NCBI GenBank assembly: GCA_039000165.1
Contig: JAWBTW010000005.1
Location: 981-64,980 of the forward strand
Reading direction: 5' to 3'
Length of the DNA stretch: 64,000 bases
Source: Candidatus Aenigmatarchaeota archaeon
GTDB lineage: Archaea; Aenigmatarchaeota; Aenigmatarchaeia; CG10238-14; SCSR01
Shown: positions 1 through 64,000 of the stretch, piece by piece
Layout of the letters: every line of letters begins with the position of its first letter
Position numbering within the stretch: the first letter of the stretch is position 1
Position numbers and translations under genes: made by a program
Notes under the pieces: model-generated
The model's database searches: none
Seen by the model: only the letters and a program-made list of their open reading frames with translations
Told to the model about the DNA's origin: nothing

Positions 1-158
1 AAGGTTCAGAAGCTCATAAGGCTGCAGTTGTTGGCGATACTGTAGGAGATCCTTTCAAGGATACTGCTGGCCCCTCGCTAAACACAATGATAACAGTAAT
101 GTCCTTAGTTTCTTCTGTCTTTGCTCCTCTTATAGTTTCTTATGCCTTGGCTTTCTGA
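1..158 (+). CDS. hppA: Membrane-bound H+/Na+-translocating pyrophosphatase, C-terminal fragment (5' end outside window)
   Basis: Frame 3 reads ...[51 protein letters not shown]. The GDTVGDPxKDTxGPSLN motif is characteristic of V-type PPases. Stop TGA at 156-158. Confidence 0.75.
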
Positions 159-682
159 AACTTTTTCTTGTAAAGGTTATTAGCATAAACAACAATCTCT
201 TTTGCTTCCTTTGAATTTTTCCATTCTTTAAATTTACAGAATTTATGAGGCTCAAGCCTTTTATAAGTCTCAAAAAACTCCTGAATTTCCTTCAGCTTGT
301 GAGGATGAACATCCTTTATATCCTTTATTCCATCAAATCTTGCATCATTCAAAGGAACACAAAGAATTTTTGGATCTTCACCTTTTTCATCTTCTATTAT
401 CAAAGCTCCTATAACTCTTGCTTTTACTATACAACCAACTTCTAAAGGCTCATAGCTTAAGACTAAAGCATCTAAAGGGTCTTCATCATTAAACCAAGTT
501 TGGGGAATAAAACCATATTCTACAGGAAATACAACAGAAGAAGGAATTATTCTATCAAGAACAAGCTCATCCCACTCTATATTATATTCATACTTGTCTC
601 TCGAACCGCTTATACATTCAATAACAACATTAACTATTTCTGGTGGCTTTTCGCCTAAGGGAATTTTATGCAAAATGCTCAT
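140..682 (-). CDS. ppa: Soluble inorganic pyrophosphatase (family I)
   Basis: 180 aa. Family I PPase pattern: [19 protein letters not shown]...[19 protein letters not shown]. Confidence 0.85.
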
Positions 683-776
683 AGCTATTTAATTTCTTTT
701 TGATACTTTAAATTTTTTGCTTTAAAAGGCGAAGAAAGAGTCAAAAATTTTTAATAATAAAAAACAAAAAAATATT

Positions 777-2339
777 GTGAAAAATCTGAAAGTAGTTAAA
801 TTAATTTTCTTTTCTTTACTTTTTCTCTGTTTATCACTTACGAAAGTGCTTGCTGATGGGGTTTTATTCGTTAAGTCTTACGAAAGAGAGGAATGGTTAC
901 CTTCAGTTCAAACCCAACAAATCTCTGTAATAGATTTTAGTGACGAAAAAGAAAGTTTATTGATTTCTATCAAAGGAGATTTAAAAGGAGAAAAATTAGT
1001 CTGGTTATTTCCTATTCCTGCAGAGCCTCAGAGTGTTAAGATAGACGTGATTAAAAATTTTCCAACTTTTAGTGGTTATGAAGTAAAAAGTAGAGTAGGA
1101 TATGAAGTTGATAGAATCTTTCCAATTTTTACTTTCTCACAAGGTTATCCTATTTTTTATTATTTTTTTGGGGCTTTCAGTTTTGGGGGAGTAGCAAAAA
1201 CTGAAGGATTTGAAGAAGAAAGGGGTGTAGTAATCCATGAACACTTAGAAAAAGCTGGAATTTCGGTTGAGTTAGTAAGTGCAGAAGATAGTAGCAAATT
1301 CCTAAGTTATTTGAACGAGAAAGGCTTGGTCCTTCCAAACTCTTTGGTTGAAGAATATATAGGAAAGAAATATTCCTTTGTAGTGGGTTGGGTATCTGAT
1401 GTAGAAAAATATAAAATAGAAACAGAAGGAAGCTTATTAGGTCTTAAAATCGAATTCCCTACAAAGAAAATTTATTATCCATTGAAATTGACATCCTTGT
1501 ATGGAAATCAAAAAATACCTATCAGAATTTATGTTCTAGGTCATGTTTCGCCTGAAATTTTCGATAGTATAGCTAATTCAACTAAGGTTAGCTATTATAT
1601 AAATGATACAACACAAATCAAATACACAAAAATACAAATAAATTCAAATTCTAACTTGCTTACTCAAGACTTATGGATTGGCTCTTCCTCTCCTTTAGAA
1701 ATTTCATTTGCTGCTCTGATTTTGTTTAGCCCACCTCTTTTTATGGGAATAGTTTTTATATTATGTTCTATAATAGCAAGCATTGTTTCGGGTTTAATTG
1801 TTTTCAAAAGAAAATTATCTATCAAAACATTAACTCTCTTAGGAATAACCAATTTACTTACTATAATTGGAGTTTTTATATCTTCCTTAGTTCTCATCAA
1901 GAGAAAAGAGAAAAAAATATTGAAATCCTTAGGGATATTTATAATGCTTGGTGTTTTGTGTGTAATTTTGTATTTAACTTCAGCTTTTTTTACCCTGTCT
2001 ATAGCTTTTATTTTTGCTTTATTTGTTGGTCTAGTATTTCTGGGAGTAGTAGTTTATGTTATAATTACTGCCCCTGAAATTTTAGGATATACGATTTTAT
2101 TCAGCATAATCTTTATTATTCTCTTTTCTTCAGTATACGTATCATTAATAACTTTGTATCCATATAAGGTAAGTAGAAGTTTATGGTGGTGTGAAAGTAA
2201 AATAAGAGAATTTTGTACTATGTGGGCTATGGGAAGAGTTTCTGACCCGTCTTTCTGGGAAGACTTTGCACCCGAATGTAACTTTCCTGTGGATGAATCT
2301 GTTTGTATACAGTTTGGAATAGAAATTCCACATGCTTAA
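777..2339 (+). CDS. Hypothetical membrane protein: N-terminal signal peptide, large extracytoplasmic domain, polytopic C-terminal half
   Basis: 520 aa ORF. Hydrophobic N-terminus MKNLKVVKLIFFSLLFLCLSLT; several hydrophobic helices in residues about 300-480. Start codon uncertain. Confidence 0.45.
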   Translation: MKNLKVVKLIFFSLLFLCLSLTKVLADGVLFVKSYEREEWLPSVQTQQISVIDFSDEKESLLISIKGDLKGEKLVWLFPIPAEPQSVKIDVIKNFPTFSGYEVKSRVGYEVDRIFPIFTFSQGYPIFYYFFGAFSFGGVAKTEGFEEERGVVIHEHLEKAGISVELVSAEDSSKFLSYLNEKGLVLPNSLVEEYIGKKYSFVVGWVSDVEKYKIETEGSLLGLKIEFPTKKIYYPLKLTSLYGNQKIPIRIYVLGHVSPEIFDSIANSTKVSYYINDTTQIKYTKIQINSNSNLLTQDLWIGSSSPLEISFAALILFSPPLFMGIVFILCSIIASIVSGLIVFKRKLSIKTLTLLGITNLLTIIGVFISSLVLIKRKEKKILKSLGIFIMLGVLCVILYLTSAFFTLSIAFIFALFVGLVFLGVVVYVIITAPEILGYTILFSIIFIILFSSVYVSLITLYPYKVSRSLWWCESKIREFCTMWAMGRVSDPSFWEDFAPECNFPVDESVCIQFGIEIPHA

Positions 2340-3200
2340 TTAGTACTTAATAATTTGTTTAACTACACTATGTATTTCTTCTATAAGGTTACTTGCAGTC
2401 AAAGATTCAGAATATTTTTTTGCTGCAAGTTCGCCAGCCTTCCCATTCAAGTAAGCTGCAGCACAAGCCGAAGTAAAAACATCATTTCCTCTAGCCAAAT
2501 AAGCCCCTAAAATTCCTGCTAAGGTATCTCCTAGGCCACCTTTAGTTAAGGCTGGCGACCCAGTTTTATTCAAAGCAACTTCCCTTCCGTTTGAAATAAC
2601 ATCTACATGACCTTTTAAAAGAATAGTTGTCTTAAGCTTCGCTGCAGTTTCTTTCACAACTTTAATTCTTTGGTTTAAATCATTACCAACTTGGATTCCT
2701 GAAAGAACCAAAAGCTCGTGAACATGAGGAGTTAAAACAAAATTTTTGTTCTTCAAAACTTCTTTTTTTGTTGCTACTGCATGGATAGCATCAGCATCTA
2801 TTACTGCTGGAATATCTATTTTTTCTAAATACTCAACAACAGTTTCCAAGACTTCTTTTTCTCTTGTTAGTCCACCTCCAATAACAACAGCATTTTTGTT
2901 GTGGGTAAACTTTAACAACTCTTCCAAATGCTCTTTACAAAGATGGTCTCCTTTTAAAGGGTAGGCTATCAAGTCTGGAGCAAAAGAAGCTATTATGTTT
3001 GCTGCCCTTTCAGGAGCTAAGATAGTAACTAAATCGACACCTGCTCTTAAAGCTGCTAAAGCGTTGAAGGCTGGCGAGCCAGAATAATGTTTGCTCCCTC
3101 CTATTACTAGTAAGTGGCCAAAATTATACTTGTGACTCCAAGGTTCTCTCTTCTTGTAAATCTTTTTTAAAACACTTGCCTTTATTTCCAAGTAACCCAT
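2340..3200 (-). CDS. nnrD: ADP/ATP-dependent NAD(P)H-hydrate dehydratase (YjeF C-terminal / carbohydrate-kinase-like domain)
   Basis: 286 aa. GSPAFNALAALRAGVDLVTI, LTPHVHE, GGLGDTLAGILGAYLARG are typical Nnr/YjeF_C motifs. Confidence 0.75.
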   Translation of the reverse strand: MGYLEIKASVLKKIYKKREPWSHKYNFGHLLVIGGSKHYSGSPAFNALAALRAGVDLVTILAPERAANIIASFAPDLIAYPLKGDHLCKEHLEELLKFTHNKNAVVIGGGLTREKEVLETVVEYLEKIDIPAVIDADAIHAVATKKEVLKNKNFVLTPHVHELLVLSGIQVGNDLNQRIKVVKETAAKLKTTILLKGHVDVISNGREVALNKTGSPALTKGGLGDTLAGILGAYLARGNDVFTSACAAAYLNGKAGELAAKKYSESLTASNLIEEIHSVVKQIIKY

Positions 3201-3245
3201 AAAAATTATTATTAAATCAGAACTAATTAATTTTTAAGATAAACT

Positions 3246-4046
3246 ATGATTAAAACTCCTAAGGATGTTGCTGAAGAAGCAGTAGAAGTTTTCGCATCGA
3301 AAGCTACTCAAAGCGCTAAAAAAATTTTTATTCTTTCCTTTCTTGCAGGAGTTTTTATTGCTTTTGGTGCCGAGCTTTCAACCATAGTTTCCTTTGACTT
3401 AAGAAATTTTAGCCTAGGTTTTTCAAGATTTTTGGCAGGAAGTGTTTTCTCTTTTGGTTTAATGCTTGTTGTTCTTACAGGTGCAGAGCTTTTTACCGGA
3501 AACTGCTTGATGGTAATTCCTTTGCTTAAGGGAGAAATAACTAAAAAACAATTTTTGAAAAGCTGGGCAATAGTATACTTGGGAAATTTTTTGGGCTCCT
3601 TATTCTTTTCTTTCCTAATCTTCTTTTCAGGAATATATAATAATGCTATAGCAAGTTATGCAGTAGAGATTGCTGCTAATAAAACAAACCTAAGCTTTTT
3701 AGAAGCCTTTTTAAGAGGGGTAGCTTGCAACTGGCTTGTAGCGTTAGCGGTATGGCTTGCTTTAACAGGAAGCAATATGCTGGAAAAAATGGTTGGAATT
3801 TACTTTCCAATAATGGCTTTTGTTGCTTCTGGTTTTGAGCATAGCATAGCAAACATGTTTTTCATTCCCTTAGGAATTTTGCTTAAGGATTCTGTTTCAG
3901 TTCCGATAGATATAGCAAACCTTACACTTGAGGGTTTTTTCCTGAGAAATTTAATTCCAGTAACACTTGGCAATATTGTAGGTGGAGCAATTTTTGTCGG
4001 CTTGATTTACTGGTACATTTATCTTAAGGAAGAGATAATTTTATAG
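3246..4046 (+). CDS. Formate/nitrite transporter family (FNT) channel
   Basis: 266 aa polytopic protein. FNT signatures: LTGAELFTGNCLMV, GVACNWLVALAVWLA, FEHSIANMFFIPLGIL. Confidence 0.8.
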   Translation: MIKTPKDVAEEAVEVFASKATQSAKKIFILSFLAGVFIAFGAELSTIVSFDLRNFSLGFSRFLAGSVFSFGLMLVVLTGAELFTGNCLMVIPLLKGEITKKQFLKSWAIVYLGNFLGSLFFSFLIFFSGIYNNAIASYAVEIAANKTNLSFLEAFLRGVACNWLVALAVWLALTGSNMLEKMVGIYFPIMAFVASGFEHSIANMFFIPLGILLKDSVSVPIDIANLTLEGFFLRNLIPVTLGNIVGGAIFVGLIYWYIYLKEEIIL

Positions 4047-4062
4047 TATAAGGGGTGATGAG

Positions 4063-5100
4063 TTGACGATAAAGGTTGCTGTTAATGGAATAGGAACAAT
4101 AGGAAAAAGAGTTGCCCATGCCATAAAATTGCAGGATGATATGAAGCTTGTAGCTATAGCAGATGTAGCAGCAACTTCTTGGCTAAGAACAGTCCTAGAG
4201 CCAGAAGGTCCTTTGTACAAAACTGACTTGTATGCTTCGAATAAAGAAGGTTTAGAAGCTATGAGAAATGCAGGAATGTTCGTTAACGGCTTACTAGAGG
4301 ATTTACTAGCTTCAAAGAAAGTTGATGTTGTTGTTGATTGTACGCCTGCAGGAATAGGCGCAAAAAACAAGCCTTTATACGAAAAGTATGGAGTAAAAGT
4401 GGTTTACCAGGGAGGAGAGGAAGCTAATGTGGCTCAAGTTAGCTTTGTTGCTATAGCAAATTATGAAAAAGCTTTAAACGCTAACTCAGTAAGAGTTGTT
4501 AGCTGTAACACAACTTCCTTAGCAAGGACACTTTACGCTCTAGACAAAGAGTTTGGTGTAGAAGAAGTTTTAGCAGTTTTGGTAAGAAGAGCTACAGACC
4601 CTTGGGATGAAAAACCAGGACCAATAAATGCTGTAGTACCAGAAGTTCACATTCCATCGCATCAAGGTCCTGACTTACAAACGGTAATGCCCCATATAAA
4701 TATAACCACAATGGCATGCAAAGTTCCTTCCACCTTAGCTCACACGCACTTTGTTAGCGGGACTCTCAAAAGAAAAGCTTCTGTAGATGAAATAAAAAAT
4801 GCCCTAGAGAAAGCAGGAAGAATAGTTCTTCTAAAAGCTTCTCATGGTTATACAGCAACCTCAAGAATTATCGAAAGATATAGAGACTTGTGTAGACCAA
4901 GATACGATATGTACGAAGTAGCTATTTGGGACGAATCAATAACAGTAAAAGATAAGAAATTCTACTGGATTCATGCAGTTCATTCAGAAGCTATAGTAAT
5001 TCCAGAGAACATAGATGCAATAAGAGCAATAACAGGTATAGAGAAAGATAAGTTCAAGAGCATAGAAAAAACAAACAAATCGCTTGGGATCAAGTGTTAA
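4063..5100 (+). CDS. gap: Glyceraldehyde-3-phosphate dehydrogenase, archaeal type II (phosphorylating)
   Basis: 345 aa, TTG start. MTIKVAVNGIGTIGKRVAHAI ... VVSCNTTSLARTL is typical of archaeal GAPDH. Confidence 0.9.
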   Translation: MTIKVAVNGIGTIGKRVAHAIKLQDDMKLVAIADVAATSWLRTVLEPEGPLYKTDLYASNKEGLEAMRNAGMFVNGLLEDLLASKKVDVVVDCTPAGIGAKNKPLYEKYGVKVVYQGGEEANVAQVSFVAIANYEKALNANSVRVVSCNTTSLARTLYALDKEFGVEEVLAVLVRRATDPWDEKPGPINAVVPEVHIPSHQGPDLQTVMPHINITTMACKVPSTLAHTHFVSGTLKRKASVDEIKNALEKAGRIVLLKASHGYTATSRIIERYRDLCRPRYDMYEVAIWDESITVKDKKFYWIHAVHSEAIVIPENIDAIRAITGIEKDKFKSIEKTNKSLGIKC

Positions 5101-5102
5101 GA

Positions 5103-6347
5103 ATGGAATTTTTAACTTTAGATGAGGCTAAAGTAGCCAACAAAACAGTTTTGTTAAGAGTAGACATTAACGTTCCTTATGACTTGGAGAAAAAACAAAT
5201 AGAAGATTCAGAAAGAATAAGGGAGCATGCAAAAACTATTAGAGAGCTTTCTGATAAAAAAGCAAAAGTAGTTATTCTTGCGCATCAAGGAAGAAAAGGG
5301 GACCCAGACTTTATTCATTTGAATCAACACGCAAAGCTTTTATCAAAGTATGTAGGAAAGGAAGTTCAGTTTGTCGACGATATAATAGGAGAAAAAGCAG
5401 TAAAAAGAATAAAATCTCTTAAGCCAGGAGAAGTTTTGCTTTTGGATAACGTTAGGTTTTTAGACGAAGAAACCGAAGAAAAGAGCCCAAAAGAACATGC
5501 AAAAAGCAATTTGGTAAAAAAGCTTTCTAGGCTTGCAGACATTTTTGTTAACGACGCTTTTTCTGCTTCTCATAGAAGCCACGCTTCCATAGTTGGTTTT
5601 ACAGAAGTTTTGCCAAGCTATGCAGGCAGAGTAATGGAAAAAGAGCTTAAATCAGAAGAAAGAGCTTTAGACCCTTTAGGAACAAACGTTTTTGTTCTTG
5701 GAGGAGCAAAACCTGATGATTGCTTGAATATAATAGATTACATGTTTAAAAACAAACCTGGCTCAATAGAAAAAGTTTTGACTTGTGGCACAGTAGGAGA
5801 AATATTCCTTGCAGCAAAAGGTTATGATTTAGGTAAGGAAACAAAAGAGTTTTTTGCAAAAAAAGGTTTTGATAAGCTCATAGAACAAGCGAAAGGTTTG
5901 CTCCAAAATTACGAGCTTGAAATAGAGTTGCCTGTAGATGTTGCTTTCGAAGAAAATGGAACAAGAAAAGAAATTCGAGTAGAAAATTTGCCTGTTGAAA
6001 AACTTTTGCAAGATATAGGTAGTGAAACAGCTAAGAAATACTCCGAGATAATAAAAAAGGCAAGAACTGTTGTGGTTAAAGGGCCTGCAGGAGTTTATGA
6101 GAAGCAAGGATTTGAGGTTGGCACAAAGCTTATCCTCGAAGCTATAGCAAACTCAAAAGCATTTTCTTTAATTGGTGGAGGAGATACCCTAGTTGCCATA
6201 GAAAAATTGGGAATAGATAAAAACAAATTCTCTTACATAAGCCTAGGTGGAGGAGCTCTAATAACTTCCCTTTCAGGAAAAGGAATGCCAGGGGTCGAAG
6301 CTTTAATTAAAGCAGCTAAAAAAGTTAAAAAGAAAAAGAGGAAGTAA
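5103..6347 (+). CDS. pgk: Phosphoglycerate kinase
   Basis: MEFLTLDEAKVANKTVLLRVDINVPYD... and ILAHQGRKGD are PGK N-domain motifs. ATG at 5103 sits right after the gap stop; an in-frame GTG at 5094 is an alternative start. Confidence 0.9.
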   Translation: MEFLTLDEAKVANKTVLLRVDINVPYDLEKKQIEDSERIREHAKTIRELSDKKAKVVILAHQGRKGDPDFIHLNQHAKLLSKYVGKEVQFVDDIIGEKAVKRIKSLKPGEVLLLDNVRFLDEETEEKSPKEHAKSNLVKKLSRLADIFVNDAFSASHRSHASIVGFTEVLPSYAGRVMEKELKSEERALDPLGTNVFVLGGAKPDDCLNIIDYMFKNKPGSIEKVLTCGTVGEIFLAAKGYDLGKETKEFFAKKGFDKLIEQAKGLLQNYELEIELPVDVAFEENGTRKEIRVENLPVEKLLQDIGSETAKKYSEIIKKARTVVVKGPAGVYEKQGFEVGTKLILEAIANSKAFSLIGGGDTLVAIEKLGIDKNKFSYISLGGGALITSLSGKGMPGVEALIKAAKKVKKKKRK

Positions 6348-6362
6348 TTTTTTTTAATTTTC
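6348..6362 (+). terminator. Putative archaeal oligo-T terminator after pgk
   Basis: TTTTTTTTAATTTT immediately after the pgk stop codon; archaeal terminators are typically T-tracts. Confidence 0.25.
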
Positions 6363-6388
6363 CAGCTATCATTTTAAGTAGTGATTGA

Positions 6389-6667
6389 ATGAAGAAAGTA
6401 AGAATTCATGTTTTTATTTCTGGCTTAGTTCAAGGTGTAAACTTTAGATACAACACAAAAAAATTTGCAGAAGGTTTGGGAATTACAGGTTGGGTAAGGA
6501 ACTTAAAAGACGGAAGAGTAGAAGTTGTGGCAGAAGGAAGTGAAGTAAGAATAAAGCATTTCTTAGATTTTCTTAAAAAAGGACCACCAGGCTCAAAAGT
6601 TGTAAACGTTGAAGTAATAGAAGAAGAATATAAAGGTGAATTTAAGTTTTTTGACATTCTTTACTAA
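6389..6667 (+). CDS. acyP: Acylphosphatase
   Basis: 92 aa. VQGVNFRYNTKKFAEGLGITGWVRNLKDGRVEVVAEG matches the acylphosphatase fold signature. Confidence 0.8.
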   Translation: MKKVRIHVFISGLVQGVNFRYNTKKFAEGLGITGWVRNLKDGRVEVVAEGSEVRIKHFLDFLKKGPPGSKVVNVEVIEEEYKGEFKFFDILY

Positions 6668-6960
6668 ATTTTCTTAAGAAGTTCCAGCATTATCTTGTTT
6701 CTTAGTTCAGAATCTTTCAAAACTTCTTCTATAAGCTTTTCCTTGAAATTTTTTAGGTCAAGGGAAGAAAATATAAGCTCTGCTATTTTCTTACTTACTT
6801 CTTCATTATTTTTTGCTGTTTCTATGAAAGAGCTTAAGGCTTTCTCTGTTATATCGGTTTTAACTTCCTGTTTAACTTCTTCTTTTTTCTCAGAATCCTC
6901 AAAAACAATCTTTACTTTTGCTGGAACTTCTTCTTTTTTTGGAATCTTTATTTCTGGCAT
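6664..6960 (-). CDS. Hypothetical K/E-rich small protein
   Basis: 98 aa ORF, low complexity and rich in charged residues. No recognisable family. Confidence 0.3.
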   Translation of the reverse strand: MPEIKIPKKEEVPAKVKIVFEDSEKKEEVKQEVKTDITEKALSSFIETAKNNEEVSKKIAELIFSSLDLKNFKEKLIEEVLKDSELRNKIMLELLKKI

Positions 6961-7013
6961 AACAAAAAAATAAAACCTTAAACTTTAAATCCTTAACTCT
7001 TTTCTTCTAAGTT

Positions 7014-7187
7014 ATGGAAGATTTAAAGCCATTTATAGAAGAGTTGATTTTTAAAATAAAAAGTGATGAGGAATTTTTCAGGGAGTTTATTAGCTTTCTC
7101 AAAAGGTTTGGAAAGAGAGAAATATTATTAAGGATGGTAAAGAAAATTCTTTTAGATTCTTGTAAAAATTTAAAATTTAGCGAATAG
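7014..7187 (+). CDS. Hypothetical small protein (57 aa)
   Basis: ATG-TAG ORF MEDLKPFIEELIFKIKSDEEFFREFISFLKRFGKREILLRMVKKILLDSC..., not in the ORF track (below the 60 aa cut-off). Convergent with tpiA and overlaps its end by 11 nt. May be spurious. Confidence 0.15.
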   Translation: MEDLKPFIEELIFKIKSDEEFFREFISFLKRFGKREILLRMVKKILLDSCKNLKFSE

Positions 7188-7845
7188 CTTTTGCAAAATC
7201 CTCTAGAACTCTTTTTGGATTTCTAGCTTTTACTACTCCAGAAGCAACAAGAACTCCTTTTGTTCCTAAGTCTAAAGCTTTTTTAACGTCTTCTCCGTTA
7301 GTTATTCCTGCTCCGCACAAAACTTTTATTTCTGGTTCAATTTTGTAGATCTCTTCGACAAATTCTTTAACACTATCAGGCTTTACTTTTGATATAGCCT
7401 TTCCACTTCCGATTAAAATTGGATCCTCGTAAGCTATAAAATTCGGCTTAAATTTTGCGATTTCCTTTCCTTTTTCCAGACTATCGGCGCAAACTACTGA
7501 AATAAGCTTGTACTTCCTAAGCAATTCCACACATTTTCCTATTTCTTCTAATCCAATCTTTTTTTCTGAATGGTTTATCAAGCTTCCTTTTACTCCTATT
7601 TCTTTTAGAGCCAAGGGAGAAATATGCCCAGTAAAAGCTCCATACTCTATTGCGTCAACATGCTGAGCAAAAACCGGTATTTCAACTTTTCTTGCAAGAT
7701 AAAGGTCGGTAAATTGTGGAGCAATAGCTATGTTAATTCCATAGTTTCTTGCAACTTTCTCGCAAATTTTTGCTAGCTTCAAAGCTTTTTCTCCTGTAGC
7801 TTCTCTGTAGCATTTAAAGTTAACAAGTATTAAAGGAAGTTTCAT
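7177..7845 (-). CDS. tpiA: Triosephosphate isomerase (archaeal short form)
   Basis: 222 aa. MKLPLILVNFKCY...NIAIAPQFTDL...GAFTGHISPLALKEIGVKGSLINHSE is the archaeal TIM pattern. Confidence 0.9.
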   Translation of the reverse strand: MKLPLILVNFKCYREATGEKALKLAKICEKVARNYGINIAIAPQFTDLYLARKVEIPVFAQHVDAIEYGAFTGHISPLALKEIGVKGSLINHSEKKIGLEEIGKCVELLRKYKLISVVCADSLEKGKEIAKFKPNFIAYEDPILIGSGKAISKVKPDSVKEFVEEIYKIEPEIKVLCGAGITNGEDVKKALDLGTKGVLVASGVVKARNPKRVLEDFAKAIR

Positions 7846-7928
7846 TCTCTCAAATAATATTGAGGAGTTCTAAAATAAATTTTCTACCAAACGAGAAATA
7901 CTTAAGAATAGAAGTTTAAATAAAAAGT
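7846..7928. promoter_or_regulatory. Divergent intergenic region between tpiA (-) and fbp (+), AT-rich with TATA-like boxes
   Basis: 83-nt AT-rich spacer between divergently transcribed tpiA and fbp, containing TTTAAATA and TAAAATAAAT. Exact BRE/TATA positions not resolved. Confidence 0.2.
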
Positions 7929-9050
7929 ATGAAAGATAGAATGACTATTTCACTTATAAAAGGTGATGTAGGTAGTGTATGTGGGCATCATACAGTTCAT
8001 CCAAAACAATTAGAGCTTGCAAAAGAATTGCTAGAAAAAGCGAAGAAAAAAGGAAAGATTATCGACTACTATGTTTTTAACTGTGGTGACGATTTGGAGT
8101 TACTTATGACTCATGAGAAAGGGGAAAATTCGCCAGAAATTCACGGATTAGCTTGGGAGATTCTGACAGAAGTTACAGAAAAAGTTTCAAATAAACTTCA
8201 TCTTTATGCTGCAGGGCAGGATATTCTCAAAGGAAAAGAAGTTTTTTCAGGAAATGTAAAAGGATTAGGCCCAGTAGCAGTAGAGCTTGAAATAGGTAAA
8301 GAAAGACCTTCTGAGCCATTTATAGTTCTTGCAGCAGACAAAGCTGAAGCAGGGGTATTTAATTACTACTTTTTTAATGTATTTGCTAATCCTTTAAACA
8401 CAGCAGGTCTTGTAATAGATCCAGAAATGCACGAAGGTTTTACTTTTAAAGTAGTTGATGTCATAGAGGGTAAATCGATTGAACTTTCTTGCCCTAATGA
8501 AATGTATGACTTATTAGCATTAATTGGAACTACAGGAAGATACCTTGTAGAAAGAGTTTGGAGGACAAAAGATAAATTATTAGCAGCAGTGGCAGGTATA
8601 AGTAGGTTAAGCCTCATAGCAGGAGTTTACAAAGGTAAGGATGACAATGCAGCAATAGTAAGATTACAGCTTGGATTACCTGCATTAGGAGAGGCTTTAG
8701 CACCATTTGCTATTCCTTACCTTACAAAAGGATGGATGCGAGGAAGCCATGTAGGTCCTCTAATGCCTTCTTCGCTTAGAGCATCAACACCTACTTACTT
8801 TGATGGTCCACCAAGAATAGTTTGTCTAGGTTTTAATTTATGTGAAGGTAAGCTTGTAGGGTTGAATGGAAACGAGCCTACAGATATATTTGCTGATACT
8901 TTCTTCGATGAGGTTAGAAGGAAAGCAAGCGAAATTGCGATTTATTTAAGACAGCACGGGGAGTTTGAACCAGAAAGGCTTGGAATGGAGGAGTTAGAAT
9001 ACACAGGAATAATGAAGACTTTAGAAAAACTCAAAGAGAGGTTCAAGTAA
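7929..9050 (+). CDS. fbp: Bifunctional fructose-1,6-bisphosphate aldolase/phosphatase (class V FBPase)
   Basis: 373 aa. M(KDR)MTISLIKGDVGSVCGHHTVHP is the hallmark N-terminus of archaeal FBP aldolase/phosphatase. The start may be the second Met at 7941. Confidence 0.9.
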   Translation: MKDRMTISLIKGDVGSVCGHHTVHPKQLELAKELLEKAKKKGKIIDYYVFNCGDDLELLMTHEKGENSPEIHGLAWEILTEVTEKVSNKLHLYAAGQDILKGKEVFSGNVKGLGPVAVELEIGKERPSEPFIVLAADKAEAGVFNYYFFNVFANPLNTAGLVIDPEMHEGFTFKVVDVIEGKSIELSCPNEMYDLLALIGTTGRYLVERVWRTKDKLLAAVAGISRLSLIAGVYKGKDDNAAIVRLQLGLPALGEALAPFAIPYLTKGWMRGSHVGPLMPSSLRASTPTYFDGPPRIVCLGFNLCEGKLVGLNGNEPTDIFADTFFDEVRRKASEIAIYLRQHGEFEPERLGMEELEYTGIMKTLEKLKERFK

Positions 9051-9054
9051 TTTT

Positions 9055-9948
9055 CTAGCCATTATTAATTTTTAGCCATTCCCTACCCACTTTCTTATAT
9101 AGAAATTTCCATTTACAAACAGCTTCTTTTTGAGACTTGGAACTTTCTTTAATGAAGATAGCATGGACAAGTTTCTCTTGCTTCCTTTTAGAGGTAAAAC
9201 CTATTTTTACAGCGAATTTTTTAGTGTTACAGAACTTATGAACAATCAGTCTATAAACATACTTTTTTCTCACTATCCTCTTCTTATCGAAAGTGCAACT
9301 ACTTCCTGGTTTTATACACATCGTTATTTTCGAGTCTATTTTAAATTTTTTAAGTAGTTGTTTCACGTACTTGAGAAGTTCCAAAGAAGTGCTCACAAGG
9401 CCTACCTTAACAACAAACCCTTTATTTGCTTCCACATGAGGACAACCTTCAGAATCGAATAAACCTTGTAAGAATTCTTTAGGATACTTTTCTATAACAT
9501 ACTTCAAATCTTTTAACTTTTTTCCAGCAAGAAAATTGTATAGCGATTTACAACCTACTTGGATTCTAAAATACTTTCCGTCTTCGTAAATCTTGTTAGG
9601 TTTTTTGTCAAGAATAAACGCCAAGCAATAAGAAAATTTTTCAACAAATTCTTTATCTTTTGCTCTTAACTCAATTTTATAGTGGTAATTCTTTTGTTTA
9701 TAAAGAGATGCGTCACCAAAACATACGCCAATTATATAACTTAATTCTTTACAAGGTTTTGGTTTAAAGAAACCATAACGTAAAGAAGGTCGATTTTTAA
9801 TAAGATGTTTTACGGTCTTAGGAGTAATTTTAAGAACCCTGCTTATCTTATTTATACTAAGTTTGTTTGCACGTAGCATTTGAACTTTTTCATAAATTCT
9901 TAATCTTTCTACGGGAGTCATGAGACGTAAACTTTTTAATTTCATCAA
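9055..9948 (-). CDS. Free-standing LAGLIDADG-type homing-endonuclease-like protein with N-terminal HTH
   Basis: 297 aa. N-terminal HTH-like SINKISRVLKITPKTVKHLIKN. Two dodecapeptide-like motifs, YIIGVCFGDASLY and FLQGLFDSEGCPHV, spaced about 100 aa apart as in double-motif LAGLIDADG enzymes. Confidence 0.55.
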   Translation of the reverse strand: MMKLKSLRLMTPVERLRIYEKVQMLRANKLSINKISRVLKITPKTVKHLIKNRPSLRYGFFKPKPCKELSYIIGVCFGDASLYKQKNYHYKIELRAKDKEFVEKFSYCLAFILDKKPNKIYEDGKYFRIQVGCKSLYNFLAGKKLKDLKYVIEKYPKEFLQGLFDSEGCPHVEANKGFVVKVGLVSTSLELLKYVKQLLKKFKIDSKITMCIKPGSSCTFDKKRIVRKKYVYRLIVHKFCNTKKFAVKIGFTSKRKQEKLVHAIFIKESSKSQKEAVCKWKFLYKKVGREWLKINNG

Positions 9949-10010
9949 TTCTTTTTGTTGATTTCTCTGCCTTAATATGTTTTTGGAACACCTTGCTTCC
10001 GGTAAAAATT

Positions 10011-11258
10011 TTAATGTTTTTTAATGAATTCTGTCAAAACCCTTGCTTTAAAATCAGAAATTATACTCATAAAGTTTACAAAACCATCTTGAGGAGTTGG
10101 AAAACAAGAGAAATATTTATGTACATCACCATCTCCCCACCATTTTGTGCAGCAATAATATAAATGATCGCTAATCTGTAAGAGTCGCCATATTCTTGTT
10201 AGTTCAGGATTGTTCAAGGTTTTGATAGCCTTTTCAAGGTTTTTTAGTTCTTCGAAACAAACTTGTTGCATTCTATTACCAAGCCAGGCAGAAGTATCCC
10301 TTTCCATATCTGCCCAAGAAATTGTGCTGAACTCAAAAACATCAATTTCTCCAACAGGTTCATACTTTTCAATAGTTTCACTGGGCGTGCAAAACTCTAG
10401 GCTTTCGTACTTTAAAACTTCGTAAGGCAAGGCTTTCAAAAACCAGAATATTCCAGATTCTGCCCATTGATGTTCACCAAAAGTTTCATAATCCATAAAA
10501 ATGTTTATACATTGGCCAGGAGTTGCAGCAAGCCAAGCAGCATACTTATCAGCAGTCAAGGGCCATTGATCCCAATCTCTTGCAGAAAATCTATAGCCGA
10601 TATCATCGCTAAGCCTATAATTCCTTAATAAAACCCTTATTCTGCTCTCTGGTCTAGGATCATTAGGGAAAGCATATTTTCTTATGTAAACATAATTTGG
10701 GCTTCTCCATCCTAGAATTTTCTCTGTCCCTTCTGTGAAAATTCCTTTAAAACCCAAATCTTCTACAACCTTTGCTATTAAATTGTTATAAATCATCTCT
10801 GTATTAACAAAAACTTTTGGCGTGAAGTTAAGTAAATCTTTTATGGTTTGGGAGTGCATTTTTACTTGTTCTATAAACTCATCTTTTTGTTCGAAAAGAC
10901 TTGCTAGAGAATGATAGTAAGTTTCGCCTAAGAATTCCACGCATTTTGTTTCTGCTAGCTGCTTAAAGCTATCTATAAGGTCCTTATGAAACATCTCGCA
11001 CAGCTCTAAAAAAACTCCTGTGATAGAAAAAGTTACCTTAAATTTTTTCCTCTCTTTTTTGAAGTTGTCTATAAGCTCTAATAATATTCTGTTTGTAGGA
11101 TAGTAGCATCTACTTGCAACTCTGTCAAAAATGTACTTATCTAGACCATGATTAAAATATTTCGAAAAGGCTTCTTGATTGCTTAGAATACCATTACTCT
11201 GAAAGTTTGTTAATCTAAAAGGCTGGTGAACTTGAAAACAAAGGTTTATCGAAGTCAT
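10011..11258 (-). CDS. Glycoside hydrolase family 57 (alpha-amylase / 4-alpha-glucanotransferase-like)
   Basis: 415 aa with an N-terminal CFQVHQPFRL motif (the HQP motif of GH57). Lies in a glycogen gene neighbourhood. Confidence 0.7.
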   Translation of the reverse strand: MTSINLCFQVHQPFRLTNFQSNGILSNQEAFSKYFNHGLDKYIFDRVASRCYYPTNRILLELIDNFKKERKKFKVTFSITGVFLELCEMFHKDLIDSFKQLAETKCVEFLGETYYHSLASLFEQKDEFIEQVKMHSQTIKDLLNFTPKVFVNTEMIYNNLIAKVVEDLGFKGIFTEGTEKILGWRSPNYVYIRKYAFPNDPRPESRIRVLLRNYRLSDDIGYRFSARDWDQWPLTADKYAAWLAATPGQCINIFMDYETFGEHQWAESGIFWFLKALPYEVLKYESLEFCTPSETIEKYEPVGEIDVFEFSTISWADMERDTSAWLGNRMQQVCFEELKNLEKAIKTLNNPELTRIWRLLQISDHLYYCCTKWWGDGDVHKYFSCFPTPQDGFVNFMSIISDFKARVLTEFIKKH

Positions 11259-11322
11259 GATATTAAATTAATGGAAAGCTTATAAATAAAGTTAATGTTT
11301 TAAGAAAAGAGAAAAATTATAT

Positions 11323-13311
11323 ATGAGTGTTTTATTGGCTAGTGACCTTTCAAAAAACTCTTACATCCTCTCGGGAAAAAAAGTCTTTTTCCATAGATAT
11401 TGTGATACTGGTTTCAAAACTAAGTGGACAGGCCTGTGGCAGGATTCTAAAAAATTTCTAGATTATTTTAGTTTCAAAATAAACGGCATCTGGCTTTCTC
11501 CCGAGAACTGTAAAAGTTTTGAATTTGGAGAAATAGATGCGACTCATTTTTTTAACCTAAAAAATATTGAACTAAAAGAATTCTTGCAAGTTCCTGAAAA
11601 TTTGAACTCTTTCATTTCTTTGCTTACAATTCAAAATAATTCTGAGAAAGAGGAAAAAATTAAAGTGGAGGTTGAAATTGGGATTAACATAAGAGAAAGG
11701 GAAGAAAACTGGCATGAAAGAAGCTATTTAACAAGGTTTTATGACAACAAATTGATAGTCAATTCTGAGAAAGGTTGTTTGATTTTTGGGAGTTCTCCTA
11801 CTGGAAACTTTGAACAAAAGCCAATTTATAAAGACCATTATCCTTCGGGAGAGAAACAAAGATGTTTCATTCCAGGAAATTATTTCTTAGATTTTGTTCT
11901 TACCCCTAAATCCTCAAAAGAGATTTTCTTTATTTTTTCTCTAGGAAATAACGAGGTAGAAGCCTTAGCAGAATTTGAAAAAACAAAAACCTCTTTATTT
12001 TCTCTGTTTTTTGAAAAAGAAAAAAAGTATCAAGAGCTTTTAAGTATAACAAAGTTTTCTTGCGGCATGGAAGAGTTAGAGGAACTTTTTAGATGGAGTG
12101 TTATTAATTTAGAAAAGCTTGCTTTCAACTCAAACTTTGGTTTTGGTTACTTTGCTGGCTACCCTTGGTTCACTCAGTTTTGGGGAAGGGATTCAGGGTG
12201 GATAATTCCAGCAATAGTTGACTTAGGAAAATTTGAAGAAGCAAAAGAAGCTTTAAAAACTCTTGCAAGTTTCCAGTCAGAGGAAGGAAAGATTCCTAAC
12301 GTTATTTACATGAACGGGAAAGTAGATTACAATTCAGCAGACTCTACACTTCTTTGGATAATTGCTTTAAATCATTACTTGAAAAATTCTGGTGATATAA
12401 GTTTAATCAAAAGCTTGAAGAAAAATTTTTTCAAGGCTTTGGACTGGATAAAATCCAAGGAAAATAAAGATGGGTTTATAGAGCATGGAGAAAAAGAAAC
12501 TTGGATGGACACTTTAGAAAGAAAAAACGCTTTAGAAATTCAGGCAATGCTTATAGCTTCGTTAAAAGCTGCGTCAGAAATAGCAAAAATTTTCTGGGAA
12601 GATAATGAGCTATGGCAAAAGGCAACAAAACTTGAGAAAAAATTTGAAAAATTTTTCTGGAGCGAGAAAGAAAATTTTTATGTTGATTTTATAAACGGAA
12701 GAAAAGCTAGGACTATCAATTCGATATTTCCTTTATTCTTTGGAATTTCAAGAAACGCGAGGAAAGTCTTAAAAACAATAGAAAGCGAAGAGTTTACTTC
12801 AGATTATGGAGTAAGAACAATATCTAAAAAAGATTCTGAATACAATCCTGCAGGCTATCATACAGGAAGTTCTTGGGGATGGATTGTTGGCTTAGTGGCC
12901 TGTTCAGAATTTAAGAATAAAAACTATAAAAAGGGTCTGGATTACTTAAGAATCCTTTACAAAAATTTGAACCAAAGTTGTGTTAAAAGTTTAGGAGAAG
13001 CTTGGAACGCTGAAAATAACGATGTAAACCTTTGGAAGGTAAACTTTTCTGAACCCGGAGCTTGCTTGCAAGGCTGGAGCTCTGCCTTGGTTATAAGATG
13101 TGTGGACGAATTCTTACTTGGGATGAACATCTATGCTAAAGAAAAAACAGTAATATTGTCTCCTTCTCTTTGGCCTGGGGCAAAAATTTTAAGAAGAAAG
13201 AGAATAGGAAACGATTTTGTAGATTTTACGATTAGAAGAGTAAGGAATAAAGTAGAAGTAAGTTACAAAAGTGAGAATAATTTAAAGTACAAAATAATTC
13301 TTCGCCCTTAA
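11323..13311 (+). CDS. Glycogen debranching enzyme / amylo-alpha-1,6-glucosidase (GDE_C domain)
   Basis: 662 aa. GYFAGYPWFTQFWGRDSGWIIPAIVDLGKFEEA resembles the (alpha/alpha)6-barrel GDE C-terminal domain. Confidence 0.75.
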   Translation: MSVLLASDLSKNSYILSGKKVFFHRYCDTGFKTKWTGLWQDSKKFLDYFSFKINGIWLSPENCKSFEFGEIDATHFFNLKNIELKEFLQVPENLNSFISLLTIQNNSEKEEKIKVEVEIGINIREREENWHERSYLTRFYDNKLIVNSEKGCLIFGSSPTGNFEQKPIYKDHYPSGEKQRCFIPGNYFLDFVLTPKSSKEIFFIFSLGNNEVEALAEFEKTKTSLFSLFFEKEKKYQELLSITKFSCGMEELEELFRWSVINLEKLAFNSNFGFGYFAGYPWFTQFWGRDSGWIIPAIVDLGKFEEAKEALKTLASFQSEEGKIPNVIYMNGKVDYNSADSTLLWIIALNHYLKNSGDISLIKSLKKNFFKALDWIKSKENKDGFIEHGEKETWMDTLERKNALEIQAMLIASLKAASEIAKIFWEDNELWQKATKLEKKFEKFFWSEKENFYVDFINGRKARTINSIFPLFFGISRNARKVLKTIESEEFTSDYGVRTISKKDSEYNPAGYHTGSSWGWIVGLVACSEFKNKNYKKGLDYLRILYKNLNQSCVKSLGEAWNAENNDVNLWKVNFSEPGACLQGWSSALVIRCVDEFLLGMNIYAKEKTVILSPSLWPGAKILRRKRIGNDFVDFTIRRVRNKVEVSYKSENNLKYKIILRP

Positions 13312-13511
13312 ACAAGTTTGTAGAAAGTCCCTTTCTTATCCTTTATTATTTCTATTTTCCCTTCCCTTCCAAGCCATCCCAAAGCTCCGTAGACTTCGTT
13401 TAGCTTGAGTTTTGTTTCCTTTGCTATCATGTTAGCAGTCAAAGGACCTTTTGAATTTAAAGCATGCCATACTTTTCCTGCGTTAACGCCAAAAACTTCT
13501 TCCGGCTTCAT
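13308..13511 (-). CDS. Small winged-helix protein (DUF2582-like)
   Basis: 67 aa. ...LTANMIAKETKLKLNEVYGALGWLGREGKIEI is wHTH-like. Operonic with the cupin PGI: its start lies 5 nt after the PGI stop. Confidence 0.45.
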   Translation of the reverse strand: MKPEEVFGVNAGKVWHALNSKGPLTANMIAKETKLKLNEVYGALGWLGREGKIEIIKDKKGTFYKLV

Positions 13512-13516
13512 AAATA

Positions 13517-14278
13517 TTAGGTTTGGTTTCCTATAAAATAAACTTTTTCATTCTTAAAAGGATCAAAAAGTATTTCTTTAAGCCTTTTCTCATTCTTTTC
13601 AAGAAGTTTCAAAGGGTTTTCTTTTTTCTTTATTTTCCTTATGAAAACGAAGCTGCAATCATTAAAGTTCGGGTTTGGTCTAATTTCTAACTTGTTTTTG
13701 ATAAGAAAAAGGTGAAATGGAAAGCCTTTACCTTTAACAGAAGAATAATCATGCCCTGCAACTTCTGGATAAAAAGTTGCAAATAGCGTATCTTTTTTCC
13801 AACAAACTGTTCTATGGTAGAAGTTTGGATGGACAAATAGAAAATCGTTTTTTCTTAATTTTATTATGAAAGTTTTGAAAGTTTGTTTTTCTGTTAGAAT
13901 AAGAAAACAATCATTTTTAATCACATAGTAAGCCTCTCCACAATAGGTTTCATGAGCATGTCCATAAGTTGAAAAGAGCTCACCTTCCTTGGAAATCGAA
14001 TAAACTCCAAACTTAAGTAAGGTTAAATCAGAAGCAATTCTAGTTCTTTCAAAAATTTCTTTAAATTTTTCTAAACTTTTCCACAAGTGATATTGTTCGT
14101 AAACTACTACATCTCCTTTAAAGGTAAGCATTTTTCTTGCATTTTCTAAGTCAAGTATAACTTTGTCTTGAACGAGCTGTGATGCAAACCTTTTCCATCC
14201 TTCAACTTTTTGTTTAAAGTTTAAAGCTAAGGCATTATCTTTTTCCTTTAAATTATACCCAAAACTTATTCTTGCCAT
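13517..14278 (-). CDS. pgiA: Cupin-type glucose-6-phosphate isomerase (cPGI, archaeal)
   Basis: 253 aa. TYGHAHETYCGEAYYV ... HPNFYHRTVC ... YPEVAGHDYSSVKGKGF closely parallels Pyrococcus cPGI motifs (GHxH..E, YWAHRTVN, YPADAGHDYGTIAEKGF). Confidence 0.7.
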   Translation of the reverse strand: MARISFGYNLKEKDNALALNFKQKVEGWKRFASQLVQDKVILDLENARKMLTFKGDVVVYEQYHLWKSLEKFKEIFERTRIASDLTLLKFGVYSISKEGELFSTYGHAHETYCGEAYYVIKNDCFLILTEKQTFKTFIIKLRKNDFLFVHPNFYHRTVCWKKDTLFATFYPEVAGHDYSSVKGKGFPFHLFLIKNKLEIRPNPNFNDCSFVFIRKIKKKENPLKLLEKNEKRLKEILFDPFKNEKVYFIGNQT

Positions 14279-14312
14279 AATTTAAAATTATCAGAAAGTA
14301 AAAATAAATCAT

Positions 14313-15587
14313 ATGAGCTTAGCAGTTTATGTTCCTTGGCTTCATATGCATCAACCTTTAGTTTGGCTTAAAGTTAACGAAGAAGAAAAGCTTGTTAGCA
14401 ATTTAGAAAAAATGCTTATTTCTTGCGATTCAAGAGAAAGTTGGGATGCAAAGCTTATAGCAAGAGCTTACAAGAATCCTGCAAAGTACTTTAAACAATT
14501 AAAAGAAGAGGGTTATGAACCAAGAATAATCCTTGACTTTTCTGGAATCTTGCTCGAAAGCCTGGAAGAATTGGGTAAAAGAGGTGTTTTGGATAGGATA
14601 GAGGTTGAGGGAGAAAAAGTAGGTAACATAATAGAGCTTTATAAAGAGGTTCTGAAACTTGATGGAATAGAAATGACAGGCTCAGCCTATTCCCACTGTT
14701 ACTTTCCTGCAATTCCTGAGGAAGATTGGGACCTTCAGGTTAGAGAATGGAAAAATACTTTTGGAAGAATTTTTGGCAAGAAATACTTGGAGAAGATAAA
14801 GGGGTTTTGGCTCCCCGAGCTAGGCTTACCAGCATTTGAGGATAGGGTTTATAAGCTTTTGAAAGTTTTGGAAAGCAATGATTACGAATGGCTTGTTCTA
14901 CCTATTCAAGCAGTAGAAAATTATGAAAATTTAAGTTACGAGGAGAGAATAAGGATAGCTTGCCAGCCACACTTACTCAAAATAAAAGATATTTCTTTTA
15001 AGGTAGTTTTCAGGTTTCCAAGTTATGTAATAGATCAGCAAGCAGGTTGTAGTGCAGAAGAAGTTTATAAAAGGGCTTTACAAACAGCAAGAATTTTTAG
15101 AAAATTTAGTAAAAAGCCTGCCTTGATAGTTCCAGCAAGTGATGGAGAGAACGGTAATGTGATGATGAACGAATTCTTCCCCCAAACATTTGTCCCATTT
15201 TTCAAGGAAAAAATTGGTGAAGAGATAATTTCGTTAACAGTTTCTGAGTTTCTTGACGAATATTATAAAGAAAAAATCGAAAGTAAAATAACGGTGAAAA
15301 CTTTAGGAGCATCTTGGATTGATGGTCATAAGCTCTGGTTAGAGGGAATGAAAAAGATAGAGATTGCAAATAAAATTGCAAACTTGAGCAGAAGGTTCCA
15401 TCAACTAAAAGAAAAAGTTGATGAAAAGAATCTAGAAGATGTAAAAAGGTTTTTACTTATAGCAGAGACCTCTTGCTATGTCTACTGGGGGACTGATTTT
15501 TGGTACAATCAAGGAGAAAAAACTATAAAAATAGTTGAAGAAAAGCTTAAAAATCTTGAAAAAATTTATATGGGGAACAAAGTTTAA
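14313..15587 (+). CDS. Putative GH57-family-like alpha-glucan-active enzyme (uncertain)
   Basis: 424 aa. N-terminal VYVPWLHMHQPLVW resembles the GH57 HQP motif; located in the glycogen gene block. Family assignment is tentative. Confidence 0.4.
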   Translation: MSLAVYVPWLHMHQPLVWLKVNEEEKLVSNLEKMLISCDSRESWDAKLIARAYKNPAKYFKQLKEEGYEPRIILDFSGILLESLEELGKRGVLDRIEVEGEKVGNIIELYKEVLKLDGIEMTGSAYSHCYFPAIPEEDWDLQVREWKNTFGRIFGKKYLEKIKGFWLPELGLPAFEDRVYKLLKVLESNDYEWLVLPIQAVENYENLSYEERIRIACQPHLLKIKDISFKVVFRFPSYVIDQQAGCSAEEVYKRALQTARIFRKFSKKPALIVPASDGENGNVMMNEFFPQTFVPFFKEKIGEEIISLTVSEFLDEYYKEKIESKITVKTLGASWIDGHKLWLEGMKKIEIANKIANLSRRFHQLKEKVDEKNLEDVKRFLLIAETSCYVYWGTDFWYNQGEKTIKIVEEKLKNLEKIYMGNKV

Positions 15588-15609
15588 TATTATTATATCG
15601 GGATAAAGA

Positions 15610-16779
15610 ATGAGGATTGCTTTCTTTTCTTGGGAATCGCTCCACTCAATTCCTGTAGGAGGAATAGCTGTTCATGTAACTGAGCTTGCGGCAGCCCTTC
15701 AGAGAAGGGGGCATGAGGTTCACGTTTTCACAAGGATAGGACCAAACCAACAAATTTATGAATGTATAGATGGTGTGCATTACCATCGCTGTCCTTTTAA
15801 CTTTCATTCTGATTTTATTCAAGAAATGCATAATATGAGTAAGTCAATGGTTCACTACTTTTTTGAAACAGAAAATTATGTAGGAAATTTTGACATAGTT
15901 CATGGCCATGATTGGCATGTGGTTAGCGCTTTAGATGAGATAAAAAAAGCAAGAAATAAAAAAATAGTCTGGACTCTACATTCAACTCAATTTGGAAGAG
16001 ATGGAAATCATTTTTATGACGGTAAGGCTAACGATATAAAAAATATAGAATGGTACGGAACTTACATTGCTGATAGGCTAATAGTTTGCTCCCAAACGAT
16101 GAAAAATGAAGCTCAATGGGTTCACAGAGTTCCTGAGTGGAAGATTAGGGTAGTACATAACGGTATTTCTGCGCATAAGTTTAACGGTTTCATAGACCCT
16201 TGGAATGATGTGAAAAAAAGATATGGCATAGGACCTTTGGACCCTGTAGCTACTTTTATTGGAAGGATGACCTATCAAAAAGGCCCTGACTTACTGATGG
16301 AGGCAATTCCTGATATCCTAAACTCTTTCCCAAACGCAAAATTCTTTTTTGTAGGTGACGGCTATATGAAATCTCAAATAGAGCATAGAGCAAGAGAGTT
16401 AAACGTTTCTCATGCAGTAAGGTTTACCGGTTATGTTTCTGAGGAAGAAAAGATAAAAATAATAAAAGCTAGCGATTGTATTGTTGTGCCTAGCAGGAAT
16501 GAACCTTTCGGTATAGTTGTTCTTGAGGCCTGGGCAGCAGGTAAACCAGTAATAGCAACCCATGGAACAGGGGCAGGAGAAATAGTTTGGCATGAGGTTA
16601 CAGGTTTGAGAGTTTATCAAGCCCCTAACTCGATTGCCTGGGGAGTGAAATATATATTTTCTAACTTCGAAAAGGCAAGATGGATGGGAGCTAACGGTAG
16701 AAAAGCAGCAGAAGAAGCTTTCAACTGGGATAGGATAGCTTATTACACAGAGCAAGTTTACAAAGAGCTTTTAGGATAA
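15610..16779 (+). CDS. Glycosyltransferase family 4 (retaining GT-B; possible alpha-glucan synthase)
   Basis: 389 aa. N-terminal MRIAFFSWES..PVGGIAVHVTELAAAL and C-terminal EPFGIVVLEAWAAGKPVIAT are typical of GT4/GT1. Confidence 0.7.
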   Translation: MRIAFFSWESLHSIPVGGIAVHVTELAAALQRRGHEVHVFTRIGPNQQIYECIDGVHYHRCPFNFHSDFIQEMHNMSKSMVHYFFETENYVGNFDIVHGHDWHVVSALDEIKKARNKKIVWTLHSTQFGRDGNHFYDGKANDIKNIEWYGTYIADRLIVCSQTMKNEAQWVHRVPEWKIRVVHNGISAHKFNGFIDPWNDVKKRYGIGPLDPVATFIGRMTYQKGPDLLMEAIPDILNSFPNAKFFFVGDGYMKSQIEHRARELNVSHAVRFTGYVSEEEKIKIIKASDCIVVPSRNEPFGIVVLEAWAAGKPVIATHGTGAGEIVWHEVTGLRVYQAPNSIAWGVKYIFSNFEKARWMGANGRKAAEEAFNWDRIAYYTEQVYKELLG

Positions 16780-16812
16780 ACCGATAAGTTTAAGTAAAAA
16801 GCAAAGCTATTA

Positions 16813-17058
16813 TTGGTTAAGAATTATGGTGAAAAAATGAAATGCTGGTTTTGCGAAAAAGATGCTCGCGGAGTATGCATAGTTTGCGGAAGAGCTGTTT
16901 GCTACGAGCATGCTGACAAGTTAGATCAATTTACTCACGCTAAAAGCGATACCTGCACAGGGTTTGCAAGTTATGAAAAAGGTTTTAATGTTTTAAAGTG
17001 TAGAGAATGCAAGCTTGAATGGGAAAGTTGGGAACAAGGGAAAAGGATAATCAAATAG
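16813..17058 (+). CDS. Small Cys-rich zinc-ribbon protein
   Basis: 81 aa with CWFCEKDARGVCIVCGRAVCYEH ... CRECK, i.e. several CxxC pairs. Confidence 0.4.
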   Translation: MVKNYGEKMKCWFCEKDARGVCIVCGRAVCYEHADKLDQFTHAKSDTCTGFASYEKGFNVLKCRECKLEWESWEQGKRIIK

Positions 17059-17081
17059 TATTCGACAGAGAATTTTTGTGT

Positions 17082-18128
17082 TTAGAATAAACCCAGAAAC
17101 TTTCCAGCAATTATGAACATGGCATGACTCCAAGCTAAAGGAATAATTGAAGCAGGCTTACTATTTTTTATTTGCTCTGGTAACTTTTCTTCAACTCTTT
17201 CTAAAACCCAGTTAAAATACTCCAAAGCCTTAGCTTTATTTCCGGCTAAGCAAAAATAAATCGAAAGCCAAAAGTTTAAAACAGGCCAGGCTCCCCCTTC
17301 TTTTCTTCTTAAATAACCTGCATACCTATCTCCTTTATAACGCATAATTCCTTTTCCTTCTGTTGAGTTTTCTTCTATTATTTTTTCTACAGTAGAAACA
17401 ATTCTGGGATCTTTTGCGTCAAAAACTTCAGAAGGCCAAACTAAACCAAGCAAAGAAGAATCTACGGTTTTATCTTTTTCTGAGTTAAACTTTCTAACAA
17501 AACATTTACTTTCTTCGTCATAAGCTTTTTCTATTCTTGCTCTCATTTGTTTTAAGCATTCTTCCCATCTTTTGTTTGGACCGATTAAGTTTAAAGCGCA
17601 CTCCAAACCTTTAATGCACATAGCCAAAGAGTAAGTGAAATTTTCCTGTTTTTTTGGCGAAGCAACTCTTTCTTCCCATAAGTCATAATGTCTTTTGAAG
17701 CAACCTCCTTTCCATGAATTACAAATTCCTTCAGCAATTTTTTTGGCCAGTTCATTAAACTTGTTAGTTGAAAAAATTTCAGAGTGGCTATGAATAGCCC
17801 AAAGTAAAGTTCCTAGTTGATCGGGCTGAAATTGCCTTCCATACATTTTTCCGCTAGGATAATATCGCATGTAAAAAATTCCTTCTTCTTTAAACTTTTC
17901 AACTTCCCAGCACCATTCAAAAAATTTTTCTGGAATTTTCTTAATTTTTAGCAAGTCACAAGCATGACAAACAAAGCTGGCATCTCTAGGCCAAACATAA
18001 AAATAATTTTTTACTCCTTTTGGGTAGTCTGGATCATAAATGTTGGAAGCAACTATCGCTCCATTCCTTAAAGAGCATTCGTTAAAAACTTCTATACTTC
18101 TTTTAAAAATTCTCTCAACCTTATCCAT
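17082..18128 (-). CDS. GH15-like (glucoamylase/glucodextranase-type (alpha/alpha)6 barrel) protein, short form
   Basis: 348 aa. YVWPRDASFVCHACDLL resembles the GH15 WxRD motif region; sits between PfkB kinase and glycogen genes. Shorter than classical glucoamylases. Confidence 0.5.
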   Translation of the reverse strand: MDKVERIFKRSIEVFNECSLRNGAIVASNIYDPDYPKGVKNYFYVWPRDASFVCHACDLLKIKKIPEKFFEWCWEVEKFKEEGIFYMRYYPSGKMYGRQFQPDQLGTLLWAIHSHSEIFSTNKFNELAKKIAEGICNSWKGGCFKRHYDLWEERVASPKKQENFTYSLAMCIKGLECALNLIGPNKRWEECLKQMRARIEKAYDEESKCFVRKFNSEKDKTVDSSLLGLVWPSEVFDAKDPRIVSTVEKIIEENSTEGKGIMRYKGDRYAGYLRRKEGGAWPVLNFWLSIYFCLAGNKAKALEYFNWVLERVEEKLPEQIKNSKPASIIPLAWSHAMFIIAGKFLGLF

Positions 18129-19044
18129 ACTCTTTCCTCACCAATCTTTCAACTTCTTTTCTTGTTGGAAATCTTTCATCACCAAACCTTGAGATAGCAA
18201 AAGAGGCTAATGCATTACCATAAATTCCAGCTTTTTCAATTTTTTTATGTTTCAAATAACCAAAAACAAAACCTGTGTTAAAAAAATCCCCTGCTCCTGT
18301 TGGGTTAATAGCTTTTGTTTTTATTGCTCCTATTCTGAAAATTTTTTCTTTGTTTGCTACCATACAACCTTTTTCACCAAGCTTTAAAGCAACGTTTTTA
18401 CAACCAAAACCTAAAATTTTTTCAACAATTTTTTCTTCATTTTTTTCTCTTGTCAAAATTTTTCCTTCCTCAAAATCCGGAAAGAAAAAATCCAAAAGTT
18501 TGAGGTTCTTTTTCAGTTCTTTTAAGTTACAATTTATCCCACTTTTGAGATCAGGTTCTAAACATGTTATCATTCCTTTTTGTTTAGCAAATTCCAAAAC
18601 TTTTCTTACATCTTTTTGGAAATTTTTCTGTAGGTTATAACCTCCAATATACAAAACTTTTCCTTCAATTTCTTCAAGTTCGAAATCTTTTGATGAAAAC
18701 AAAGCATTTGTTCCTCTAAAAGTTAGCAAAGATCTTGCCCCATCTTTAAAATGAATCCCTATGCTTATTCCTGTTTCTCTGTTTGTTCTTTTAATTTTAC
18801 TTTCAATTCCAAACCTTTCCATTTCTTTTACTATAAAATCTCCAAAAAAGTCATTTCCAACCAAACCGATAAACCTTGTGTTTATTCCAAGCTTAGAGAT
18901 TGCCATAGCAAAGTGAGCAGCTCCTCCACCAACTTCGAGTTTAGCACAATCTACCAAAACTTGCGAATCTTTTTTTGGATATTTTTCTATCGGAGAAGTC
19001 AAGATATCAACGTTTACATCGCCTATAACAGTTATCTTAACCAT
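18121..19044 (-). CDS. PfkB-family carbohydrate kinase (ribokinase-like fold)
   Basis: 307 aa. GGGAAHFAMAISKLG and C-terminal NPTGAGDFFNTGFVFG (the GAGD anion-hole motif). 8-nt overlap with the downstream GH15-like gene. Confidence 0.75.
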   Translation of the reverse strand: MVKITVIGDVNVDILTSPIEKYPKKDSQVLVDCAKLEVGGGAAHFAMAISKLGINTRFIGLVGNDFFGDFIVKEMERFGIESKIKRTNRETGISIGIHFKDGARSLLTFRGTNALFSSKDFELEEIEGKVLYIGGYNLQKNFQKDVRKVLEFAKQKGMITCLEPDLKSGINCNLKELKKNLKLLDFFFPDFEEGKILTREKNEEKIVEKILGFGCKNVALKLGEKGCMVANKEKIFRIGAIKTKAINPTGAGDFFNTGFVFGYLKHKKIEKAGIYGNALASFAISRFGDERFPTRKEVERLVRKEYG

Positions 19045-20389
19045 TTACTTCCCTTAATTTCTTTTTTATCATTCTCGAATATTTTTTTATAAGTTCTTTC
19101 AATCTTTTTTTATTCCTTGCTTCAACACATAAGTTTATTTCGGGCATAGTTTGGCTTGCTCTAATTAAAACCCATTCTGTTTCGTTAAGTTCTATTTTAA
19201 TACCGTCCATAAGATTTAAAGCGTTCGGAAATTCAAGCTTTATTCTTTCTATCACTTTTATCTTTTTTTCATCGTTTCCAGCGTTTATGTACAACTTTTC
19301 TGTAGGGTTCAACTTAATTTTATCCACAAAGTAGGAAAGCTTCTTTTTGCTTTTTTTCAATATTTTTGCCATAAGTAAAGTAGCAAGTATTCCGTCAGAG
19401 AATGGATAAAATTCGTTAAAGTAAAAGTGGGAACTTTCTTCTCCTCCAAAGATTGCCTTTTCTTCTATACATTTTCTTTCTATAAAGCCATGACCGACCC
19501 TCCACCATATCACTTTTCCACCCATACCTTCTACTATTTTTTTCAATGTGCTTGAGCAGTCTGCCGTGAGAATTATTTTTCCTTTCTTCTTTTTTAGAAG
19601 ACTTTTTACAAAAATCGCGCTTGTTAAACTTCCGTTAAGTTCCCTTCCTTTATCGTCTACAAAAATGCTTCTATCAGCGTCACCATCAAAAGCAACTCCA
19701 AAAAGAGCTCTTTCTCTTTTTACAGTTTTCTTTAAAAGTTCTAAGTTTTTTCCTTTTGGTTCTGGCCTTTCGAAACCGTAAAAGTTTCCATCTGGGTTTT
19801 CATGCAAACCTACAACTTCTAGTCCAAAACTTTTAAAAATCGAACTTGCTACAGTGCCTGCTCCCCCAAAAAATTCAGCAACTATTTTTCCTTCAACCTT
19901 CCCGATTTTCTCACTTAAAAAACTTTTGTAACTCTCTAATGCATTTTTGTCTTCTTTAACTTCACCATTTCCTTCTAAAAATTTTTCTGAATCGAAGATT
20001 TTTTCAACTTCTTTTATTTCTTCAAGAAAGCTTGTTCCATCTGGTTTAATTAGTTTAAAGCCATTCCACTCTTTTGGGTTGTGACTGGCTGTTATTATGC
20101 AACCAAAAATTTTGTTCTTCCAAGCATAGAAATAAGCTACAGGGTTTGGAACCATGCCTAATGAAATAACTTTACACCCTGTAGAAGCTAAACCCGAAGA
20201 AAATTTTTCAAAAAGAGTTGGGGAAGAAGCTCTAGTATCGTATCCTACTGCAATAGTTTCTCTTCCTTTTAAAAAAGTTCCTAAAGCTTTACCTACTTTA
20301 AAAGCAATTTCATCGTTTAAGTCTTTCCCGTATACTCCACGAATATCGTAAGCTCTAAAGATTCCCATATAATTTAAGTATAGAGACAA
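19037..20389 (-). CDS. Phosphoglucomutase/phosphomannomutase
   Basis: 450 aa. GIFRAYDIRGVYGKDL and the active-site loop ITASHNPKEWNGFK. Confidence 0.85.
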   Translation of the reverse strand: MSLYLNYMGIFRAYDIRGVYGKDLNDEIAFKVGKALGTFLKGRETIAVGYDTRASSPTLFEKFSSGLASTGCKVISLGMVPNPVAYFYAWKNKIFGCIITASHNPKEWNGFKLIKPDGTSFLEEIKEVEKIFDSEKFLEGNGEVKEDKNALESYKSFLSEKIGKVEGKIVAEFFGGAGTVASSIFKSFGLEVVGLHENPDGNFYGFERPEPKGKNLELLKKTVKRERALFGVAFDGDADRSIFVDDKGRELNGSLTSAIFVKSLLKKKKGKIILTADCSSTLKKIVEGMGGKVIWWRVGHGFIERKCIEEKAIFGGEESSHFYFNEFYPFSDGILATLLMAKILKKSKKKLSYFVDKIKLNPTEKLYINAGNDEKKIKVIERIKLEFPNALNLMDGIKIELNETEWVLIRASQTMPEINLCVEARNKKRLKELIKKYSRMIKKKLREVNG

Positions 20390-20411
20390 TAAAATAATTT
20401 TTAAGGTTTAT

Positions 20412-21932
20412 ATGAAAGAAAACGAGATTCTCCCAGGTTTAGAAAATTTGATAATGGTTACCCCTGAACTAAAAAGCTTTAAGTCGAAAGTTGGTGGTTT
20501 AGGTGATGTGGCAGAGGAACTTAGTAAGGCTTTAGCAGATTTAGGAATTAAAGTTACTGTTGTTAGCATTCTTTACAAAAAAACCAGGAAAGAAGTGGAA
20601 GAAAACGGAAGAATTGTCATAAAGACTTTCGATTTAGATTATTCTGATCTATCGATAGAAGATACAGGGAAGGAAGTTGAGGTTGAAGTGGCAGGAGAGA
20701 AAGTAGTAGCAAGAATAAAGAAATCAAAAGTTGGAAAAGCAGACGTGATTTTTCTTGAAAACGGAAAGTATGGGGAATTGGTTTACGGAGGAGATTTGCT
20801 TAAACAAGCAATTTTCTTAGGAAGAGGGACTTTAGAAGCCCTAAGAGTTATGGGGATTAGACCGACAATAATTCATATGCACGATGGTCTAACAGGATTG
20901 GTTACTTTTCTTAGAACTGATGAAAGGTATTCAAAGGATGAATTTCTCAACAAGGCTAAGCTAGTTTTCACTGTACACAATGCAGGTTATGCTTATCAAC
21001 AAATTTTTGATGCTAGTAGGTTTGATGAACTTGGGATAGATAGAATTCACTGGGATGGTATAGTCTGGAATGGTAAGATTAACTTAACTTATGCAGCACT
21101 TTTCCATTGCCAAAAGTGCAATACAGTAAGCAAAGATTATGCTTTAACCCTAAGAAGCGATGGCGAAGGTCTAGGACCTATGTTTAGAAAAAAGGATATA
21201 ATAGGGATAGTTAACGGAATTGATGTAGACTACTGGAAAATAAAAAGAGATAAAAGGGAAGCAAAGCTAGAATTAGTTAAAGTTATGAAAAAATATGGTG
21301 CAAACCTTAACCCGAACAAATTCACGATAGTAATTCCAAGGCGAATAAGTTACCAGAAGGGTTGGGATACAGTTATCAAGATTATAAGAGAGATAGTAAA
21401 AGAAAGAAGCGAAGGTGGTTTAGGAGCTCAATTCATAGTTCTAGGAAGAGCTCACGAGAACGATTCCCTAGGACAAGAATGGGTAAGAGAACTTAAAAAA
21501 TTGTCAAAGGAATTGAAAAATTTCGTTTTCATCAACACTTTCGACCAGTCTTTAGCAAAGCTAATGTATGAAGGTGGTGATCTCTTACTCTACCCTTCTC
21601 TTCCTGAAAAAGAACCTTGTGGTACTGGTTATATGATAGCTTTGGTAAACATGACTCCAACGGTAGGAACTGATACTGGTGGTATAGTAGAAGTTATAGA
21701 GGAATTTGATCCAGAAACCTTGAAAGGAAACGGTTTTAAAGTTCCTAAGAAAGAGTACTCACCAGAAGCCTTCTACGCAAAAATTTCTAAGGCTATGGAA
21801 ATATTCCTCTTTTATCCTCAAAAATGGAAAAAGCTCATGGAAAATTGTATGAACACTGATGTAAGCATGGAAAAAGTTGCAAAAGAATATGTTTACAAAG
21901 TTTACAAACCTGTTCTTGAGACAGAAATTTAA
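20412..21932 (+). CDS. glgA: Glycogen (starch) synthase, GT5 family
   Basis: 506 aa. N-terminal VTPELKSFKSKVGGLGDV is the K-x-GGL-x-DV motif of GlgA-type synthases. Confidence 0.8.
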   Translation: MKENEILPGLENLIMVTPELKSFKSKVGGLGDVAEELSKALADLGIKVTVVSILYKKTRKEVEENGRIVIKTFDLDYSDLSIEDTGKEVEVEVAGEKVVARIKKSKVGKADVIFLENGKYGELVYGGDLLKQAIFLGRGTLEALRVMGIRPTIIHMHDGLTGLVTFLRTDERYSKDEFLNKAKLVFTVHNAGYAYQQIFDASRFDELGIDRIHWDGIVWNGKINLTYAALFHCQKCNTVSKDYALTLRSDGEGLGPMFRKKDIIGIVNGIDVDYWKIKRDKREAKLELVKVMKKYGANLNPNKFTIVIPRRISYQKGWDTVIKIIREIVKERSEGGLGAQFIVLGRAHENDSLGQEWVRELKKLSKELKNFVFINTFDQSLAKLMYEGGDLLLYPSLPEKEPCGTGYMIALVNMTPTVGTDTGGIVEVIEEFDPETLKGNGFKVPKKEYSPEAFYAKISKAMEIFLFYPQKWKKLMENCMNTDVSMEKVAKEYVYKVYKPVLETEI

Positions 21933-21955
21933 TTTATTAAACAAAAATAGAATTT

Positions 21956-23200
21956 ATGAGAATTGCAATATTTTGCTGGGAATTCTATCCGAGGCTTGTG
22001 GGTGGTCTAGGAACTTATGCTGTTGAAATTTCAAAAAAATTTAAGGAAATGGGAAATGAGGTAACAGTTTTCACATTAAACGACGGAACTTTAAAAACTA
22101 AAGAAGAATGGAATGGTATAGAGATCCATAGACCATTGATACTTGACGTTAGCGATATTTTCCCTTTTATAGTTACTGAAGACTTAAAAAAATGGGGAAC
22201 TTCGATAAAACTTTTTTCTGACATTTTTGCTTACAACTTGCTTTCAGCAACAAAGTTTGTGAATTTTTGTATAAAAAAAGAGAAAAGAAAGTTTGACATT
22301 GTAGCAATTCATGATTGGCTTTCTTCAATTACCGGTTTAGCCATAAGAAAAGATTTGGAAAAAATTCCGATAATTTTTCATCTTCACTCTGTAGAGGAGC
22401 AAAGAAGCCTAGGCTCAGGTTCAGAGGTTGTAAAATATCTTGAAAGAACGATGGCACAAAAAGCCGATAAAATAATTACTGTTTCGAATTCTATGAAAGA
22501 GTTTTTAATCAAGCTTGGTTATCCTCAGCAAAAAATAGTCGTGTGCTATAATGGTTGTGATCCAGAAAAGTACGACCCAAAAAAAGTGAAGAAAGAAAAA
22601 TTGGAAAAATTGAGAGAGTATTACGGAATAAAAGAAGGAGAAAAAGTGATATTTTTTATAGGAAGGTTAACTTGGGTAAAAGGGGTAAGAAACCTTATAA
22701 AGGCTATGCCAATTGTTCTAAAAGATTTTCCCGAATCTAAGCTAATAGTTCTTGGTAAAGGTGAAGAATATTCTGAGCTTGTAGAACTTTCAAAAAAGCT
22801 TGGTATTAGCGACAAAGTAAAAATTCGCTCAGAATGGGTTTCTGAAGAAGAAAGGATTTTACACTACGCTTTAGCTGATGTTTGTGTTTTTCCCAGCATC
22901 AGCGAGCCTTTTGGAATAGTAAGTTTAGAGGCTATGGCTATGGAAAAGCCTGTAGTAGTAGGGGCAGCAGGAGTTTCTGGTTTAAGAGAGCAAGTAATTC
23001 CTTCGGGTAAAGATAGAACAGGAACTCATGTGAACGGAGAAATTCCAGAAGATATTGCTTGGGGAATAAAGGAAACTTTTAAGAATTTTGAGGAAGCAAA
23101 AAAATGGGGAAAAAATGGAAGAAAAAGAGTTCTAAAAGAATTCACATGGGAAATTGCTGCTAAAAATACTTTGAAAGTTTATGAAGCTTTGGTGAAATAA
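21956..23200 (+). CDS. Glycosyltransferase family 4
   Basis: 414 aa. MRIAIFCWEFYPRLVGGLGTYAVEISKKF and EPFGIVSLEAMAMEKPVVV GT-B motifs. Confidence 0.7.
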   Translation: MRIAIFCWEFYPRLVGGLGTYAVEISKKFKEMGNEVTVFTLNDGTLKTKEEWNGIEIHRPLILDVSDIFPFIVTEDLKKWGTSIKLFSDIFAYNLLSATKFVNFCIKKEKRKFDIVAIHDWLSSITGLAIRKDLEKIPIIFHLHSVEEQRSLGSGSEVVKYLERTMAQKADKIITVSNSMKEFLIKLGYPQQKIVVCYNGCDPEKYDPKKVKKEKLEKLREYYGIKEGEKVIFFIGRLTWVKGVRNLIKAMPIVLKDFPESKLIVLGKGEEYSELVELSKKLGISDKVKIRSEWVSEEERILHYALADVCVFPSISEPFGIVSLEAMAMEKPVVVGAAGVSGLREQVIPSGKDRTGTHVNGEIPEDIAWGIKETFKNFEEAKKWGKNGRKRVLKEFTWEIAAKNTLKVYEALVK

Positions 23201-23338
23201 CTCACCAATCTTCTTCCTCTTCTTCTTCAAAATCTTCTAGCGGGTCCCACCAATCTTCTTCCATTTTTTTACCTCAAGTTAAATTTTCATCCTGATAAAT
23301 TATAAATAATTAAATATAAATAATTTATTATTGAGAGG

Positions 23339-23467
23339 ATGGCTTCGCTAGCAGTTGACGACGAGCTTCACAGAAGACTTAAGGTGAAATGTTCAGAGAT
23401 GGGTTTGAAGATAAAAGATGTGGTCAACCAACTAATAGCAGAATGGCTCAAAAAGCATGAAAAATAA
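23339..23467 (+). CDS. Small ribbon-helix-helix (CopG/ParG-like) protein
   Basis: 42 aa ORF MASLAVDDELHRRLKVKCSEMGLKIKDVVNQLIAEWLKKHEK, not in the ORF track. A beta-strand + two-helix RHH pattern, 31 nt upstream of a MinD/ParA ATPase. Confidence 0.45.
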   Translation: MASLAVDDELHRRLKVKCSEMGLKIKDVVNQLIAEWLKKHEK

Positions 23468-23497
23468 ACTATTTTTAGCCTAAAAACAAAATAAAAA

Positions 23498-24274
23498 TTG
23501 ATAGGTTTGAGAAAGATAGGAATAATTTCTGGTAAGGGTGGAGTAGGTAAAACTACTCTAGTTGCAAACTTAGGTTTAGCCCTAAGAGAATTTGACAGAA
23601 ACGTTGCGATAGTTGATTGTAATTTAACCACTGCCCATTTGGGTTTTCATTTTGGCTTTTTTTATTTCCCCAAAACAATAAACAACGTTTTAAGAGGGGA
23701 AGCAAAGATAGAAGAAGCAATATGTTACCATCCTTCCGGTCTTAAGATAATTCCAGCCTCTTTATCCTTAGATGATATCGTTGAAGTTAACATAAGCACA
23801 TTGAAATATTTCCTAAACGAGCTTAAAGATGTTGAGATCTTGCTTTTAGATTCTGCTCCAGGTTTTGGAAGAGAAGCTATTAGCGTTTTGAACGCAAGCG
23901 ATGAAGTAATTTTCATAACTAACCCAAACATAAGTGCAGTTTCGGATATAGAAAGAGCTTACACAATAGTCAAAGAGCTTGACCTAATTCCTTTAGGTAT
24001 AGTTTTAAACATGGTTAAAAATGAACCTTACGAGCTTTCAGCTAAAGATGTGGAAGAGCTTACAGGGATTCCTGTAATAGCTACAATTCCCTACGATAAA
24101 AACATAGAGAAAAGCCTTATGTTGGGAAAACCAATAGTTGGAATAAGTAAATATTCTCCTTCAGCAATAGCGTTTAGAAAGTTAGCAGCAGAAATTTTAG
24201 GTGAAAGATATTCACCACCAAAAGCAAGAATTTTTTCCAGAATTTACGAATATTTTAAATTGCACTTTTCGTGA
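23498..24274 (+). CDS. MinD/ParA-family P-loop ATPase
   Basis: 258 aa. Deviant Walker A GKGGVGKTT; an LLDSAPG Walker B region. Confidence 0.8.
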   Translation: MIGLRKIGIISGKGGVGKTTLVANLGLALREFDRNVAIVDCNLTTAHLGFHFGFFYFPKTINNVLRGEAKIEEAICYHPSGLKIIPASLSLDDIVEVNISTLKYFLNELKDVEILLLDSAPGFGREAISVLNASDEVIFITNPNISAVSDIERAYTIVKELDLIPLGIVLNMVKNEPYELSAKDVEELTGIPVIATIPYDKNIEKSLMLGKPIVGISKYSPSAIAFRKLAAEILGERYSPPKARIFSRIYEYFKLHFS

Positions 24275-24312
24275 AAAACTTTTTGAATATTAACTTCAAT
24301 AATTTAAGAATT

Positions 24313-24630
24313 ATGGAGCTTGAAATCTTGGAAGAAAGAGAAAATCCATTTTTTGGAAGGAAAGAGGTAAAGGTAAGAATAATTCATGAAAAAGCTCCAA
24401 CCCCTTCTAGACAAGAACTAAAAAAAGAGCTAGCTTCAAGGTATTCAGTTCCAGAAGATAACATTATTTTGGATTATATCCTGAGTAAAAAATGGTTAAA
24501 TGAAGCGGTAGCAAAAGCAAAAATTTATAAAGAAGCGCCAAAAATTAAAGAAAAGATAACCGAGAAGAAAGAAGTTAAGGAAGAGAAAAAGGAGGAAAAA
24601 AATGAAGCACAAACCAGTGAAGCAAAGTGA
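24313..24630 (+). CDS. rps24e: Ribosomal protein S24e
   Basis: MELEILEERENPFFGRKEVKVRIIHEKAPTPSRQELKKELASRY is the S24e pattern. The longer ORF from 24271 overlaps the MinD end, so ATG 24313 is preferred. Confidence 0.85.
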   Translation: MELEILEERENPFFGRKEVKVRIIHEKAPTPSRQELKKELASRYSVPEDNIILDYILSKKWLNEAVAKAKIYKEAPKIKEKITEKKEVKEEKKEEKNEAQTSEAK

Positions 24631-24772
24631 TTACTATAAAATAGAAGGAAATAAAGTGATAAGGTTGAGAAGAACTTGCCCAAAATGTGGAGACTCTTGG
24701 CTTGCTTATCACGAAAACAGATATTATTGCGGAAGATGTGGATATACAGAACTTAAATTAAATAAGACCTAA
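24617..24772 (+). CDS. rps27ae: Ribosomal protein S27ae (zinc-ribbon)
   Basis: Frame reads (V)KQSDYYKIEGNKVIRLRRTCPKCGDSWLAYHENRYYCGRCGYTELKLNKT*, matching the S27a pattern YKVEG.KV.R.R.CP.CG....H.DR..CG.CGYTE. No ATG; GTG at 24617 overlapping the S24e end, or GTG at 24656. Confidence 0.6.
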   Translation: MKQSDYYKIEGNKVIRLRRTCPKCGDSWLAYHENRYYCGRCGYTELKLNKT

Positions 24773-25435
24773 GGCTTCTGATATTCTTGCAAATTCCGGC
24801 CCGCTCGTTAATCCTCCTATTACTGCTCCATTACTGTTAGCAAAACCACAAGCCCCTAAAAAAGGCGAACCAAAATTTGCTGTTCCTACATCAACGCTTA
24901 CTTTTAAAACTTCTTCGGCAGTTTTAATCTCTTCTTCATTTGCGTCTCTATGAATTATACAACCTTTGTTCGTTGCTATACCACAAGTTCCTAAGGTTTT
25001 AATTCCTGCTATGCTTAAGTATTCGCATTCCACGCCTAACAAATCCTCGATCTTTTCCTTTTCTTTTCTGGAGAAAAGTTTACTTACCAAAGCACCATTA
25101 TCATTACACAATATTAGATTACCCAGGGCTGTGAACTTTGTTTTAATGATTCCAAAGTTAATGCCCAATTCCTTTCCCAATTCCTTTAAAGAGTTAAGTT
25201 CCTTTTCAGTCAAAATTTTTGGCAAAACTATTCCCTTAGAGTTAAAAGAGCAAAATATCCCAACTAAGTCTGTTCTGGCTAGAGTTATAGGATAAACTTT
25301 TACCTTAAGAAATTCTTCAATTTTTTTCTTAAGGTTTTGTGGAATGAAACTACCTAATAGACAAAACTTGTCACAAGCTTTTCCGTATATCCCTAAGTTA
25401 TAATCCCCAAAAAAATTTGTTTGAAGAATTTTCAT
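24758..25435 (-). CDS. eif6: Translation initiation factor 6 (aIF6/eIF6)
   Basis: 225 aa. MKILQTNFFGDYNLGIYGKACDKF is the eIF6 repeat fold signature. Sits in the conserved L39e-L31e-aIF6 cluster. Confidence 0.85.
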   Translation of the reverse strand: MKILQTNFFGDYNLGIYGKACDKFCLLGSFIPQNLKKKIEEFLKVKVYPITLARTDLVGIFCSFNSKGIVLPKILTEKELNSLKELGKELGINFGIIKTKFTALGNLILCNDNGALVSKLFSRKEKEKIEDLLGVECEYLSIAGIKTLGTCGIATNKGCIIHRDANEEEIKTAEEVLKVSVDVGTANFGSPFLGACGFANSNGAVIGGLTSGPEFARISEALGLI

Positions 25436-25439
25436 TTTT

Positions 25440-25685
25440 TTAACCCATCATTTCAACTTTTGAAGTTTTTTCATCAATTCTAGATACCTTAACTCTTATC
25501 TTTGTTGAAGGTTTCGTGCTCGAAAAGATTTTCTTGCTTAAGGAACTATCTATTTTTATTTTTTCAGTCTTACAAATTCTTTTGAGTTTTTTCCTTAAAA
25601 TTCTCATCGCTGCTTTTTTCCTTTTCCAAACTGGAGCCTTTAACAATTTCTTCCTTATGTTTATCGTTACTATTTTTTCTTCCAT
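25440..25685 (-). CDS. rpl31e: Ribosomal protein L31e
   Basis: 81 aa, MEEKIVTINIRKKLLKAPVWKRKKAAMRILRKKL. Confidence 0.85.
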   Translation of the reverse strand: MEEKIVTINIRKKLLKAPVWKRKKAAMRILRKKLKRICKTEKIKIDSSLSKKIFSSTKPSTKIRVKVSRIDEKTSKVEMMG

Positions 25686-25686
25686 C

Positions 25687-25797
25687 CTAAACCCTTAGCC
25701 TAGTTCTTCTCCATCTTTTAATTTTATTAACGTCTATCCTTCTTGTTCTTGCCCTCTTAAGACCAAATTTCCTTATGTCAGCCCATCTTGGCGCCAT
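25687..25797 (-). CDS. rpl39e: Ribosomal protein L39e
   Basis: 36 aa ORF on the minus strand: MAPRWADIRKFGLKRARTRRIDVNKIKRWRRTRLRV. Basic, L39e-like; conserved position upstream of L31e. Not in the ORF track. Confidence 0.7.
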   Translation of the reverse strand: MAPRWADIRKFGLKRARTRRIDVNKIKRWRRTRLRV

Positions 25798-25857
25798 TTT
25801 TATTTTCCTTATTCTCCCTAACTTTACTTTTTTTGATAAACTTTTTATTCCCATGTT

Positions 25858-26616
25858 TTACACCAACTTTCTTATCTCTTTACTCTTTTCTCTAGCTATA
25901 TCAATCATTTTTACTATATCATTAAAGTCTAATTCTTTAAGTTGTTTTTGCATCGAGCATATTTTATCGTCATCCCTAACAGATATGCTAAGCTTTGAGT
26001 CTAGAATTTTTTCTTCTTCTATCGTAGGGTCTAAAAGAAAATTGTTTCCCACTTTACAAACTGTTATGTTTATTGGTTTAAAAACTACTGGCAGGTCTTT
26101 TTCAAATTCTTCTCTTATTATTTTTTCTCCTTCCACTTTTGGAATTCTTGTGTTATGTAAAGCAGCTACAGCTGCTAGTGCAGAAGCGTCCAAAAGGTTT
26201 CCTTTATCGTTTATTATGTGAATGTCAATAAAAACACACCAAACTTTTTCCCCTGGAGTAATACAGAGCTTATCCAATTCTATGCACTTTGATTCTCTTA
26301 TGCCTCTATCAACAACTCTTGCAAGCTCTATAGCATCTTCACCAGGTGGACCTACATCAAATTCTGGTGAAGCAAGTGGCGTAAACTCAGCATTCACAAC
26401 TAGCGTACCTTCTTCTGGAGTGTCAGGAAAAGGAGTGCCAAAATCCATCTTCACCCCAGCTATAACTTCTGTTTCACCAAGCCTTACTCTTGCAGAACCT
26501 TCTGCCTTCTTAATTATTCCTTTTTCAACTTCTATTTTTCTGAATTCGTCAAATTTTCTACCATCAATCCTTTTTCCTTTTTCTAAAAGTTCTAAAGCAT
26601 ACTTTTCTTCTATCAT
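25858..26616 (-). CDS. rrp42: Exosome complex component Rrp42 (RNase PH-like, inactive subunit)
   Basis: 252 aa RNase PH-like; immediately downstream of Rrp41 with a 4-nt overlap. Confidence 0.85.
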   Translation of the reverse strand: MIEEKYALELLEKGKRIDGRKFDEFRKIEVEKGIIKKAEGSARVRLGETEVIAGVKMDFGTPFPDTPEEGTLVVNAEFTPLASPEFDVGPPGEDAIELARVVDRGIRESKCIELDKLCITPGEKVWCVFIDIHIINDKGNLLDASALAAVAALHNTRIPKVEGEKIIREEFEKDLPVVFKPINITVCKVGNNFLLDPTIEEEKILDSKLSISVRDDDKICSMQKQLKELDFNDIVKMIDIAREKSKEIRKLV

Positions 26617-27335
26617 TCTACTCTCCTGTACTTTTCTTTTAAAACATTTCTTTGCATTTCATAAATTTTCTTACAGGCATTTCTTGCAAGTTCTAACAGC
26701 TTCTCTATTTCTTCTTTGGTTAAATTTCCATCCATTTGTAACAAAGTAACTTTGTTCTTAGAAGGCATCATGGCAAAAGCTAAATCAGCTTCGGAGTTTT
26801 TGTCTTCTTCCCCGTTCAAATCTAATATTAAAGTTCCATCAATCTTTCCAACAGAACATGCTGCAATCAAATCTTTCATTGGTACGCCAGCACTAGCTAG
26901 AGCTAAGGAGGCGGCATTAATTGCAGTTACTCTAGTTGAACCGTCTGCCTGAATTATTTCAACAAAAACATCTATCGTAGCTCTGGGGAAATCTTCAAGA
27001 AAAATTACAGGTTCTAAGGCAAGTCTTATAACTTTTGTTAACTCTATGCTTCTTCTATCAGGTCCTGGAGATTTTCTTTCATCGACAGAAAAAGGTGCCA
27101 TGTTATACCTACATCTAACTATACAAGTTTCTTGTTCTTGTAAATGTTTTGGAAAAAGGGCTCTTGGTCCGTAAACAGAGGCTATGGCTATGGTGTCGCC
27201 AAATCTTACCATGGCAGAACCGTCAGCCCTACTAACTACCCCAACTTTCATCTCTATAGGCCTTAGCTCTTCAGGTAGTCTGCCATCTATTCTTCTTCCA
27301 TTTTTAAGCAATTCCTTCTTTTTCATATTACTCAC
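26613..27335 (-). CDS. rrp41: Exosome complex exonuclease Rrp41 (RNase PH-like)
   Basis: 240 aa. GRRIDGRLPEELRPIEMKVGVVSRADGSAMVRFGDT. Confidence 0.9.
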   Translation of the reverse strand: MSNMKKKELLKNGRRIDGRLPEELRPIEMKVGVVSRADGSAMVRFGDTIAIASVYGPRALFPKHLQEQETCIVRCRYNMAPFSVDERKSPGPDRRSIELTKVIRLALEPVIFLEDFPRATIDVFVEIIQADGSTRVTAINAASLALASAGVPMKDLIAACSVGKIDGTLILDLNGEEDKNSEADLAFAMMPSKNKVTLLQMDGNLTKEEIEKLLELARNACKKIYEMQRNVLKEKYRRVE

Positions 27336-27996
27336 TCAACATCTTTTCTATCTTCTCAGTAAGTCCTATTATATGGGATTCCTTTTCTATCTTTAAAATT
27401 GCTTCTATAGCTTTATCCTTTCTTTCACCTCTTAACCATATAACTCCGTTCTGCCCAACTACTATTTCACAACCAGTTTTCTTTTTGATTAGGTTTATCA
27501 TACTCCCCCCCTTTCCGATTATCCTTGGTACTTTTGTAGGAGTAACCTTTATTATCACTCCTTCTTTCAGTTTCTTGCAGCCAACATCCTTCATAGAAAC
27601 TTGTACTATCTTGTTTTTTGGAACTTTCAATATCTTACAGTAAATTATATCGTTTATGTCATAATACTTGCTCAAGTCAGTTCTAGAAATGTCTACAAAC
27701 TCTTCCACACCTTCACCTAAGGGCAAGAAAGCAGCATAAGGAGAATTTATATCAACTCCCCAGCCTGATATTTCAACCTCAGAAATGATTCCGATAACTT
27801 TTTGTCCAACTTTTGGAACATAAGCCCCTGCAAGAGGGATAACAGATATTTCATTCTCCTCTATTTTTGGTATCCCTAAAACTTTTGAGTAAACTTTTTC
27901 TCCTTCCAGATAAACTCCTCTTCCTATTTTTCTTCCGTTTCTTTCAGCGATAAATTCTCCTGGTAAGACAATTTCCATAACATTTTTCTCGTTCAT
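27328..27996 (-). CDS. rrp4: Exosome RNA-binding subunit Rrp4 (S1 + KH domains)
   Basis: 222 aa; S1-like N-terminal part and a KH-like GKGGSMINLIKKKTGCEIVVGQNG. Confidence 0.85.
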   Translation of the reverse strand: MNEKNVMEIVLPGEFIAERNGRKIGRGVYLEGEKVYSKVLGIPKIEENEISVIPLAGAYVPKVGQKVIGIISEVEISGWGVDINSPYAAFLPLGEGVEEFVDISRTDLSKYYDINDIIYCKILKVPKNKIVQVSMKDVGCKKLKEGVIIKVTPTKVPRIIGKGGSMINLIKKKTGCEIVVGQNGVIWLRGERKDKAIEAILKIEKESHIIGLTEKIEKMLSE

Positions 27997-28703
27997 ATGT
28001 CTTCCCTCTTTATTATTTTTGATTCAAAATTACCATGAGTTAAAGATGAAACTTTTTGAAACATTTCGTCTTGTAGACCGGCTAAAACTTCAAAACTTAT
28101 TTCTAAGCTACCGTCTTCGAGCCATTTTTCACTTTTTACTTCAGCACTTTTCTTAATTACAGAAAAGACTTTTGAGGCATAATTAGGAGGAATTTTAAAT
28201 TGTAAAGTAACCTTTTGAAATTTTATAGGTAAAACAGCTTTTATCTCTTTTAAAACTTTATCGACTTGTAACTCGGCATCAATAAAAGGATCGATGTTTA
28301 TTCCAACTTGTTCCATAGCTTTTAAAATTCTTTGAGGGGGATGAGGAGTATTAGTTTGGGGGTTAATTCCTTTTCTTGAAATTATGTTTGCTATTTGAAT
28401 CTTTTTCTGTTCAACCATTTGTCTTCTTTGTTCGGTTGTTAATTGTAGCTCGCCTTCCTTTATGATTCTTTCAGCAATTTTGAAGATATCAGTAGTACCA
28501 AAAAATTTTTGAAGCTCACTTTCAGGCACACATTCTGTACTTCTTACGTCACGATAAATTGCTGGGTAAGCTAAAATTTCATCCATGCTTATCTTTGCCC
28601 CTTTCTTAAATTCTAAAGCCTTAAAAGGGTCTACCAAAATTTCAAATTTTCTTCCTGCAATAAATAGCCTTGAGACTACAGCCTTATCTATACTTACGCT
28701 CAA
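27993..28703 (-). CDS. Ribosome maturation protein SBDS/Sdo1 homolog
   Basis: 236 aa; MSVSIDKAVVSRLFIAGRKFEILVDP FYSH-domain N-terminus. Conserved position between psmA and rrp4. Confidence 0.85.
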   Translation of the reverse strand: MSVSIDKAVVSRLFIAGRKFEILVDPFKALEFKKGAKISMDEILAYPAIYRDVRSTECVPESELQKFFGTTDIFKIAERIIKEGELQLTTEQRRQMVEQKKIQIANIISRKGINPQTNTPHPPQRILKAMEQVGINIDPFIDAELQVDKVLKEIKAVLPIKFQKVTLQFKIPPNYASKVFSVIKKSAEVKSEKWLEDGSLEISFEVLAGLQDEMFQKVSSLTHGNFESKIIKREDI

Positions 28704-28707
28704 GGAA

Positions 28708-29418
28708 TCACTTTAAAATCTTCTTTATTTCTTCCTCACTTAACTTTTTAAATCTTTCCCCTTTCTTGATTATTGCGATATCTATTGCATTTTCTTTTTT
28801 CTCTTTTTCTGTTTTGCTTATGATGTCTATAGTTAAGTCTATAGCTTCTTTTTCGCTTAGTTCCTGCTTCCATTTTTGTTTTAATATCTTGTTTGCTATC
28901 ATTCCACCTCTTCCTATGGCATAAGCATACCATTCGTAAAGCATTCCTGAAGGGTCCGACTCTATTAGATGCATGCCAGTTTTATCTACTCCACCAATCA
29001 AAAAAGAAACTCCAAATGGTCTTAATCCTGCATACAAGGTTGAAAGTTGCATTCTATCACCAATAACTCTTGCCAAACTCCAAACATCTATAGGTTCGTC
29101 ATAAGTAATTCTGTGAACTTGAGCTTTAATCCTTGCTTGATTTGCTAGAATTCTCGCATCTGCTAGTAAACCAGAAGCTACTGCCCCTATATGTTCGTCT
29201 ATTTTAAAAATCTTTTCTATACTTTGAGAAACCATTAAGCTTGCTGTCGGTTTTACTGTTGCTAGTAAAACACCATCTTTAAAAACAATTCCTAAACAAG
29301 TGGTTCCTCTCTTTACAGCTTCTTTAGCATACTCTACCTGGAAAAGTCTGCCGTCAGGTGAAAATACAGCTATAGTTCTGTCGTAACCCATGTACTCAGG
29401 CATTATTTCTACCATCAC
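28708..29418 (-). CDS. psmA: Proteasome subunit alpha
   Basis: 236 aa. YDRTIAVFSPDGRLFQVEYAKEAVKRGTTCLGI is the alpha-subunit N-terminal signature. Confidence 0.9.
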   Translation of the reverse strand: MMVEIMPEYMGYDRTIAVFSPDGRLFQVEYAKEAVKRGTTCLGIVFKDGVLLATVKPTASLMVSQSIEKIFKIDEHIGAVASGLLADARILANQARIKAQVHRITYDEPIDVWSLARVIGDRMQLSTLYAGLRPFGVSFLIGGVDKTGMHLIESDPSGMLYEWYAYAIGRGGMIANKILKQKWKQELSEKEAIDLTIDIISKTEKEKKENAIDIAIIKKGERFKKLSEEEIKKILK

Positions 29419-29522
29419 ATCACCTACTTTTACCTCCTTCTTCTGGTTTTAAATAAATTAGTTACATAATTTATTAAGTTTTAACCTTTTAAAAGGATTT
29501 GTTACCAGCTAAAATGTTGCAC

Positions 29523-29876
29523 TTAGGTCTGTTTTAGTCTTAACCCTTTTATAGTTCCAGAAACTCTTAAAATCTTTGGGACTATTCTTACATCCCCTAA
29601 ACGGGGAATTAAACTTAAGCAAACTATAGCTTTCGTGACAGATTTACTATTAGTTCTTAAAACTCCTAATTGTTCTTTTTCATTGTATAAATTCTTGATT
29701 AACCATAGGCCTGTTCTTGAAATCCCATGTTCACCAAAAAAATCCAAAGCAGATTCCCAAAGCGCGTTTTCTAGGTCTGAATAACTTATCGGTTCTTCAG
29801 AAATTATTTGAAAGGCTATGTATCTTTCTTTTTCTCTTAAAGTTGGAGGTAAAATTTTTAACTTTTTAACTTTCAT
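29523..29876 (-). CDS. rnp2: RNase P protein component 2 (Pop5/Rpp14)
   Basis: The ORF from 29906 overlaps Rpp30. The internal Met MKVKKLKILPPTLREKERYIAFQI gives the typical Pop5 N-terminus and a 4-nt overlap with Rpp30. Confidence 0.7.
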   Translation of the reverse strand: MKVKKLKILPPTLREKERYIAFQIISEEPISYSDLENALWESALDFFGEHGISRTGLWLIKNLYNEKEQLGVLRTNSKSVTKAIVCLSLIPRLGDVRIVPKILRVSGTIKGLRLKQT

Positions 29877-30589
29877 CTTACCACTTTCACACCAGGCATT
29901 ATCCAATTCTCACTTTTTCTTTCTTTAATTTTCTTTATAATTTCTTGAGGTATTCTTGAAACGGCTTCCTTAGCTTCCCTCATTTCTAACCCCAACTCAC
30001 ATCCGAAAGAAATTAAGGAATAAGGGTCACGCATCTCAAAATGATTTATTGCTCCGGAACAAATTATTAAAGGAGCCTTATACTTTTTAGCAAGTTTTAT
30101 GTTTTGTTGAACATTTCTCAAAATCAAACATCTTGTTCTTTTTGTCGTGAACAATATTTCCCTAAAATTTATTTCTATAGCAGTAGAGTTTTTTGCAGCA
30201 AGTTTTGCTAAGATATGATTCAAACCAGAATCTTGTCTCCCTAATTCAGGATGAGTTAAAATATCAACTTCTGGAGTTTCGCAAGCTTCCCTGTTCAATT
30301 CTAAATCCCCTCCCCTAACAAGTAAGATATCAAATTCTTTTCTTCTTTTAGCTAAACTTTTAAGTTCTCTTAAGTTTCTTGCTTCGAACCCGAGAAAAAT
30401 CTCTATTCCAACATCTTTCTTTATTCTTTCTATTTCACTTTTTAGAATTTCTTCTTCCTTTTTACTTAGAGGGTAGACAGTAAAGCAAAAGCCAGAATAG
30501 CCAAGTCTTTTTGCCATGCTGGCCAATTCTTCTAGGGTTGATTCTCCCCCACTAAATACAGAATGAACATGAAAGTCAAAAAATTTCAT
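29873..30589 (-). CDS. rnp3: RNase P protein component 3 (Rpp30, TIM-barrel PHP-like)
   Basis: 238 aa. MKFFDFHVHSVFSGGESTLEELASMAKRLGYSGFCF; conserved position upstream of pop5-psmA. Confidence 0.75.
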   Translation of the reverse strand: MKFFDFHVHSVFSGGESTLEELASMAKRLGYSGFCFTVYPLSKKEEEILKSEIERIKKDVGIEIFLGFEARNLRELKSLAKRRKEFDILLVRGGDLELNREACETPEVDILTHPELGRQDSGLNHILAKLAAKNSTAIEINFREILFTTKRTRCLILRNVQQNIKLAKKYKAPLIICSGAINHFEMRDPYSLISFGCELGLEMREAKEAVSRIPQEIIKKIKERKSENWIMPGVKVVR

Positions 30590-30654
30590 AATTAGAATTT
30601 AGTTTAATACTTAAAATTTTCAACTTACCCTAAATTTTTCGCAAAATCAAAATT

Positions 30655-31176
30655 TTATTTAAGCCCTCTTGCCTTTTTTCCAGCAGAAGTTAATCCTCTA
30701 AAAACTCTTTTTCTGTTTGCCGGCGAGCAAATCCAATTTATTTTTGGGTCAGCTTTTATGTTTGGATGATGAGGGTCAACTAAAATTACTTCGAAGTACT
30801 TGTATTTTCCGTCTTCTGCAACGTAGTAAGAGTTTAAAACTTCTAGGTTTGGGAACTTTCTTTGCGCTTTTTCTTCTGCTATTTGTCTTAAAGATTTTTT
30901 CGGTGTGAACTTGACTAGACCAGCTTTGCTTGGTTTTCTTCCCCCTCTTCCGTAAAGTCTTCTTCTTCTACCACCTTTTCTTACTTTAACCCTTGCTAAA
31001 ACAAAACCTTTTTTAGCTTTATAGCCCAAAGCTCTTGCTCTATCCAAGCGAGTAGGTTTTTCTATTCTTTCAACAGTATGTTGTTTTCTCCATTCGACTA
31101 ATTTTTCCTTTATAACTTTTTCTAAACTTCCTGATTTCCAAGCTTCTCTTAAATGCTGATAAAGTCCTTTTGCCAT
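30655..31176 (-). CDS. rpl15e: Ribosomal protein L15e
   Basis: 173 aa. [14 protein letters not shown]...[30 protein letters not shown]. Confidence 0.9.
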
Positions 31177-31242
31177 GGTTAAAACCTTGTCTTCTTAAAC
31201 ATTTAAATATTCTTTTATATTAAAATCTTTAAAGGTGATAAA

Positions 31243-31494
31243 TTGCACCCAGCAATAAAAATAATAATTGGTTTGCTACTAATAGTAGCTAGTGTCTACT
31301 ACATCATCAACGGAGTTCCAGGATATTTTGAACCAGGATGGCCAGCTTTGTTAACAGTTCTCAAAGGTGTTATTCCCTTAGGAGTTCTTTTAATAGGAGT
31401 TTTTATAGTTTGGCTGGAGTGGGACGAACTAAGAATAGAGAGAGAACTTAAAGCAGAAGAAGAAAAACCAACAAAAAGAAAAACCAAAAAATAG
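31243..31494 (+). CDS. Hypothetical small membrane protein (2 TM) with a charged C-tail
   Basis: 83 aa; two hydrophobic helices and a KAEEEKPTKRKTKK tail. Confidence 0.3.
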   Translation: MHPAIKIIIGLLLIVASVYYIINGVPGYFEPGWPALLTVLKGVIPLGVLLIGVFIVWLEWDELRIERELKAEEEKPTKRKTKK

Positions 31495-31539
31495 AACTTT
31501 TCCATTCTTTTTATTTTTACCAATTTTATTAGTGGTATT

Positions 31540-32562
31540 ATGGGAGTTCAACTTTCTGATTTGTTGCCAAGCAAAGAAATTGAGCTCGAGCATTTATCAG
31601 GCAAAAGAATTGCTATCGACGCTTACAACACTCTCTACCAATTTTTATCAATAATAAGAGATAGGATGACAGGTGAGCCTTTAAGAGATAGCGAAGGAAG
31701 AACGACTTCTCACCTTTCAGGTTTGTTCTACAGAACTTCTAACCTGGTAGAAGCAGGAATTAAACCTGTTTTTGTTTTTGATGGCAAGCCTCCTGAATTT
31801 AAGAAAAAAACGATAGAGAAAAGGGAAAAATCTAAAGAAGAAGCAAGAAGAAAATGGGAAGAAGCTTTAGAAAGGGGAGAAGAAGCAATTACTTATGCTC
31901 AAGCAACAGCAGTCTTAACAGAGGAAATGGTGGAAGATTCAAAAAAACTTTTGGAATATATGGGAATTCCATGGGTTCAAGCACTGAGCGAAGGTGAAGC
32001 TCAATGCGCTTATATGTGTAAGAAAGGCTCTGTAGATTTTACCGCTTCTCAAGATTTTGACAGCTTGCTTTTCGGTTCGCCTCGTTTAGTTAGAAACTTA
32101 TCTATAACCGGAAAAAGAAAATTACCCAGGAAAGAGGTTTACATCGAGATTAAGCCTGAAATAATAGAATTGGAACAGTCCCTAAAAACTCTAGGGATAA
32201 CTCAAGAGCAACTCATAATAATTGGAATTTTGGTTGGTACAGACTATGCAGAAGGAATAAAAGGAGTTGGACCAAAAACTGCTCTAAAGCTTGTAAAAGA
32301 ACACCAAACCTTAGAAAAAATTTTAAAAAATGTGGAATGGAAAGCTGAAGTTGATGCAGAAGATATTTTTAATTTCTTTATCAAACCTCCTGTTACTGAT
32401 AAGTATAAGATTGAGTGGAAAGAACCAAACAGAGAAAAAATATTAGAGTTTATGGTAGAGGAGCACGACTTTTCTAGAGAAAGGGTAGAAAAAGTTGTTG
32501 ATAAGCTAGAGCAAGCTTTTGCTTCTGGAAGGCAAACGAGCTTGAAAGGTTGGTTCAAATAA
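31540..32562 (+). CDS. fen: Flap endonuclease 1 (FEN-1)
   Basis: 340 aa. [10 protein letters not shown]...[16 protein letters not shown]...[18 protein letters not shown] are XPG-N/I motifs. Confidence 0.9.
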
Positions 32563-32797
32563 AAATTTTTGTAAAATCCTAATTTTGTTTAAAAAATCAT
32601 TTTATCCTATAAAAAACCAAACTCTTTTTTCTGACTTAATAATCTTCTTAACTTTTTATCCTCAAATTTCTCTTATATACTTGAATTATTGTTGGCCAAG
32701 AGCCTTACTAAACTAATCCATTGTTTTTAACTCTCAAATTCTAGCAAAAATGGATAGTATAACAATAATATTAATTTGTTTAATTATATTTGAAATT

Positions 32798-34291
32798 ATG
32801 GATGTGGAAAAGATTATAGCTATAGCAAAAAGGAGAGGCTTTATTTTCCCTAGTTCAGAAATTTATGGTGGCCTCTCTGGATTTTACGATTATGGACCTT
32901 TAGGAGTTTTGATGAAGAAAAAAATAGAAAACTTTTGGCGAGAATCTTTTGTTAAACAAGATAACATTTTTGAAGTTGAAACTTGCACCATTATGCACGA
33001 GCAAGTTTGGAAAGCTTCGGGTCATCTAAAAGATTTTATAGATCCTTTAACTACATGTAAAAAATGCAAATCAACTTTTAGGGCTGATGAATTAATAAAG
33101 GATTTAACAGGCAAATCTCTCGAAGGAGCAAAGCCAGAAGAGCTTACAGAAATTATAAAAAAAGAAAAATTGAAATGTCCAAAATGTAAAGGCGAATTAA
33201 GCGATGTTAAAGTTTTTAATTTGATGCTTTCGACACAAGTTGGGCCAGTAGAGGGGAATATAGCTTACTTAAGACCAGAAACTGCTCAAGGAATTTTTGT
33301 CAATTTTAAGAATATATTAAATTCAACAAGAGCAAAACTTCCTTTTGGTGTTGCCCAAGTTGGGAATTCTTATAGGAATGAAATTTCTCCAAGACAATTT
33401 CTCCTAAGGATGAGGGAATTTAGACAAATGGAAATTGAATACTTCTTTAACCCAGAAAAAGCAAACGAGTTCGAAAAATTTGAAGAAGTTGCGAAAACAA
33501 AGATAAGAATTCTGACAAGAGAAGAACAGAAAAAAGAAGGAAAAGTTTTAGAAGTTACTGCAGAAGAAGCTGTAGAGCAAAACATTTTACCGAACAAAAT
33601 CATGGCCTATTTTCTTGCAAAAGAATTTTTATGGTATCAAAAGCTTGGAATTCCTTTTAAGTCCTTAAGGTTTAGGCACATGCTTCCTGAAGAAACTCCT
33701 CATTATTCTAAAGGAAATTTTGATTTAGAGATAGAGTTTGACTTTGGTTGGAAAGAGGTTGTTGGAAATGCTTACAGAAGTGATTATGACTTAAGCTCGC
33801 ACGCAAAACTTTCTGGAGAAGATTTTTCAGTCCTAGAAGATGGAAAGAAAATAATTCCTCATGTAGTTGAGCCAAGTTTTGGGATTGACAGAACAATTTA
33901 TGCAATTTTGCTTCATTGCTTTGTTGAAGATAAGAAAAGAGGTTGGGATTGGTTTAGGTTTCCGGCAAGAATCGCTCCTTATAGCATAGCAGTTTTTCCT
34001 TTGGTAAGTAAAGATGGCTTGCCTGAAAAAGCTAAAGAAGTATTTAATCAGCTTAAAAATTGTTTTGATGTTTTTTATGATGAGTCAGGAAGTATAGGAA
34101 AAAGATATGCAAGGGCAGACGAAATAGGTATACCTTTTGGTGTTACAATAGATTATCAAACTTTAAAAGATAATACTGTTACCATTCGATCAAGAGATAC
34201 AACAGAGCAAGTTAGAGTAAAGATAGAAAATTTAGCAAGTGCTATTTGGAAATTGATTTATGAGGAAAAAAGTTTAAAAGAAATAGTTTAA
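32798..34291 (+). CDS. glyS: Glycyl-tRNA synthetase (archaeal/eukaryotic-type class II)
   Basis: RRGFIFPSSEIYGGLSGFYDYGPLGV motif 1 region and a C-terminal anticodon-binding domain. ATG 32798 is preferred over the upstream hydrophobic extension from 32750. Confidence 0.9.
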   Translation: MDVEKIIAIAKRRGFIFPSSEIYGGLSGFYDYGPLGVLMKKKIENFWRESFVKQDNIFEVETCTIMHEQVWKASGHLKDFIDPLTTCKKCKSTFRADELIKDLTGKSLEGAKPEELTEIIKKEKLKCPKCKGELSDVKVFNLMLSTQVGPVEGNIAYLRPETAQGIFVNFKNILNSTRAKLPFGVAQVGNSYRNEISPRQFLLRMREFRQMEIEYFFNPEKANEFEKFEEVAKTKIRILTREEQKKEGKVLEVTAEEAVEQNILPNKIMAYFLAKEFLWYQKLGIPFKSLRFRHMLPEETPHYSKGNFDLEIEFDFGWKEVVGNAYRSDYDLSSHAKLSGEDFSVLEDGKKIIPHVVEPSFGIDRTIYAILLHCFVEDKKRGWDWFRFPARIAPYSIAVFPLVSKDGLPEKAKEVFNQLKNCFDVFYDESGSIGKRYARADEIGIPFGVTIDYQTLKDNTVTIRSRDTTEQVRVKIENLASAIWKLIYEEKSLKEIV

Positions 34292-34638
34292 GCTGCTTTT
34301 CCTCTAAAAACTCTGGCAAAATCAGGGGTCAGAATTAAGAAGTCTTCATCCACTCCTACCATATCTCCATTCATAGCCAAACAAGTTTTTTTCAGTCTTT
34401 CAACACATCTTTTCAATTCGGTTATATCTTTATTCCTTAACTCTTTTATCTTAAGAAAAACAACATTTCCTTCTCTCAAAAGCTGTTGAATTTTTTCGGT
34501 GTCAACAAATCCGGTAAGGTTTTCAACTTTTATTTTTATTCTTTTGTCTTCTTCTATAAGGGCTGTATCCAACTCTAAGAATTCTTCCTTTTCTTCTTTA
34601 ACTGGTTTGATTTTCTGAAGGAAATCTTTTAGGACCAT
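34288..34638 (-). CDS. sepF: SepF-like protein (DUF552 family)
   Basis: 116 aa. ...KIKVENLTGFVDTEKIQQLLREGNVVFLKIKELRNKD...CLAMNGDMVGVDEDFLILTP resembles archaeal SepF/DUF552. Confidence 0.55.
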   Translation of the reverse strand: MVLKDFLQKIKPVKEEKEEFLELDTALIEEDKRIKIKVENLTGFVDTEKIQQLLREGNVVFLKIKELRNKDITELKRCVERLKKTCLAMNGDMVGVDEDFLILTPDFARVFRGKAA

Positions 34639-34677
34639 CTTAATCTATTAATAATTATTCTTTTTAACTTTAAATAT

Positions 34678-34941
34678 TTAGCTAAGGTTTCTTCTTGCCC
34701 CTTCTAGCAAGCTAACAATATTCCATATTTGTGTTCTTGTATACATCGGCATGTTCGGGTCATTAATTATTTCATCCAAAATGCTTATCGCTGTGCTTAT
34801 TTTAACTTCTGGTGCGTCGTTACTTTTTAAGGCATTTTTTGAATCTTCTGCAGCTTTCCTTATGTTTTTTGGCACTGTCCTGTCATTTATTATTTTTTCT
34901 AACAATGCGATTGCTTGTTCCATTTCTTTCATATTCATCAC
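34678..34941 (-). CDS. UPF0147-family archaeal protein
   Basis: 87 aa. ...AIALLEKIINDRTVPKNIRKAAEDSKNAL...ISILDEIINDPNMPMYTRTQIWNIVSLLE, the two-repeat pattern of UPF0147. Confidence 0.55.
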   Translation of the reverse strand: MMNMKEMEQAIALLEKIINDRTVPKNIRKAAEDSKNALKSNDAPEVKISTAISILDEIINDPNMPMYTRTQIWNIVSLLEGARRNLS

Positions 34942-35270
34942 TTCAAAACATCTTTTAACTTATTTTGTAATTCTTTCAGCTTATCCTTTATTTTTTCTTC
35001 ACTTTTTTCCAAAGCTTTAATTCTCACTTCCAAATCTTCTTTTGTTTCTTTCAACTCTTCCTTTAACTCTTCAACAGGTCTTAAAACCATTATTTGGCCA
35101 GAAATTTTATAAGCGTTTTTTTCTTTTGTATTGTTTAGCTCTTCTAAAGCTTTTTCAACTTCCATCATTTGAATCTTAACGCTTTCTTTCTGAATTAAAA
35201 TGTTTTGTAACTGTTGCTGATAGGCTTGAAATTGTGCTACTAAATTTTTCGTTTCTTCCGAAACTTCCAT
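34938..35270 (-). CDS. pfdB: Prefoldin beta subunit
   Basis: 110 aa coiled-coil. LVAQFQAYQQQLQNILIQKESVKIQMMEVEKALEEL. Confidence 0.75.
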   Translation of the reverse strand: MEVSEETKNLVAQFQAYQQQLQNILIQKESVKIQMMEVEKALEELNNTKEKNAYKISGQIMVLRPVEELKEELKETKEDLEVRIKALEKSEEKIKDKLKELQNKLKDVLK

Positions 35271-35296
35271 AGACTCACCTAAAAATTTTCTAATTA

Positions 35297-35431
35297 TTAT
35301 CTTGCCCTGACTCTTTTAATAACTTCTGGCCTAAGTTTGACAAATATTCGATAACCACAATATGGACAACGAATTTTTTCATCAATTTTTGAAACAATTC
35401 TTTTACATTTAACACACTTATACAAGTTCAC
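35297..35431 (-). CDS. rpoP: DNA-directed RNA polymerase subunit P (RpoP/Rpb12)
   Basis: 44 aa minus-strand ORF (GTG start after a GGAGG-like RBS): [44 protein letters not shown], the C4 zinc ribbon of RpoP. 4-nt overlap with L37ae. Not in the ORF track. Confidence 0.65.
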
Positions 35432-35667
35432 TCCTCCTTTTTCACTATTTCACCTTTTGGATAATAAGCTAAACCTGCAAATTTTGTTCCACATTTTTTA
35501 CATTTCCATATACCGGCTGCAACTCTTTTAACATATGGCATACTACAATTGGGACAAACATGTCTCTGTTTTTGGATTTTTTCTATTTCACTAGCAGTTG
35601 CTCTTAATCTTTTTCCATACCTTGGTCCAAACCTTCCAGTTGTTCCCACTACTTTTTTTCTCCCCAT
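35428..35667 (-). CDS. rpl37ae: Ribosomal protein L37ae
   Basis: 79 aa. [22 protein letters not shown]...CPNCS...CKKCG. Confidence 0.85.
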
Positions 35668-35671
35668 AATA

Positions 35672-35923
35672 TCACTTTATGATTTTGAAATCTCTTCTTG
35701 AAGATAAACTTTCGAGTATAAGTTTAAGTTGTTCGTCTTTAATTTCACTTTTTATCTTGTTTTGCTGATAAAGCTGAATTAAGTACAATTCAATTTGGGC
35801 AGCAAGTTCAGGCTTAACAAGTCTAATTCTTGCAAGTCTTTCGAAAGCTTCCTTAGATAAAATTTTTTTCAGAACTATTCTCTTTAGTTCTTCTATTTGT
35901 TTTAAATTTTCTACTTCATTCAT
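35672..35923 (-). CDS. PDCD5/TFAR19-like dsDNA-binding protein
   Basis: 83 aa. ...[33 protein letters not shown] resembles PF01984 family members. Confidence 0.6.
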
Positions 35924-36345
35924 GTTTTCACTTCCTTGCTTACTTCATAAGCAATATTGTCCAAAAACTTTTGGCCTTTTGGAGTAATTTTCCTACCTTT
36001 TCCTACCTTTTCCACTAGTCCAGCCTTTTCTAGTTGTTGCAAAATTTTCCTTATTATATTTCCCCCAGCTTTTCTGAAATGGGCAGGCTTATGGCCTCTT
36101 CTCTTTCTTCCTCCATAATAAGTTCTCAATCTTTCAACTCCTATTGGGCCATCTAAGTAAATTCTTCTTAGTATGGAGGCTGCTCTTATATACCAAAAGT
36201 CTTCTTGTTCAGGAGGTCTTTCCCTATGCGAGCCTGATTTAACAAACTTGCTCCAAGGTAAAGGTTTTATCTCTTCAAACTTTTTAAGCTCTTCCTTTAC
36301 TTTTTCTATGAGCTTTTGTGCGTTAACTTCTCTTGCTGTAACCAT
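35920..36345 (-). CDS. rps19e: Ribosomal protein S19e
   Basis: 141 aa. [22 protein letters not shown]...[20 protein letters not shown]...[20 protein letters not shown]. Confidence 0.85.
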
Positions 36346-36380
36346 ACATATCCTTTAAGTGCAATAGCTTAAATAATTTT

Positions 36381-36695
36381 TTATCTATAAGGATATCTGT
36401 ATATTTTTTTACAGTTTAAGCATTTAACCTCTACAATTTTTTTCTTGCTTTTTATTCTTACTTGAGAAGAATAGCCAGGGATAAGCAAGAAGTTACAGTT
36501 TTTGCAAAACTTTCTTTTAAGTTCTTTTGGAAGCCTTATGTTATACCTTAGGCCAATTTTCCTTGCTAGCTCAATATAACGTTTACTTCTTTCAGGATGT
36601 TTTTTAAATTCCTTTTCTGCTAAATCAAAAAGAATTTGAATTCTTTCTCTTGCGATTTTTTGCTGCCATTTTGGTTTTCCTGCTCTTATTCTCAT
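36381..36695 (-). CDS. rnp4: RNase P protein component 4 (Rpp21/Rnp4, zinc ribbon)
   Basis: 104 aa basic protein. CKNCNF...CLNCK zinc ribbon and an N-terminal helical region. Confidence 0.75.
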   Translation of the reverse strand: MRIRAGKPKWQQKIARERIQILFDLAEKEFKKHPERSKRYIELARKIGLRYNIRLPKELKRKFCKNCNFLLIPGYSSQVRIKSKKKIVEVKCLNCKKIYRYPYR

Positions 36696-36808
36696 AAATG
36701 AAATTAAGCAAAGAATAAATTTAAGCGGAAATGGAATTCTAGATTTAGAAATTAAAACAGGAAATTTTTCGTCTAGTAAGAAAGAATAGAAGATGAAAAA
36801 AATAAAAA

Positions 36809-37480
36809 TTAAACCAGTTTCATTGCTTTATATAACATCTTTTCTAGTTTCATCAACTTTTTTTGGTAAGAAGGGGTAGCAAGGTCTATGCTACTTTCTA
36901 AAACTTCTCTAGGGTCAAGGGGTATAGTATAAAGTACATCAGTACTCATAACTGCACCAAGCATAATGCCTGCAAGAAATTTTACTTTGTTAAACTCTTT
37001 TCCGTACCCTAGCTTGACCAATATTTTATCTGAAACGAACTTGAGCTTCTCCAATCTTTTATCTTTTTTAATTTCTTCTTCATTTCTAGGATCATCTGCT
37101 GATAAGCATGCTATTTGATACTCTTCTCCTAAAATTTTTCTAGCATTATAACTTAACCTTGGAACATGCCAATAACTTGAAATTAGGTATACTTTATCGA
37201 TAGGTTCTACGCGAGAAAGTATAAAAAGCAACATCTTACAATAATAAAGGTTAGATAACGTACTGTAAGAAAAAGGTTCTATTATAATATCTTTTCTTTC
37301 AACGCCTTTGGTTAGTATATAAGAAGCAATTGCGTCTGCTTCATTTTTCCCACAAACTATAACTCTATCTACTATAGAATTCTTGTAGGCTTTTATCGCC
37401 ACATCTGCTCTTGCTTTTGTATGAAATTGTAAACTTCGGTCTGGATTAACACCAGCTCCATGAAGTATTCCTACTTTCAT
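36809..37480 (-). CDS. DUF218 (YdcF/ElyC-like) domain protein
   Basis: MKVGILHGAGVNPDRSLQFHTKARADVAIKAY...DRVIVCGKNEADAIASYILTKG matches the DUF218 pattern. The internal Met is preferred over the ORF start at 37540. Confidence 0.5.
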   Translation of the reverse strand: MKVGILHGAGVNPDRSLQFHTKARADVAIKAYKNSIVDRVIVCGKNEADAIASYILTKGVERKDIIIEPFSYSTLSNLYYCKMLLFILSRVEPIDKVYLISSYWHVPRLSYNARKILGEEYQIACLSADDPRNEEEIKKDKRLEKLKFVSDKILVKLGYGKEFNKVKFLAGIMLGAVMSTDVLYTIPLDPREVLESSIDLATPSYQKKLMKLEKMLYKAMKLV

Positions 37481-37514
37481 AATATGGTAGGAAAGGTTAA
37501 AGGATTTAAAATTT

Positions 37515-37760
37515 TCATCTAGATTTCCAATACATAACAATGAGGAAAAAAATTACAGTAACAAAGGAAAATAATATCCAAACAGAAAATTCAGGAACAG
37601 TTACATGATATCCTGCAATTGATGGTTCCTGGGTAATCCATATAAATTTACCTTGTAAAGAGGAAGTAAAAACTAAACTAATAACTGACACTACAACTAA
37701 AAGTGAAACTACTATACTTCTCTTATGAAATTTCCAAACTTCCTTTAATATTTCTTTCAT
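37515..37760 (-). CDS. Hypothetical small membrane protein
   Basis: 81 aa, two predicted TM helices. Confidence 0.3.
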   Translation of the reverse strand: MKEILKEVWKFHKRSIVVSLLVVVSVISLVFTSSLQGKFIWITQEPSIAGYHVTVPEFSVWILFSFVTVIFFLIVMYWKSR

Positions 37761-38158
37761 TTAAACCAGCCTAGCTCTATATCACATATTTGGTGGACTA
37801 ACAGATTAATTCCAACAATTAAGGAATATTGTGGAAAAAGATTTAAGGTTAGTGAATATATCAAAAGTGAGATTATAGCATGAAAAATTGTTCTACTCCA
37901 AGAAGGATAATTCAATTTTCCATCTTTATAAAATTCAGCAAATAATTTACTAGGCATATATTTCTCCCTTAAAATTATTTTTATCGTACTTTTTCCTCTT
38001 GTCATAAGAGAGTATAAAAGATGATCTAAGTCTATTAAAGTGCCAGAAATCACACCTAGAATTATCCAAATTATACCATTTTGAATATCTAAACCAAGGT
38101 ATGCGGTTACTATGTAAGAAATTACTAAACTTATGGCTGTATGTTGCCAGAAATACAT
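37757..38158 (-). CDS. Hypothetical polytopic membrane protein
   Basis: 133 aa, about 4 hydrophobic helices; 4-nt overlap with the downstream small membrane ORF. Confidence 0.35.
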   Translation of the reverse strand: MYFWQHTAISLVISYIVTAYLGLDIQNGIIWIILGVISGTLIDLDHLLYSLMTRGKSTIKIILREKYMPSKLFAEFYKDGKLNYPSWSRTIFHAIISLLIYSLTLNLFPQYSLIVGINLLVHQICDIELGWFK

Positions 38159-38262
38159 ATTAAAAATTTAAAGTCATAAGATAAAATAAGTTTTCTTCGC
38201 TACTGTAGAATTTTTTATTATTTTTGACACATTAGTTGTTGAGAACTGTACTCTAAGTAACA

Positions 38263-38355
38263 TGGGGACGCTGGGATTTGAACCCAGGTTTTCTCGTGCA
38301 AAGCACTCTGAGCCTCCCAAGGGCCCGATCCTAGACCAAGCTAGACGACGTCCCC
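38263..38355 (-). tRNA. tRNA-Pro(UGG)-like with an ~18-nt insertion (putative non-canonical intron)
   Basis: Minus-strand read: GGGGACG-TC-GTCTAGCTTGGTCTAGGAT-C-GGGCC-CUUGGGA-GGCUC-[AGAGTGCTTTGCACGAGAAAAC]-CTGGG-TTCAAAT-CCCAG-CGTCCCC-A. Acceptor and T arms are canonical. The anticodon stem GGGCC/GGCUC with loop CUUGGGA gives anticodon UGG. 22 nt lie between the anticodon stem and the T stem, where 4-5 are expected. Confidence 0.55.
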
Positions 38356-38445
38356 CTTATTATAATTTTAAATTCGAGATAAATGCTTTTTTTACTTTCT
38401 CTTTGTCGTAGGATAGTTTTATTTAAAGCTTGCTTCAACAAAATA

Positions 38446-38520
38446 TGGGAGGACCGGGATTTGAACCCGGGTTGCCGGCACCCCAAGCCGGATGCCTAGA
38501 CCAAGCTAGCAGATCCTCCC
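38446..38520 (-). tRNA. tRNA-Pro(GGG)
   Basis: Minus-strand read: GGGAGGA-TC-TGCTAGCTTGGTCTAGGCA-T-CCGGC-TTGGGGT-GCCGG-CAAC-CCGGG-TTCAAAT-CCCGG-TCCTCCC-A. Clean cloverleaf, anticodon GGG, 74 nt. Confidence 0.75.
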
Positions 38521-38561
38521 GATAATCAAACATTATTTGATTACAAATTAAAAAATAAATT

Positions 38562-39833
38562 ATGGTTTATGAAACTATTGTCGGCAGACTAAAAGAAGAT
38601 AGAGAAAAATTTGGAAACAAGTGCTCAGGCTACTTGGGTAAGCATATTGTTGGAACTGGTGAAGACGCTCACCTAACAACAAAAGTTTTTATCGATTTGC
38701 TTCGATGTCATGTAATTCTAATTTCAGGAAAAAGGGGAACAGGTAAAAGCTATGATGCAGGAGTAATAGCAGAAGAAATTGCTTCACTTCCAGAAGAATT
38801 TAGAAAAAATTTAAGCGTAATTATGATAGATACTATGGGTATTTTTTGGAGCTTAAAAAAGCCAAACGAACAGCAAAAATCTTTACTTAAAGAATGGAAT
38901 CTAGAACCAAAAGGTTTTGAAAATGTGAAAGTTTTTGTTCCTTATTCTCAGCTTCAAGATTTTAAAAATGCAGGAATTCCCGTTGACGAAGGAATTTCAA
39001 TTTTGCCTTATGAGTTTTCAGCAGAAGAATGGAGGCTAGCTTTTAACTTAAAAAGAACAGAGCCTGCAGGAATTGCTCTAGAAAAAGTTATAAACCAACT
39101 TTTAGAATCTCAACAAAATTTTTCCATAGATGATATAATAACAAAAGTTAGAGACGATAAAGAAATTTCACAAGAAGTGAAAAGTGCTTTAGAAAACATG
39201 TTAACTGTAGCTAAGCAATGGGGAGTTTTTGGAGAAAAAGGAATTAATATAGATGATGTTGTTCAACCAGGCCAAATTTCTGTAGTTGATGTTTCTAGGT
39301 TAAGGGCAACAGAAGCCTGGAGCGTTAGAAACTTTATTGTTGCTATAATAGCAAGAAAGGTTTATGAGTATCGTTTGCTAGCAAGAAAAGAAGAAGAAAT
39401 AGCAAAGCTTGAGGGAAGAAAGCTTGAAAAAAGATATCCTATGGTTTGGCTTATTGTTGATGAAGCTCACAACTTTTGTCCTTCAGATTTTGAAACAGTT
39501 TCTTCTCAACCATTTCTAACAATAGCAAAGCAAGGAAGAGAGCCTGGAGTAAGCTTGGTAGTAATAACACAAATGCCAAATAAAATTCATCAGGATATTC
39601 TAAGCCAATGCGATTTGGTAATTTCTCATCGTTTAACTTCTCGTGATGATTTACAAGCTTTGCATGCTGTTTATCAAACTTATATGGCTGAAGAAATTGA
39701 GAAAATGATTAACAAGCTCCCAAGATGGCCTGGAGCTGCTTTAATTCTTGATGATAATTTGGAAAAAATTTTTACTGTTTGTATTAGGCCTAGACTTTCA
39801 TGGCATGCAGGAGGAACTGCTGCAGTTGTTTAA
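38562..39833 (+). CDS. DUF87 / HerA-like P-loop ATPase (short form)
   Basis: 423 aa. Walker A ISGKRGTGKSYD; Walker B/DEAH-like WLIVDEAHNF; C-terminal VVITQMPNKIHQDILSQCDLVISHRL typical of the HerA/VirB4-like DUF87 clade. Confidence 0.65.
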   Translation: MVYETIVGRLKEDREKFGNKCSGYLGKHIVGTGEDAHLTTKVFIDLLRCHVILISGKRGTGKSYDAGVIAEEIASLPEEFRKNLSVIMIDTMGIFWSLKKPNEQQKSLLKEWNLEPKGFENVKVFVPYSQLQDFKNAGIPVDEGISILPYEFSAEEWRLAFNLKRTEPAGIALEKVINQLLESQQNFSIDDIITKVRDDKEISQEVKSALENMLTVAKQWGVFGEKGINIDDVVQPGQISVVDVSRLRATEAWSVRNFIVAIIARKVYEYRLLARKEEEIAKLEGRKLEKRYPMVWLIVDEAHNFCPSDFETVSSQPFLTIAKQGREPGVSLVVITQMPNKIHQDILSQCDLVISHRLTSRDDLQALHAVYQTYMAEEIEKMINKLPRWPGAALILDDNLEKIFTVCIRPRLSWHAGGTAAVV

Positions 39834-39896
39834 TTTATATAAATAAAATTTAAAATTGAGAATTTCTTTAAACTTTAAGTAATAAATTGTATATGT

Positions 39897-42098
39897 ATGA
39901 GAAAGCACCTAATTTTACTATTCTTTTTCTTCTTTCTACCAATCACTGTTTCAGCCCAAGATCTAGTAGCTTACTATTCCTTTGACGATTGCTCAGCCAA
40001 AGATTTATCTGGCTATAATAACAACGGAACAATTTATGGCGCAATCTGCACAGAAGGAAAAATAAATCAAGCTTTAAGCTTTGACGGTATAGACGATTAC
40101 ATAAATTGTGGAAATTCCTCTATTCTTAATCCTTCTTCGATAACAATCCTAGCCTGGATCTATCCAAAAGGCTGGGGAGAAAACGGAATGGGAAGAATAG
40201 TTACCAAATACTATTCCTACCAATTCTACGTTTATTCTGATGGCAACAGACTAAGCTTCTACTTTTGGAATTCCTCTAATTCAACCAATCAAGCCTGGTC
40301 GAACATAAACTCAACAAAACTAAACGAATGGCAGCATGTAGCAGTAACTTATGACGGAGAATACATTAAGTTTTACGTTAACGGCTTACTTTCAGGACAA
40401 ACAGCAATGAAAGCAGGAAGCTTGCAATCTTCTAACTCAAACCTAATTATAGGAAACAGAGAAAGCCTAGACAGAACTTTTAACGGCACAATAGACGAAG
40501 TAAAAATCTACAACAGAGCTTTAAGCAGCGAAGAAATCTACTCAGAATATCTAAAAACTGTTAAATACTTTCTTTCAGGTCAACTTAAAGACAAAAATGG
40601 TATTCCGCTTCAAGCAAATATTTCATTTTTAGACAAAGACACAAACGAAATAATTTTGATAAATCGAACAGATGAGAATGGAAGTTACCTTTTGTCAGCT
40701 TACTATGGAAGTTATGATATCTTGTATGAACTATCTGGCCAAAACTTGTGGATAAAAATAAAAGATTTTAATTTAAATCAGGATACAAGCGACATTTTAA
40801 ATTACATATCTTTTGAGTCAAATAAAATATCTTTTCAAGCCACCTTAGACAAAACAATTACTCTTGAGATATCAACTGACAAACCTCCTAGCAAAATTTT
40901 AATAAACGGAACCGAATTGGAAAAAGTTAATTCTTTGCAAGAATTGAAAAATAACAGCTGGTTTTATGAGTCATTTAAAAAAGTAATTCATTTACAAAAT
41001 TTTTTAGACTGTAATTTTCTTTGTAAACTTAAAAGATTTTCTTATGGTTTATGTAGAAATACCATGGAAGGCTTCCCGGAACCAGCTCCATTAGACCTTT
41101 CTGATGCAAGAAGAACTTTATGGAGATATTTTCCTTACTTATGGCACAGACATGAAGTTTTGGTTGAACTTTTCAAAAACTTATCAAATGCTCATCCAAA
41201 ATACGCTTCTTACGAATCTATAGGTAAATCGCATGAAGGTAGAGATATATTGATGTTTAAGATAGGAAATCCAGAAGGAGGAAAAGTTATGTGGGATGGG
41301 TGCATCCATGGTCCCGAAGATATAGGAAGCGAGATAATGTATATAATTGCAAAATGGCTTCTTGAAAGTGGGAACGAGACAGCTAATAGAATACTTCAAA
41401 GAAATTATATTCTTTTTATTCCTGTGGTGAATATGGATTCTTACGCAAGACAAAACAGGAATTTTAGCGCATGTCAATACGGAGTAGATTTGAACAGAAA
41501 CTTTGTAACAGGATGGCGCTCAAGAGCATGCACAATAGGAACGTGTACAAACGATACAGATTGCGAAAATAATTACGGCAGCTCTTATGTTTGTAGGAAT
41601 AACACTTGTGTTAATAACTATGATTATTCTGGAGAGTCTCCTGCAAGTGAGAATGAAACAAAAGCATTAAGATACGCTTTTCAAACTTATAGACCAGAGT
41701 TTTATGTTAACACTCATAGAGGTGGTTCTATTCTGTACTATTATTCTGGCAATAATATGTCGATTGTAAATTCCTTACTCCAGAGAATTAATGAATTAAG
41801 CTTACAAATGGGTGTAACACCTTATTCTGCCACTTCAGTTGGAGCAAATGGTATGGCTTTAGCCGATGCAAATTATTTTGGCGCTACTTCTTGGCTTTTC
41901 GAAATAGAAACTTGGGATGTTAATGTAACTTATGACGATATAGTAAATGTTTATTTTCCAAGAGTTTTACCAGTTTTTATAGCGATGTGCGAAGCTTCTG
42001 AAAAAGTTGTAGAAATTAATCCCTGCCTAAACGGAGAAATTTTAATTGACCAAAATACTTGTTTGCCATACTGGAAATGCTGTTGTTCTTTTTCTTAA
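39897..42098 (+). CDS. Secreted multidomain protein: signal peptide + LamG/ConA-like lectin domain + shared module + C-terminal M14 zinc carboxypeptidase domain
   Basis: 733 aa; signal peptide MRKHLILLFFFFFLPITVSAQDL. LamG_3-like block FDGIDDYINCGNS..ITILAWIYPKGW..WQHVAVTYDGEYIKFYVNG..FNGTIDEVKIYNRALSSEEI. M14 motifs SHEGRDILMFKIG and CIHGPEDIGSE (HxxE). Many N-x-S/T sequons. Confidence 0.7.
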   Translation: MRKHLILLFFFFFLPITVSAQDLVAYYSFDDCSAKDLSGYNNNGTIYGAICTEGKINQALSFDGIDDYINCGNSSILNPSSITILAWIYPKGWGENGMGRIVTKYYSYQFYVYSDGNRLSFYFWNSSNSTNQAWSNINSTKLNEWQHVAVTYDGEYIKFYVNGLLSGQTAMKAGSLQSSNSNLIIGNRESLDRTFNGTIDEVKIYNRALSSEEIYSEYLKTVKYFLSGQLKDKNGIPLQANISFLDKDTNEIILINRTDENGSYLLSAYYGSYDILYELSGQNLWIKIKDFNLNQDTSDILNYISFESNKISFQATLDKTITLEISTDKPPSKILINGTELEKVNSLQELKNNSWFYESFKKVIHLQNFLDCNFLCKLKRFSYGLCRNTMEGFPEPAPLDLSDARRTLWRYFPYLWHRHEVLVELFKNLSNAHPKYASYESIGKSHEGRDILMFKIGNPEGGKVMWDGCIHGPEDIGSEIMYIIAKWLLESGNETANRILQRNYILFIPVVNMDSYARQNRNFSACQYGVDLNRNFVTGWRSRACTIGTCTNDTDCENNYGSSYVCRNNTCVNNYDYSGESPASENETKALRYAFQTYRPEFYVNTHRGGSILYYYSGNNMSIVNSLLQRINELSLQMGVTPYSATSVGANGMALADANYFGATSWLFEIETWDVNVTYDDIVNVYFPRVLPVFIAMCEASEKVVEINPCLNGEILIDQNTCLPYWKCCCSFS

Positions 42099-42130
42099 AA
42101 TATTTGTTCAAAGAACACTAAGTTATATTT

Positions 42131-45100
42131 ATGAAAATATATTCTCAAATAATCGTTTTTCTTCTATTTATAGTTCTTTTATGTAGTCTCCCAACTTTCA
42201 TTAAAAAAGATGAAATAAATAACGAAAATTCTTCTTTTGAAGAAGAATGTACAGCTGTAATAGTTACAGGAACTCACGCAAAAGACGGAAGGGCTATAAT
42301 GATGAAGAATAGAGATTGGAGTGATACTCAGTACCAAAAACCTTGGTTTGTTAGTAGTTATGCTGGAGGAAATTACAGTTATATCTTAATGTCTGCTTAT
42401 ATGGGAATGAATGAAGTAGGATTAGCTATTATGAACACTCTTCAATCTTGTCCTGGTTTAAATGTTTGGCATTATAACATTCATGGAAATTACACTAATG
42501 ATAAATCAGTAGCTATGCAGTATGTTCTCTCTCATTTTTCAGATGTGGAAAAAGCAGTTATGTGGATAGTCGAAAATACTTACGGATTATGCGATTGTAT
42601 AGGAATAATAGGTCAAAATAGTAGCGTAGGTGCTTTTGTTTGGATAGATGGTGATAAGAAATACATAACTTGGGTCAATAATTCGCACGATGCTGCAGCA
42701 AACAGTTGGGTTCCAAACGGTGTTTACGGAACTAGAGGAGCAAGAGCAAAGCAACTTCTAGACCAAATCTACAATCAAAAAGGTTACATTTCTTGGGAGG
42801 ATGTAATTCAAGAAATAAGTAAAGATGAGTTTGATAGAGAAAAAACCAATAACAATTGTTACAGCTATAGTGATTGTATTAGCAGAGGAATAACAAGAGC
42901 AGCTATGGTAGCAGTTTCGGGAAATAGTAGCTATGAAGGCAGACTTAACATAATGTGGCTAACTTTTGGAGAAAATCCTACTATAGGTCTTTTCTTACCC
43001 TTAATGCCTGGGGTAATAGATTCCTCTTCAGACATACCAAGCATTTTTACTTCTGGAAACGGTTTAGGAGCTTTAGTAGAAGTTAAGAGGAACTATGCTA
43101 GAAATGGTTGTAGTTCTGAGCAATGGAACGGCACAAGAGTGAGAGAGATTCAGTCTTATTCTTTTTACGCTGAAAATTATACTTTTAAAAAATACGATGA
43201 ACTGATGAAGACAATTCCAAGTGGCTTATCTTATACTCAATTAAAAACGCTTCTTAAAAATTATATGAATGATTCGATAACTGTAGCTACCAACATATAT
43301 ATAGCAGAAAAAATACCTGAAGATTCTTTACCCAATTGTAGTGTCCTAAGTATAGATGAATCTTCTCCTTATGCTTATGCTTTAGACAATTCTATTTGGT
43401 ATAGTAATCTTTCTACGGGAAGCTTTGCTGTCAATATAGAGACTAACGATGATAAAGGAATAAGCAAAGTGAGCTTTCCGAGTACTACTTCCTCAGGAGG
43501 GGATGACACAATTCCTCCATATTCTTGGACCTATAGTTGGAATACCCAGAGTACTTATTCTGGAATAGCTACAGTTACAGTTTACGATACAGCACAGCAG
43601 ACTGGTACGTGTATTTTTAGCGTGATTAAGGATAGCGTAGCACCAACTACTACAGTAAATATCGAAGGAAACTATAACATTATTTTAAGTTGCGAGGATT
43701 CTGGCGTAGGTTGTAATGTCACTTATTATTGCATAGATACCGATAATTCCTGTAATCCTTCGAATGTATACTTAAATCCTATAACAACTTCTTGTACCGG
43801 TTGTTGCTATTTAAGATACCGTTCAGCAGATAAGGTTAACAATGTAGAAACTGTCAAATCTGTTTCTTTTGGCCATACTTGCGGTTGCTCAAGAGGCAAC
43901 CCTTCAGTTTTCATTATTCCATCATCTCAAAGTAACTTACCTGGGTATAAGTCAACTTACATAGTTTCAGTTAAAAGTAATGATAATGAAGCATGTGGAA
44001 TTTCTGTATTTAATTTGTCATTAGTCTTCTGCCAAGCTGGTATAAGTTGTAGCTTAATTAATAATACCTTAGCTATCTTGCCCGGAAATGCAATCAATAC
44101 TACATTAGAAATAACTTCAAGTCCTTCTGCTTCAGAAGGCAATTATATTTTTACTGTTAGAGCAACAAATTCTTTACTAAGCAATTATTTTGGAGAGGCT
44201 TCAGGAAGTTACATCGTTGTCTTAAAAAAACTAGTTTTAGAATATAAGTTCAGTGAAGGTCTGGGGTTAGTAGCTTACGATAACTCTGGATTTAATAATC
44301 ATGCAAATATTTTTGGGGCAAATTGGATAGAAGGCAAACACGACTTTGCTTTAAGTTTTGACGGAATAGACGACTATCTTGAAGTTTTGCAAGCCGATTC
44401 GATTAGTGGTTTTTCTTATGGTTTGTCTTTGAGCTTATGGGTTAAGTTTAACGAATTAAATAGAAGACAGGCGATTCTCAACAAATATGATACAAGAAGT
44501 AATCAAAGAGGTTGGTTCTTGGAGTACCAAAACCATTCTACTTATAGGGATGTTTTAGGATTTTTTGCTTCTTACAATGGAGTTAATTATAGTGAATGGT
44601 ACACTTCTTTCAAGCCTAATTTGGGAGAATGGTATCACTTAGCAGTTGTTTGGGAGCCAAATAAACTACCAAAGTTCTACGTGAATGGCGAACTTAAACA
44701 AACAATAAACAACAGAACAATTCCGCAAATTTTCAACAATACTCTAGCACCATTTCACATAGGAAAAAGTACTTATGCTACTGGAAGAGAATTTAACGGA
44801 ACGATAGATGAAGTTAAAATTTACAATTATGCTTTAACTGATAGCGAAATATTAGAAATATTTTCGAACGAAAGTAAAAATTATTTCAAAGGTTTCCTTA
44901 CCGATAAAGATGGTAGGCCATACCAAGGAATAGTATCAATCGACTCTCACGCAGGAAGCATAGAGAATGGAAATTATTTTCTCAGAATTGATTCAGGAAA
45001 TTATGATATTATATATTCTTTAGTCAACTTTCCTGTTCAGGGATTTTGGTTGAAACTTCTCAACTACTTAATCGATTCAGATTTGAATGATATAGTAAAT

Positions 45101-45304
45101 TATGTTGATAAGCAAGACAATAGAATTTCGTTCGTTGTCGAGTGTTTTAATTCTCAAAGTATTCAGGCTTACAGCCCTTCCAAACCAAACAAAGTAAAAG
45201 TTAATGGGGTTGAGATACCCTATGACGATTCTCTTTCTTCTATTCCTTCTTGGAAATACATTTCATCGAATAAAACAATCATTATTAAGTTCTTCTGTCA
45301 ATAA
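42131..45304 (+). CDS. Secreted multidomain protein: signal peptide + Ntn-hydrolase (peptidase C69-like) domain + LamG lectin-like domain + shared C-terminal module
   Basis: 1057 aa. After the signal peptide, EECTAVIVTGTHAKDGRAIMMKNRDW parallels the C69 N-terminal nucleophile motif (CTTILVGK..DGS...ARNED). LamG block FDGIDDYLEV..WYHLAVVWEP..FYVNGELK..FNGTIDEVKIYNYALTDSEILEIF. The C-terminal ~140 aa is homologous to the neighbouring proteins. Confidence 0.65.
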   Translation: MKIYSQIIVFLLFIVLLCSLPTFIKKDEINNENSSFEEECTAVIVTGTHAKDGRAIMMKNRDWSDTQYQKPWFVSSYAGGNYSYILMSAYMGMNEVGLAIMNTLQSCPGLNVWHYNIHGNYTNDKSVAMQYVLSHFSDVEKAVMWIVENTYGLCDCIGIIGQNSSVGAFVWIDGDKKYITWVNNSHDAAANSWVPNGVYGTRGARAKQLLDQIYNQKGYISWEDVIQEISKDEFDREKTNNNCYSYSDCISRGITRAAMVAVSGNSSYEGRLNIMWLTFGENPTIGLFLPLMPGVIDSSSDIPSIFTSGNGLGALVEVKRNYARNGCSSEQWNGTRVREIQSYSFYAENYTFKKYDELMKTIPSGLSYTQLKTLLKNYMNDSITVATNIYIAEKIPEDSLPNCSVLSIDESSPYAYALDNSIWYSNLSTGSFAVNIETNDDKGISKVSFPSTTSSGGDDTIPPYSWTYSWNTQSTYSGIATVTVYDTAQQTGTCIFSVIKDSVAPTTTVNIEGNYNIILSCEDSGVGCNVTYYCIDTDNSCNPSNVYLNPITTSCTGCCYLRYRSADKVNNVETVKSVSFGHTCGCSRGNPSVFIIPSSQSNLPGYKSTYIVSVKSNDNEACGISVFNLSLVFCQAGISCSLINNTLAILPGNAINTTLEITSSPSASEGNYIFTVRATNSLLSNYFGEASGSYIVVLKKLVLEYKFSEGLGLVAYDNSGFNNHANIFGANWIEGKHDFALSFDGIDDYLEVLQADSISGFSYGLSLSLWVKFNELNRRQAILNKYDTRSNQRGWFLEYQNHSTYRDVLGFFASYNGVNYSEWYTSFKPNLGEWYHLAVVWEPNKLPKFYVNGELKQTINNRTIPQIFNNTLAPFHIGKSTYATGREFNGTIDEVKIYNYALTDSEILEIFSNESKNYFKGFLTDKDGRPYQGIVSIDSHAGSIENGNYFLRIDSGNYDIIYSLVNFPVQGFWLKLLNYLIDSDLNDIVNYVDKQDNRISFVVECFNSQSIQAYSPSKPNKVKVNGVEIPYDDSLSSIPSWKYISSNKTIIIKFFCQ

Positions 45305-45311
45305 AATTATT

Positions 45312-47009
45312 ATGAATCAATTTTTTATCTTCCTTTTATCCGCTGCTCTTTTAATTTTACTCTTACCAACTTTCTATGACCTCCATAGTTCTAAAGTTCA
45401 GAGTTACTCTTTTCTTTCTAATTATGAATTAGCGCTTTTTAACTCCGAACTTTACCCTCTAGACTCAAATTTAATAACCGTTTGTTCTTCTGGGTGTAAC
45501 TTTACTTCTATTTACTCAGCTATAAATTACGCTAATATTACTCCAGGAGCAGATATGATTTATATAAAGGAAGGCGTATACACAGAAAACAACATCAAAT
45601 TATACAGCAACATCACAATCGTAGGCGATGGTATAGACAAAACAATTATAAGAAATAAGCTTTATAATTCTACAATAGGTCAAAGGGTTGATATTTTCAC
45701 TAGTAATGTTCCTTTAGAAAATGTTCGGATCGAAAATCTAACTGTTGATACTTTAGGTGTGCCAGACAACATGGGAAGTAGTGCCATAACTTTTCGAGGT
45801 AATGGCACGAACAAAAATATTGTTATTAGAAATGTTAAATCTATAAACGCTTTTGGAGCAGGTATAGCGATTCCAAACTTTGAAAATCTTGTAATAGAAA
45901 ATTGTATAATAAATAACACATGGACAGGAATAACAGTTGGTGGGGGGATAAATGCTTCGATTAAAAACAATATAATTGTTAATACTAGAGGGGATGGGAT
46001 TTTTCCACAAGTTAGACGTTCATCGAATCTCAGCGTTATAAAAGCTTTAATAGAAAATAATTATCTAGAGAATATCGGCGATACAGGAATAGATATAACT
46101 TCTGACTGTGATTTTAAACCTCATGAGGAAATTTATGTTGTTGGTAATAAGCTTAAAAATGCAAGTGTAAGAATTTCTTGTGCATTAAACATTACCTTAA
46201 TTAAGAACTTTATTAAATATGGAAGCATCGGTGTAGATGCTGGTGCAGGAAGACCCATAAACATAGCAATCGAAAATAATTCGATAGAAAGTTCAAAAAG
46301 AGGTATTGTTCTAGGTGGTGCTTTAAACGTAACCGTCAGGGACAACATTATTCATTTCTTTGCGTCTTCGGATTCTTCGCAAACAGGTATAAGTTCCGGA
46401 GTTTGGCAATCGTCGATATTACAAAATAATATTATTTTGAACCCACAAAACTATTGTATCGATTTTAATAATTGGCAGGTTGGCGGAAGCGGAAACACGT
46501 TAATAGAAAATAACACTCTAATCAACTGTGGTGATGTAGGGATTTATGATAATAATGTTAGTGTTGGAAAAGTAGTAATAAAAGGAAATAAGATACTAGA
46601 CTTTAAGAACTTATCAAGACACAGCATTCTTACAGAGAAAGAAAATAATGTATGGATCATAACTAACAACTGGATTTATAATAAAAGCATCTTTGCACCA
46701 AGTAGCATAATTAATGATAATGATTACTCTTATCCTGAACAGTTTTATTTTCCAATTTCTTTAAAAAGTAATAAGTTTATCTTCTCTTCAATACTTCAAG
46801 ATAGTAAAAATAAAATTTTAAGAATATATCTTGAAGAAATTGGATTTGGTTTGAACGAAGAAAACACGATAGAGATTTTCAGTCCAAAAAAACCTTCGAA
46901 AATTAAAATAAATAACCTTGTTGTAACATACGACGATTCTCTTTCTTTACTCCATTCTTGGAAATACGATTCTTCTAATAAAACAATAACTTTAAAGTTC
47001 TTTTCTTAA
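45312..47009 (+). CDS. Secreted right-handed parallel beta-helix repeat protein with shared C-terminal module
   Basis: ATG 45312 (MNQFFIFLLSAALLILLLP signal/anchor) preferred over the ORF-track start at 45204, which overlaps the previous gene. Repeated N-x-x-G-x-G-I/V beta-helix rungs (NAFGAGIAIPNFENLVIENCIINNTWTGITVGGGINASIKNNIIVNT). C-terminal ...KIKINNLVVTYDDSLSLLHSWKYDSSNKTITLKFF matches the neighbours. Confidence 0.6.
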   Translation: MNQFFIFLLSAALLILLLPTFYDLHSSKVQSYSFLSNYELALFNSELYPLDSNLITVCSSGCNFTSIYSAINYANITPGADMIYIKEGVYTENNIKLYSNITIVGDGIDKTIIRNKLYNSTIGQRVDIFTSNVPLENVRIENLTVDTLGVPDNMGSSAITFRGNGTNKNIVIRNVKSINAFGAGIAIPNFENLVIENCIINNTWTGITVGGGINASIKNNIIVNTRGDGIFPQVRRSSNLSVIKALIENNYLENIGDTGIDITSDCDFKPHEEIYVVGNKLKNASVRISCALNITLIKNFIKYGSIGVDAGAGRPINIAIENNSIESSKRGIVLGGALNVTVRDNIIHFFASSDSSQTGISSGVWQSSILQNNIILNPQNYCIDFNNWQVGGSGNTLIENNTLINCGDVGIYDNNVSVGKVVIKGNKILDFKNLSRHSILTEKENNVWIITNNWIYNKSIFAPSSIINDNDYSYPEQFYFPISLKSNKFIFSSILQDSKNKILRIYLEEIGFGLNEENTIEIFSPKKPSKIKINNLVVTYDDSLSLLHSWKYDSSNKTITLKFFS

Positions 47010-47121
47010 CCATAACGAAAAAAATTTAACTTATTCGACTTAGCGATTCGATAGCTTACTATTTCTAGCGAATATAGTCAAAGGTAAATGTTGATATTTA
47101 AAGGAGAATAAAAATATTTTA

Positions 47122-50100
47122 ATGATAAAATTCCCCGCTTTTTTATTAGCTTTTCTTATTACCTTAATTTTTTTCATTAGCGAGTCCGGTGCTTACGATT
47201 TTGCAATAATAAACACAACTAATGTACCAGAAGTAAACAACATATACGAAATGTTTAAAAATTTGGGTATAACTTACAAAAGTCTTTCACCTTCTCAAGT
47301 AACAAGCGAATCTGTTTTTAGCGATGTAAATGGTATAGTCTCTTTTATAGATGAAGGTTTTCCTGTGGCAAATTCCTCTGCAGTAATCGAGTTTGCAAAA
47401 AACCATGTTGTTATATGCCATGCTTACGACTTTGCAAATTATTATTTTCCTTCTTACTCAACTTCTTATCTTAAAGTCTCAGGAAGTACAGTAAATTACA
47501 CTAAGGACTGGGGAAATTTTAGAAAAAACGATAAAGCTCATTTTCAAAGAGAAGACGGCACTTTATACATTTTTCTATCTAGCTCTTTAGAGGGTGATCC
47601 AACAATTGAAAAAATTGCTCAATTCGATGCTACAAGAACTGCTTTCTTCCAAAAGAAAGGTTTAACAGAAAATACTGGCTTTTATGTTCTTGACCTTAAG
47701 GTTACGAGAAACGAAACGGAATGGTCCGGAATTTGGCATATTTTTCCTGCAGTCAAGCTAGTAAAAAATTTTTCGACCGGTAAATATGCGATGTGGATGA
47801 GTAATGGAGTATACTGGTGGGATATAAACTGGGTAAACACCTTTACAGATAGTTTAGCTACAAACAATCCAGAAATAGTTTCGAAAATTGTTATAGGTAA
47901 AAGTCTTGAAGGTAGAGATATTAGCGCTATTCTCATCGGAAAAGGCAATCGGTATGTAATAATTGATGGGACAATTCACGGTAATGAAAAATTGTCAACG
48001 TTTGCAAGCTTGAGATTTGCTGAAATGATTATCGAAAATTATAAAGCTAGAGGTTATTGGTACGATAGGTTACAAGAATTAAAGGTAATCATACTACCAA
48101 TTTTAAATCCTGACGGATTTGTCCATAATTGGAGACAAAATGCTAGAAGTTATCTTTATCCTTCAGATTATCAAAAATCTGGGTATGCTATGGCAGTGAA
48201 TGACCAATGGATTGCTCATGGCATACCAAATAGGGCAGAAGTTGAAGGTCATAAGTGTAATATTGTTCCTCAAGATTCTAATGTTAACGGAACAGTTTTA
48301 AGTGTTAATCAAACACATTTCAAAGTTGGTTTGACTTGGAAATCTGATGGCTCGCCAATAACCACACCTACAAACATTTCGTGGAGCTGCAATGCAACAT
48401 GTTGTAATTTAAACCGTGATTTTCCACCAGGTGCTGACGCTAGCGAACCAGAAACTAAAGCTTTAATAAACCTGGCAGCAAATTATACTCCTATAATTTA
48501 CATAAATGGACATGAGGGTGCTTACTACGAGTACAATAAATATTATTATGCTTCTAATTTAAAAGAGCCTTACATGGGTTTTGCAAAAAGAGCTACTAGT
48601 TTTGCTAAGACAATTTTTACAAACTTAAAACACTGGGGCTATTATACTGATGGAGGAACAAATTATTTCCTTGGAAGAGTGGATACTGCAGCATGCTGTA
48701 ATAATGTTTTTGCTGCTTATTATGTCACATGGAAACATAATGCTTCTTCTTATCTTGTAGAAACGATTGTGTGGAGTAGCACTTATGGGGCCAGACAACA
48801 GTTATACGGTTTTGATTATTATCTTTCCTTTTTTGACGGAGTTATTTCTCATCTAGATATCCTCAAAGAAAAAAATTTTGTTATTCATAGCACAGCAAAA
48901 ATTAAGTCGTTCAATTATGATAACCAATTAATCGTTATGTTAGATACTTCAGAAGCCATTTTACCTACACAAACTGTCATCTTTCTTGGGAATTATGGAA
49001 AACCTAATTCTGTAAAAATTGACGGGATAGAAAAATCTGAAGGTGATGGTTGGGTTTATTATACTGATAGCAATAACATAACCATTACAGGAGCTTCAAA
49101 CTCAATTGTGCTTGGTTGGGAGCCAACTTACACTGCTACCTTTTATCAAACAGGAATTCCTTCTGGTACACCATGGGGTGTTACTGTTGCTAGTAATAGG
49201 TATACTTCTACAGCAAGTAGTTTAACTGTATCTGGGCTGACAGGAACTGTTTCTTACAGCTATGATGCCATTGTTCCTGATACACCAGGAACTAGATACT
49301 CTTGTGTTTCAGATTGTTCTGGCTACGTTAGCCAAGAGTATAATACAACTTCAGCAAATTACATTACTCAATATTTCTTGGCAATGAGCGTAAATCCCGT
49401 AGGAAGTGGTAATGTAGCCCCAGGTAACGGATGGTATAACTCTAGTATGTCAATTACCATTAGTGCAAGTCCAAATCCCGGTTATGGCTTCTCTTTTTGG
49501 AATGGTTCTGGATCAGGCAGTTATACTGGCATAGAAAATCCTGCGTCGATAACGATGAATTCACCAATAACAGAAATTGCTAATTTTGTTCCTTTTTCCG
49601 ATGTAATCGGTTACTGGAAGTTTGACGAAGGCTCTGGTTATGAAGCAAAAGATTCCTCTGTTTATAAAAATAATGGTATAGTTAATGCATCATGGTCCTT
49701 AACTAATTGTCTTTCAATTTATTGCCTTAATTTTGACGGTATTGATGATGTTATCAACTGTTCGAATTCTTCAATTTTAAACCCTAGCCCAACAGGAAGC
49801 ATAACAGTAGAAGCCTGGATTTATCCAAGATCATACGGTGGAAACGGCTTAGGAAGAGTTGTTTCTAAAGAAACAGGAACTACAGCAAACCCTTATGCCT
49901 TAGAGTTAAGAAACACAACCGAAGCTTATACAAACGGCTTAGTCTTTTGCATAGGAAACGGAACTTCAGAAACTTGCACTATAGGTTCAGCTTGCAACAA
50001 CATAATTGCTCTAAACACATGGCAGCATGTTGCAGGAAGATATAATCGCACGCACTTAAGCGTTTTCGTAAACGGTGTTGAAAAGTGCACTCAAAGCTTA

Positions 50101-50706
50101 CTTGATTACAACTTCCAACCAGCTCCAACAAACCTTTTGATAGGAAACAACCCCACTAACTTAAGACAATTTAACGGCACCATAGACGAAGTTAGAATCT
50201 GGAACAGAGCTTTAAGCAACGAAGAAATAAAAAGTGAGTACGAAAAATTCAAGAAAATTTTTGGGCAACTGAAAGATAAGAATGGTATGGCTCTTCATGC
50301 TAACATCACAATTTACCAAGAAGATACAGAAAATATAGTATCTTTAGTCAAGACCGACGATTTTGGTAATTATCTTCTTCATGTATTGACAGGGAAGTAC
50401 GATGTCAAGTTTAGCTTTTTAGACTTTTCCTTTTCTGATTATTGGGTTAAATTTTTATCTCTCAATATATCTTCTCACCTTTTCAATCTTTTAAACCAAA
50501 TAGGTAAAACAAACAACAAAATCTCCTTCAATTTAAATATCAGTAATGACCAATTGATTGAAATTTACAGTCAAAGTAAGCCAACAAATGTTATGGCTAA
50601 CGACAAAAAACTGACTGAAGTTTTCTCTTTTTATAACTTGCAACCAAACACTTGGTTTTATGATTCGAGTGGAAAAAAACTTTATTTGTTTGTTTTAATT
50701 TCTTAA
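47122..50706 (+). CDS. Secreted multidomain protein: signal peptide + M14 zinc carboxypeptidase domain + LamG lectin-like domain + shared C-terminal module
   Basis: 1194 aa. M14 motifs IGKSLEGRDISAILIG and GTIHGNEKLST (HxxE) plus ILPILNPDGF. LamG block FDGIDDVINCSNSSILNP..ITVEAWIYPRSYGGNGLGRVVSKE..WQHVAGRYNRTHLSVFVNG..FNGTIDEVRIWNRALSNEEI. The C-terminal module is paralogous to 39897-42098 and 42131-45304. Confidence 0.7.
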   Translation: MIKFPAFLLAFLITLIFFISESGAYDFAIINTTNVPEVNNIYEMFKNLGITYKSLSPSQVTSESVFSDVNGIVSFIDEGFPVANSSAVIEFAKNHVVICHAYDFANYYFPSYSTSYLKVSGSTVNYTKDWGNFRKNDKAHFQREDGTLYIFLSSSLEGDPTIEKIAQFDATRTAFFQKKGLTENTGFYVLDLKVTRNETEWSGIWHIFPAVKLVKNFSTGKYAMWMSNGVYWWDINWVNTFTDSLATNNPEIVSKIVIGKSLEGRDISAILIGKGNRYVIIDGTIHGNEKLSTFASLRFAEMIIENYKARGYWYDRLQELKVIILPILNPDGFVHNWRQNARSYLYPSDYQKSGYAMAVNDQWIAHGIPNRAEVEGHKCNIVPQDSNVNGTVLSVNQTHFKVGLTWKSDGSPITTPTNISWSCNATCCNLNRDFPPGADASEPETKALINLAANYTPIIYINGHEGAYYEYNKYYYASNLKEPYMGFAKRATSFAKTIFTNLKHWGYYTDGGTNYFLGRVDTAACCNNVFAAYYVTWKHNASSYLVETIVWSSTYGARQQLYGFDYYLSFFDGVISHLDILKEKNFVIHSTAKIKSFNYDNQLIVMLDTSEAILPTQTVIFLGNYGKPNSVKIDGIEKSEGDGWVYYTDSNNITITGASNSIVLGWEPTYTATFYQTGIPSGTPWGVTVASNRYTSTASSLTVSGLTGTVSYSYDAIVPDTPGTRYSCVSDCSGYVSQEYNTTSANYITQYFLAMSVNPVGSGNVAPGNGWYNSSMSITISASPNPGYGFSFWNGSGSGSYTGIENPASITMNSPITEIANFVPFSDVIGYWKFDEGSGYEAKDSSVYKNNGIVNASWSLTNCLSIYCLNFDGIDDVINCSNSSILNPSPTGSITVEAWIYPRSYGGNGLGRVVSKETGTTANPYALELRNTTEAYTNGLVFCIGNGTSETCTIGSACNNIIALNTWQHVAGRYNRTHLSVFVNGVEKCTQSLLDYNFQPAPTNLLIGNNPTNLRQFNGTIDEVRIWNRALSNEEIKSEYEKFKKIFGQLKDKNGMALHANITIYQEDTENIVSLVKTDDFGNYLLHVLTGKYDVKFSFLDFSFSDYWVKFLSLNISSHLFNLLNQIGKTNNKISFNLNISNDQLIEIYSQSKPTNVMANDKKLTEVFSFYNLQPNTWFYDSSGKKLYLFVLIS

Positions 50707-50715
50707 TTTAAGAAT

Positions 50716-51279
50716 TCAACAAATTTTTTCTCCTAAAATCTCAAAAATACTTTCATTCACAAAAACTGGTACTTCATAATCAACTCTTGCAGCTATAGCT
50801 AAGGCATCGCTTGGTCTAGAATCTAAGCCAAGAATCAAATTACCTTGTTTTAAAAAAAGTTTTGAAATGTAAGTTATTCTCCAGCTGCAATTTTCTTCTG
50901 GTAAGCAAGTCTCGTTTCTTGCTTCTGTTATTTTTACCATCAAAACTTGAATCCCAAAGTTTTTTAGCATATCTTTTATTAAATCATGAGTATAAGGTCT
51001 TGGTCCTAAAATTCTTTCCATTCCTCTTCCTATGGAAATTGCTTGGTTTTTATCAACTACCATACTTATTTGTTTGCAATCGCTTGTTAGCCTAACGATT
51101 CCTTCATCTTCTTTTATTTCAACAGAGACAGAAGAAGGGGCAAAACCTATTGTTGAGAGTTGGGGCAAAGCAAAAAAAGTTGAGAAGAAATTGCTTAGCA
51201 AATACCAAAAGAATAAAATAGCCAATATCAAAATTAAAAAAATCGTTGCGAATTTGTAAAAATTCCTTTCTTTTTTCAT
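50716..51279 (-). CDS. Membrane-anchored bifunctional nuclease (BFN/DUF151) domain protein
   Basis: 187 aa. N-terminal TM (ATIFLILILAILFFWYLL), then ISMVVDKNQAISIGRGMERILGPRPYTHDLIKDMLKNFGIQVLMVKI...RPSDALAIAARVDYEVPVFVNE, typical of the DUF151 nuclease family. Confidence 0.6.
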   Translation of the reverse strand: MKKERNFYKFATIFLILILAILFFWYLLSNFFSTFFALPQLSTIGFAPSSVSVEIKEDEGIVRLTSDCKQISMVVDKNQAISIGRGMERILGPRPYTHDLIKDMLKNFGIQVLMVKITEARNETCLPEENCSWRITYISKLFLKQGNLILGLDSRPSDALAIAARVDYEVPVFVNESIFEILGEKIC

Positions 51280-51302
51280 AATTTTAAAATAGCATTAGGC
51301 TT

Positions 51303-52271
51303 TTAAATCTCTAAGATGCAATCTTCCAAATTCTTATCGTTCCTTAATCTTACAAAGGAAGGAGCTCTTAGTTGTAAATCTTTTGTTATCTCCATAAACT
51401 TTACTTCACATATTAGCTTGGGCTTAACCCAGTTTACTATTAAATCAGAAGGAAGTTTTGGTTTTTCTTCTAAAGGGCATTCGTCTATTCTTAATTTTTT
51501 CAACTCTTCTGTAAGCTCAGCATATCCTTTTTCATCTAGGCCTGTTCCACATCTTCCTACATACTTTAATTTTCCTTGATGGAAACAAGCTAAGACCAAA
51601 GCTCCGAAGTATTTTTCACGCCAACCTTCACCTTTTGTATATCCTACAATAATACAATCTAAAGTTTTTAAGAACTTTATTTTCAACCAATTTTTACTTC
51701 TTTTTCCTATTTCATACTTTGAATCTAGGCGTTTTGCCATTATCCCTTCCAAACCCTTTTCCTTGGCTTTCTCAAAAAGATCTTTTCCTCTGCCAATTAT
51801 ATAGCTTGAAAGCATTATTCTTTGATTTTCTTTAACAATACTCTCCAGAATCCTTTTTCTTTCAATCAAAGGCTTATCAACTAAATCTTTTCCGTCTAAA
51901 TGTAAAATATCAAAAACAACGTAAGTAGCTGGCATGATTTCAGATAAAAGCTTAATTCTTAGTTTTTCTCCAACATGCTCTCTTGTCTGCAAAGCAAAAA
52001 AATCTGGCTTACCTTTTTTAAAGACAACTATTTCCCCGTCTAGCACAACTCTTTTTGCGTTTATGTTTTCATAAATTTTAAGAAGTTCAGGATAGTTTGA
52101 CTGGAAGAACTTAAGCCTTCTGTTGAGAAACCTCACTTCCTTTTTTTCTTTATCTATATAAGCTATAGTTCTTGTACCATCTAGCTTAATCTCAAAACAG
52201 AATTCGTCAGAATCAAAAGGTTCTGATATATAAGCAAGCATTGGTTTTATTATTTGGTCGAAAAGTGTCAT
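51303..52271 (-). CDS. ATP-dependent DNA ligase, minimal LigD-type ligase domain (adenylation + OB)
   Basis: 322 aa. Motif I EIKLDGTR (KxDGxR), motif III FDILHLDG, motif IV DGEIVV, motif V EGIMAKR, motif VI WLKIK. Confidence 0.8.
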   Translation of the reverse strand: MTLFDQIIKPMLAYISEPFDSDEFCFEIKLDGTRTIAYIDKEKKEVRFLNRRLKFFQSNYPELLKIYENINAKRVVLDGEIVVFKKGKPDFFALQTREHVGEKLRIKLLSEIMPATYVVFDILHLDGKDLVDKPLIERKRILESIVKENQRIMLSSYIIGRGKDLFEKAKEKGLEGIMAKRLDSKYEIGKRSKNWLKIKFLKTLDCIIVGYTKGEGWREKYFGALVLACFHQGKLKYVGRCGTGLDEKGYAELTEELKKLRIDECPLEEKPKLPSDLIVNWVKPKLICEVKFMEITKDLQLRAPSFVRLRNDKNLEDCILEI

Positions 52272-52358
52272 AATTAGATTTTATAAAAGAAATAATTTCT
52301 TTTCTTCTTTTTAAATCTCAAAACTCTGGAAAATTGGATTGGGTAAATTATCCAAAGT

Positions 52359-53165
52359 TCATCTACTATTCACTTCTTTCTTTTCCTCTTTCTTCTTTTT
52401 CACAGTTTCTATACTAGCTTTTAAAGCTTCTACAAGCTCCTTGGTTTCAGGAATTTTTTCCTCCTTAACTTCAATTTCCTTTCCTTCTGCTCTTGCTTTT
52501 ATCAGTTTCATAAGTTCTTCTGTGTAATTATCCTTAAACTTCGAAGCATCAAATTCTGATTCAGTTAACTTTGAAATTAAGGCTTGGGCTAGCTTAAGTT
52601 CCTCTTCTCTTACAGTTACTAAATTCTTAAGCTCGCTTATCTCTTCTATGTCCTTTATTTCTCCCAAGTAATGTAGAATGTGCATTACCAAACCCTTTTT
52701 AAAAGCTCTTATCGCAACCAAATATTCTTTATTTCTTATGACGACCTTCCCTATTGCAACTTTGTTCGTAATTCTTAGGGCTTCGACAAAAAGAGAGTAA
52801 GCTTTTATTCCTGTTTCTTCAGGGGCAATGTAATAGCTTTTTTCCAAGAATATCGGGTCTATTTGAGAAGCATCTACAAATTCTTGAATTTCTATAGCTT
52901 TAGTTGTTTTAAGCCTGAGCTTTTCCAGGTCTTCCTTTTTAATTATTACATACTGATCCTTAGCTATTTTGTATCCTTTTTCGATATCCTCATATGCAAC
53001 TTCTTTCTCGCATTTTGGACACCATCTCTTATAAACTAAAGGAGTTCCGCATTCTTTATGTAAATTATTAAAAGAAATTACTCTACTTTCTGTTGCCTTA
53101 TAAATCTTTATCGGAATGTTTACCAAGCCAAAAGATATGCTTCCTGAAAATATTGCTCTTGTCAT
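52359..53165 (-). CDS. ku: Ku protein (bacterial/archaeal single-domain Ku)
   Basis: 268 aa. MTRAIFSGSISFGLVNIPIKIYKATE is the hallmark Ku N-terminus; acidic/lysine-rich C-tail. Confidence 0.85.
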   Translation of the reverse strand: MTRAIFSGSISFGLVNIPIKIYKATESRVISFNNLHKECGTPLVYKRWCPKCEKEVAYEDIEKGYKIAKDQYVIIKKEDLEKLRLKTTKAIEIQEFVDASQIDPIFLEKSYYIAPEETGIKAYSLFVEALRITNKVAIGKVVIRNKEYLVAIRAFKKGLVMHILHYLGEIKDIEEISELKNLVTVREEELKLAQALISKLTESEFDASKFKDNYTEELMKLIKARAEGKEIEVKEEKIPETKELVEALKASIETVKKKKEEKKEVNSR

Positions 53166-53181
53166 AACACCACAATTTATT

Positions 53182-54279
53182 TTATGTTATGTAATTTAAA
53201 TCTAACTTTTTTGCATAATTTATAACTTCCTTAAACTCTTCTTGAGTAATATTTCTATTTATATCAATCTGCTCCAAGGCCTTAAATTCTGGCCTGTATT
53301 GGTCCATTATGTTTACTACACATTTATCCTTGATGTTCTTTGCAATCCATTCTAATACTGGCTTGCTACAGCACTCAACATGGTTTGGTAAAATTAAGTG
53401 TCTAACAGTTACTTCAGCTTGGTTTGCAGCTATCAAATGGTTTCTAGATACTACTTCAAAATAATTCTTTACCTTTGATAACCTTAAGGCGCACTCATCA
53501 TTTCCGTACTTAAAGTCTGGTAAGTATAAGTCAACCACACCTTCAAGAATTTTCATAGTCTTTTCGCTCATGTAAAAGTTAGAGTTCCAAACAACTGGAA
53601 CATTAGCGTTACAATACTTCAAACTTTCAAGGATTGTTAAAAGGTTAGGCGTAGGCTCTCCACCAACAAAGTTAACGTTTCTACATCCTTGTTCCCTTCT
53701 TTTTTCCATAATTCTTGCCAAATTCTTTGGTACAATTAAATAACCTTGCTCGAGCCATTGACTTATAGTATAGTTTTGACAATACACACAATGAAAGTTA
53801 CAACCCATGAAGAAAATTGTATGGCTAGGAGTAATATGGGCTTCCTCTCCTAGATGAATACTCTCGGAAGAAATCAAGGCTTCCTTGCCAACTTTACAAT
53901 TGCCTTTTTTTCCTCTAATTCTGTTAACTTTACACTTTCTTTCACATAGTTCGCAAGTTTCCATCATTTCTCTTGTGAGCATAATTTTCAAGTCAATCAA
54001 AGAATACCTAGGTATTTCTAGTTCTTTCAACTTAAGCTTCTCCCTATCACAAGCTTCTCTTATCTCGTAAAACTTTTTCATAAGCTCAGAATGAATTTTC
54101 CAAAGTTCTTCTGAGCTTAAACTTTTTTCAAATTCAAAAACTATTCTTCTTGCAATTTGAAAATTGGCCCAGGCTTGATCTTCAACTGTTTTAACGTATC
54201 TCGGCAAGATTTTTTTAATTAAAGGTTCTTCTAGGGCTCTTGCTGCATCTGGTCTTATGAGATAAAAGTAGCTAACCAT
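53182..54279 (-). CDS. Radical SAM protein, PflX/AmmeMemoRadiSam-like activase family
   Basis: 365 aa. Radical SAM cluster motif CNFHCVYCQN (Cx3Cx2C), preceded by the Cys-rich CELCERKCKVNRIRGKKGNC segment seen in PflX-type proteins. Confidence 0.65.
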   Translation of the reverse strand: MVSYFYLIRPDAARALEEPLIKKILPRYVKTVEDQAWANFQIARRIVFEFEKSLSSEELWKIHSELMKKFYEIREACDREKLKLKELEIPRYSLIDLKIMLTREMMETCELCERKCKVNRIRGKKGNCKVGKEALISSESIHLGEEAHITPSHTIFFMGCNFHCVYCQNYTISQWLEQGYLIVPKNLARIMEKRREQGCRNVNFVGGEPTPNLLTILESLKYCNANVPVVWNSNFYMSEKTMKILEGVVDLYLPDFKYGNDECALRLSKVKNYFEVVSRNHLIAANQAEVTVRHLILPNHVECCSKPVLEWIAKNIKDKCVVNIMDQYRPEFKALEQIDINRNITQEEFKEVINYAKKLDLNYIT

Positions 54280-54289
54280 AATTATTCTT

Positions 54290-55909
54290 TTATAAACAAG
54301 CTTTAATTAATCCATCGAAAAGCGGAGCAGGTTTTAAAGGTCTTGACTTGAATTCTGGATGGGCTTGAGTCGCAACAAAATATTTATGATTTGGTAGTTC
54401 TATAAATTCAACAAGCTTTTTATCCGGAGAAAGACCAGAAAATACTAGACCATTTTTCTGTAAGATTTCGTGGAACTTTGGGTTTACCTCATACCTATGC
54501 CTATGTCTTTCAGTGATTCTTTCCTTCTGCCCGTAAAGCTTCCAAACTAAACTACCTTTTTTGAGAATAGCTGGATAAGCGCCTAGCCTCATGCTTGCCC
54601 CATACCTTGATTCTTTAAGTATTTTTTTCTGTTCAGGCAAAATATCAATAACCGGATAAGGAGTATCTGGGTCAAATTCCGTGCTGTTAGCGTTCTTTAA
54701 ATTGCAAACATTTCTTGCAAACTCAACCACAGCCAACTGCAAACCTAAACATAAGCCTAAGAAAGGAATGTTTTTTTCTCTAACATATCTTATAGCTAAA
54801 ATTTTCCCTTCTATTCCAGTTTTTCCAAAGCCACCCGGAACTATTACTCCGTCAAGTGAGTCAAGAATAGAAAGTTTTTTGCTATCTTTTTCAAATTCTT
54901 TTGAGTCAATCCACTCTATTTCTGCTTTAGCATTATTGTTTGCTGCCGCATGTTTTATTGCTTCTATCACAGAGATGTAAGAGTCTGGCAAGCGGTACAA
55001 GCCAATGTCAAAATATTTACCGACTATACCAATTTTAACAACTTTTTTTGCTTTGTTCATTTTTTCGACAAATCTTTTCCATTCAATCATCTTGGAATAA
55101 TTGGATTTAGGTTTAAGGTTAAACTTTTCCAGTATTTTATCCCCGAATTTTTGTTTTTCAAATAGCAGAGGCAATTCATAAACATTCTCGACATTTGGGT
55201 TCGAAATTATGTAATCTTTTTGAATGCTGCAGAAAAGGGAAAGCTTTTCTTTTCTCACATCATCTACAGGTTCTTCAGACCTACAAACTAGGAAGTCAGG
55301 TTGAATTCCTATTTCTCTTAATTCTTTTATAGAATGTTGTGCAGGTTTTGATTTCATTTCACCTAAACTTTTAACCACAGGCAAATAAACTACATGGATA
55401 AAAATGACTTTTTCTCCTTCGAATTTCATTTGCCTTGCAGCCTCTAAAAACAAAACATTTTCATAATCTCCTACAACACCACCAATTTCAACCAAAACAA
55501 AATCTGCTCTTGTTTTTTTAGCGATATTTTTAATTCTTTTTTTTATTTCATCTGTTATGTGAGGAATAGGTTGAACAGTTTTTCCCAAATATTCTCCTCT
55601 TCTCTCCTTTTCTATGACAGTATAGTAAATTTGTCCAGTGGTTATGTTATGTTCTTTGCTTATGTTTGCATCTAAAAATCTTTCATAATGTCCTAAATCT
55701 TGATCTATTTCCCCGCCATCTTCTGTTACCCACACTTCACCATGCTCAGTAGGTCTTAAGGTGCCTGCATCCATGTTAATGTAAGGGTCTATTTTAATGG
55801 CTGTAGCAGTATAACCTTTCAACTGCAAAACTTTTCCTATGGAAGCTGTTGTTATCCCTTTTCCTAAGCCAGAAATTACTCCACCTGTTATGAAGATATA
55901 ATTACTCAT
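54290..55909 (-). CDS. pyrG: CTP synthase
   Basis: 539 aa. MSNYIFITGGVISGLGKGITTASIG N-terminal synthetase motif and a C-terminal glutamine amidotransferase region (GLCLGLQ). Confidence 0.95.
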   Translation of the reverse strand: MSNYIFITGGVISGLGKGITTASIGKVLQLKGYTATAIKIDPYINMDAGTLRPTEHGEVWVTEDGGEIDQDLGHYERFLDANISKEHNITTGQIYYTVIEKERRGEYLGKTVQPIPHITDEIKKRIKNIAKKTRADFVLVEIGGVVGDYENVLFLEAARQMKFEGEKVIFIHVVYLPVVKSLGEMKSKPAQHSIKELREIGIQPDFLVCRSEEPVDDVRKEKLSLFCSIQKDYIISNPNVENVYELPLLFEKQKFGDKILEKFNLKPKSNYSKMIEWKRFVEKMNKAKKVVKIGIVGKYFDIGLYRLPDSYISVIEAIKHAAANNNAKAEIEWIDSKEFEKDSKKLSILDSLDGVIVPGGFGKTGIEGKILAIRYVREKNIPFLGLCLGLQLAVVEFARNVCNLKNANSTEFDPDTPYPVIDILPEQKKILKESRYGASMRLGAYPAILKKGSLVWKLYGQKERITERHRHRYEVNPKFHEILQKNGLVFSGLSPDKKLVEFIELPNHKYFVATQAHPEFKSRPLKPAPLFDGLIKACL

Positions 55910-56051
55910 GCTTTTTTGTATGTTTTACAAGAATTAATATTTTTTTCTCTTTTTCCAAAACTTATCGTATATTTTTCTAAACCAGTATGATTTTGTCTTT
56001 TTTAGGCTTTGCTTAACATGAAAAAACCTTCTCTTTACCCTTACCATAAAC

Positions 56052-56783
56052 TCACTTATAAACTACATTTAGTATTTTTACGGTTAAAAAATCAGCTCCT
56101 GAGTACAAAGTATAAAGAATTTGGTAACTTGCATAAGTTGTATTCAAGTATACTATAGCTTCAGCTTTCCCAGAGTTTTTCCCAGGGTCTAAAGCTTGAG
56201 AATAGCCATAACCATAAGAGCTTTCTTCTCTATCGTCTATAAAAATAGAAGTATCTGAAGGAATTAAGCTCGCATCACTCGGCTTAAAATAAATGAGTTT
56301 AATGAGTTTGCTTGTGTTTATTAACTCTGGAGCTTCTTTGCTACCTTTTTTTTCAATCGCTACTCTTAAGAATTCGTTTTCTAAAATGATTTCTTGGTTT
56401 CCGTCGTTATCCAGGTCATATTCCCTAACTATAGCGTTTTTCCCTGGAATAAAAATTATATTTTCATTTTTTAGAAAAACTGGCTCAAGTCGATAGTTCT
56501 TAGGCGAATAATAAAAATCGATGCAGTTAGTTTTTTCGTTTATTTTATATTCTCCGTCAGTAACCTTAATGGAAAGAGTCCTAAGACTACCCAAACCTTC
56601 TGTTGCAACTTCTTCTATACTTTGTGACATTAGCCTTAAGTTTTCCCAAGCTTCGTTAATCACTAAAGATTCTCTTGCTTTCTCTATGGTAGGCATCCCT
56701 ATCAAAAGAACTAAAGTTATTCCAGAAACTACTATCATAATAACCATTACATAAGCTACCAATGGGCTTATACCTTTTAACAT
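56052..56783 (-). CDS. Archaeal type IV pilin-like protein (class III signal peptide)
   Basis: 243 aa. N-terminus MLKG|ISPLVAYVMVIMIVVSGITLVL, the KG-ISPLVA class III signal peptide / archaellin-like N-terminal domain. Confidence 0.6.
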   Translation of the reverse strand: MLKGISPLVAYVMVIMIVVSGITLVLLIGMPTIEKARESLVINEAWENLRLMSQSIEEVATEGLGSLRTLSIKVTDGEYKINEKTNCIDFYYSPKNYRLEPVFLKNENIIFIPGKNAIVREYDLDNDGNQEIILENEFLRVAIEKKGSKEAPELINTSKLIKLIYFKPSDASLIPSDTSIFIDDREESSYGYGYSQALDPGKNSGKAEAIVYLNTTYASYQILYTLYSGADFLTVKILNVVYK

Positions 56784-57403
56784 CTTCTTACCTCCACTAT
56801 CGGCTTGTTTTCTGGAGTTATGTCAGAATATTCCACGCAGATTTTACTTGTCCCTGGACCTAAAATTTCATCCCCCCTTATAACAACTTTATCATTTCTT
56901 AAAACCATTGTAATGAAGTTTAACTGCGTCGGATAAACAGAGAATGGTTGGGAAGGTAAGCCGTACCTTTCTACAGAATAAATCTTTTTCTCGATTTGAT
57001 TGCAGGTTCCATTAGTAAAAGCTATAATGAAGGTTGTCCCTTCAACTTTTTGTTTGATTTCAATTTTGTAACTTTCTGAGCCATCTATTAAAAAAGAAAC
57101 ATAACCTAAGTCTTGTTTTTTTCCCGAATAGATTACACTTGCCAGAATTCCTTTTTCAAATTCTTCCTCATCATAAGTGCAAACATAAAAGTGAGTCAAA
57201 TTGGTAGGATAACCTATCAAGTAATAGCTTTCGCTGGCGTTGCCAGTTGCTTCTCCAATTCTATAAAAGTCGTTGCTTTTATTTTCCCCCAAGTGATACG
57301 CGAACCTAAACTTTACATAGCTTATTTTACTTTGAGCTTTGAGAGAGGTTAAGAGAAAACAAAATACTAGGATCAAGGAGGCAAGGAAAATTACTTTTTT
57401 CAT
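56777..57403 (-). CDS. Hypothetical secreted protein (classical signal peptide)
   Basis: 208 aa; MKKVIFLASLILVFCFLLTSLKAQS. Confidence 0.4.
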   Translation of the reverse strand: MKKVIFLASLILVFCFLLTSLKAQSKISYVKFRFAYHLGENKSNDFYRIGEATGNASESYYLIGYPTNLTHFYVCTYDEEEFEKGILASVIYSGKKQDLGYVSFLIDGSESYKIEIKQKVEGTTFIIAFTNGTCNQIEKKIYSVERYGLPSQPFSVYPTQLNFITMVLRNDKVVIRGDEILGPGTSKICVEYSDITPENKPIVEVRRC

Positions 57404-57427
57404 AATTAATCTTTTGATTTTTAATAA

Positions 57428-58021
57428 TTAAACCAGTTTATAGGTTTTTAGAATCTTGTCTCTAAGCTTAAGTTTTTGGTTTTCAAGTCTTAAATCAATA
57501 AATAATAAAAGTTTGTTTTCTTCAGTTTCAACTTTCAGCAGGATTTCTTCGCTTTCTTTAGAGTAAGGTGTTTCATAGAAAATTTTTAGTGTATAGTTTG
57601 CGTTTTGCTCAGGAATTGTGAAGTTAGCACTTAATTCTTTTCCGTCTTCTATATTTTTAAATTCAACGAGCGAATCATTAACACTTAAGTTAAGGAAAAG
57701 AATTTCACTTCCTAAAAGATTTTTTATACTCAAGTTAAGCTTGCTATTCTCTAGTTTTGCTGTTAAAAGGAATGATTTGAATTCCAAACTTCTTCTCTTG
57801 AAAGAGTTTCTTGAAAATGTGGCAAAAGCTTCTAGGTTTTTGGTTAGATTTTCTTTTTCATGAATCGAAAATTCAATACTTCTTATCATTTCTTCCTTAA
57901 CATTTTCAAATTCAAGAAAAAGGCTCTCATCTTTAAATTGAAAGAAGCTTATGCTTGCTTTTATCAACGCAAGGATTATTATAAAAATTATTGCAACTAT
58001 CAAGAAAGTTTGGCCTTTCAC
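57428..58021 (-). CDS. Hypothetical protein with class III (prepilin-like) signal peptide: candidate minor pilin
   Basis: 197 aa; MKG|QTFLIVAIIFIIILALI. Confidence 0.4.
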   Translation of the reverse strand: MKGQTFLIVAIIFIIILALIKASISFFQFKDESLFLEFENVKEEMIRSIEFSIHEKENLTKNLEAFATFSRNSFKRRSLEFKSFLLTAKLENSKLNLSIKNLLGSEILFLNLSVNDSLVEFKNIEDGKELSANFTIPEQNANYTLKIFYETPYSKESEEILLKVETEENKLLLFIDLRLENQKLKLRDKILKTYKLV

Positions 58022-58380
58022 TTTCTTACCACCAAAACAATTTCTAAAGGTTGAAATCTCCCAATATCTCCTGCTAAAAGATAATTTATCCTTGATTTCT
58101 CTTCTTCAAAACTAGCTATTTTGCAAGTCTCAGAACATATAAAAACTTCATAATTCAGTTGATAAGGAAGCAACTTTACAAGCTTGTTTTTTATGCTTTC
58201 GGTATCATTTTCTAAGGCATACTTTCTTAGCTCGTTGCTTTCGTCTAAAGCTTTTAGTGCTTTTAGGCAAATTTCCTTAATGTTAATTTCTGTTTTTTGT
58301 TCTTGCGGAACAAATGCTAAAATTAAAAAAATGACTATTAAAAAAGTTGCGATTGCTGCTTCTGCAATGTATAAAGCCAT
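58018..58380 (-). CDS. Hypothetical N-terminally anchored small protein
   Basis: 120 aa; MALYIAEAAIATFLIVIFLILAF. 4-nt overlap with the downstream gene. Confidence 0.35.
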   Translation of the reverse strand: MALYIAEAAIATFLIVIFLILAFVPQEQKTEINIKEICLKALKALDESNELRKYALENDTESIKNKLVKLLPYQLNYEVFICSETCKIASFEEEKSRINYLLAGDIGRFQPLEIVLVVRK

Positions 58381-59015
58381 TATTTTTCACTTACCTCTAA
58401 GTAAAAATTATAATTAAGATTTTTAATCAAATCCTCGTAGCTAATGTTTCTAAGCTGTTTTAACTTACCTAAAGATAGCATTTCCAATTCCTGTAAAGGG
58501 AAGATTTCTATTTTAAACCCTGAATTTTCCTCGAAAGCGACATTATGGCTTACTTCCTTCACATCTTTTTCTCCTGAAAAATAGACAAAGAAATTTTTTG
58601 GCTGGAAAGCTGAGAAGTTGGACTTTAAACATAAATCAGCCCTTTTTAAGTAGCCTTCTTCGCAGAAAGTTTTATTATATAAGCTAAACTCAACTTCTTG
58701 ATTTTCCTCATAAACCCTTACTGTCGAGAACCAGGCTCTTTTTTCACATGTTTCGTCAAAAATTATAGTTAAATTTACAACAGCATTAACCCTTTCATTT
58801 CCGCTGATCTCTACAATTTTAACGGGTAGCTTGTAAAGTTTTGTGGTTAGGTTTAATTTTAAAGGAATAAACAAATTTCTTGCAACTATTTTTAGGTTAG
58901 TATTTTGATTGTATTGGAGATGTCTTACTAAGTAATTTAAAACAAAACTTAAGGCTATACCTATAACTATTATAATAATCCCAACAGCTATTACAAAATC
59001 AGCTTGGATTGGCAT
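58380..59015 (-). CDS. Hypothetical N-terminally anchored protein
   Basis: 211 aa; MPIQADFVIAVGIIIIVIGIALSF. Confidence 0.35.
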   Translation of the reverse strand: MPIQADFVIAVGIIIIVIGIALSFVLNYLVRHLQYNQNTNLKIVARNLFIPLKLNLTTKLYKLPVKIVEISGNERVNAVVNLTIIFDETCEKRAWFSTVRVYEENQEVEFSLYNKTFCEEGYLKRADLCLKSNFSAFQPKNFFVYFSGEKDVKEVSHNVAFEENSGFKIEIFPLQELEMLSLGKLKQLRNISYEDLIKNLNYNFYLEVSEK

Positions 59016-59018
59016 TAA

Positions 59019-59501
59019 CTAATCCCTTCCTCCAAAAACAATTTTATCTTTGATTTCGTTATTTAAGTTGCATCTAGAGTAGCGCATAATCATTTCCTTT
59101 TCACTTTCAAGTTTTCCTTCGATTTCAACCTCAACCTTAGGAAACTTCTTAGCAAAAATTTCTGAATCAACCCTCGACTCTATTTCTAAATTTTCTTCCG
59201 AATTTTTAATTAAAAGCTCATAATTTTTTCCTGAAATTTTAGAGGGAAGGTTCAAACTAACTTCCTGAAGCAGAACGCAAGAATTATTTTTTGGCGATAA
59301 TTCTGATTTTTTAGCGAAATCGTAAGCTGTTACTATGTAATTATACATTCTTAAAGAAACGCTTTCGAGCTCGTTTTTTGCTTGATTTTTTAACCAGTTT
59401 GAGTAAAAAGAGAAGAAAACTAGAGAAGAAAAAACAATAAGTATTACTGATAATAAAGTAGCCAGAGCATAACTTATCAGGATGGCTTGTCCTTTCATCA
59501 A
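59019..59501 (-). CDS. Hypothetical protein with class III (prepilin-like) signal peptide: candidate minor pilin
   Basis: 160 aa; MMKG|QAILISYALATLLSVILIVF. Confidence 0.4.
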   Translation of the reverse strand: MMKGQAILISYALATLLSVILIVFSSLVFFSFYSNWLKNQAKNELESVSLRMYNYIVTAYDFAKKSELSPKNNSCVLLQEVSLNLPSKISGKNYELLIKNSEENLEIESRVDSEIFAKKFPKVEVEIEGKLESEKEMIMRYSRCNLNNEIKDKIVFGGRD

Positions 59502-59558
59502 TTAAAATTGGCATGCGTAAGATAATATTTATTAACTCTCAAAAATAAAAATAAAAGT

Positions 59559-59990
59559 ATGAGAAAAGGAATATCTCCACTTGTGGCCGCAGTTCTTTTG
59601 ATAGCAGCTACTATGGGAATAGCAACAATCCTAACATACTGGGCATCCACTTTTATCAAATCTTCCTTGCCAGAAGTTGCCAATCAAAGCTATAGTCCTT
59701 GCCTATACGCAGATTTTCAGATTTATTCTTGCTCTTACACAAATTCAACTCCAACAAAAGGAAACATAACTTTAATTCTTAAGAATGTTATGGACGTTGA
59801 GCTAAGGAATCTGACAGCTACTGTATTTTATCCAACTGGCACAATAAAAAACTACAATCTTAAACCAGATAATGTTTTACCGAAAAATATTTACAAAGGC
59901 TTTACAATAGAAGATGTTGATTTGCCTTACACTAAGGTTGTCATAACTACTCATTGTCCGTATGTAGAAGAAGAGTCTCCATGCCAGTAA
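59559..59990 (+). CDS. Archaeal type IV pilin (class III signal peptide)
   Basis: 143 aa; MRKG|ISPLVAAVLLIAATMGIATILTYW. Confidence 0.6.
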   Translation: MRKGISPLVAAVLLIAATMGIATILTYWASTFIKSSLPEVANQSYSPCLYADFQIYSCSYTNSTPTKGNITLILKNVMDVELRNLTATVFYPTGTIKNYNLKPDNVLPKNIYKGFTIEDVDLPYTKVVITTHCPYVEEESPCQ

Positions 59991-60463
59991 AAGGCATTTC
60001 CCCCCTAGTGGCTACAGTACTGTTAATAGCTTTTACAGTAGCTTCAGCCGCGATAATTTCTTTTTGGTTGTTACCTTTTTTGTCATCGTTTTCCAAAACA
60101 ACTAGCGAAGAAGCTGAGATTCAGCTTAAGTGTAGCAGAGGAGGGGTTTATCTTTTTGATTTAAATTATAACTTATCTTCTTCCTCTCTTTCCGGAAAAA
60201 TTGAAAATACTGGCTCTGTCTCCCTTGGAAATTTTGCTTTGCAAATAGTTTACCTTAACTATACGACAGAAAAAATAGAGCTATGCTTTTCTGGAGGAAC
60301 AGTAGTAGCTTGTGAAAACTCTAACCTAACGCTCCTCCCTAGGAACATAATATCTTTTAGCGTTCTGCTTCCAAACAACTACGACATAATAACTCTAACT
60401 ACAAACTGTTCAGTTTATGGAGTTTACGATAGAGTTACAAGGGAAGAGATTAACCAAATATAA
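59981..60463 (+). CDS. Archaeal type IV pilin (class III signal peptide)
   Basis: ATG 59981 gives MPVKG|ISPLVATVLLIAFTVASAAI. The ORF-track start at 59954 adds 9 non-pilin residues. Overlaps the upstream pilin gene by 10 nt. Confidence 0.6.
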   Translation: MPVKGISPLVATVLLIAFTVASAAIISFWLLPFLSSFSKTTSEEAEIQLKCSRGGVYLFDLNYNLSSSSLSGKIENTGSVSLGNFALQIVYLNYTTEKIELCFSGGTVVACENSNLTLLPRNIISFSVLLPNNYDIITLTTNCSVYGVYDRVTREEINQI

Positions 60464-61265
60464 GAAAAACTATTACACCAACACTTATCATAAAAAGACT
60501 ATGCTTTATTCCTGCTACTATAGCTCCTTCCGACATTTTTCCGACTATTAATCCGGCAAAAAAACCTTGGATTATTATGAGATTTTGGAAGAGAAACTTG
60601 TACCTTTCTGTAAGGTTTGTTTGATGAGCTTCCTCAAGAGGGGTTTTAGCTTGCGAAAGACTAGGTATCAAGAACCTTTGCATTATTATCATTACCGCCA
60701 AAAAAACAAAGAAAATTACATAACCTGTAATCATTTGAGATTGAAGGTAGAGCCTCCTTTCTGTTCTTAATCTTTCTATTTCTATGGCAGTATTTGCCAA
60801 AGCTTCTAAGGTATCTGTTAAGTTTCCACCAAAGCGGTGAGTTTCTATTACACTTGAAATAATCCTTGCTATAACTCTTGATTTGCTCTCCTTAGCAAAA
60901 TTTTGAAGAATCTTATCAACGTTAATTCCCCAATCAACTTGTGCTGCCATTTTTTTAACGTAAGGAGTTAGGCTTTTGTAATCGTTAGAAGAAAGAGCTT
61001 TCAAAGCTTGTGGCAATGTCATCCCACTTCTTACGCTTTCTACAAAATCCCTTAGAAAAACTGGAAAAATTTCCTCCAATTCTTTCACTTTTTTGTATTC
61101 CTTATACCTTGAAAAAATTAACGGCGAAACAAAAACTCCAAAAGCGACTATTAAAATTATTTGAAAAATGTTTGAGGTTAAAGAAAAGTAAAGGGAAGAG
61201 AAAGTGAGTAAGAATGCAGCTAAAAGGCCGGTTGGAATAAACACTATAATTTCATTCTTCTTCAC
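60450..61265 (-). CDS. TadC/FlaJ-like pilus assembly membrane protein (T2SSF-like domain), second half-gene
   Basis: The ORF-track start at 61508 overlaps the upstream gene by 247 nt in another frame. A GTG at 61263-61265 (inside ATGTGA, after a GGAGG RBS) gives MKKNEIIVFIPTGLLAAFLLTF... with a 4-nt overlap. Polytopic membrane protein. Confidence 0.5.
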   Translation of the reverse strand: MKKNEIIVFIPTGLLAAFLLTFSSLYFSLTSNIFQIILIVAFGVFVSPLIFSRYKEYKKVKELEEIFPVFLRDFVESVRSGMTLPQALKALSSNDYKSLTPYVKKMAAQVDWGINVDKILQNFAKESKSRVIARIISSVIETHRFGGNLTDTLEALANTAIEIERLRTERRLYLQSQMITGYVIFFVFLAVMIIMQRFLIPSLSQAKTPLEEAHQTNLTERYKFLFQNLIIIQGFFAGLIVGKMSEGAIVAGIKHSLFMISVGVIVFLIFG

Positions 61266-62140
61266 ATTTCTACCTCCACACTTCTCAGGAACATTAGAAA
61301 AGCTATGTTCAATACTGGAAGAATTACATAAATAGTTAGCTCCATCAGGTTGAGAATTTCTATCCCTCCTATTGTTGTTGCTCCTGGTATTGTATTCATT
61401 ACAGCAAAAAGAGAAATTATGAAAAGAGGAGCAGCTATTAGTAAGCCAGTATAAATTTCCGCATAAGTTGTTAGTTGTTGTAAAAATCTTTCTCTTCTTA
61501 TTCTCCATTCAAACAAAGCCCTTATTCCAGAAGTTTTCAAGTATTCTTTCATACTTCCTCCTGCTTCTGTTGTTGTCACAAAGCCTAACAAGAGTTGCCT
61601 TAGGCTTTCCGAAGGAGTCCTTTTGGCAACTTCTCTCGCTGCAGTAACAGGGTCTGCACCAAAAACTTCTATATTCCTAACAATTTTTTTCATTTCTTCA
61701 GCCACTTCTCCGTATTCTTTGAAATTGCTTATAATCTTGAAAACAACATACGGAGGAACTCCGGATTCGGCTATCGCGCTCATATGAGTTAAAACAAAAG
61801 GTAAGTTAGTTTCTATGTTTCTTTTTTTCGATTGCATTATCTGATAAGGGGAAAAGAATAGTGTAAAAAGGCAGATAAACGAAAAGACTATCGGCATAAG
61901 AATGACATAAATCGGAAACAGGATTTCTGGTAGTTTTGAAAAAATGAACACAAAATAAGAAGAAAAGAGACTTATAAAAAAAACTATTATTGTGGTTAGA
62001 ATGCTCATACTAACATAACTTCTTAAAGGAATTTTAATCCCTGATTTAACTAAACTTTCCCTCAAAAAAGAAAAAAGTTTAGGATTTTTGTCTACAATTT
62101 TCCCGAACAATAAAGTTGCGAAGCCGATATATCCCATCAA
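61262..62140 (-). CDS. TadB/FlaJ-like pilus assembly membrane protein (T2SSF-like domain), first half-gene
   Basis: 292 aa polytopic membrane protein immediately downstream of the secretion ATPase. Hydrophobic helices flank a cytoplasmic segment, as in T2SSF domains. Confidence 0.5.
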   Translation of the reverse strand: MMGYIGFATLLFGKIVDKNPKLFSFLRESLVKSGIKIPLRSYVSMSILTTIIVFFISLFSSYFVFIFSKLPEILFPIYVILMPIVFSFICLFTLFFSPYQIMQSKKRNIETNLPFVLTHMSAIAESGVPPYVVFKIISNFKEYGEVAEEMKKIVRNIEVFGADPVTAAREVAKRTPSESLRQLLLGFVTTTEAGGSMKEYLKTSGIRALFEWRIRRERFLQQLTTYAEIYTGLLIAAPLFIISLFAVMNTIPGATTIGGIEILNLMELTIYVILPVLNIAFLMFLRSVEVEM

Positions 62141-62146
62141 CTTTCC

Positions 62147-63757
62147 CTATTTTTTCTTTTTCAACATTTTTGCCTGCTTATAGTAAAACTTAATGTATTT
62201 TGTAACTTCGATATAATCTTTAATTCCTTTTTCTCTTAAGCTTTCAAGAAATTTTTCCCTTCTTTTTATTTCTTTCAAGGCTTCTTCAACCTTACCTCCT
62301 AGTTCTTCAGCTATTTCCTTTATCTTCACACTTTCGTAAAATTTTTCATAAGTATCTTTTGTAGGGTTCCACCTAAAAACAGGGTTTGCTTTTACTTCTC
62401 CTGTTTTCGGGTCAACTGACTGAATTTCAACAACTTCTTTAACCCTTCTAGCAGATTCTCCTTTTTCTTTTGCGTGCGTCATTATAACTATAACATCTAA
62501 ACTTTCTAAAAGCGTAGGCGGGAGCTCTATCGGTGGAGAAGTTAACCTTTTAATAACAGTGTCAACACTTCCTGCATGAAAAGTGCTCATGCAAGGATGG
62601 CCTGAGCTCATTCCCTGAAACATAACATAAGCTTCTTTTCCTCTTGTTTCTCCAACTATAACATAATCAGGATTTTGTCTAAAGCTTTCTTTTAGCAAGT
62701 CAAAAAGAGTGACTTCACCGTATTTTTCTCCACTAGGCAAAGGAATTCCAAAACCTACTCTTGCCAAAGTGGGAATCCAATGTTCGTGAGGAATTCTTAT
62801 TTCTCTTGTATCTTCTATCGAAACGATTTTTGCTTCTGAAGGAATAAACATGCATAAGCTATTGAGAAAGGAAGTTTTACCAGTTGCTACTCCACCAACT
62901 ATCAAAATGGAAGCTTTATGTTCTATCAAATACCAAAAATATGCTAGCATTTCAGCGCTTGCTGTATTAAGTTCAATTTGCTCTATTGGCGAAATAGGTT
63001 TTGTGGTAAATTTTCTTATAGTAAAAGTTGGTCCTCTTGTTGCTACATCTCCTGCAAGCGTGGCAGAAACTCTTGAACCGTCTGGTAAAGTACCTGAAAG
63101 AATAGGTTCGGCATAACTTATGTATCTTCCGCATTTTTCAGCTAATTTTACGACAAAACCTCTCAACTTTTCTTCTTCCGTATAAACTATGTTAGTTTTC
63201 ATAGACCCAAACTTTCTATGAATTATATAGATTGGGATATTAACGCCATCGCAACTTATATCTTCTATGTTTGGATCTTGAAGTAGGGGTTCTATCTCGT
63301 TCAAGCCTATAAAGTTTCTATAAATATGGTACATGAGTTTGATGTAACTTATTCTTGAAAGCTTAAGCCCAAACTCTTTTATTATTTTTAAAACATTTTT
63401 TTGCAAGTATTCCATAGCTTTTGAAATATCTTTGATGGCAGTAAGCTCAACTTCAATAAGTTCTACCAAGGCTTCAGAAATTTTTTCCAGAATTTCTTTT
63501 TCATTTTCTGTAAGTTCTGGTTCTATTACATTATAAATTAGTTCTTGATTCTGTTTATCCCATTTTATGTGAGCAAAAGCAAAAGGTTCTATTAAAGGAT
63601 AAATAACATTAACTCTTGTTAGGTCATGATAAGTAGGGATTTCCACTATTCTTTCCTGTTTTTTCAAAGCAAAGGCTGGAAAGAATTTTCTTTCTTTTTT
63701 TATTAGTTTTCTATAAAGGATTCCTTTTAAACTCTTCACTTTTTCCAACATAATCAT
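62147..63757 (-). CDS. Type II/IV secretion system ATPase (archaeal FlaI/TadA/PilB-like)
   Basis: 536 aa. Walker A GGVATGKTSFLNSL, Asp box/Walker B DVIVIMTH region, His box FHAGS. Confidence 0.85.
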   Translation of the reverse strand: MIMLEKVKSLKGILYRKLIKKERKFFPAFALKKQERIVEIPTYHDLTRVNVIYPLIEPFAFAHIKWDKQNQELIYNVIEPELTENEKEILEKISEALVELIEVELTAIKDISKAMEYLQKNVLKIIKEFGLKLSRISYIKLMYHIYRNFIGLNEIEPLLQDPNIEDISCDGVNIPIYIIHRKFGSMKTNIVYTEEEKLRGFVVKLAEKCGRYISYAEPILSGTLPDGSRVSATLAGDVATRGPTFTIRKFTTKPISPIEQIELNTASAEMLAYFWYLIEHKASILIVGGVATGKTSFLNSLCMFIPSEAKIVSIEDTREIRIPHEHWIPTLARVGFGIPLPSGEKYGEVTLFDLLKESFRQNPDYVIVGETRGKEAYVMFQGMSSGHPCMSTFHAGSVDTVIKRLTSPPIELPPTLLESLDVIVIMTHAKEKGESARRVKEVVEIQSVDPKTGEVKANPVFRWNPTKDTYEKFYESVKIKEIAEELGGKVEEALKEIKRREKFLESLREKGIKDYIEVTKYIKFYYKQAKMLKKKK

Positions 63758-64000
63758 CTCATGTGCTTCTTTCTTACGCTCTTACCAGGTTTGGATATCC
63801 CCCAGAACCTTGCACAAGCAGGGCAAATCCTCATTTTTGTGCTCATAAGGTGAATGAACCTTTTGTCAGTTTGCTGAAGGATTAGAGGATCGGTAATTCT
63901 TAACCCTTTAGTTACAACAAAAGTTTTGTATCTAGGAACTTCTCTTTTGCAAACCCCGCAAGTTACAGTGGTTTCACTTCCTCTTGCCTTGGTGTGAGCA
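63754..64000 (-). CDS. rps26e: Ribosomal protein S26e (3' portion; N-terminus beyond the window end)
   Basis: Minus-strand frame: ...HTKARGSETTVTCGVCKREVPRYKTFVVTKGLRITDPLILQQTDKRFIHLMSTKMRICPACARFWGISKPGKSVRKKHMR*. Matches the S26e pattern C.NC...VPKDKAIKKF...YC.SCAIH. The stop overlaps the ATPase start (ATGA). Confidence 0.6.
   Translation of the reverse strand, partial: AHTKARGSETTVTCGVCKREVPRYKTFVVTKGLRITDPLILQQTDKRFIHLMSTKMRICPACARFWGISKPGKSVRKKHMR

Follow-up and report, generated by a model that had tools for sequence, protein, structure and literature searches.

The gene cluster at positions 56052-63757 raises the question of which apparatus it encodes and what that apparatus is for. 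It lies in a 64-kb stretch of DNA (64,000 nucleotides, referred to as the window) from a metagenome-assembled genome of an uncultured DPANN archaeon, Candidatus Aenigmatarchaeota. The cluster contains a secretion ATPase, two half-size T2SSF genes, a pair of PilA-type pilins and an accessory operon of six genes, and every element of the locus described by a previous sequence-only reading was found at its coordinates. Gene content, family membership, motif registers, synteny and evolutionary rates could be established directly. The cluster is real and looks complete, and we consider it probable that it specifies an archaeal type IV pilus, both its machinery and its subunits, most likely for adhesion. 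Strand, overlaps and gaps suggest three transcription units. The first would comprise an eS26 gene, the ATPase and the N and C halves of the platform, coupled by ATGA and GTGA overlaps, the second both PilA-type pilin genes and the third the six accessory genes. A divergent A+T-rich intergenic region of 57 bp between g160 (minus strand) and pilA143 (plus strand), read directly at 59502..59558, presumably holds the promoters of both pilin operons.

The first unit is headed by a divergent homologue of ribosomal protein eS26 with a zinc ribbon (93 aa; 63754..64000, minus strand, read directly), of which the window, by its end, retains the 3' part. Its TGA stop overlaps the ATG of the ATPase gene (ATGA). 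Full-length homologues are present in related loci L002 (9723-10004) and L069 (9725-9997), the latter matching Pfam Ribosomal_S26e with 26.8 bits and E 7.5e-6 (cut-off 27), and in 69 of 83 related loci the gene stands immediately upstream of the ATPase, with the same orientation. The ATPase itself (536 aa; 62147..63757, minus strand) could be attributed to the PilB3/afGspE-like branch of the T2SSE/VirB11 superfamily by Pfam, NCBIfam and PDB matches. It matched T2SSE with E 1.7e-29, which bears out its earlier assignment to the FlaI/TadA superfamily, and PilB3_C with 26.7 bits; a Walker A motif (...GGVATGKTSFLNSL) at residue 288, an Asp box, a Walker B motif and a His box were also found. Homologues with 53-94% identity occur in 80 Aenigmatarchaeota species genomes.

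The best NCBIfam match of this ATPase was the FlaI equivalog (423 bits), which would be in line with a reduced archaellum or a flagellar-like rotating motility filament. The same reading draws on the nearest solved pilin, the 'flagellar-like' type IV pilin of Pyrobaculum calidifontis, on Pfam Arch_flagellin, which touches 4 of 17 members of the pilin family, and on a KaiC/FlaH-like ATPase in related locus L084, and the ATPase, the platform and the N-terminal pilin domain (TIGR02537) are indeed homologous to those of archaella. However, the FlaI score lies below the curated cut-off of 550, the FlaJ equivalog cut-off was likewise not reached, and among PDB entries afGspE (2OAP, 420 bits) was a better match than FlaI (285 bits) or CpaF (134 bits). 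FlaH, FlaF, FlaG, FlaC/D/E and FlaX, and with them the stator, were not found in the window by Pfam and NCBIfam searches, in agreement with the previously noted lack of FlaH and FlaF/G, whereas seven core components are present in all archaella (PMC4858521). The platform is moreover split, and the P. calidifontis filament itself does not supercoil (PMC10334743). A rotating filament is thus very improbable, and the part of the sequence-only reading that denied an archaellum is upheld.

The platform is encoded by two genes on the minus strand, each with one T2SSF domain: an N half of 292 aa (61262..62140; E 1.3e-14), which may start instead at the ATG at 62137, and a C half of 271 aa (60450..61265; E 7e-20). 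Along the 555 positions of the FlaJ model the N half aligned with 6-243 and the C half with 275-543, and by this alignment the two genes correspond to the N and C halves of FlaJ/TadC. Direct reading confirmed that the C half starts at a GTG within ATGTGA, overlapping the TGA of the N-half gene. Independent gene calls on public contigs gave the same 291/271-aa pair, the 271-aa C half being called in L001 and L003, and both halves lie downstream of the ATPase on the same strand in 44 of 83 sampled Aenigmatarchaeota loci. The split platform, proposed earlier from two polytopic membrane genes, is therefore real. It is not the peculiarity it was taken for, since two platform genes are the rule in Epd ('system 1') loci and are found in many clade 2 loci too (PMC4858521; bioRxiv 10.64898/2026.04.22.720090).

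The subunits were sought with a scan for class III signals, defined as a short leader ending in [KR][GA] followed by 20 residues with a mean hydropathy of at least 1.8 and at most one charge. The six reading frames of the 64-kb window offered 560 candidate starts in ORFs of 100 aa or more, and among these the scan returned exactly five matches, all inside 56052-63757: MLKG↓ISPLVA, MKG↓QTFLIV, MKG↓QAILIS, MRKG↓ISPLVA and MPVKG↓ISPLVA (arrows, expected processing site). These are the same five proteins that had been named from the sequence, and nothing else in the window matched. The total of pilin-like proteins is nevertheless seven, g211 and g120 being leaderless. Two of the five are PilA-type pilins on the plus strand, paralogue 1 (pilA143, 143 aa, MRKG↓ISPLVAAV...; 59559..59990), with a TIGR02537 score of 20.0 bits that equals the cut-off of 20, and paralogue 2 (160 aa, MPVKG↓ISPLVATV...; 59981..60463), with 32.8 bits against the same cut-off and a Pilin_N match at E 1e-4. 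Pilin_N was matched in 13 of 17 family members. Compared with solved archaeal type IV pilins, the family profile reached E 7e-11 with P. calidifontis 8FK7 and 5e-4 with Haloferax volcanii PilA2 (8FJ5). Most of 58 related loci contain this pair or more copies. Paralogue 1, 90% identical to its L004 orthologue as compared to 79% for paralogue 2, is the better conserved of the two and likely the major subunit. A Pfam search of the window for a prepilin peptidase, run on the locus and all polytopic ORFs, gave no match, as the sequence-only reading had it, and a crude motif scan across 1.38 Mb of related loci likewise gave none; that such an enzyme processes the five subunits with leaders is therefore an assumption.

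Four small pilin-like proteins, all on the minus strand, follow each other in the accessory operon, and the order g160-g211-g120-g197 recurs in L002-L004, L006-L008, L013, L035, L075, L084 and L086. The first, g160 (59019..59501; MKG↓QAILISY...), matched DUF7266 with E 5.9e-5 over 125 residues; its KG↓x leader is kept in 14 loci and the haloarchaeal DUF7266 family is its best hhalign partner. The second, g211 (58380..59015), begins M↓PIQADF..., and a leader is excluded because an in-frame TAG stands two codons 5' of the ATG. It belongs to a family of 123 representative clusters, in which all 23 leader-bearing members have an acidic residue at +5, and 18 of the 20 leaderless forms with the acid at position 6, counted from Met, have a small residue at position 2. 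By hhalign it is DUF7287-like (E 3.6e-5, probability 72%, 38 aligned columns), and its AF2 model, of low confidence (pLDDT 49), predicts an N-terminal helix and beta strands. As its N-terminal flank carries no positive charge, its membrane orientation is not self-evident. For g120 (58018..58380; M↓ALYIAE...) a leader is likewise excluded, by an in-frame TGA three codons upstream of the start; in the family alignment, members from six distant loci have a leader and the form KG↓xxxxxE, with Glu +6 invariant. Its likeness to DUF7288 is the best in its row (E 6e-4, probability 28%, 26 aligned columns). The fourth, g197 (57428..58021; GTG start, MKG↓QTFLIVAII..., identified by the class III scan), always follows g120 in related loci and has an invariant K-G-Q in 9 loci; its match to DUF7261 is weak (E 0.07, probability below 1%, 35 aligned columns). 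For g211, g120 and g197 the likeness lies mainly in the N-terminal segment. What is new here is that g211 and g120, judged by family alignment, are pilin-like yet leaderless, with the acidic residue of the family kept at +5/+6.

The remaining two genes of the operon form a pair. The large pilin-like protein g243 (56052..56783, minus strand; MLKG↓ISPLVAYV...) matched DUF7289 with E 3.6e-5 and, by hhalign, the haloarchaeal family with E 4.5e-6 and a probability of 87%; DUF7289 is also assigned in precomputed annotation to many of its homologues. Its AF2 model (pLDDT 70), with a helix at 7-62 and a beta domain, has the predicted shape of a pilin, a long N-terminal helix carrying a beta domain. 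Foldseek found no significant PDB neighbour for the globular domain. Orthologues of g243 carry Laminin_G_3 (LamG, lectin-like) domains, and we propose it as the tip or adhesin-carrying pilin. Its neighbour g208 (56777..57403, minus strand) is exported and has a signal or anchor of the Sec type (MKKVIFLASLILVFCFLLTSLKA↓QSK). By blastp, g208 matches residues 237-431 of a protein of L013 (9751-11043; E 7e-18), the same protein of which g243 matches residues 9-246, and the g208 HMM also matches a 1084-aa tip pilin of L084. These matches identify g208, as a second new feature, as the detached C-terminal domain of a tip pilin that is fused in relatives. The arrangement parallels the two-gene pilin PilA-N/PilA-C of Geobacter sulfurreducens, with the difference that the C-domain gene (g208) lies upstream of the N-part gene (g243) and has its own Sec-type signal, and that a minor or tip pilin is split here instead of the major subunit.

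These features mark the locus as the DPANN counterpart of the clade 2 / PilB-type pilus of Euryarchaeota, with a platform split as in Epd loci. It belongs to an archaeal pilus class that has been catalogued before and is ordinary within it. Its unusual details are the two leaderless helper pilins, the two-gene tip pilin and the joining of a ribosomal-protein gene, eS26, into the pilus operon. Two plasmid loci, one from Halobaculum halophilum (L088) and one from Haloferax mediterranei (pHME505, L090), stood for clade 2, or 'system 2' (H. volcanii PilB3/PilB4-type). In L088, Pfam places DUF7287, 7288, 7261, 7266 and 7289 on five genes after PilB-PilC. Direct Pfam matches in the window were two and both weak (g160 to DUF7266, g243 to DUF7289). 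In a 5x5 hhalign matrix of accessory against haloarchaeal families the cognate pair was best in all five rows, and on these profiles the four-gene module plus g243 appears to correspond family by family to the haloarchaeal DUF7266/7287/7288/7261/7289 set. Shared with clade 2 are also the PilB3_N and PilB3_C terminal domains of the ATPase, the PilA-type (Pilin_N) pilins and the N-terminal signatures, haloarchaeal RG↓QTNIDF (D +5) and RA↓QTFTLE (E +6). In contrast, the platform is made of two genes here and of one 679-aa gene there, the ATPase is compact (536 versus 989 aa), the DUF7266-like gene is first instead of fourth, leaders are missing from two of the five accessory proteins, g208 and g243 share out the tip pilin between them, and eS26 heads the operon.

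The Epd pilus of Methanococcus maripaludis (EpdJ/K/L, minor pilins EpdA-D) likewise combines two platform genes with one ATPase, needs several minor pilins besides the major one and has Q at +1, as do two subunits here (KG↓Q); 'system 1' has been reported in DPANN (bioRxiv 10.64898/2026.04.22.720090; PMC4858521). The present locus differs by giving no DUF361 / Class_IIIsignal match in Pfam, by having no EppA gene nearby and by major pilins with a globular beta domain related to 8FK7, whereas the major pilin of the Epd system is said to have no globular domain (bioRxiv 10.64898/2026.04.22.720090). The bacterial Tad (Flp) system (TadA/CpaF, TadB, TadC) has in common a platform of two single-T2SSF proteins and an ATPase of the same superfamily. 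The Flp pilin motif is G↓xxxxEY, and the g211 signature, G↓xxxxD followed by F or Y, resembles it. The present locus differs from it in that the ATPase stays below the TadA cut-off (147 bits versus 373), the pilins belong to the archaeal Pilin_N type, and a Flp-type short pilin, TadV, a secretin and TadZ are missing here. The earlier label 'Tad/Aap-like' is imprecise, since the accessory set fits the haloarchaeal PilB-locus DUFs and the ATPase has PilB3-type terminal domains.

The surroundings of the locus bear on two further readings. A secreted hydrolase island at 39897-50706, with four large secreted proteins (M14 carboxypeptidase, LamG, beta-helix), had been described as adjacent and as part of a combined attachment and degradation apparatus. 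A distance of 5.3 kb with five unrelated genes (BFN nuclease, DNA ligase, Ku, radical-SAM protein, CTP synthase) separates the island from the pilus locus, so that the two are not adjacent. The island proteins carry Sec-type and not class III signals, the arrangement lacks synteny in relatives, and the downstream flank of the pilus locus is different in L003; a combined apparatus is therefore not supported. LamG, shared by island proteins and the tip pilins or adhesins of related pilus loci, is the only hint in its favor. That the locus builds a T2S-like pseudopilus or a bindosome-like apparatus exporting or displaying these hydrolases is likewise hardly credible. This reading draws on the island itself, on the shared LamG domains and on BasE as the second-best NCBIfam match of the ATPase. 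Besides the points just given, BasE scored 217 bits against a cut-off of 1000, with BasF also far under its cut-off, and no class III substrate-binding proteins are present.

Ku and the ATP-dependent ligase downstream, together with a LigD PrimPol upstream of eS26 in L002 and L003, are end-joining genes that could repair or integrate DNA captured by a competence or DNA-exchange pilus, acting instead of or besides an adhesin. Natural transformation of M. maripaludis requires genes that include type IV-like pilus genes (PMC10133366). We regard this reading as unlikely, though less so than the two above: the locus has no DNA-translocation or DNA-binding component, the downstream end-joining neighborhood is not conserved in L003, where RFC genes follow, and tip pilins with lectin-like LamG domains, as encoded in orthologous loci, suggest that carbohydrates or surfaces are bound. 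Uptake of DNA and adhesion are not mutually exclusive.

For the adhesive pilus, filament formation, tip-complex roles, Met removal and adhesion are what we infer from the data. By analogy with known type IV filaments, a hexameric ATPase would dock on a heterodimeric platform of the two half-size T2SSF proteins and lift membrane-anchored pilins, mainly the 143-aa and/or the 160-aa pilin, into a filament. A complex of g160, g211, g120 and g197 may prime assembly and form the tip, capped by the large pilin g243, with the separately exported g208 supplying what was formerly the C-terminal domain of g243. Four small pilin-like proteins with a large apical one would resemble the bacterial minor-pilin complexes (PilH-I-J-K / GspH-I-J-K with PilC/PilY1 or CpaL), an analogy only, as Foldseek on g243 matched nothing. 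In bacteria a beta-strand is supplied 'in cis' or 'in trans' (bioRxiv 10.64898/2026.02.14.705861), and an apical component of one chain in L013 and L084 and of two chains in the window would parallel this. The five subunits with very short class III leaders (MKG, MLKG, MRKG, MPVKG) would need a prepilin peptidase encoded elsewhere; in leaderless g211 and g120, removal of the initiator Met probably gives the same mature register, placing Asp of g211 at +5 and Glu of g120 at +6.

The core, consisting of the eS26 gene, the ATPase, the two platform genes and the pilin pair, recurs across about 80 Aenigmatarchaeota species. The six-gene operon is not an obligatory neighbor of it, because most Aenigmatarchaeota loci lack the operon beside the core. 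Compared with L004, identity amounts to 94% for the ATPase, 84-89% for the platform, 79-90% for the pilins and 88-95% for the housekeeping flanks, and only to 61-72% for the accessory proteins, a rate pattern as expected for surface-exposed specificity components. The most likely role of the pilus would be adhesion, either to surfaces or to host cells, with the fast-evolving tip module as the likely determinant of specificity.

The region between 56052 and 63757 of the window holds eleven genes, plus a twelfth that is truncated by the window end. The latter encodes a 93-aa zinc-ribbon protein, a divergent eS26, of which only the 3' part (63754-64000, minus strand) is present; its TGA overlaps the ATG of the ATPase gene (ATGA). 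On the same strand follow the ATPase (536 aa, 62147-63757) and two genes for polytopic proteins of 292 aa (61262-62140) and 271 aa (60450-61265). Two PilA-type pilin genes on the plus strand, encoding 143 aa (59559-59990) and 160 aa (59981-60463), converge on the minus-strand ATPase and platform genes. Divergent from this pair over a 57-bp A+T-rich spacer lies a tightly packed minus-strand operon of six accessory genes, named by the length of their products: g160 (59019-59501), g211 (58380-59015), g120 (58018-58380), g197 (57428-58021), g208 (56777-57403) and g243 (56052-56783), with a T-run beyond the last stop. The genes g160 and g211 share a reading frame with only TAG-TTA between them (59013-59021), and read-through of the TAG would fuse both. 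Their homologues in relatives lie in different frames, and the frame sharing is therefore probably incidental.

The ATPase matched T2SSE (Pfam PF00437) with an E-value of 1.7e-29, and its Walker A motif (…GGVATGKTSFLNSL), Asp box, Walker B motif and His box are intact, which bears out its recognition as a secretion ATPase in the sequence-only reading. Against PDB entries it scored highest with Archaeoglobus afGspE (2OAP, 420 bits), followed by FlaI (285 bits) and CpaF (134 bits). The PilB3_C score was 26.7 bits for a cut-off of 27; PilB3_N, rated 'weak' in the precomputed hits, was listed for most of the 120 closest ATPase homologues. The two polytopic proteins, which had been proposed to stand in for a single FlaJ/TadC protein, each showed one T2SSF domain (PF00482, E 1.3e-14 and 7e-20 for the first and second gene, respectively) and aligned to positions 6-243 and 275-543 of the 555-position NCBIfam FlaJ model. 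We therefore attribute them to the N- and C-terminal halves of a FlaJ/TadC-type platform, in line with that proposal. Direct inspection of the DNA also upheld the proposed start of the second platform gene at the GTG of an ATGTGA, where it overlaps the stop of the first gene. Since a pair of about 291 and 271 aa was also present in the gene calls of three independent public contigs, the split is no assembly artefact. Platforms divided in this way are on record from Epd/'system 1' as well as from many clade 2 loci and some DPANN loci (PMC4858521; bioRxiv 10.64898/2026.04.22.720090).

To find class III signals, all ORFs of 100 aa or more in the six frames of the whole 64-kb window were examined at their 560 candidate starts for a short leader that ends in [KR][GA] and precedes an uncharged, hydrophobic stretch of 20 residues. 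Exactly five proteins matched, all encoded between 56052 and 60463 and none elsewhere in the 64 kb, and they were precisely those already picked out by eye: the two PilA-type pilins, g160, g197 and g243. The 160-aa pilin scored above the TIGR02537 cut-off, and Pilin_N was detected in 13 of 17 members of the pilin family. The profile of the pilin pair matched the solved type IV pilin of Pyrobaculum calidifontis (8FK7, E 7e-11) and the solved PilA2 of H. volcanii (8FJ5, E 5e-4); these major pilins of 143-160 aa carry a beta domain homologous to 8FK7. Two of the signal-bearing subunits have KG|Q (the bar marks the cleavage site) but lack S+3 and E+5, counted from the mature N-terminus. Across orthologues, the N-terminus reads KG|Q/V/I/L…Y for g160, KG|Q for g197 and KG|(I/V/M)SP for g243. 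PF04021 (DUF361) gave no match at E<=0.1 on the proteins of the locus.

Weak Pfam matches of g160 to DUF7266 (E 5.9e-5) and of g243 to DUF7289 (E 3.6e-5, both by hmmscan) prompted a comparison with the PilB loci of haloarchaeal plasmids. Downstream of a 989-aa PilB and one 679-aa PilC, Halobaculum halophilum carries five genes that Pfam assigned to DUF7287, DUF7288, DUF7261, DUF7266 and DUF7289; Haloferax mediterranei pHME505 has, after its only PilC gene (674 aa), five syntenic genes of matching sizes. Both sets (12959-16336 and 13112-16344 in the respective retrieved loci) are annotated as 'hypothetical'. The annotated start of the H. halophilum DUF7287 gene (VDFGIG…) appears about 7 residues short when compared with the pHME505 orthologue (…NRG|QTNIDF). 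The haloarchaeal N-terminal signatures RG|QTNIDF (D+5), RA|QTFTLE (E+6) and RA|Q(M/L)(F/L)L(I/V)G are shared. In a 5x5 hhalign matrix, the expected partner scored best in five of five rows, with E-values of 4e-3 for g160 and DUF7266, 3.6e-5 for g211 and DUF7287, 6e-4 for g120 and DUF7288, 4.5e-6 for g243 and DUF7289, and 0.07, alone not significant, for the weak pair g197 and DUF7261. For g211, g120 and g197 the similarity lies mostly in the N-terminal segment, and against single haloarchaeal sequences the probabilities were 51%, 13% and 2%, respectively. Pfam returned nothing relevant for 15 divergent members of these three families; their link to the haloarchaeal DUFs was made only through profile-profile comparison and the N-terminal register. 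A literature search by the DUF accessions retrieved nothing.

We assign the locus, as a DPANN representative, to the PilB-type pili of euryarchaeal clade 2 or 'system 2' (Makarova 2016, PMC4858521), with which it shares the five linked pilin-like DUF families and PilA-type Pilin_N pilins. A single platform gene is given for clade 2 in one source (bioRxiv 10.64898/2026.04.22.720090), whereas the locus has two; the sources disagree on the defining status of this feature, two tadC-like genes being reported in many clade 2 loci (PMC4858521). The two platform genes are a feature in common with Epd/system 1 as delineated in the same two studies, but that system requires EppA-type substrates (DUF361/QxSxE N-terminus) and a major pilin free of a globular domain, and neither was found here. 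An archaellum is at odds with the ATPase score of 422.8 bits, below the FlaI/ArlI equivalog cut-off of 550 (NF058587), and with the outcome of Pfam and NCBIfam searches of the locus, which detected no FlaH (KaiC-like), FlaF/G, FlaC/D/E or FlaX; ArlF at E 0.057 was not significant. A Tad pilus would bring a Flp pilin, TadV and a secretin, all absent here, and the ATPase reached only 147 bits against the TadA/CpaF cut-off of 373 (TIGR03819). The archaellum, Tad, bindosome and T2SS readings were discarded on curated cut-offs and missing components. Of the earlier description as a Tad/Aap-like adhesion pilus rather than an archaellum, the exclusion of the archaellum stands and the Tad/Aap-like label is imprecise. 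The pilus locus itself is real, well conserved and was correctly recognised, and it is no new kind of system; DPANN islands with FlaI, TadB, TadC and 'dark-matter' pilins had already been pointed out (PMC6393860).

Homologues of the ATPase number in the thousands, the closest named ones coming from Candidatus Aenigmatarchaeota MAGs at 65-90% identity, and g211 and g243 are identical to the database proteins QXQ69_02640 and QXQ69_02660 of an Aenigmatarchaeota MAG. An exact match to the ATPase was obtained on a 4.2-kb contig only, and the genomic context was therefore drawn from related loci. A scan with one genome per species yielded 80 loci, essentially all from Aenigmatarchaeota, the best being that of a hot-spring MAG (L004, 94% identity). 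Both platform halves lie downstream of the ATPase on the same strand in 44 of 83 loci, and PilA-type pilins were found in 58 of the 83, mostly as at least a pair. The six-gene accessory operon stands beside the core (eS26 gene, ATPase, platform genes and pilin pair) only in the subclade of the window and a few others (L002-L004, L006-L008, L013, L035 and L075); g160 taken alone occurs in 14 of the 83 loci, and in other lineages housekeeping genes come after the pilin pair. Identity to L004 was 94% for the ATPase, 84-89% for the platform, 79-90% for the pilins, 61-72% for the accessory proteins and 88-95% for flanking housekeeping proteins, a gradient that agrees with the picture of an ATPase/platform machinery and a tip module. 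The distant locus L084, whose ATPase is 54% identical, has a KaiC/FlaH-like ATPase gene (PF06745, DUF7125; 2142-2837) between the pilus ATPase and the platform genes, the only such gene among the relatives, and an 827-aa LamG adhesin before a four-gene minor-pilin module; the window has neither. In another relative, L087, HEPN/nucleotidyltransferase toxin-antitoxin pairs (7892-8996 and 15243-16257) are located inside the pilin operon, between DUF7266-like and g211-like genes.

A small eS26-like gene was found directly upstream of the ATPase on the same strand in 69 of the 83 loci, with full-length homologues of the divergent eS26 at 9723-10004 in L002 and 9725-9997 in L069, and a further one at 49-351 in L084. 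We considered this zinc-ribbon gene as a pilus-specific factor but preferred its reading as a divergent eS26, whose Pfam S26e score is borderline (26.8 for a cut-off of 27). The phylum-wide coupling of eS26 to the pilus ATPase suggests constitutive co-expression.

Going by their homologues, the ATPase and the bipartite platform would build a filament of PilA-type pilins, and, if minor pilins are a guide, the four genes g160-g211-g120-g197 together with a tip pilin would prime assembly and cap the fibre. M. maripaludis cannot do without its minor pilins (PMC3875500); bacterial ones make up PilHIJK/GspHIJK tip complexes, whose apical protein is provided either in cis or in trans (bioRxiv 10.64898/2026.02.14.705861). 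In L013, residues 9-246 of a single 423-aa pilin correspond to g243 and residues 237-431 to g208, and the g208 HMM also matches the 1084-aa g243 orthologue of L084. In the subclade of the window, the C-terminal domain of the proposed tip pilin is a separate gene, g208, upstream of g243; its product starts with a separate Sec-type signal, in which the site …SL(K/N/S)A|QS is conserved. The g243 orthologues of L075 and L086 terminate in a Laminin_G_3 domain. In an AF2 model of g243 (pLDDT 70), a helix of 56 residues at the N-terminus precedes a beta domain, and Foldseek found no PDB neighbour of the model at E<=1e-3; the top matches, beta-sandwich parts of GH38 mannosidases and coronavirus spikes, were judged meaningless. 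The variable and at times lectin-bearing C-terminus is compatible with g243 being a tip pilin or adhesin-carrying pilin.

No A24 prepilin peptidase (PibD/FlaK/EppA) was detected by Pfam among all ORFs of the window with at least three predicted TM segments, and the claim that peptidase, FlaH and FlaF/G are missing held for the locus and the polytopic ORFs of the window. When 87 related loci (1.38 Mb) were scanned for the G.GD motif, only T2SSF and unrelated proteins came up and no peptidase; the scan is crude and does not prove absence. The prepilin peptidase gene is usually encoded away from the pilus locus. The products of g211 and g120 start with MPIQADF… and MALYIAE…, with no KG, and a leader is physically excluded by the in-frame TAG-TTA preceding the ATG of g211 and the in-frame TGA-AAA-ATA preceding that of g120; in nine loci with DNA, the in-frame residues upstream of the starts contain no KG. 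Distant orthologues carry canonical leaders, namely TKG|MNQAD (L075), MKG|AFEVDY (L084) and HKG|INQIDF (L086) for g211, and KG|VLQTLE, KG|LMKTFE, KG|QLYTLE, KG|ALFTVE, KG|FLHILE and KG|GLFTME for g120. An exhaustive profile search with g211 gave 123 representative clusters, 85 of them at E<=1e-10. The 23 with a [KR][GA] leader all have an acidic residue at +5, mostly followed by F or Y, and the 71 that appear leaderless, with database start calls taken as given, place the acid at position 4, 5 or 6 counted from the Met. The initiator Met is removed before a small residue 2 by the standard specificity of methionine aminopeptidase; as 18 of the 20 position-6 forms have A, P, S, T or V as their second residue, this cleavage would restore the +5 register. 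The g120 family has an invariant Glu at +6. An AF2 model of g211 (8 sequences) reached a pLDDT of 49 and was left out of the fold search.

We tentatively propose, as a possibility that we hold at less than even odds, that g211 and g120 repeatedly lost the class III leader in Aenigmatarchaeota and kept the D+5/E+6 register through initiator-Met removal, so that part of the priming complex assembles without processing by prepilin peptidase and, with the eS26 coupling and the fused or split tip pilin, the pilus would be a constitutive, modular host-attachment organelle of a DPANN symbiont. If true, the machinery would need a free N-terminus with an acid five or six residues in, like Glu5 of bacterial pilins, and the cleavage event itself would be dispensable.

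The pilus most likely serves adhesion to a surface or host. Downstream of the locus lie genes for end joining: Ku (52359-53165), an ATP-dependent DNA ligase (51303-52271) and a bifunctional-nuclease-domain protein (50716-51279). A LigD-type PrimPol precedes eS26 in L002 (7356-9680, 774 aa, with intein/LAGLIDADG matches) and L003 (8688-9755). Complete NHEJ sets are uncommon in archaea. That NHEJ genes adjoin the pilus locus would fit a pilus serving DNA uptake, as would the inclusion of type IV-like pilus genes among those needed for natural transformation of Methanococcus maripaludis (PMC10133366), and we consider such a role improbable. A combined attachment and degradation apparatus, suggested earlier from the proximity of secreted hydrolases, found no support: five unrelated genes (BFN nuclease, ligase, Ku, radical-SAM protein and CTP synthase) separate the pilus genes from that island, which ends at 50706, its proteins have Sec-type signals, and the downstream neighbours differ in L003. 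The island (38562-50706), preceded by a HerA/DUF87-like ATPase, encodes four large Sec-signal proteins, namely two that combine M14 carboxypeptidase and Laminin_G_3, one LamG protein of 1057 aa and one that is beta-helix/pectin-lyase-like. As listed, its ORF 45204-47009 shares about 100 nt with the gene before it and therefore probably starts further downstream. A free-standing LAGLIDADG_3 protein (297 aa, 9055-9948) is encoded among central-metabolism genes (TIM, PGK, GAPDH and a formate/nitrite transporter).

To our knowledge, no Aenigmatarchaeota have been cultured, and type IV pili are prime candidates for the hold of DPANN archaea on hosts or surfaces. The locus provides a concrete, conserved pilus parts list for Aenigmatarchaeota, in which formerly 'hypothetical' proteins can be named by their DUF7266/7287/7288/7261/7289 equivalents in genetically tractable haloarchaea, and their function is therefore testable in Haloferax. 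Leaderless minor pilins, a tip pilin either fused or split, and the eS26 coupling merit follow-up; the first two, with the D5/E6 register, bear on what licenses type IV filament assembly.
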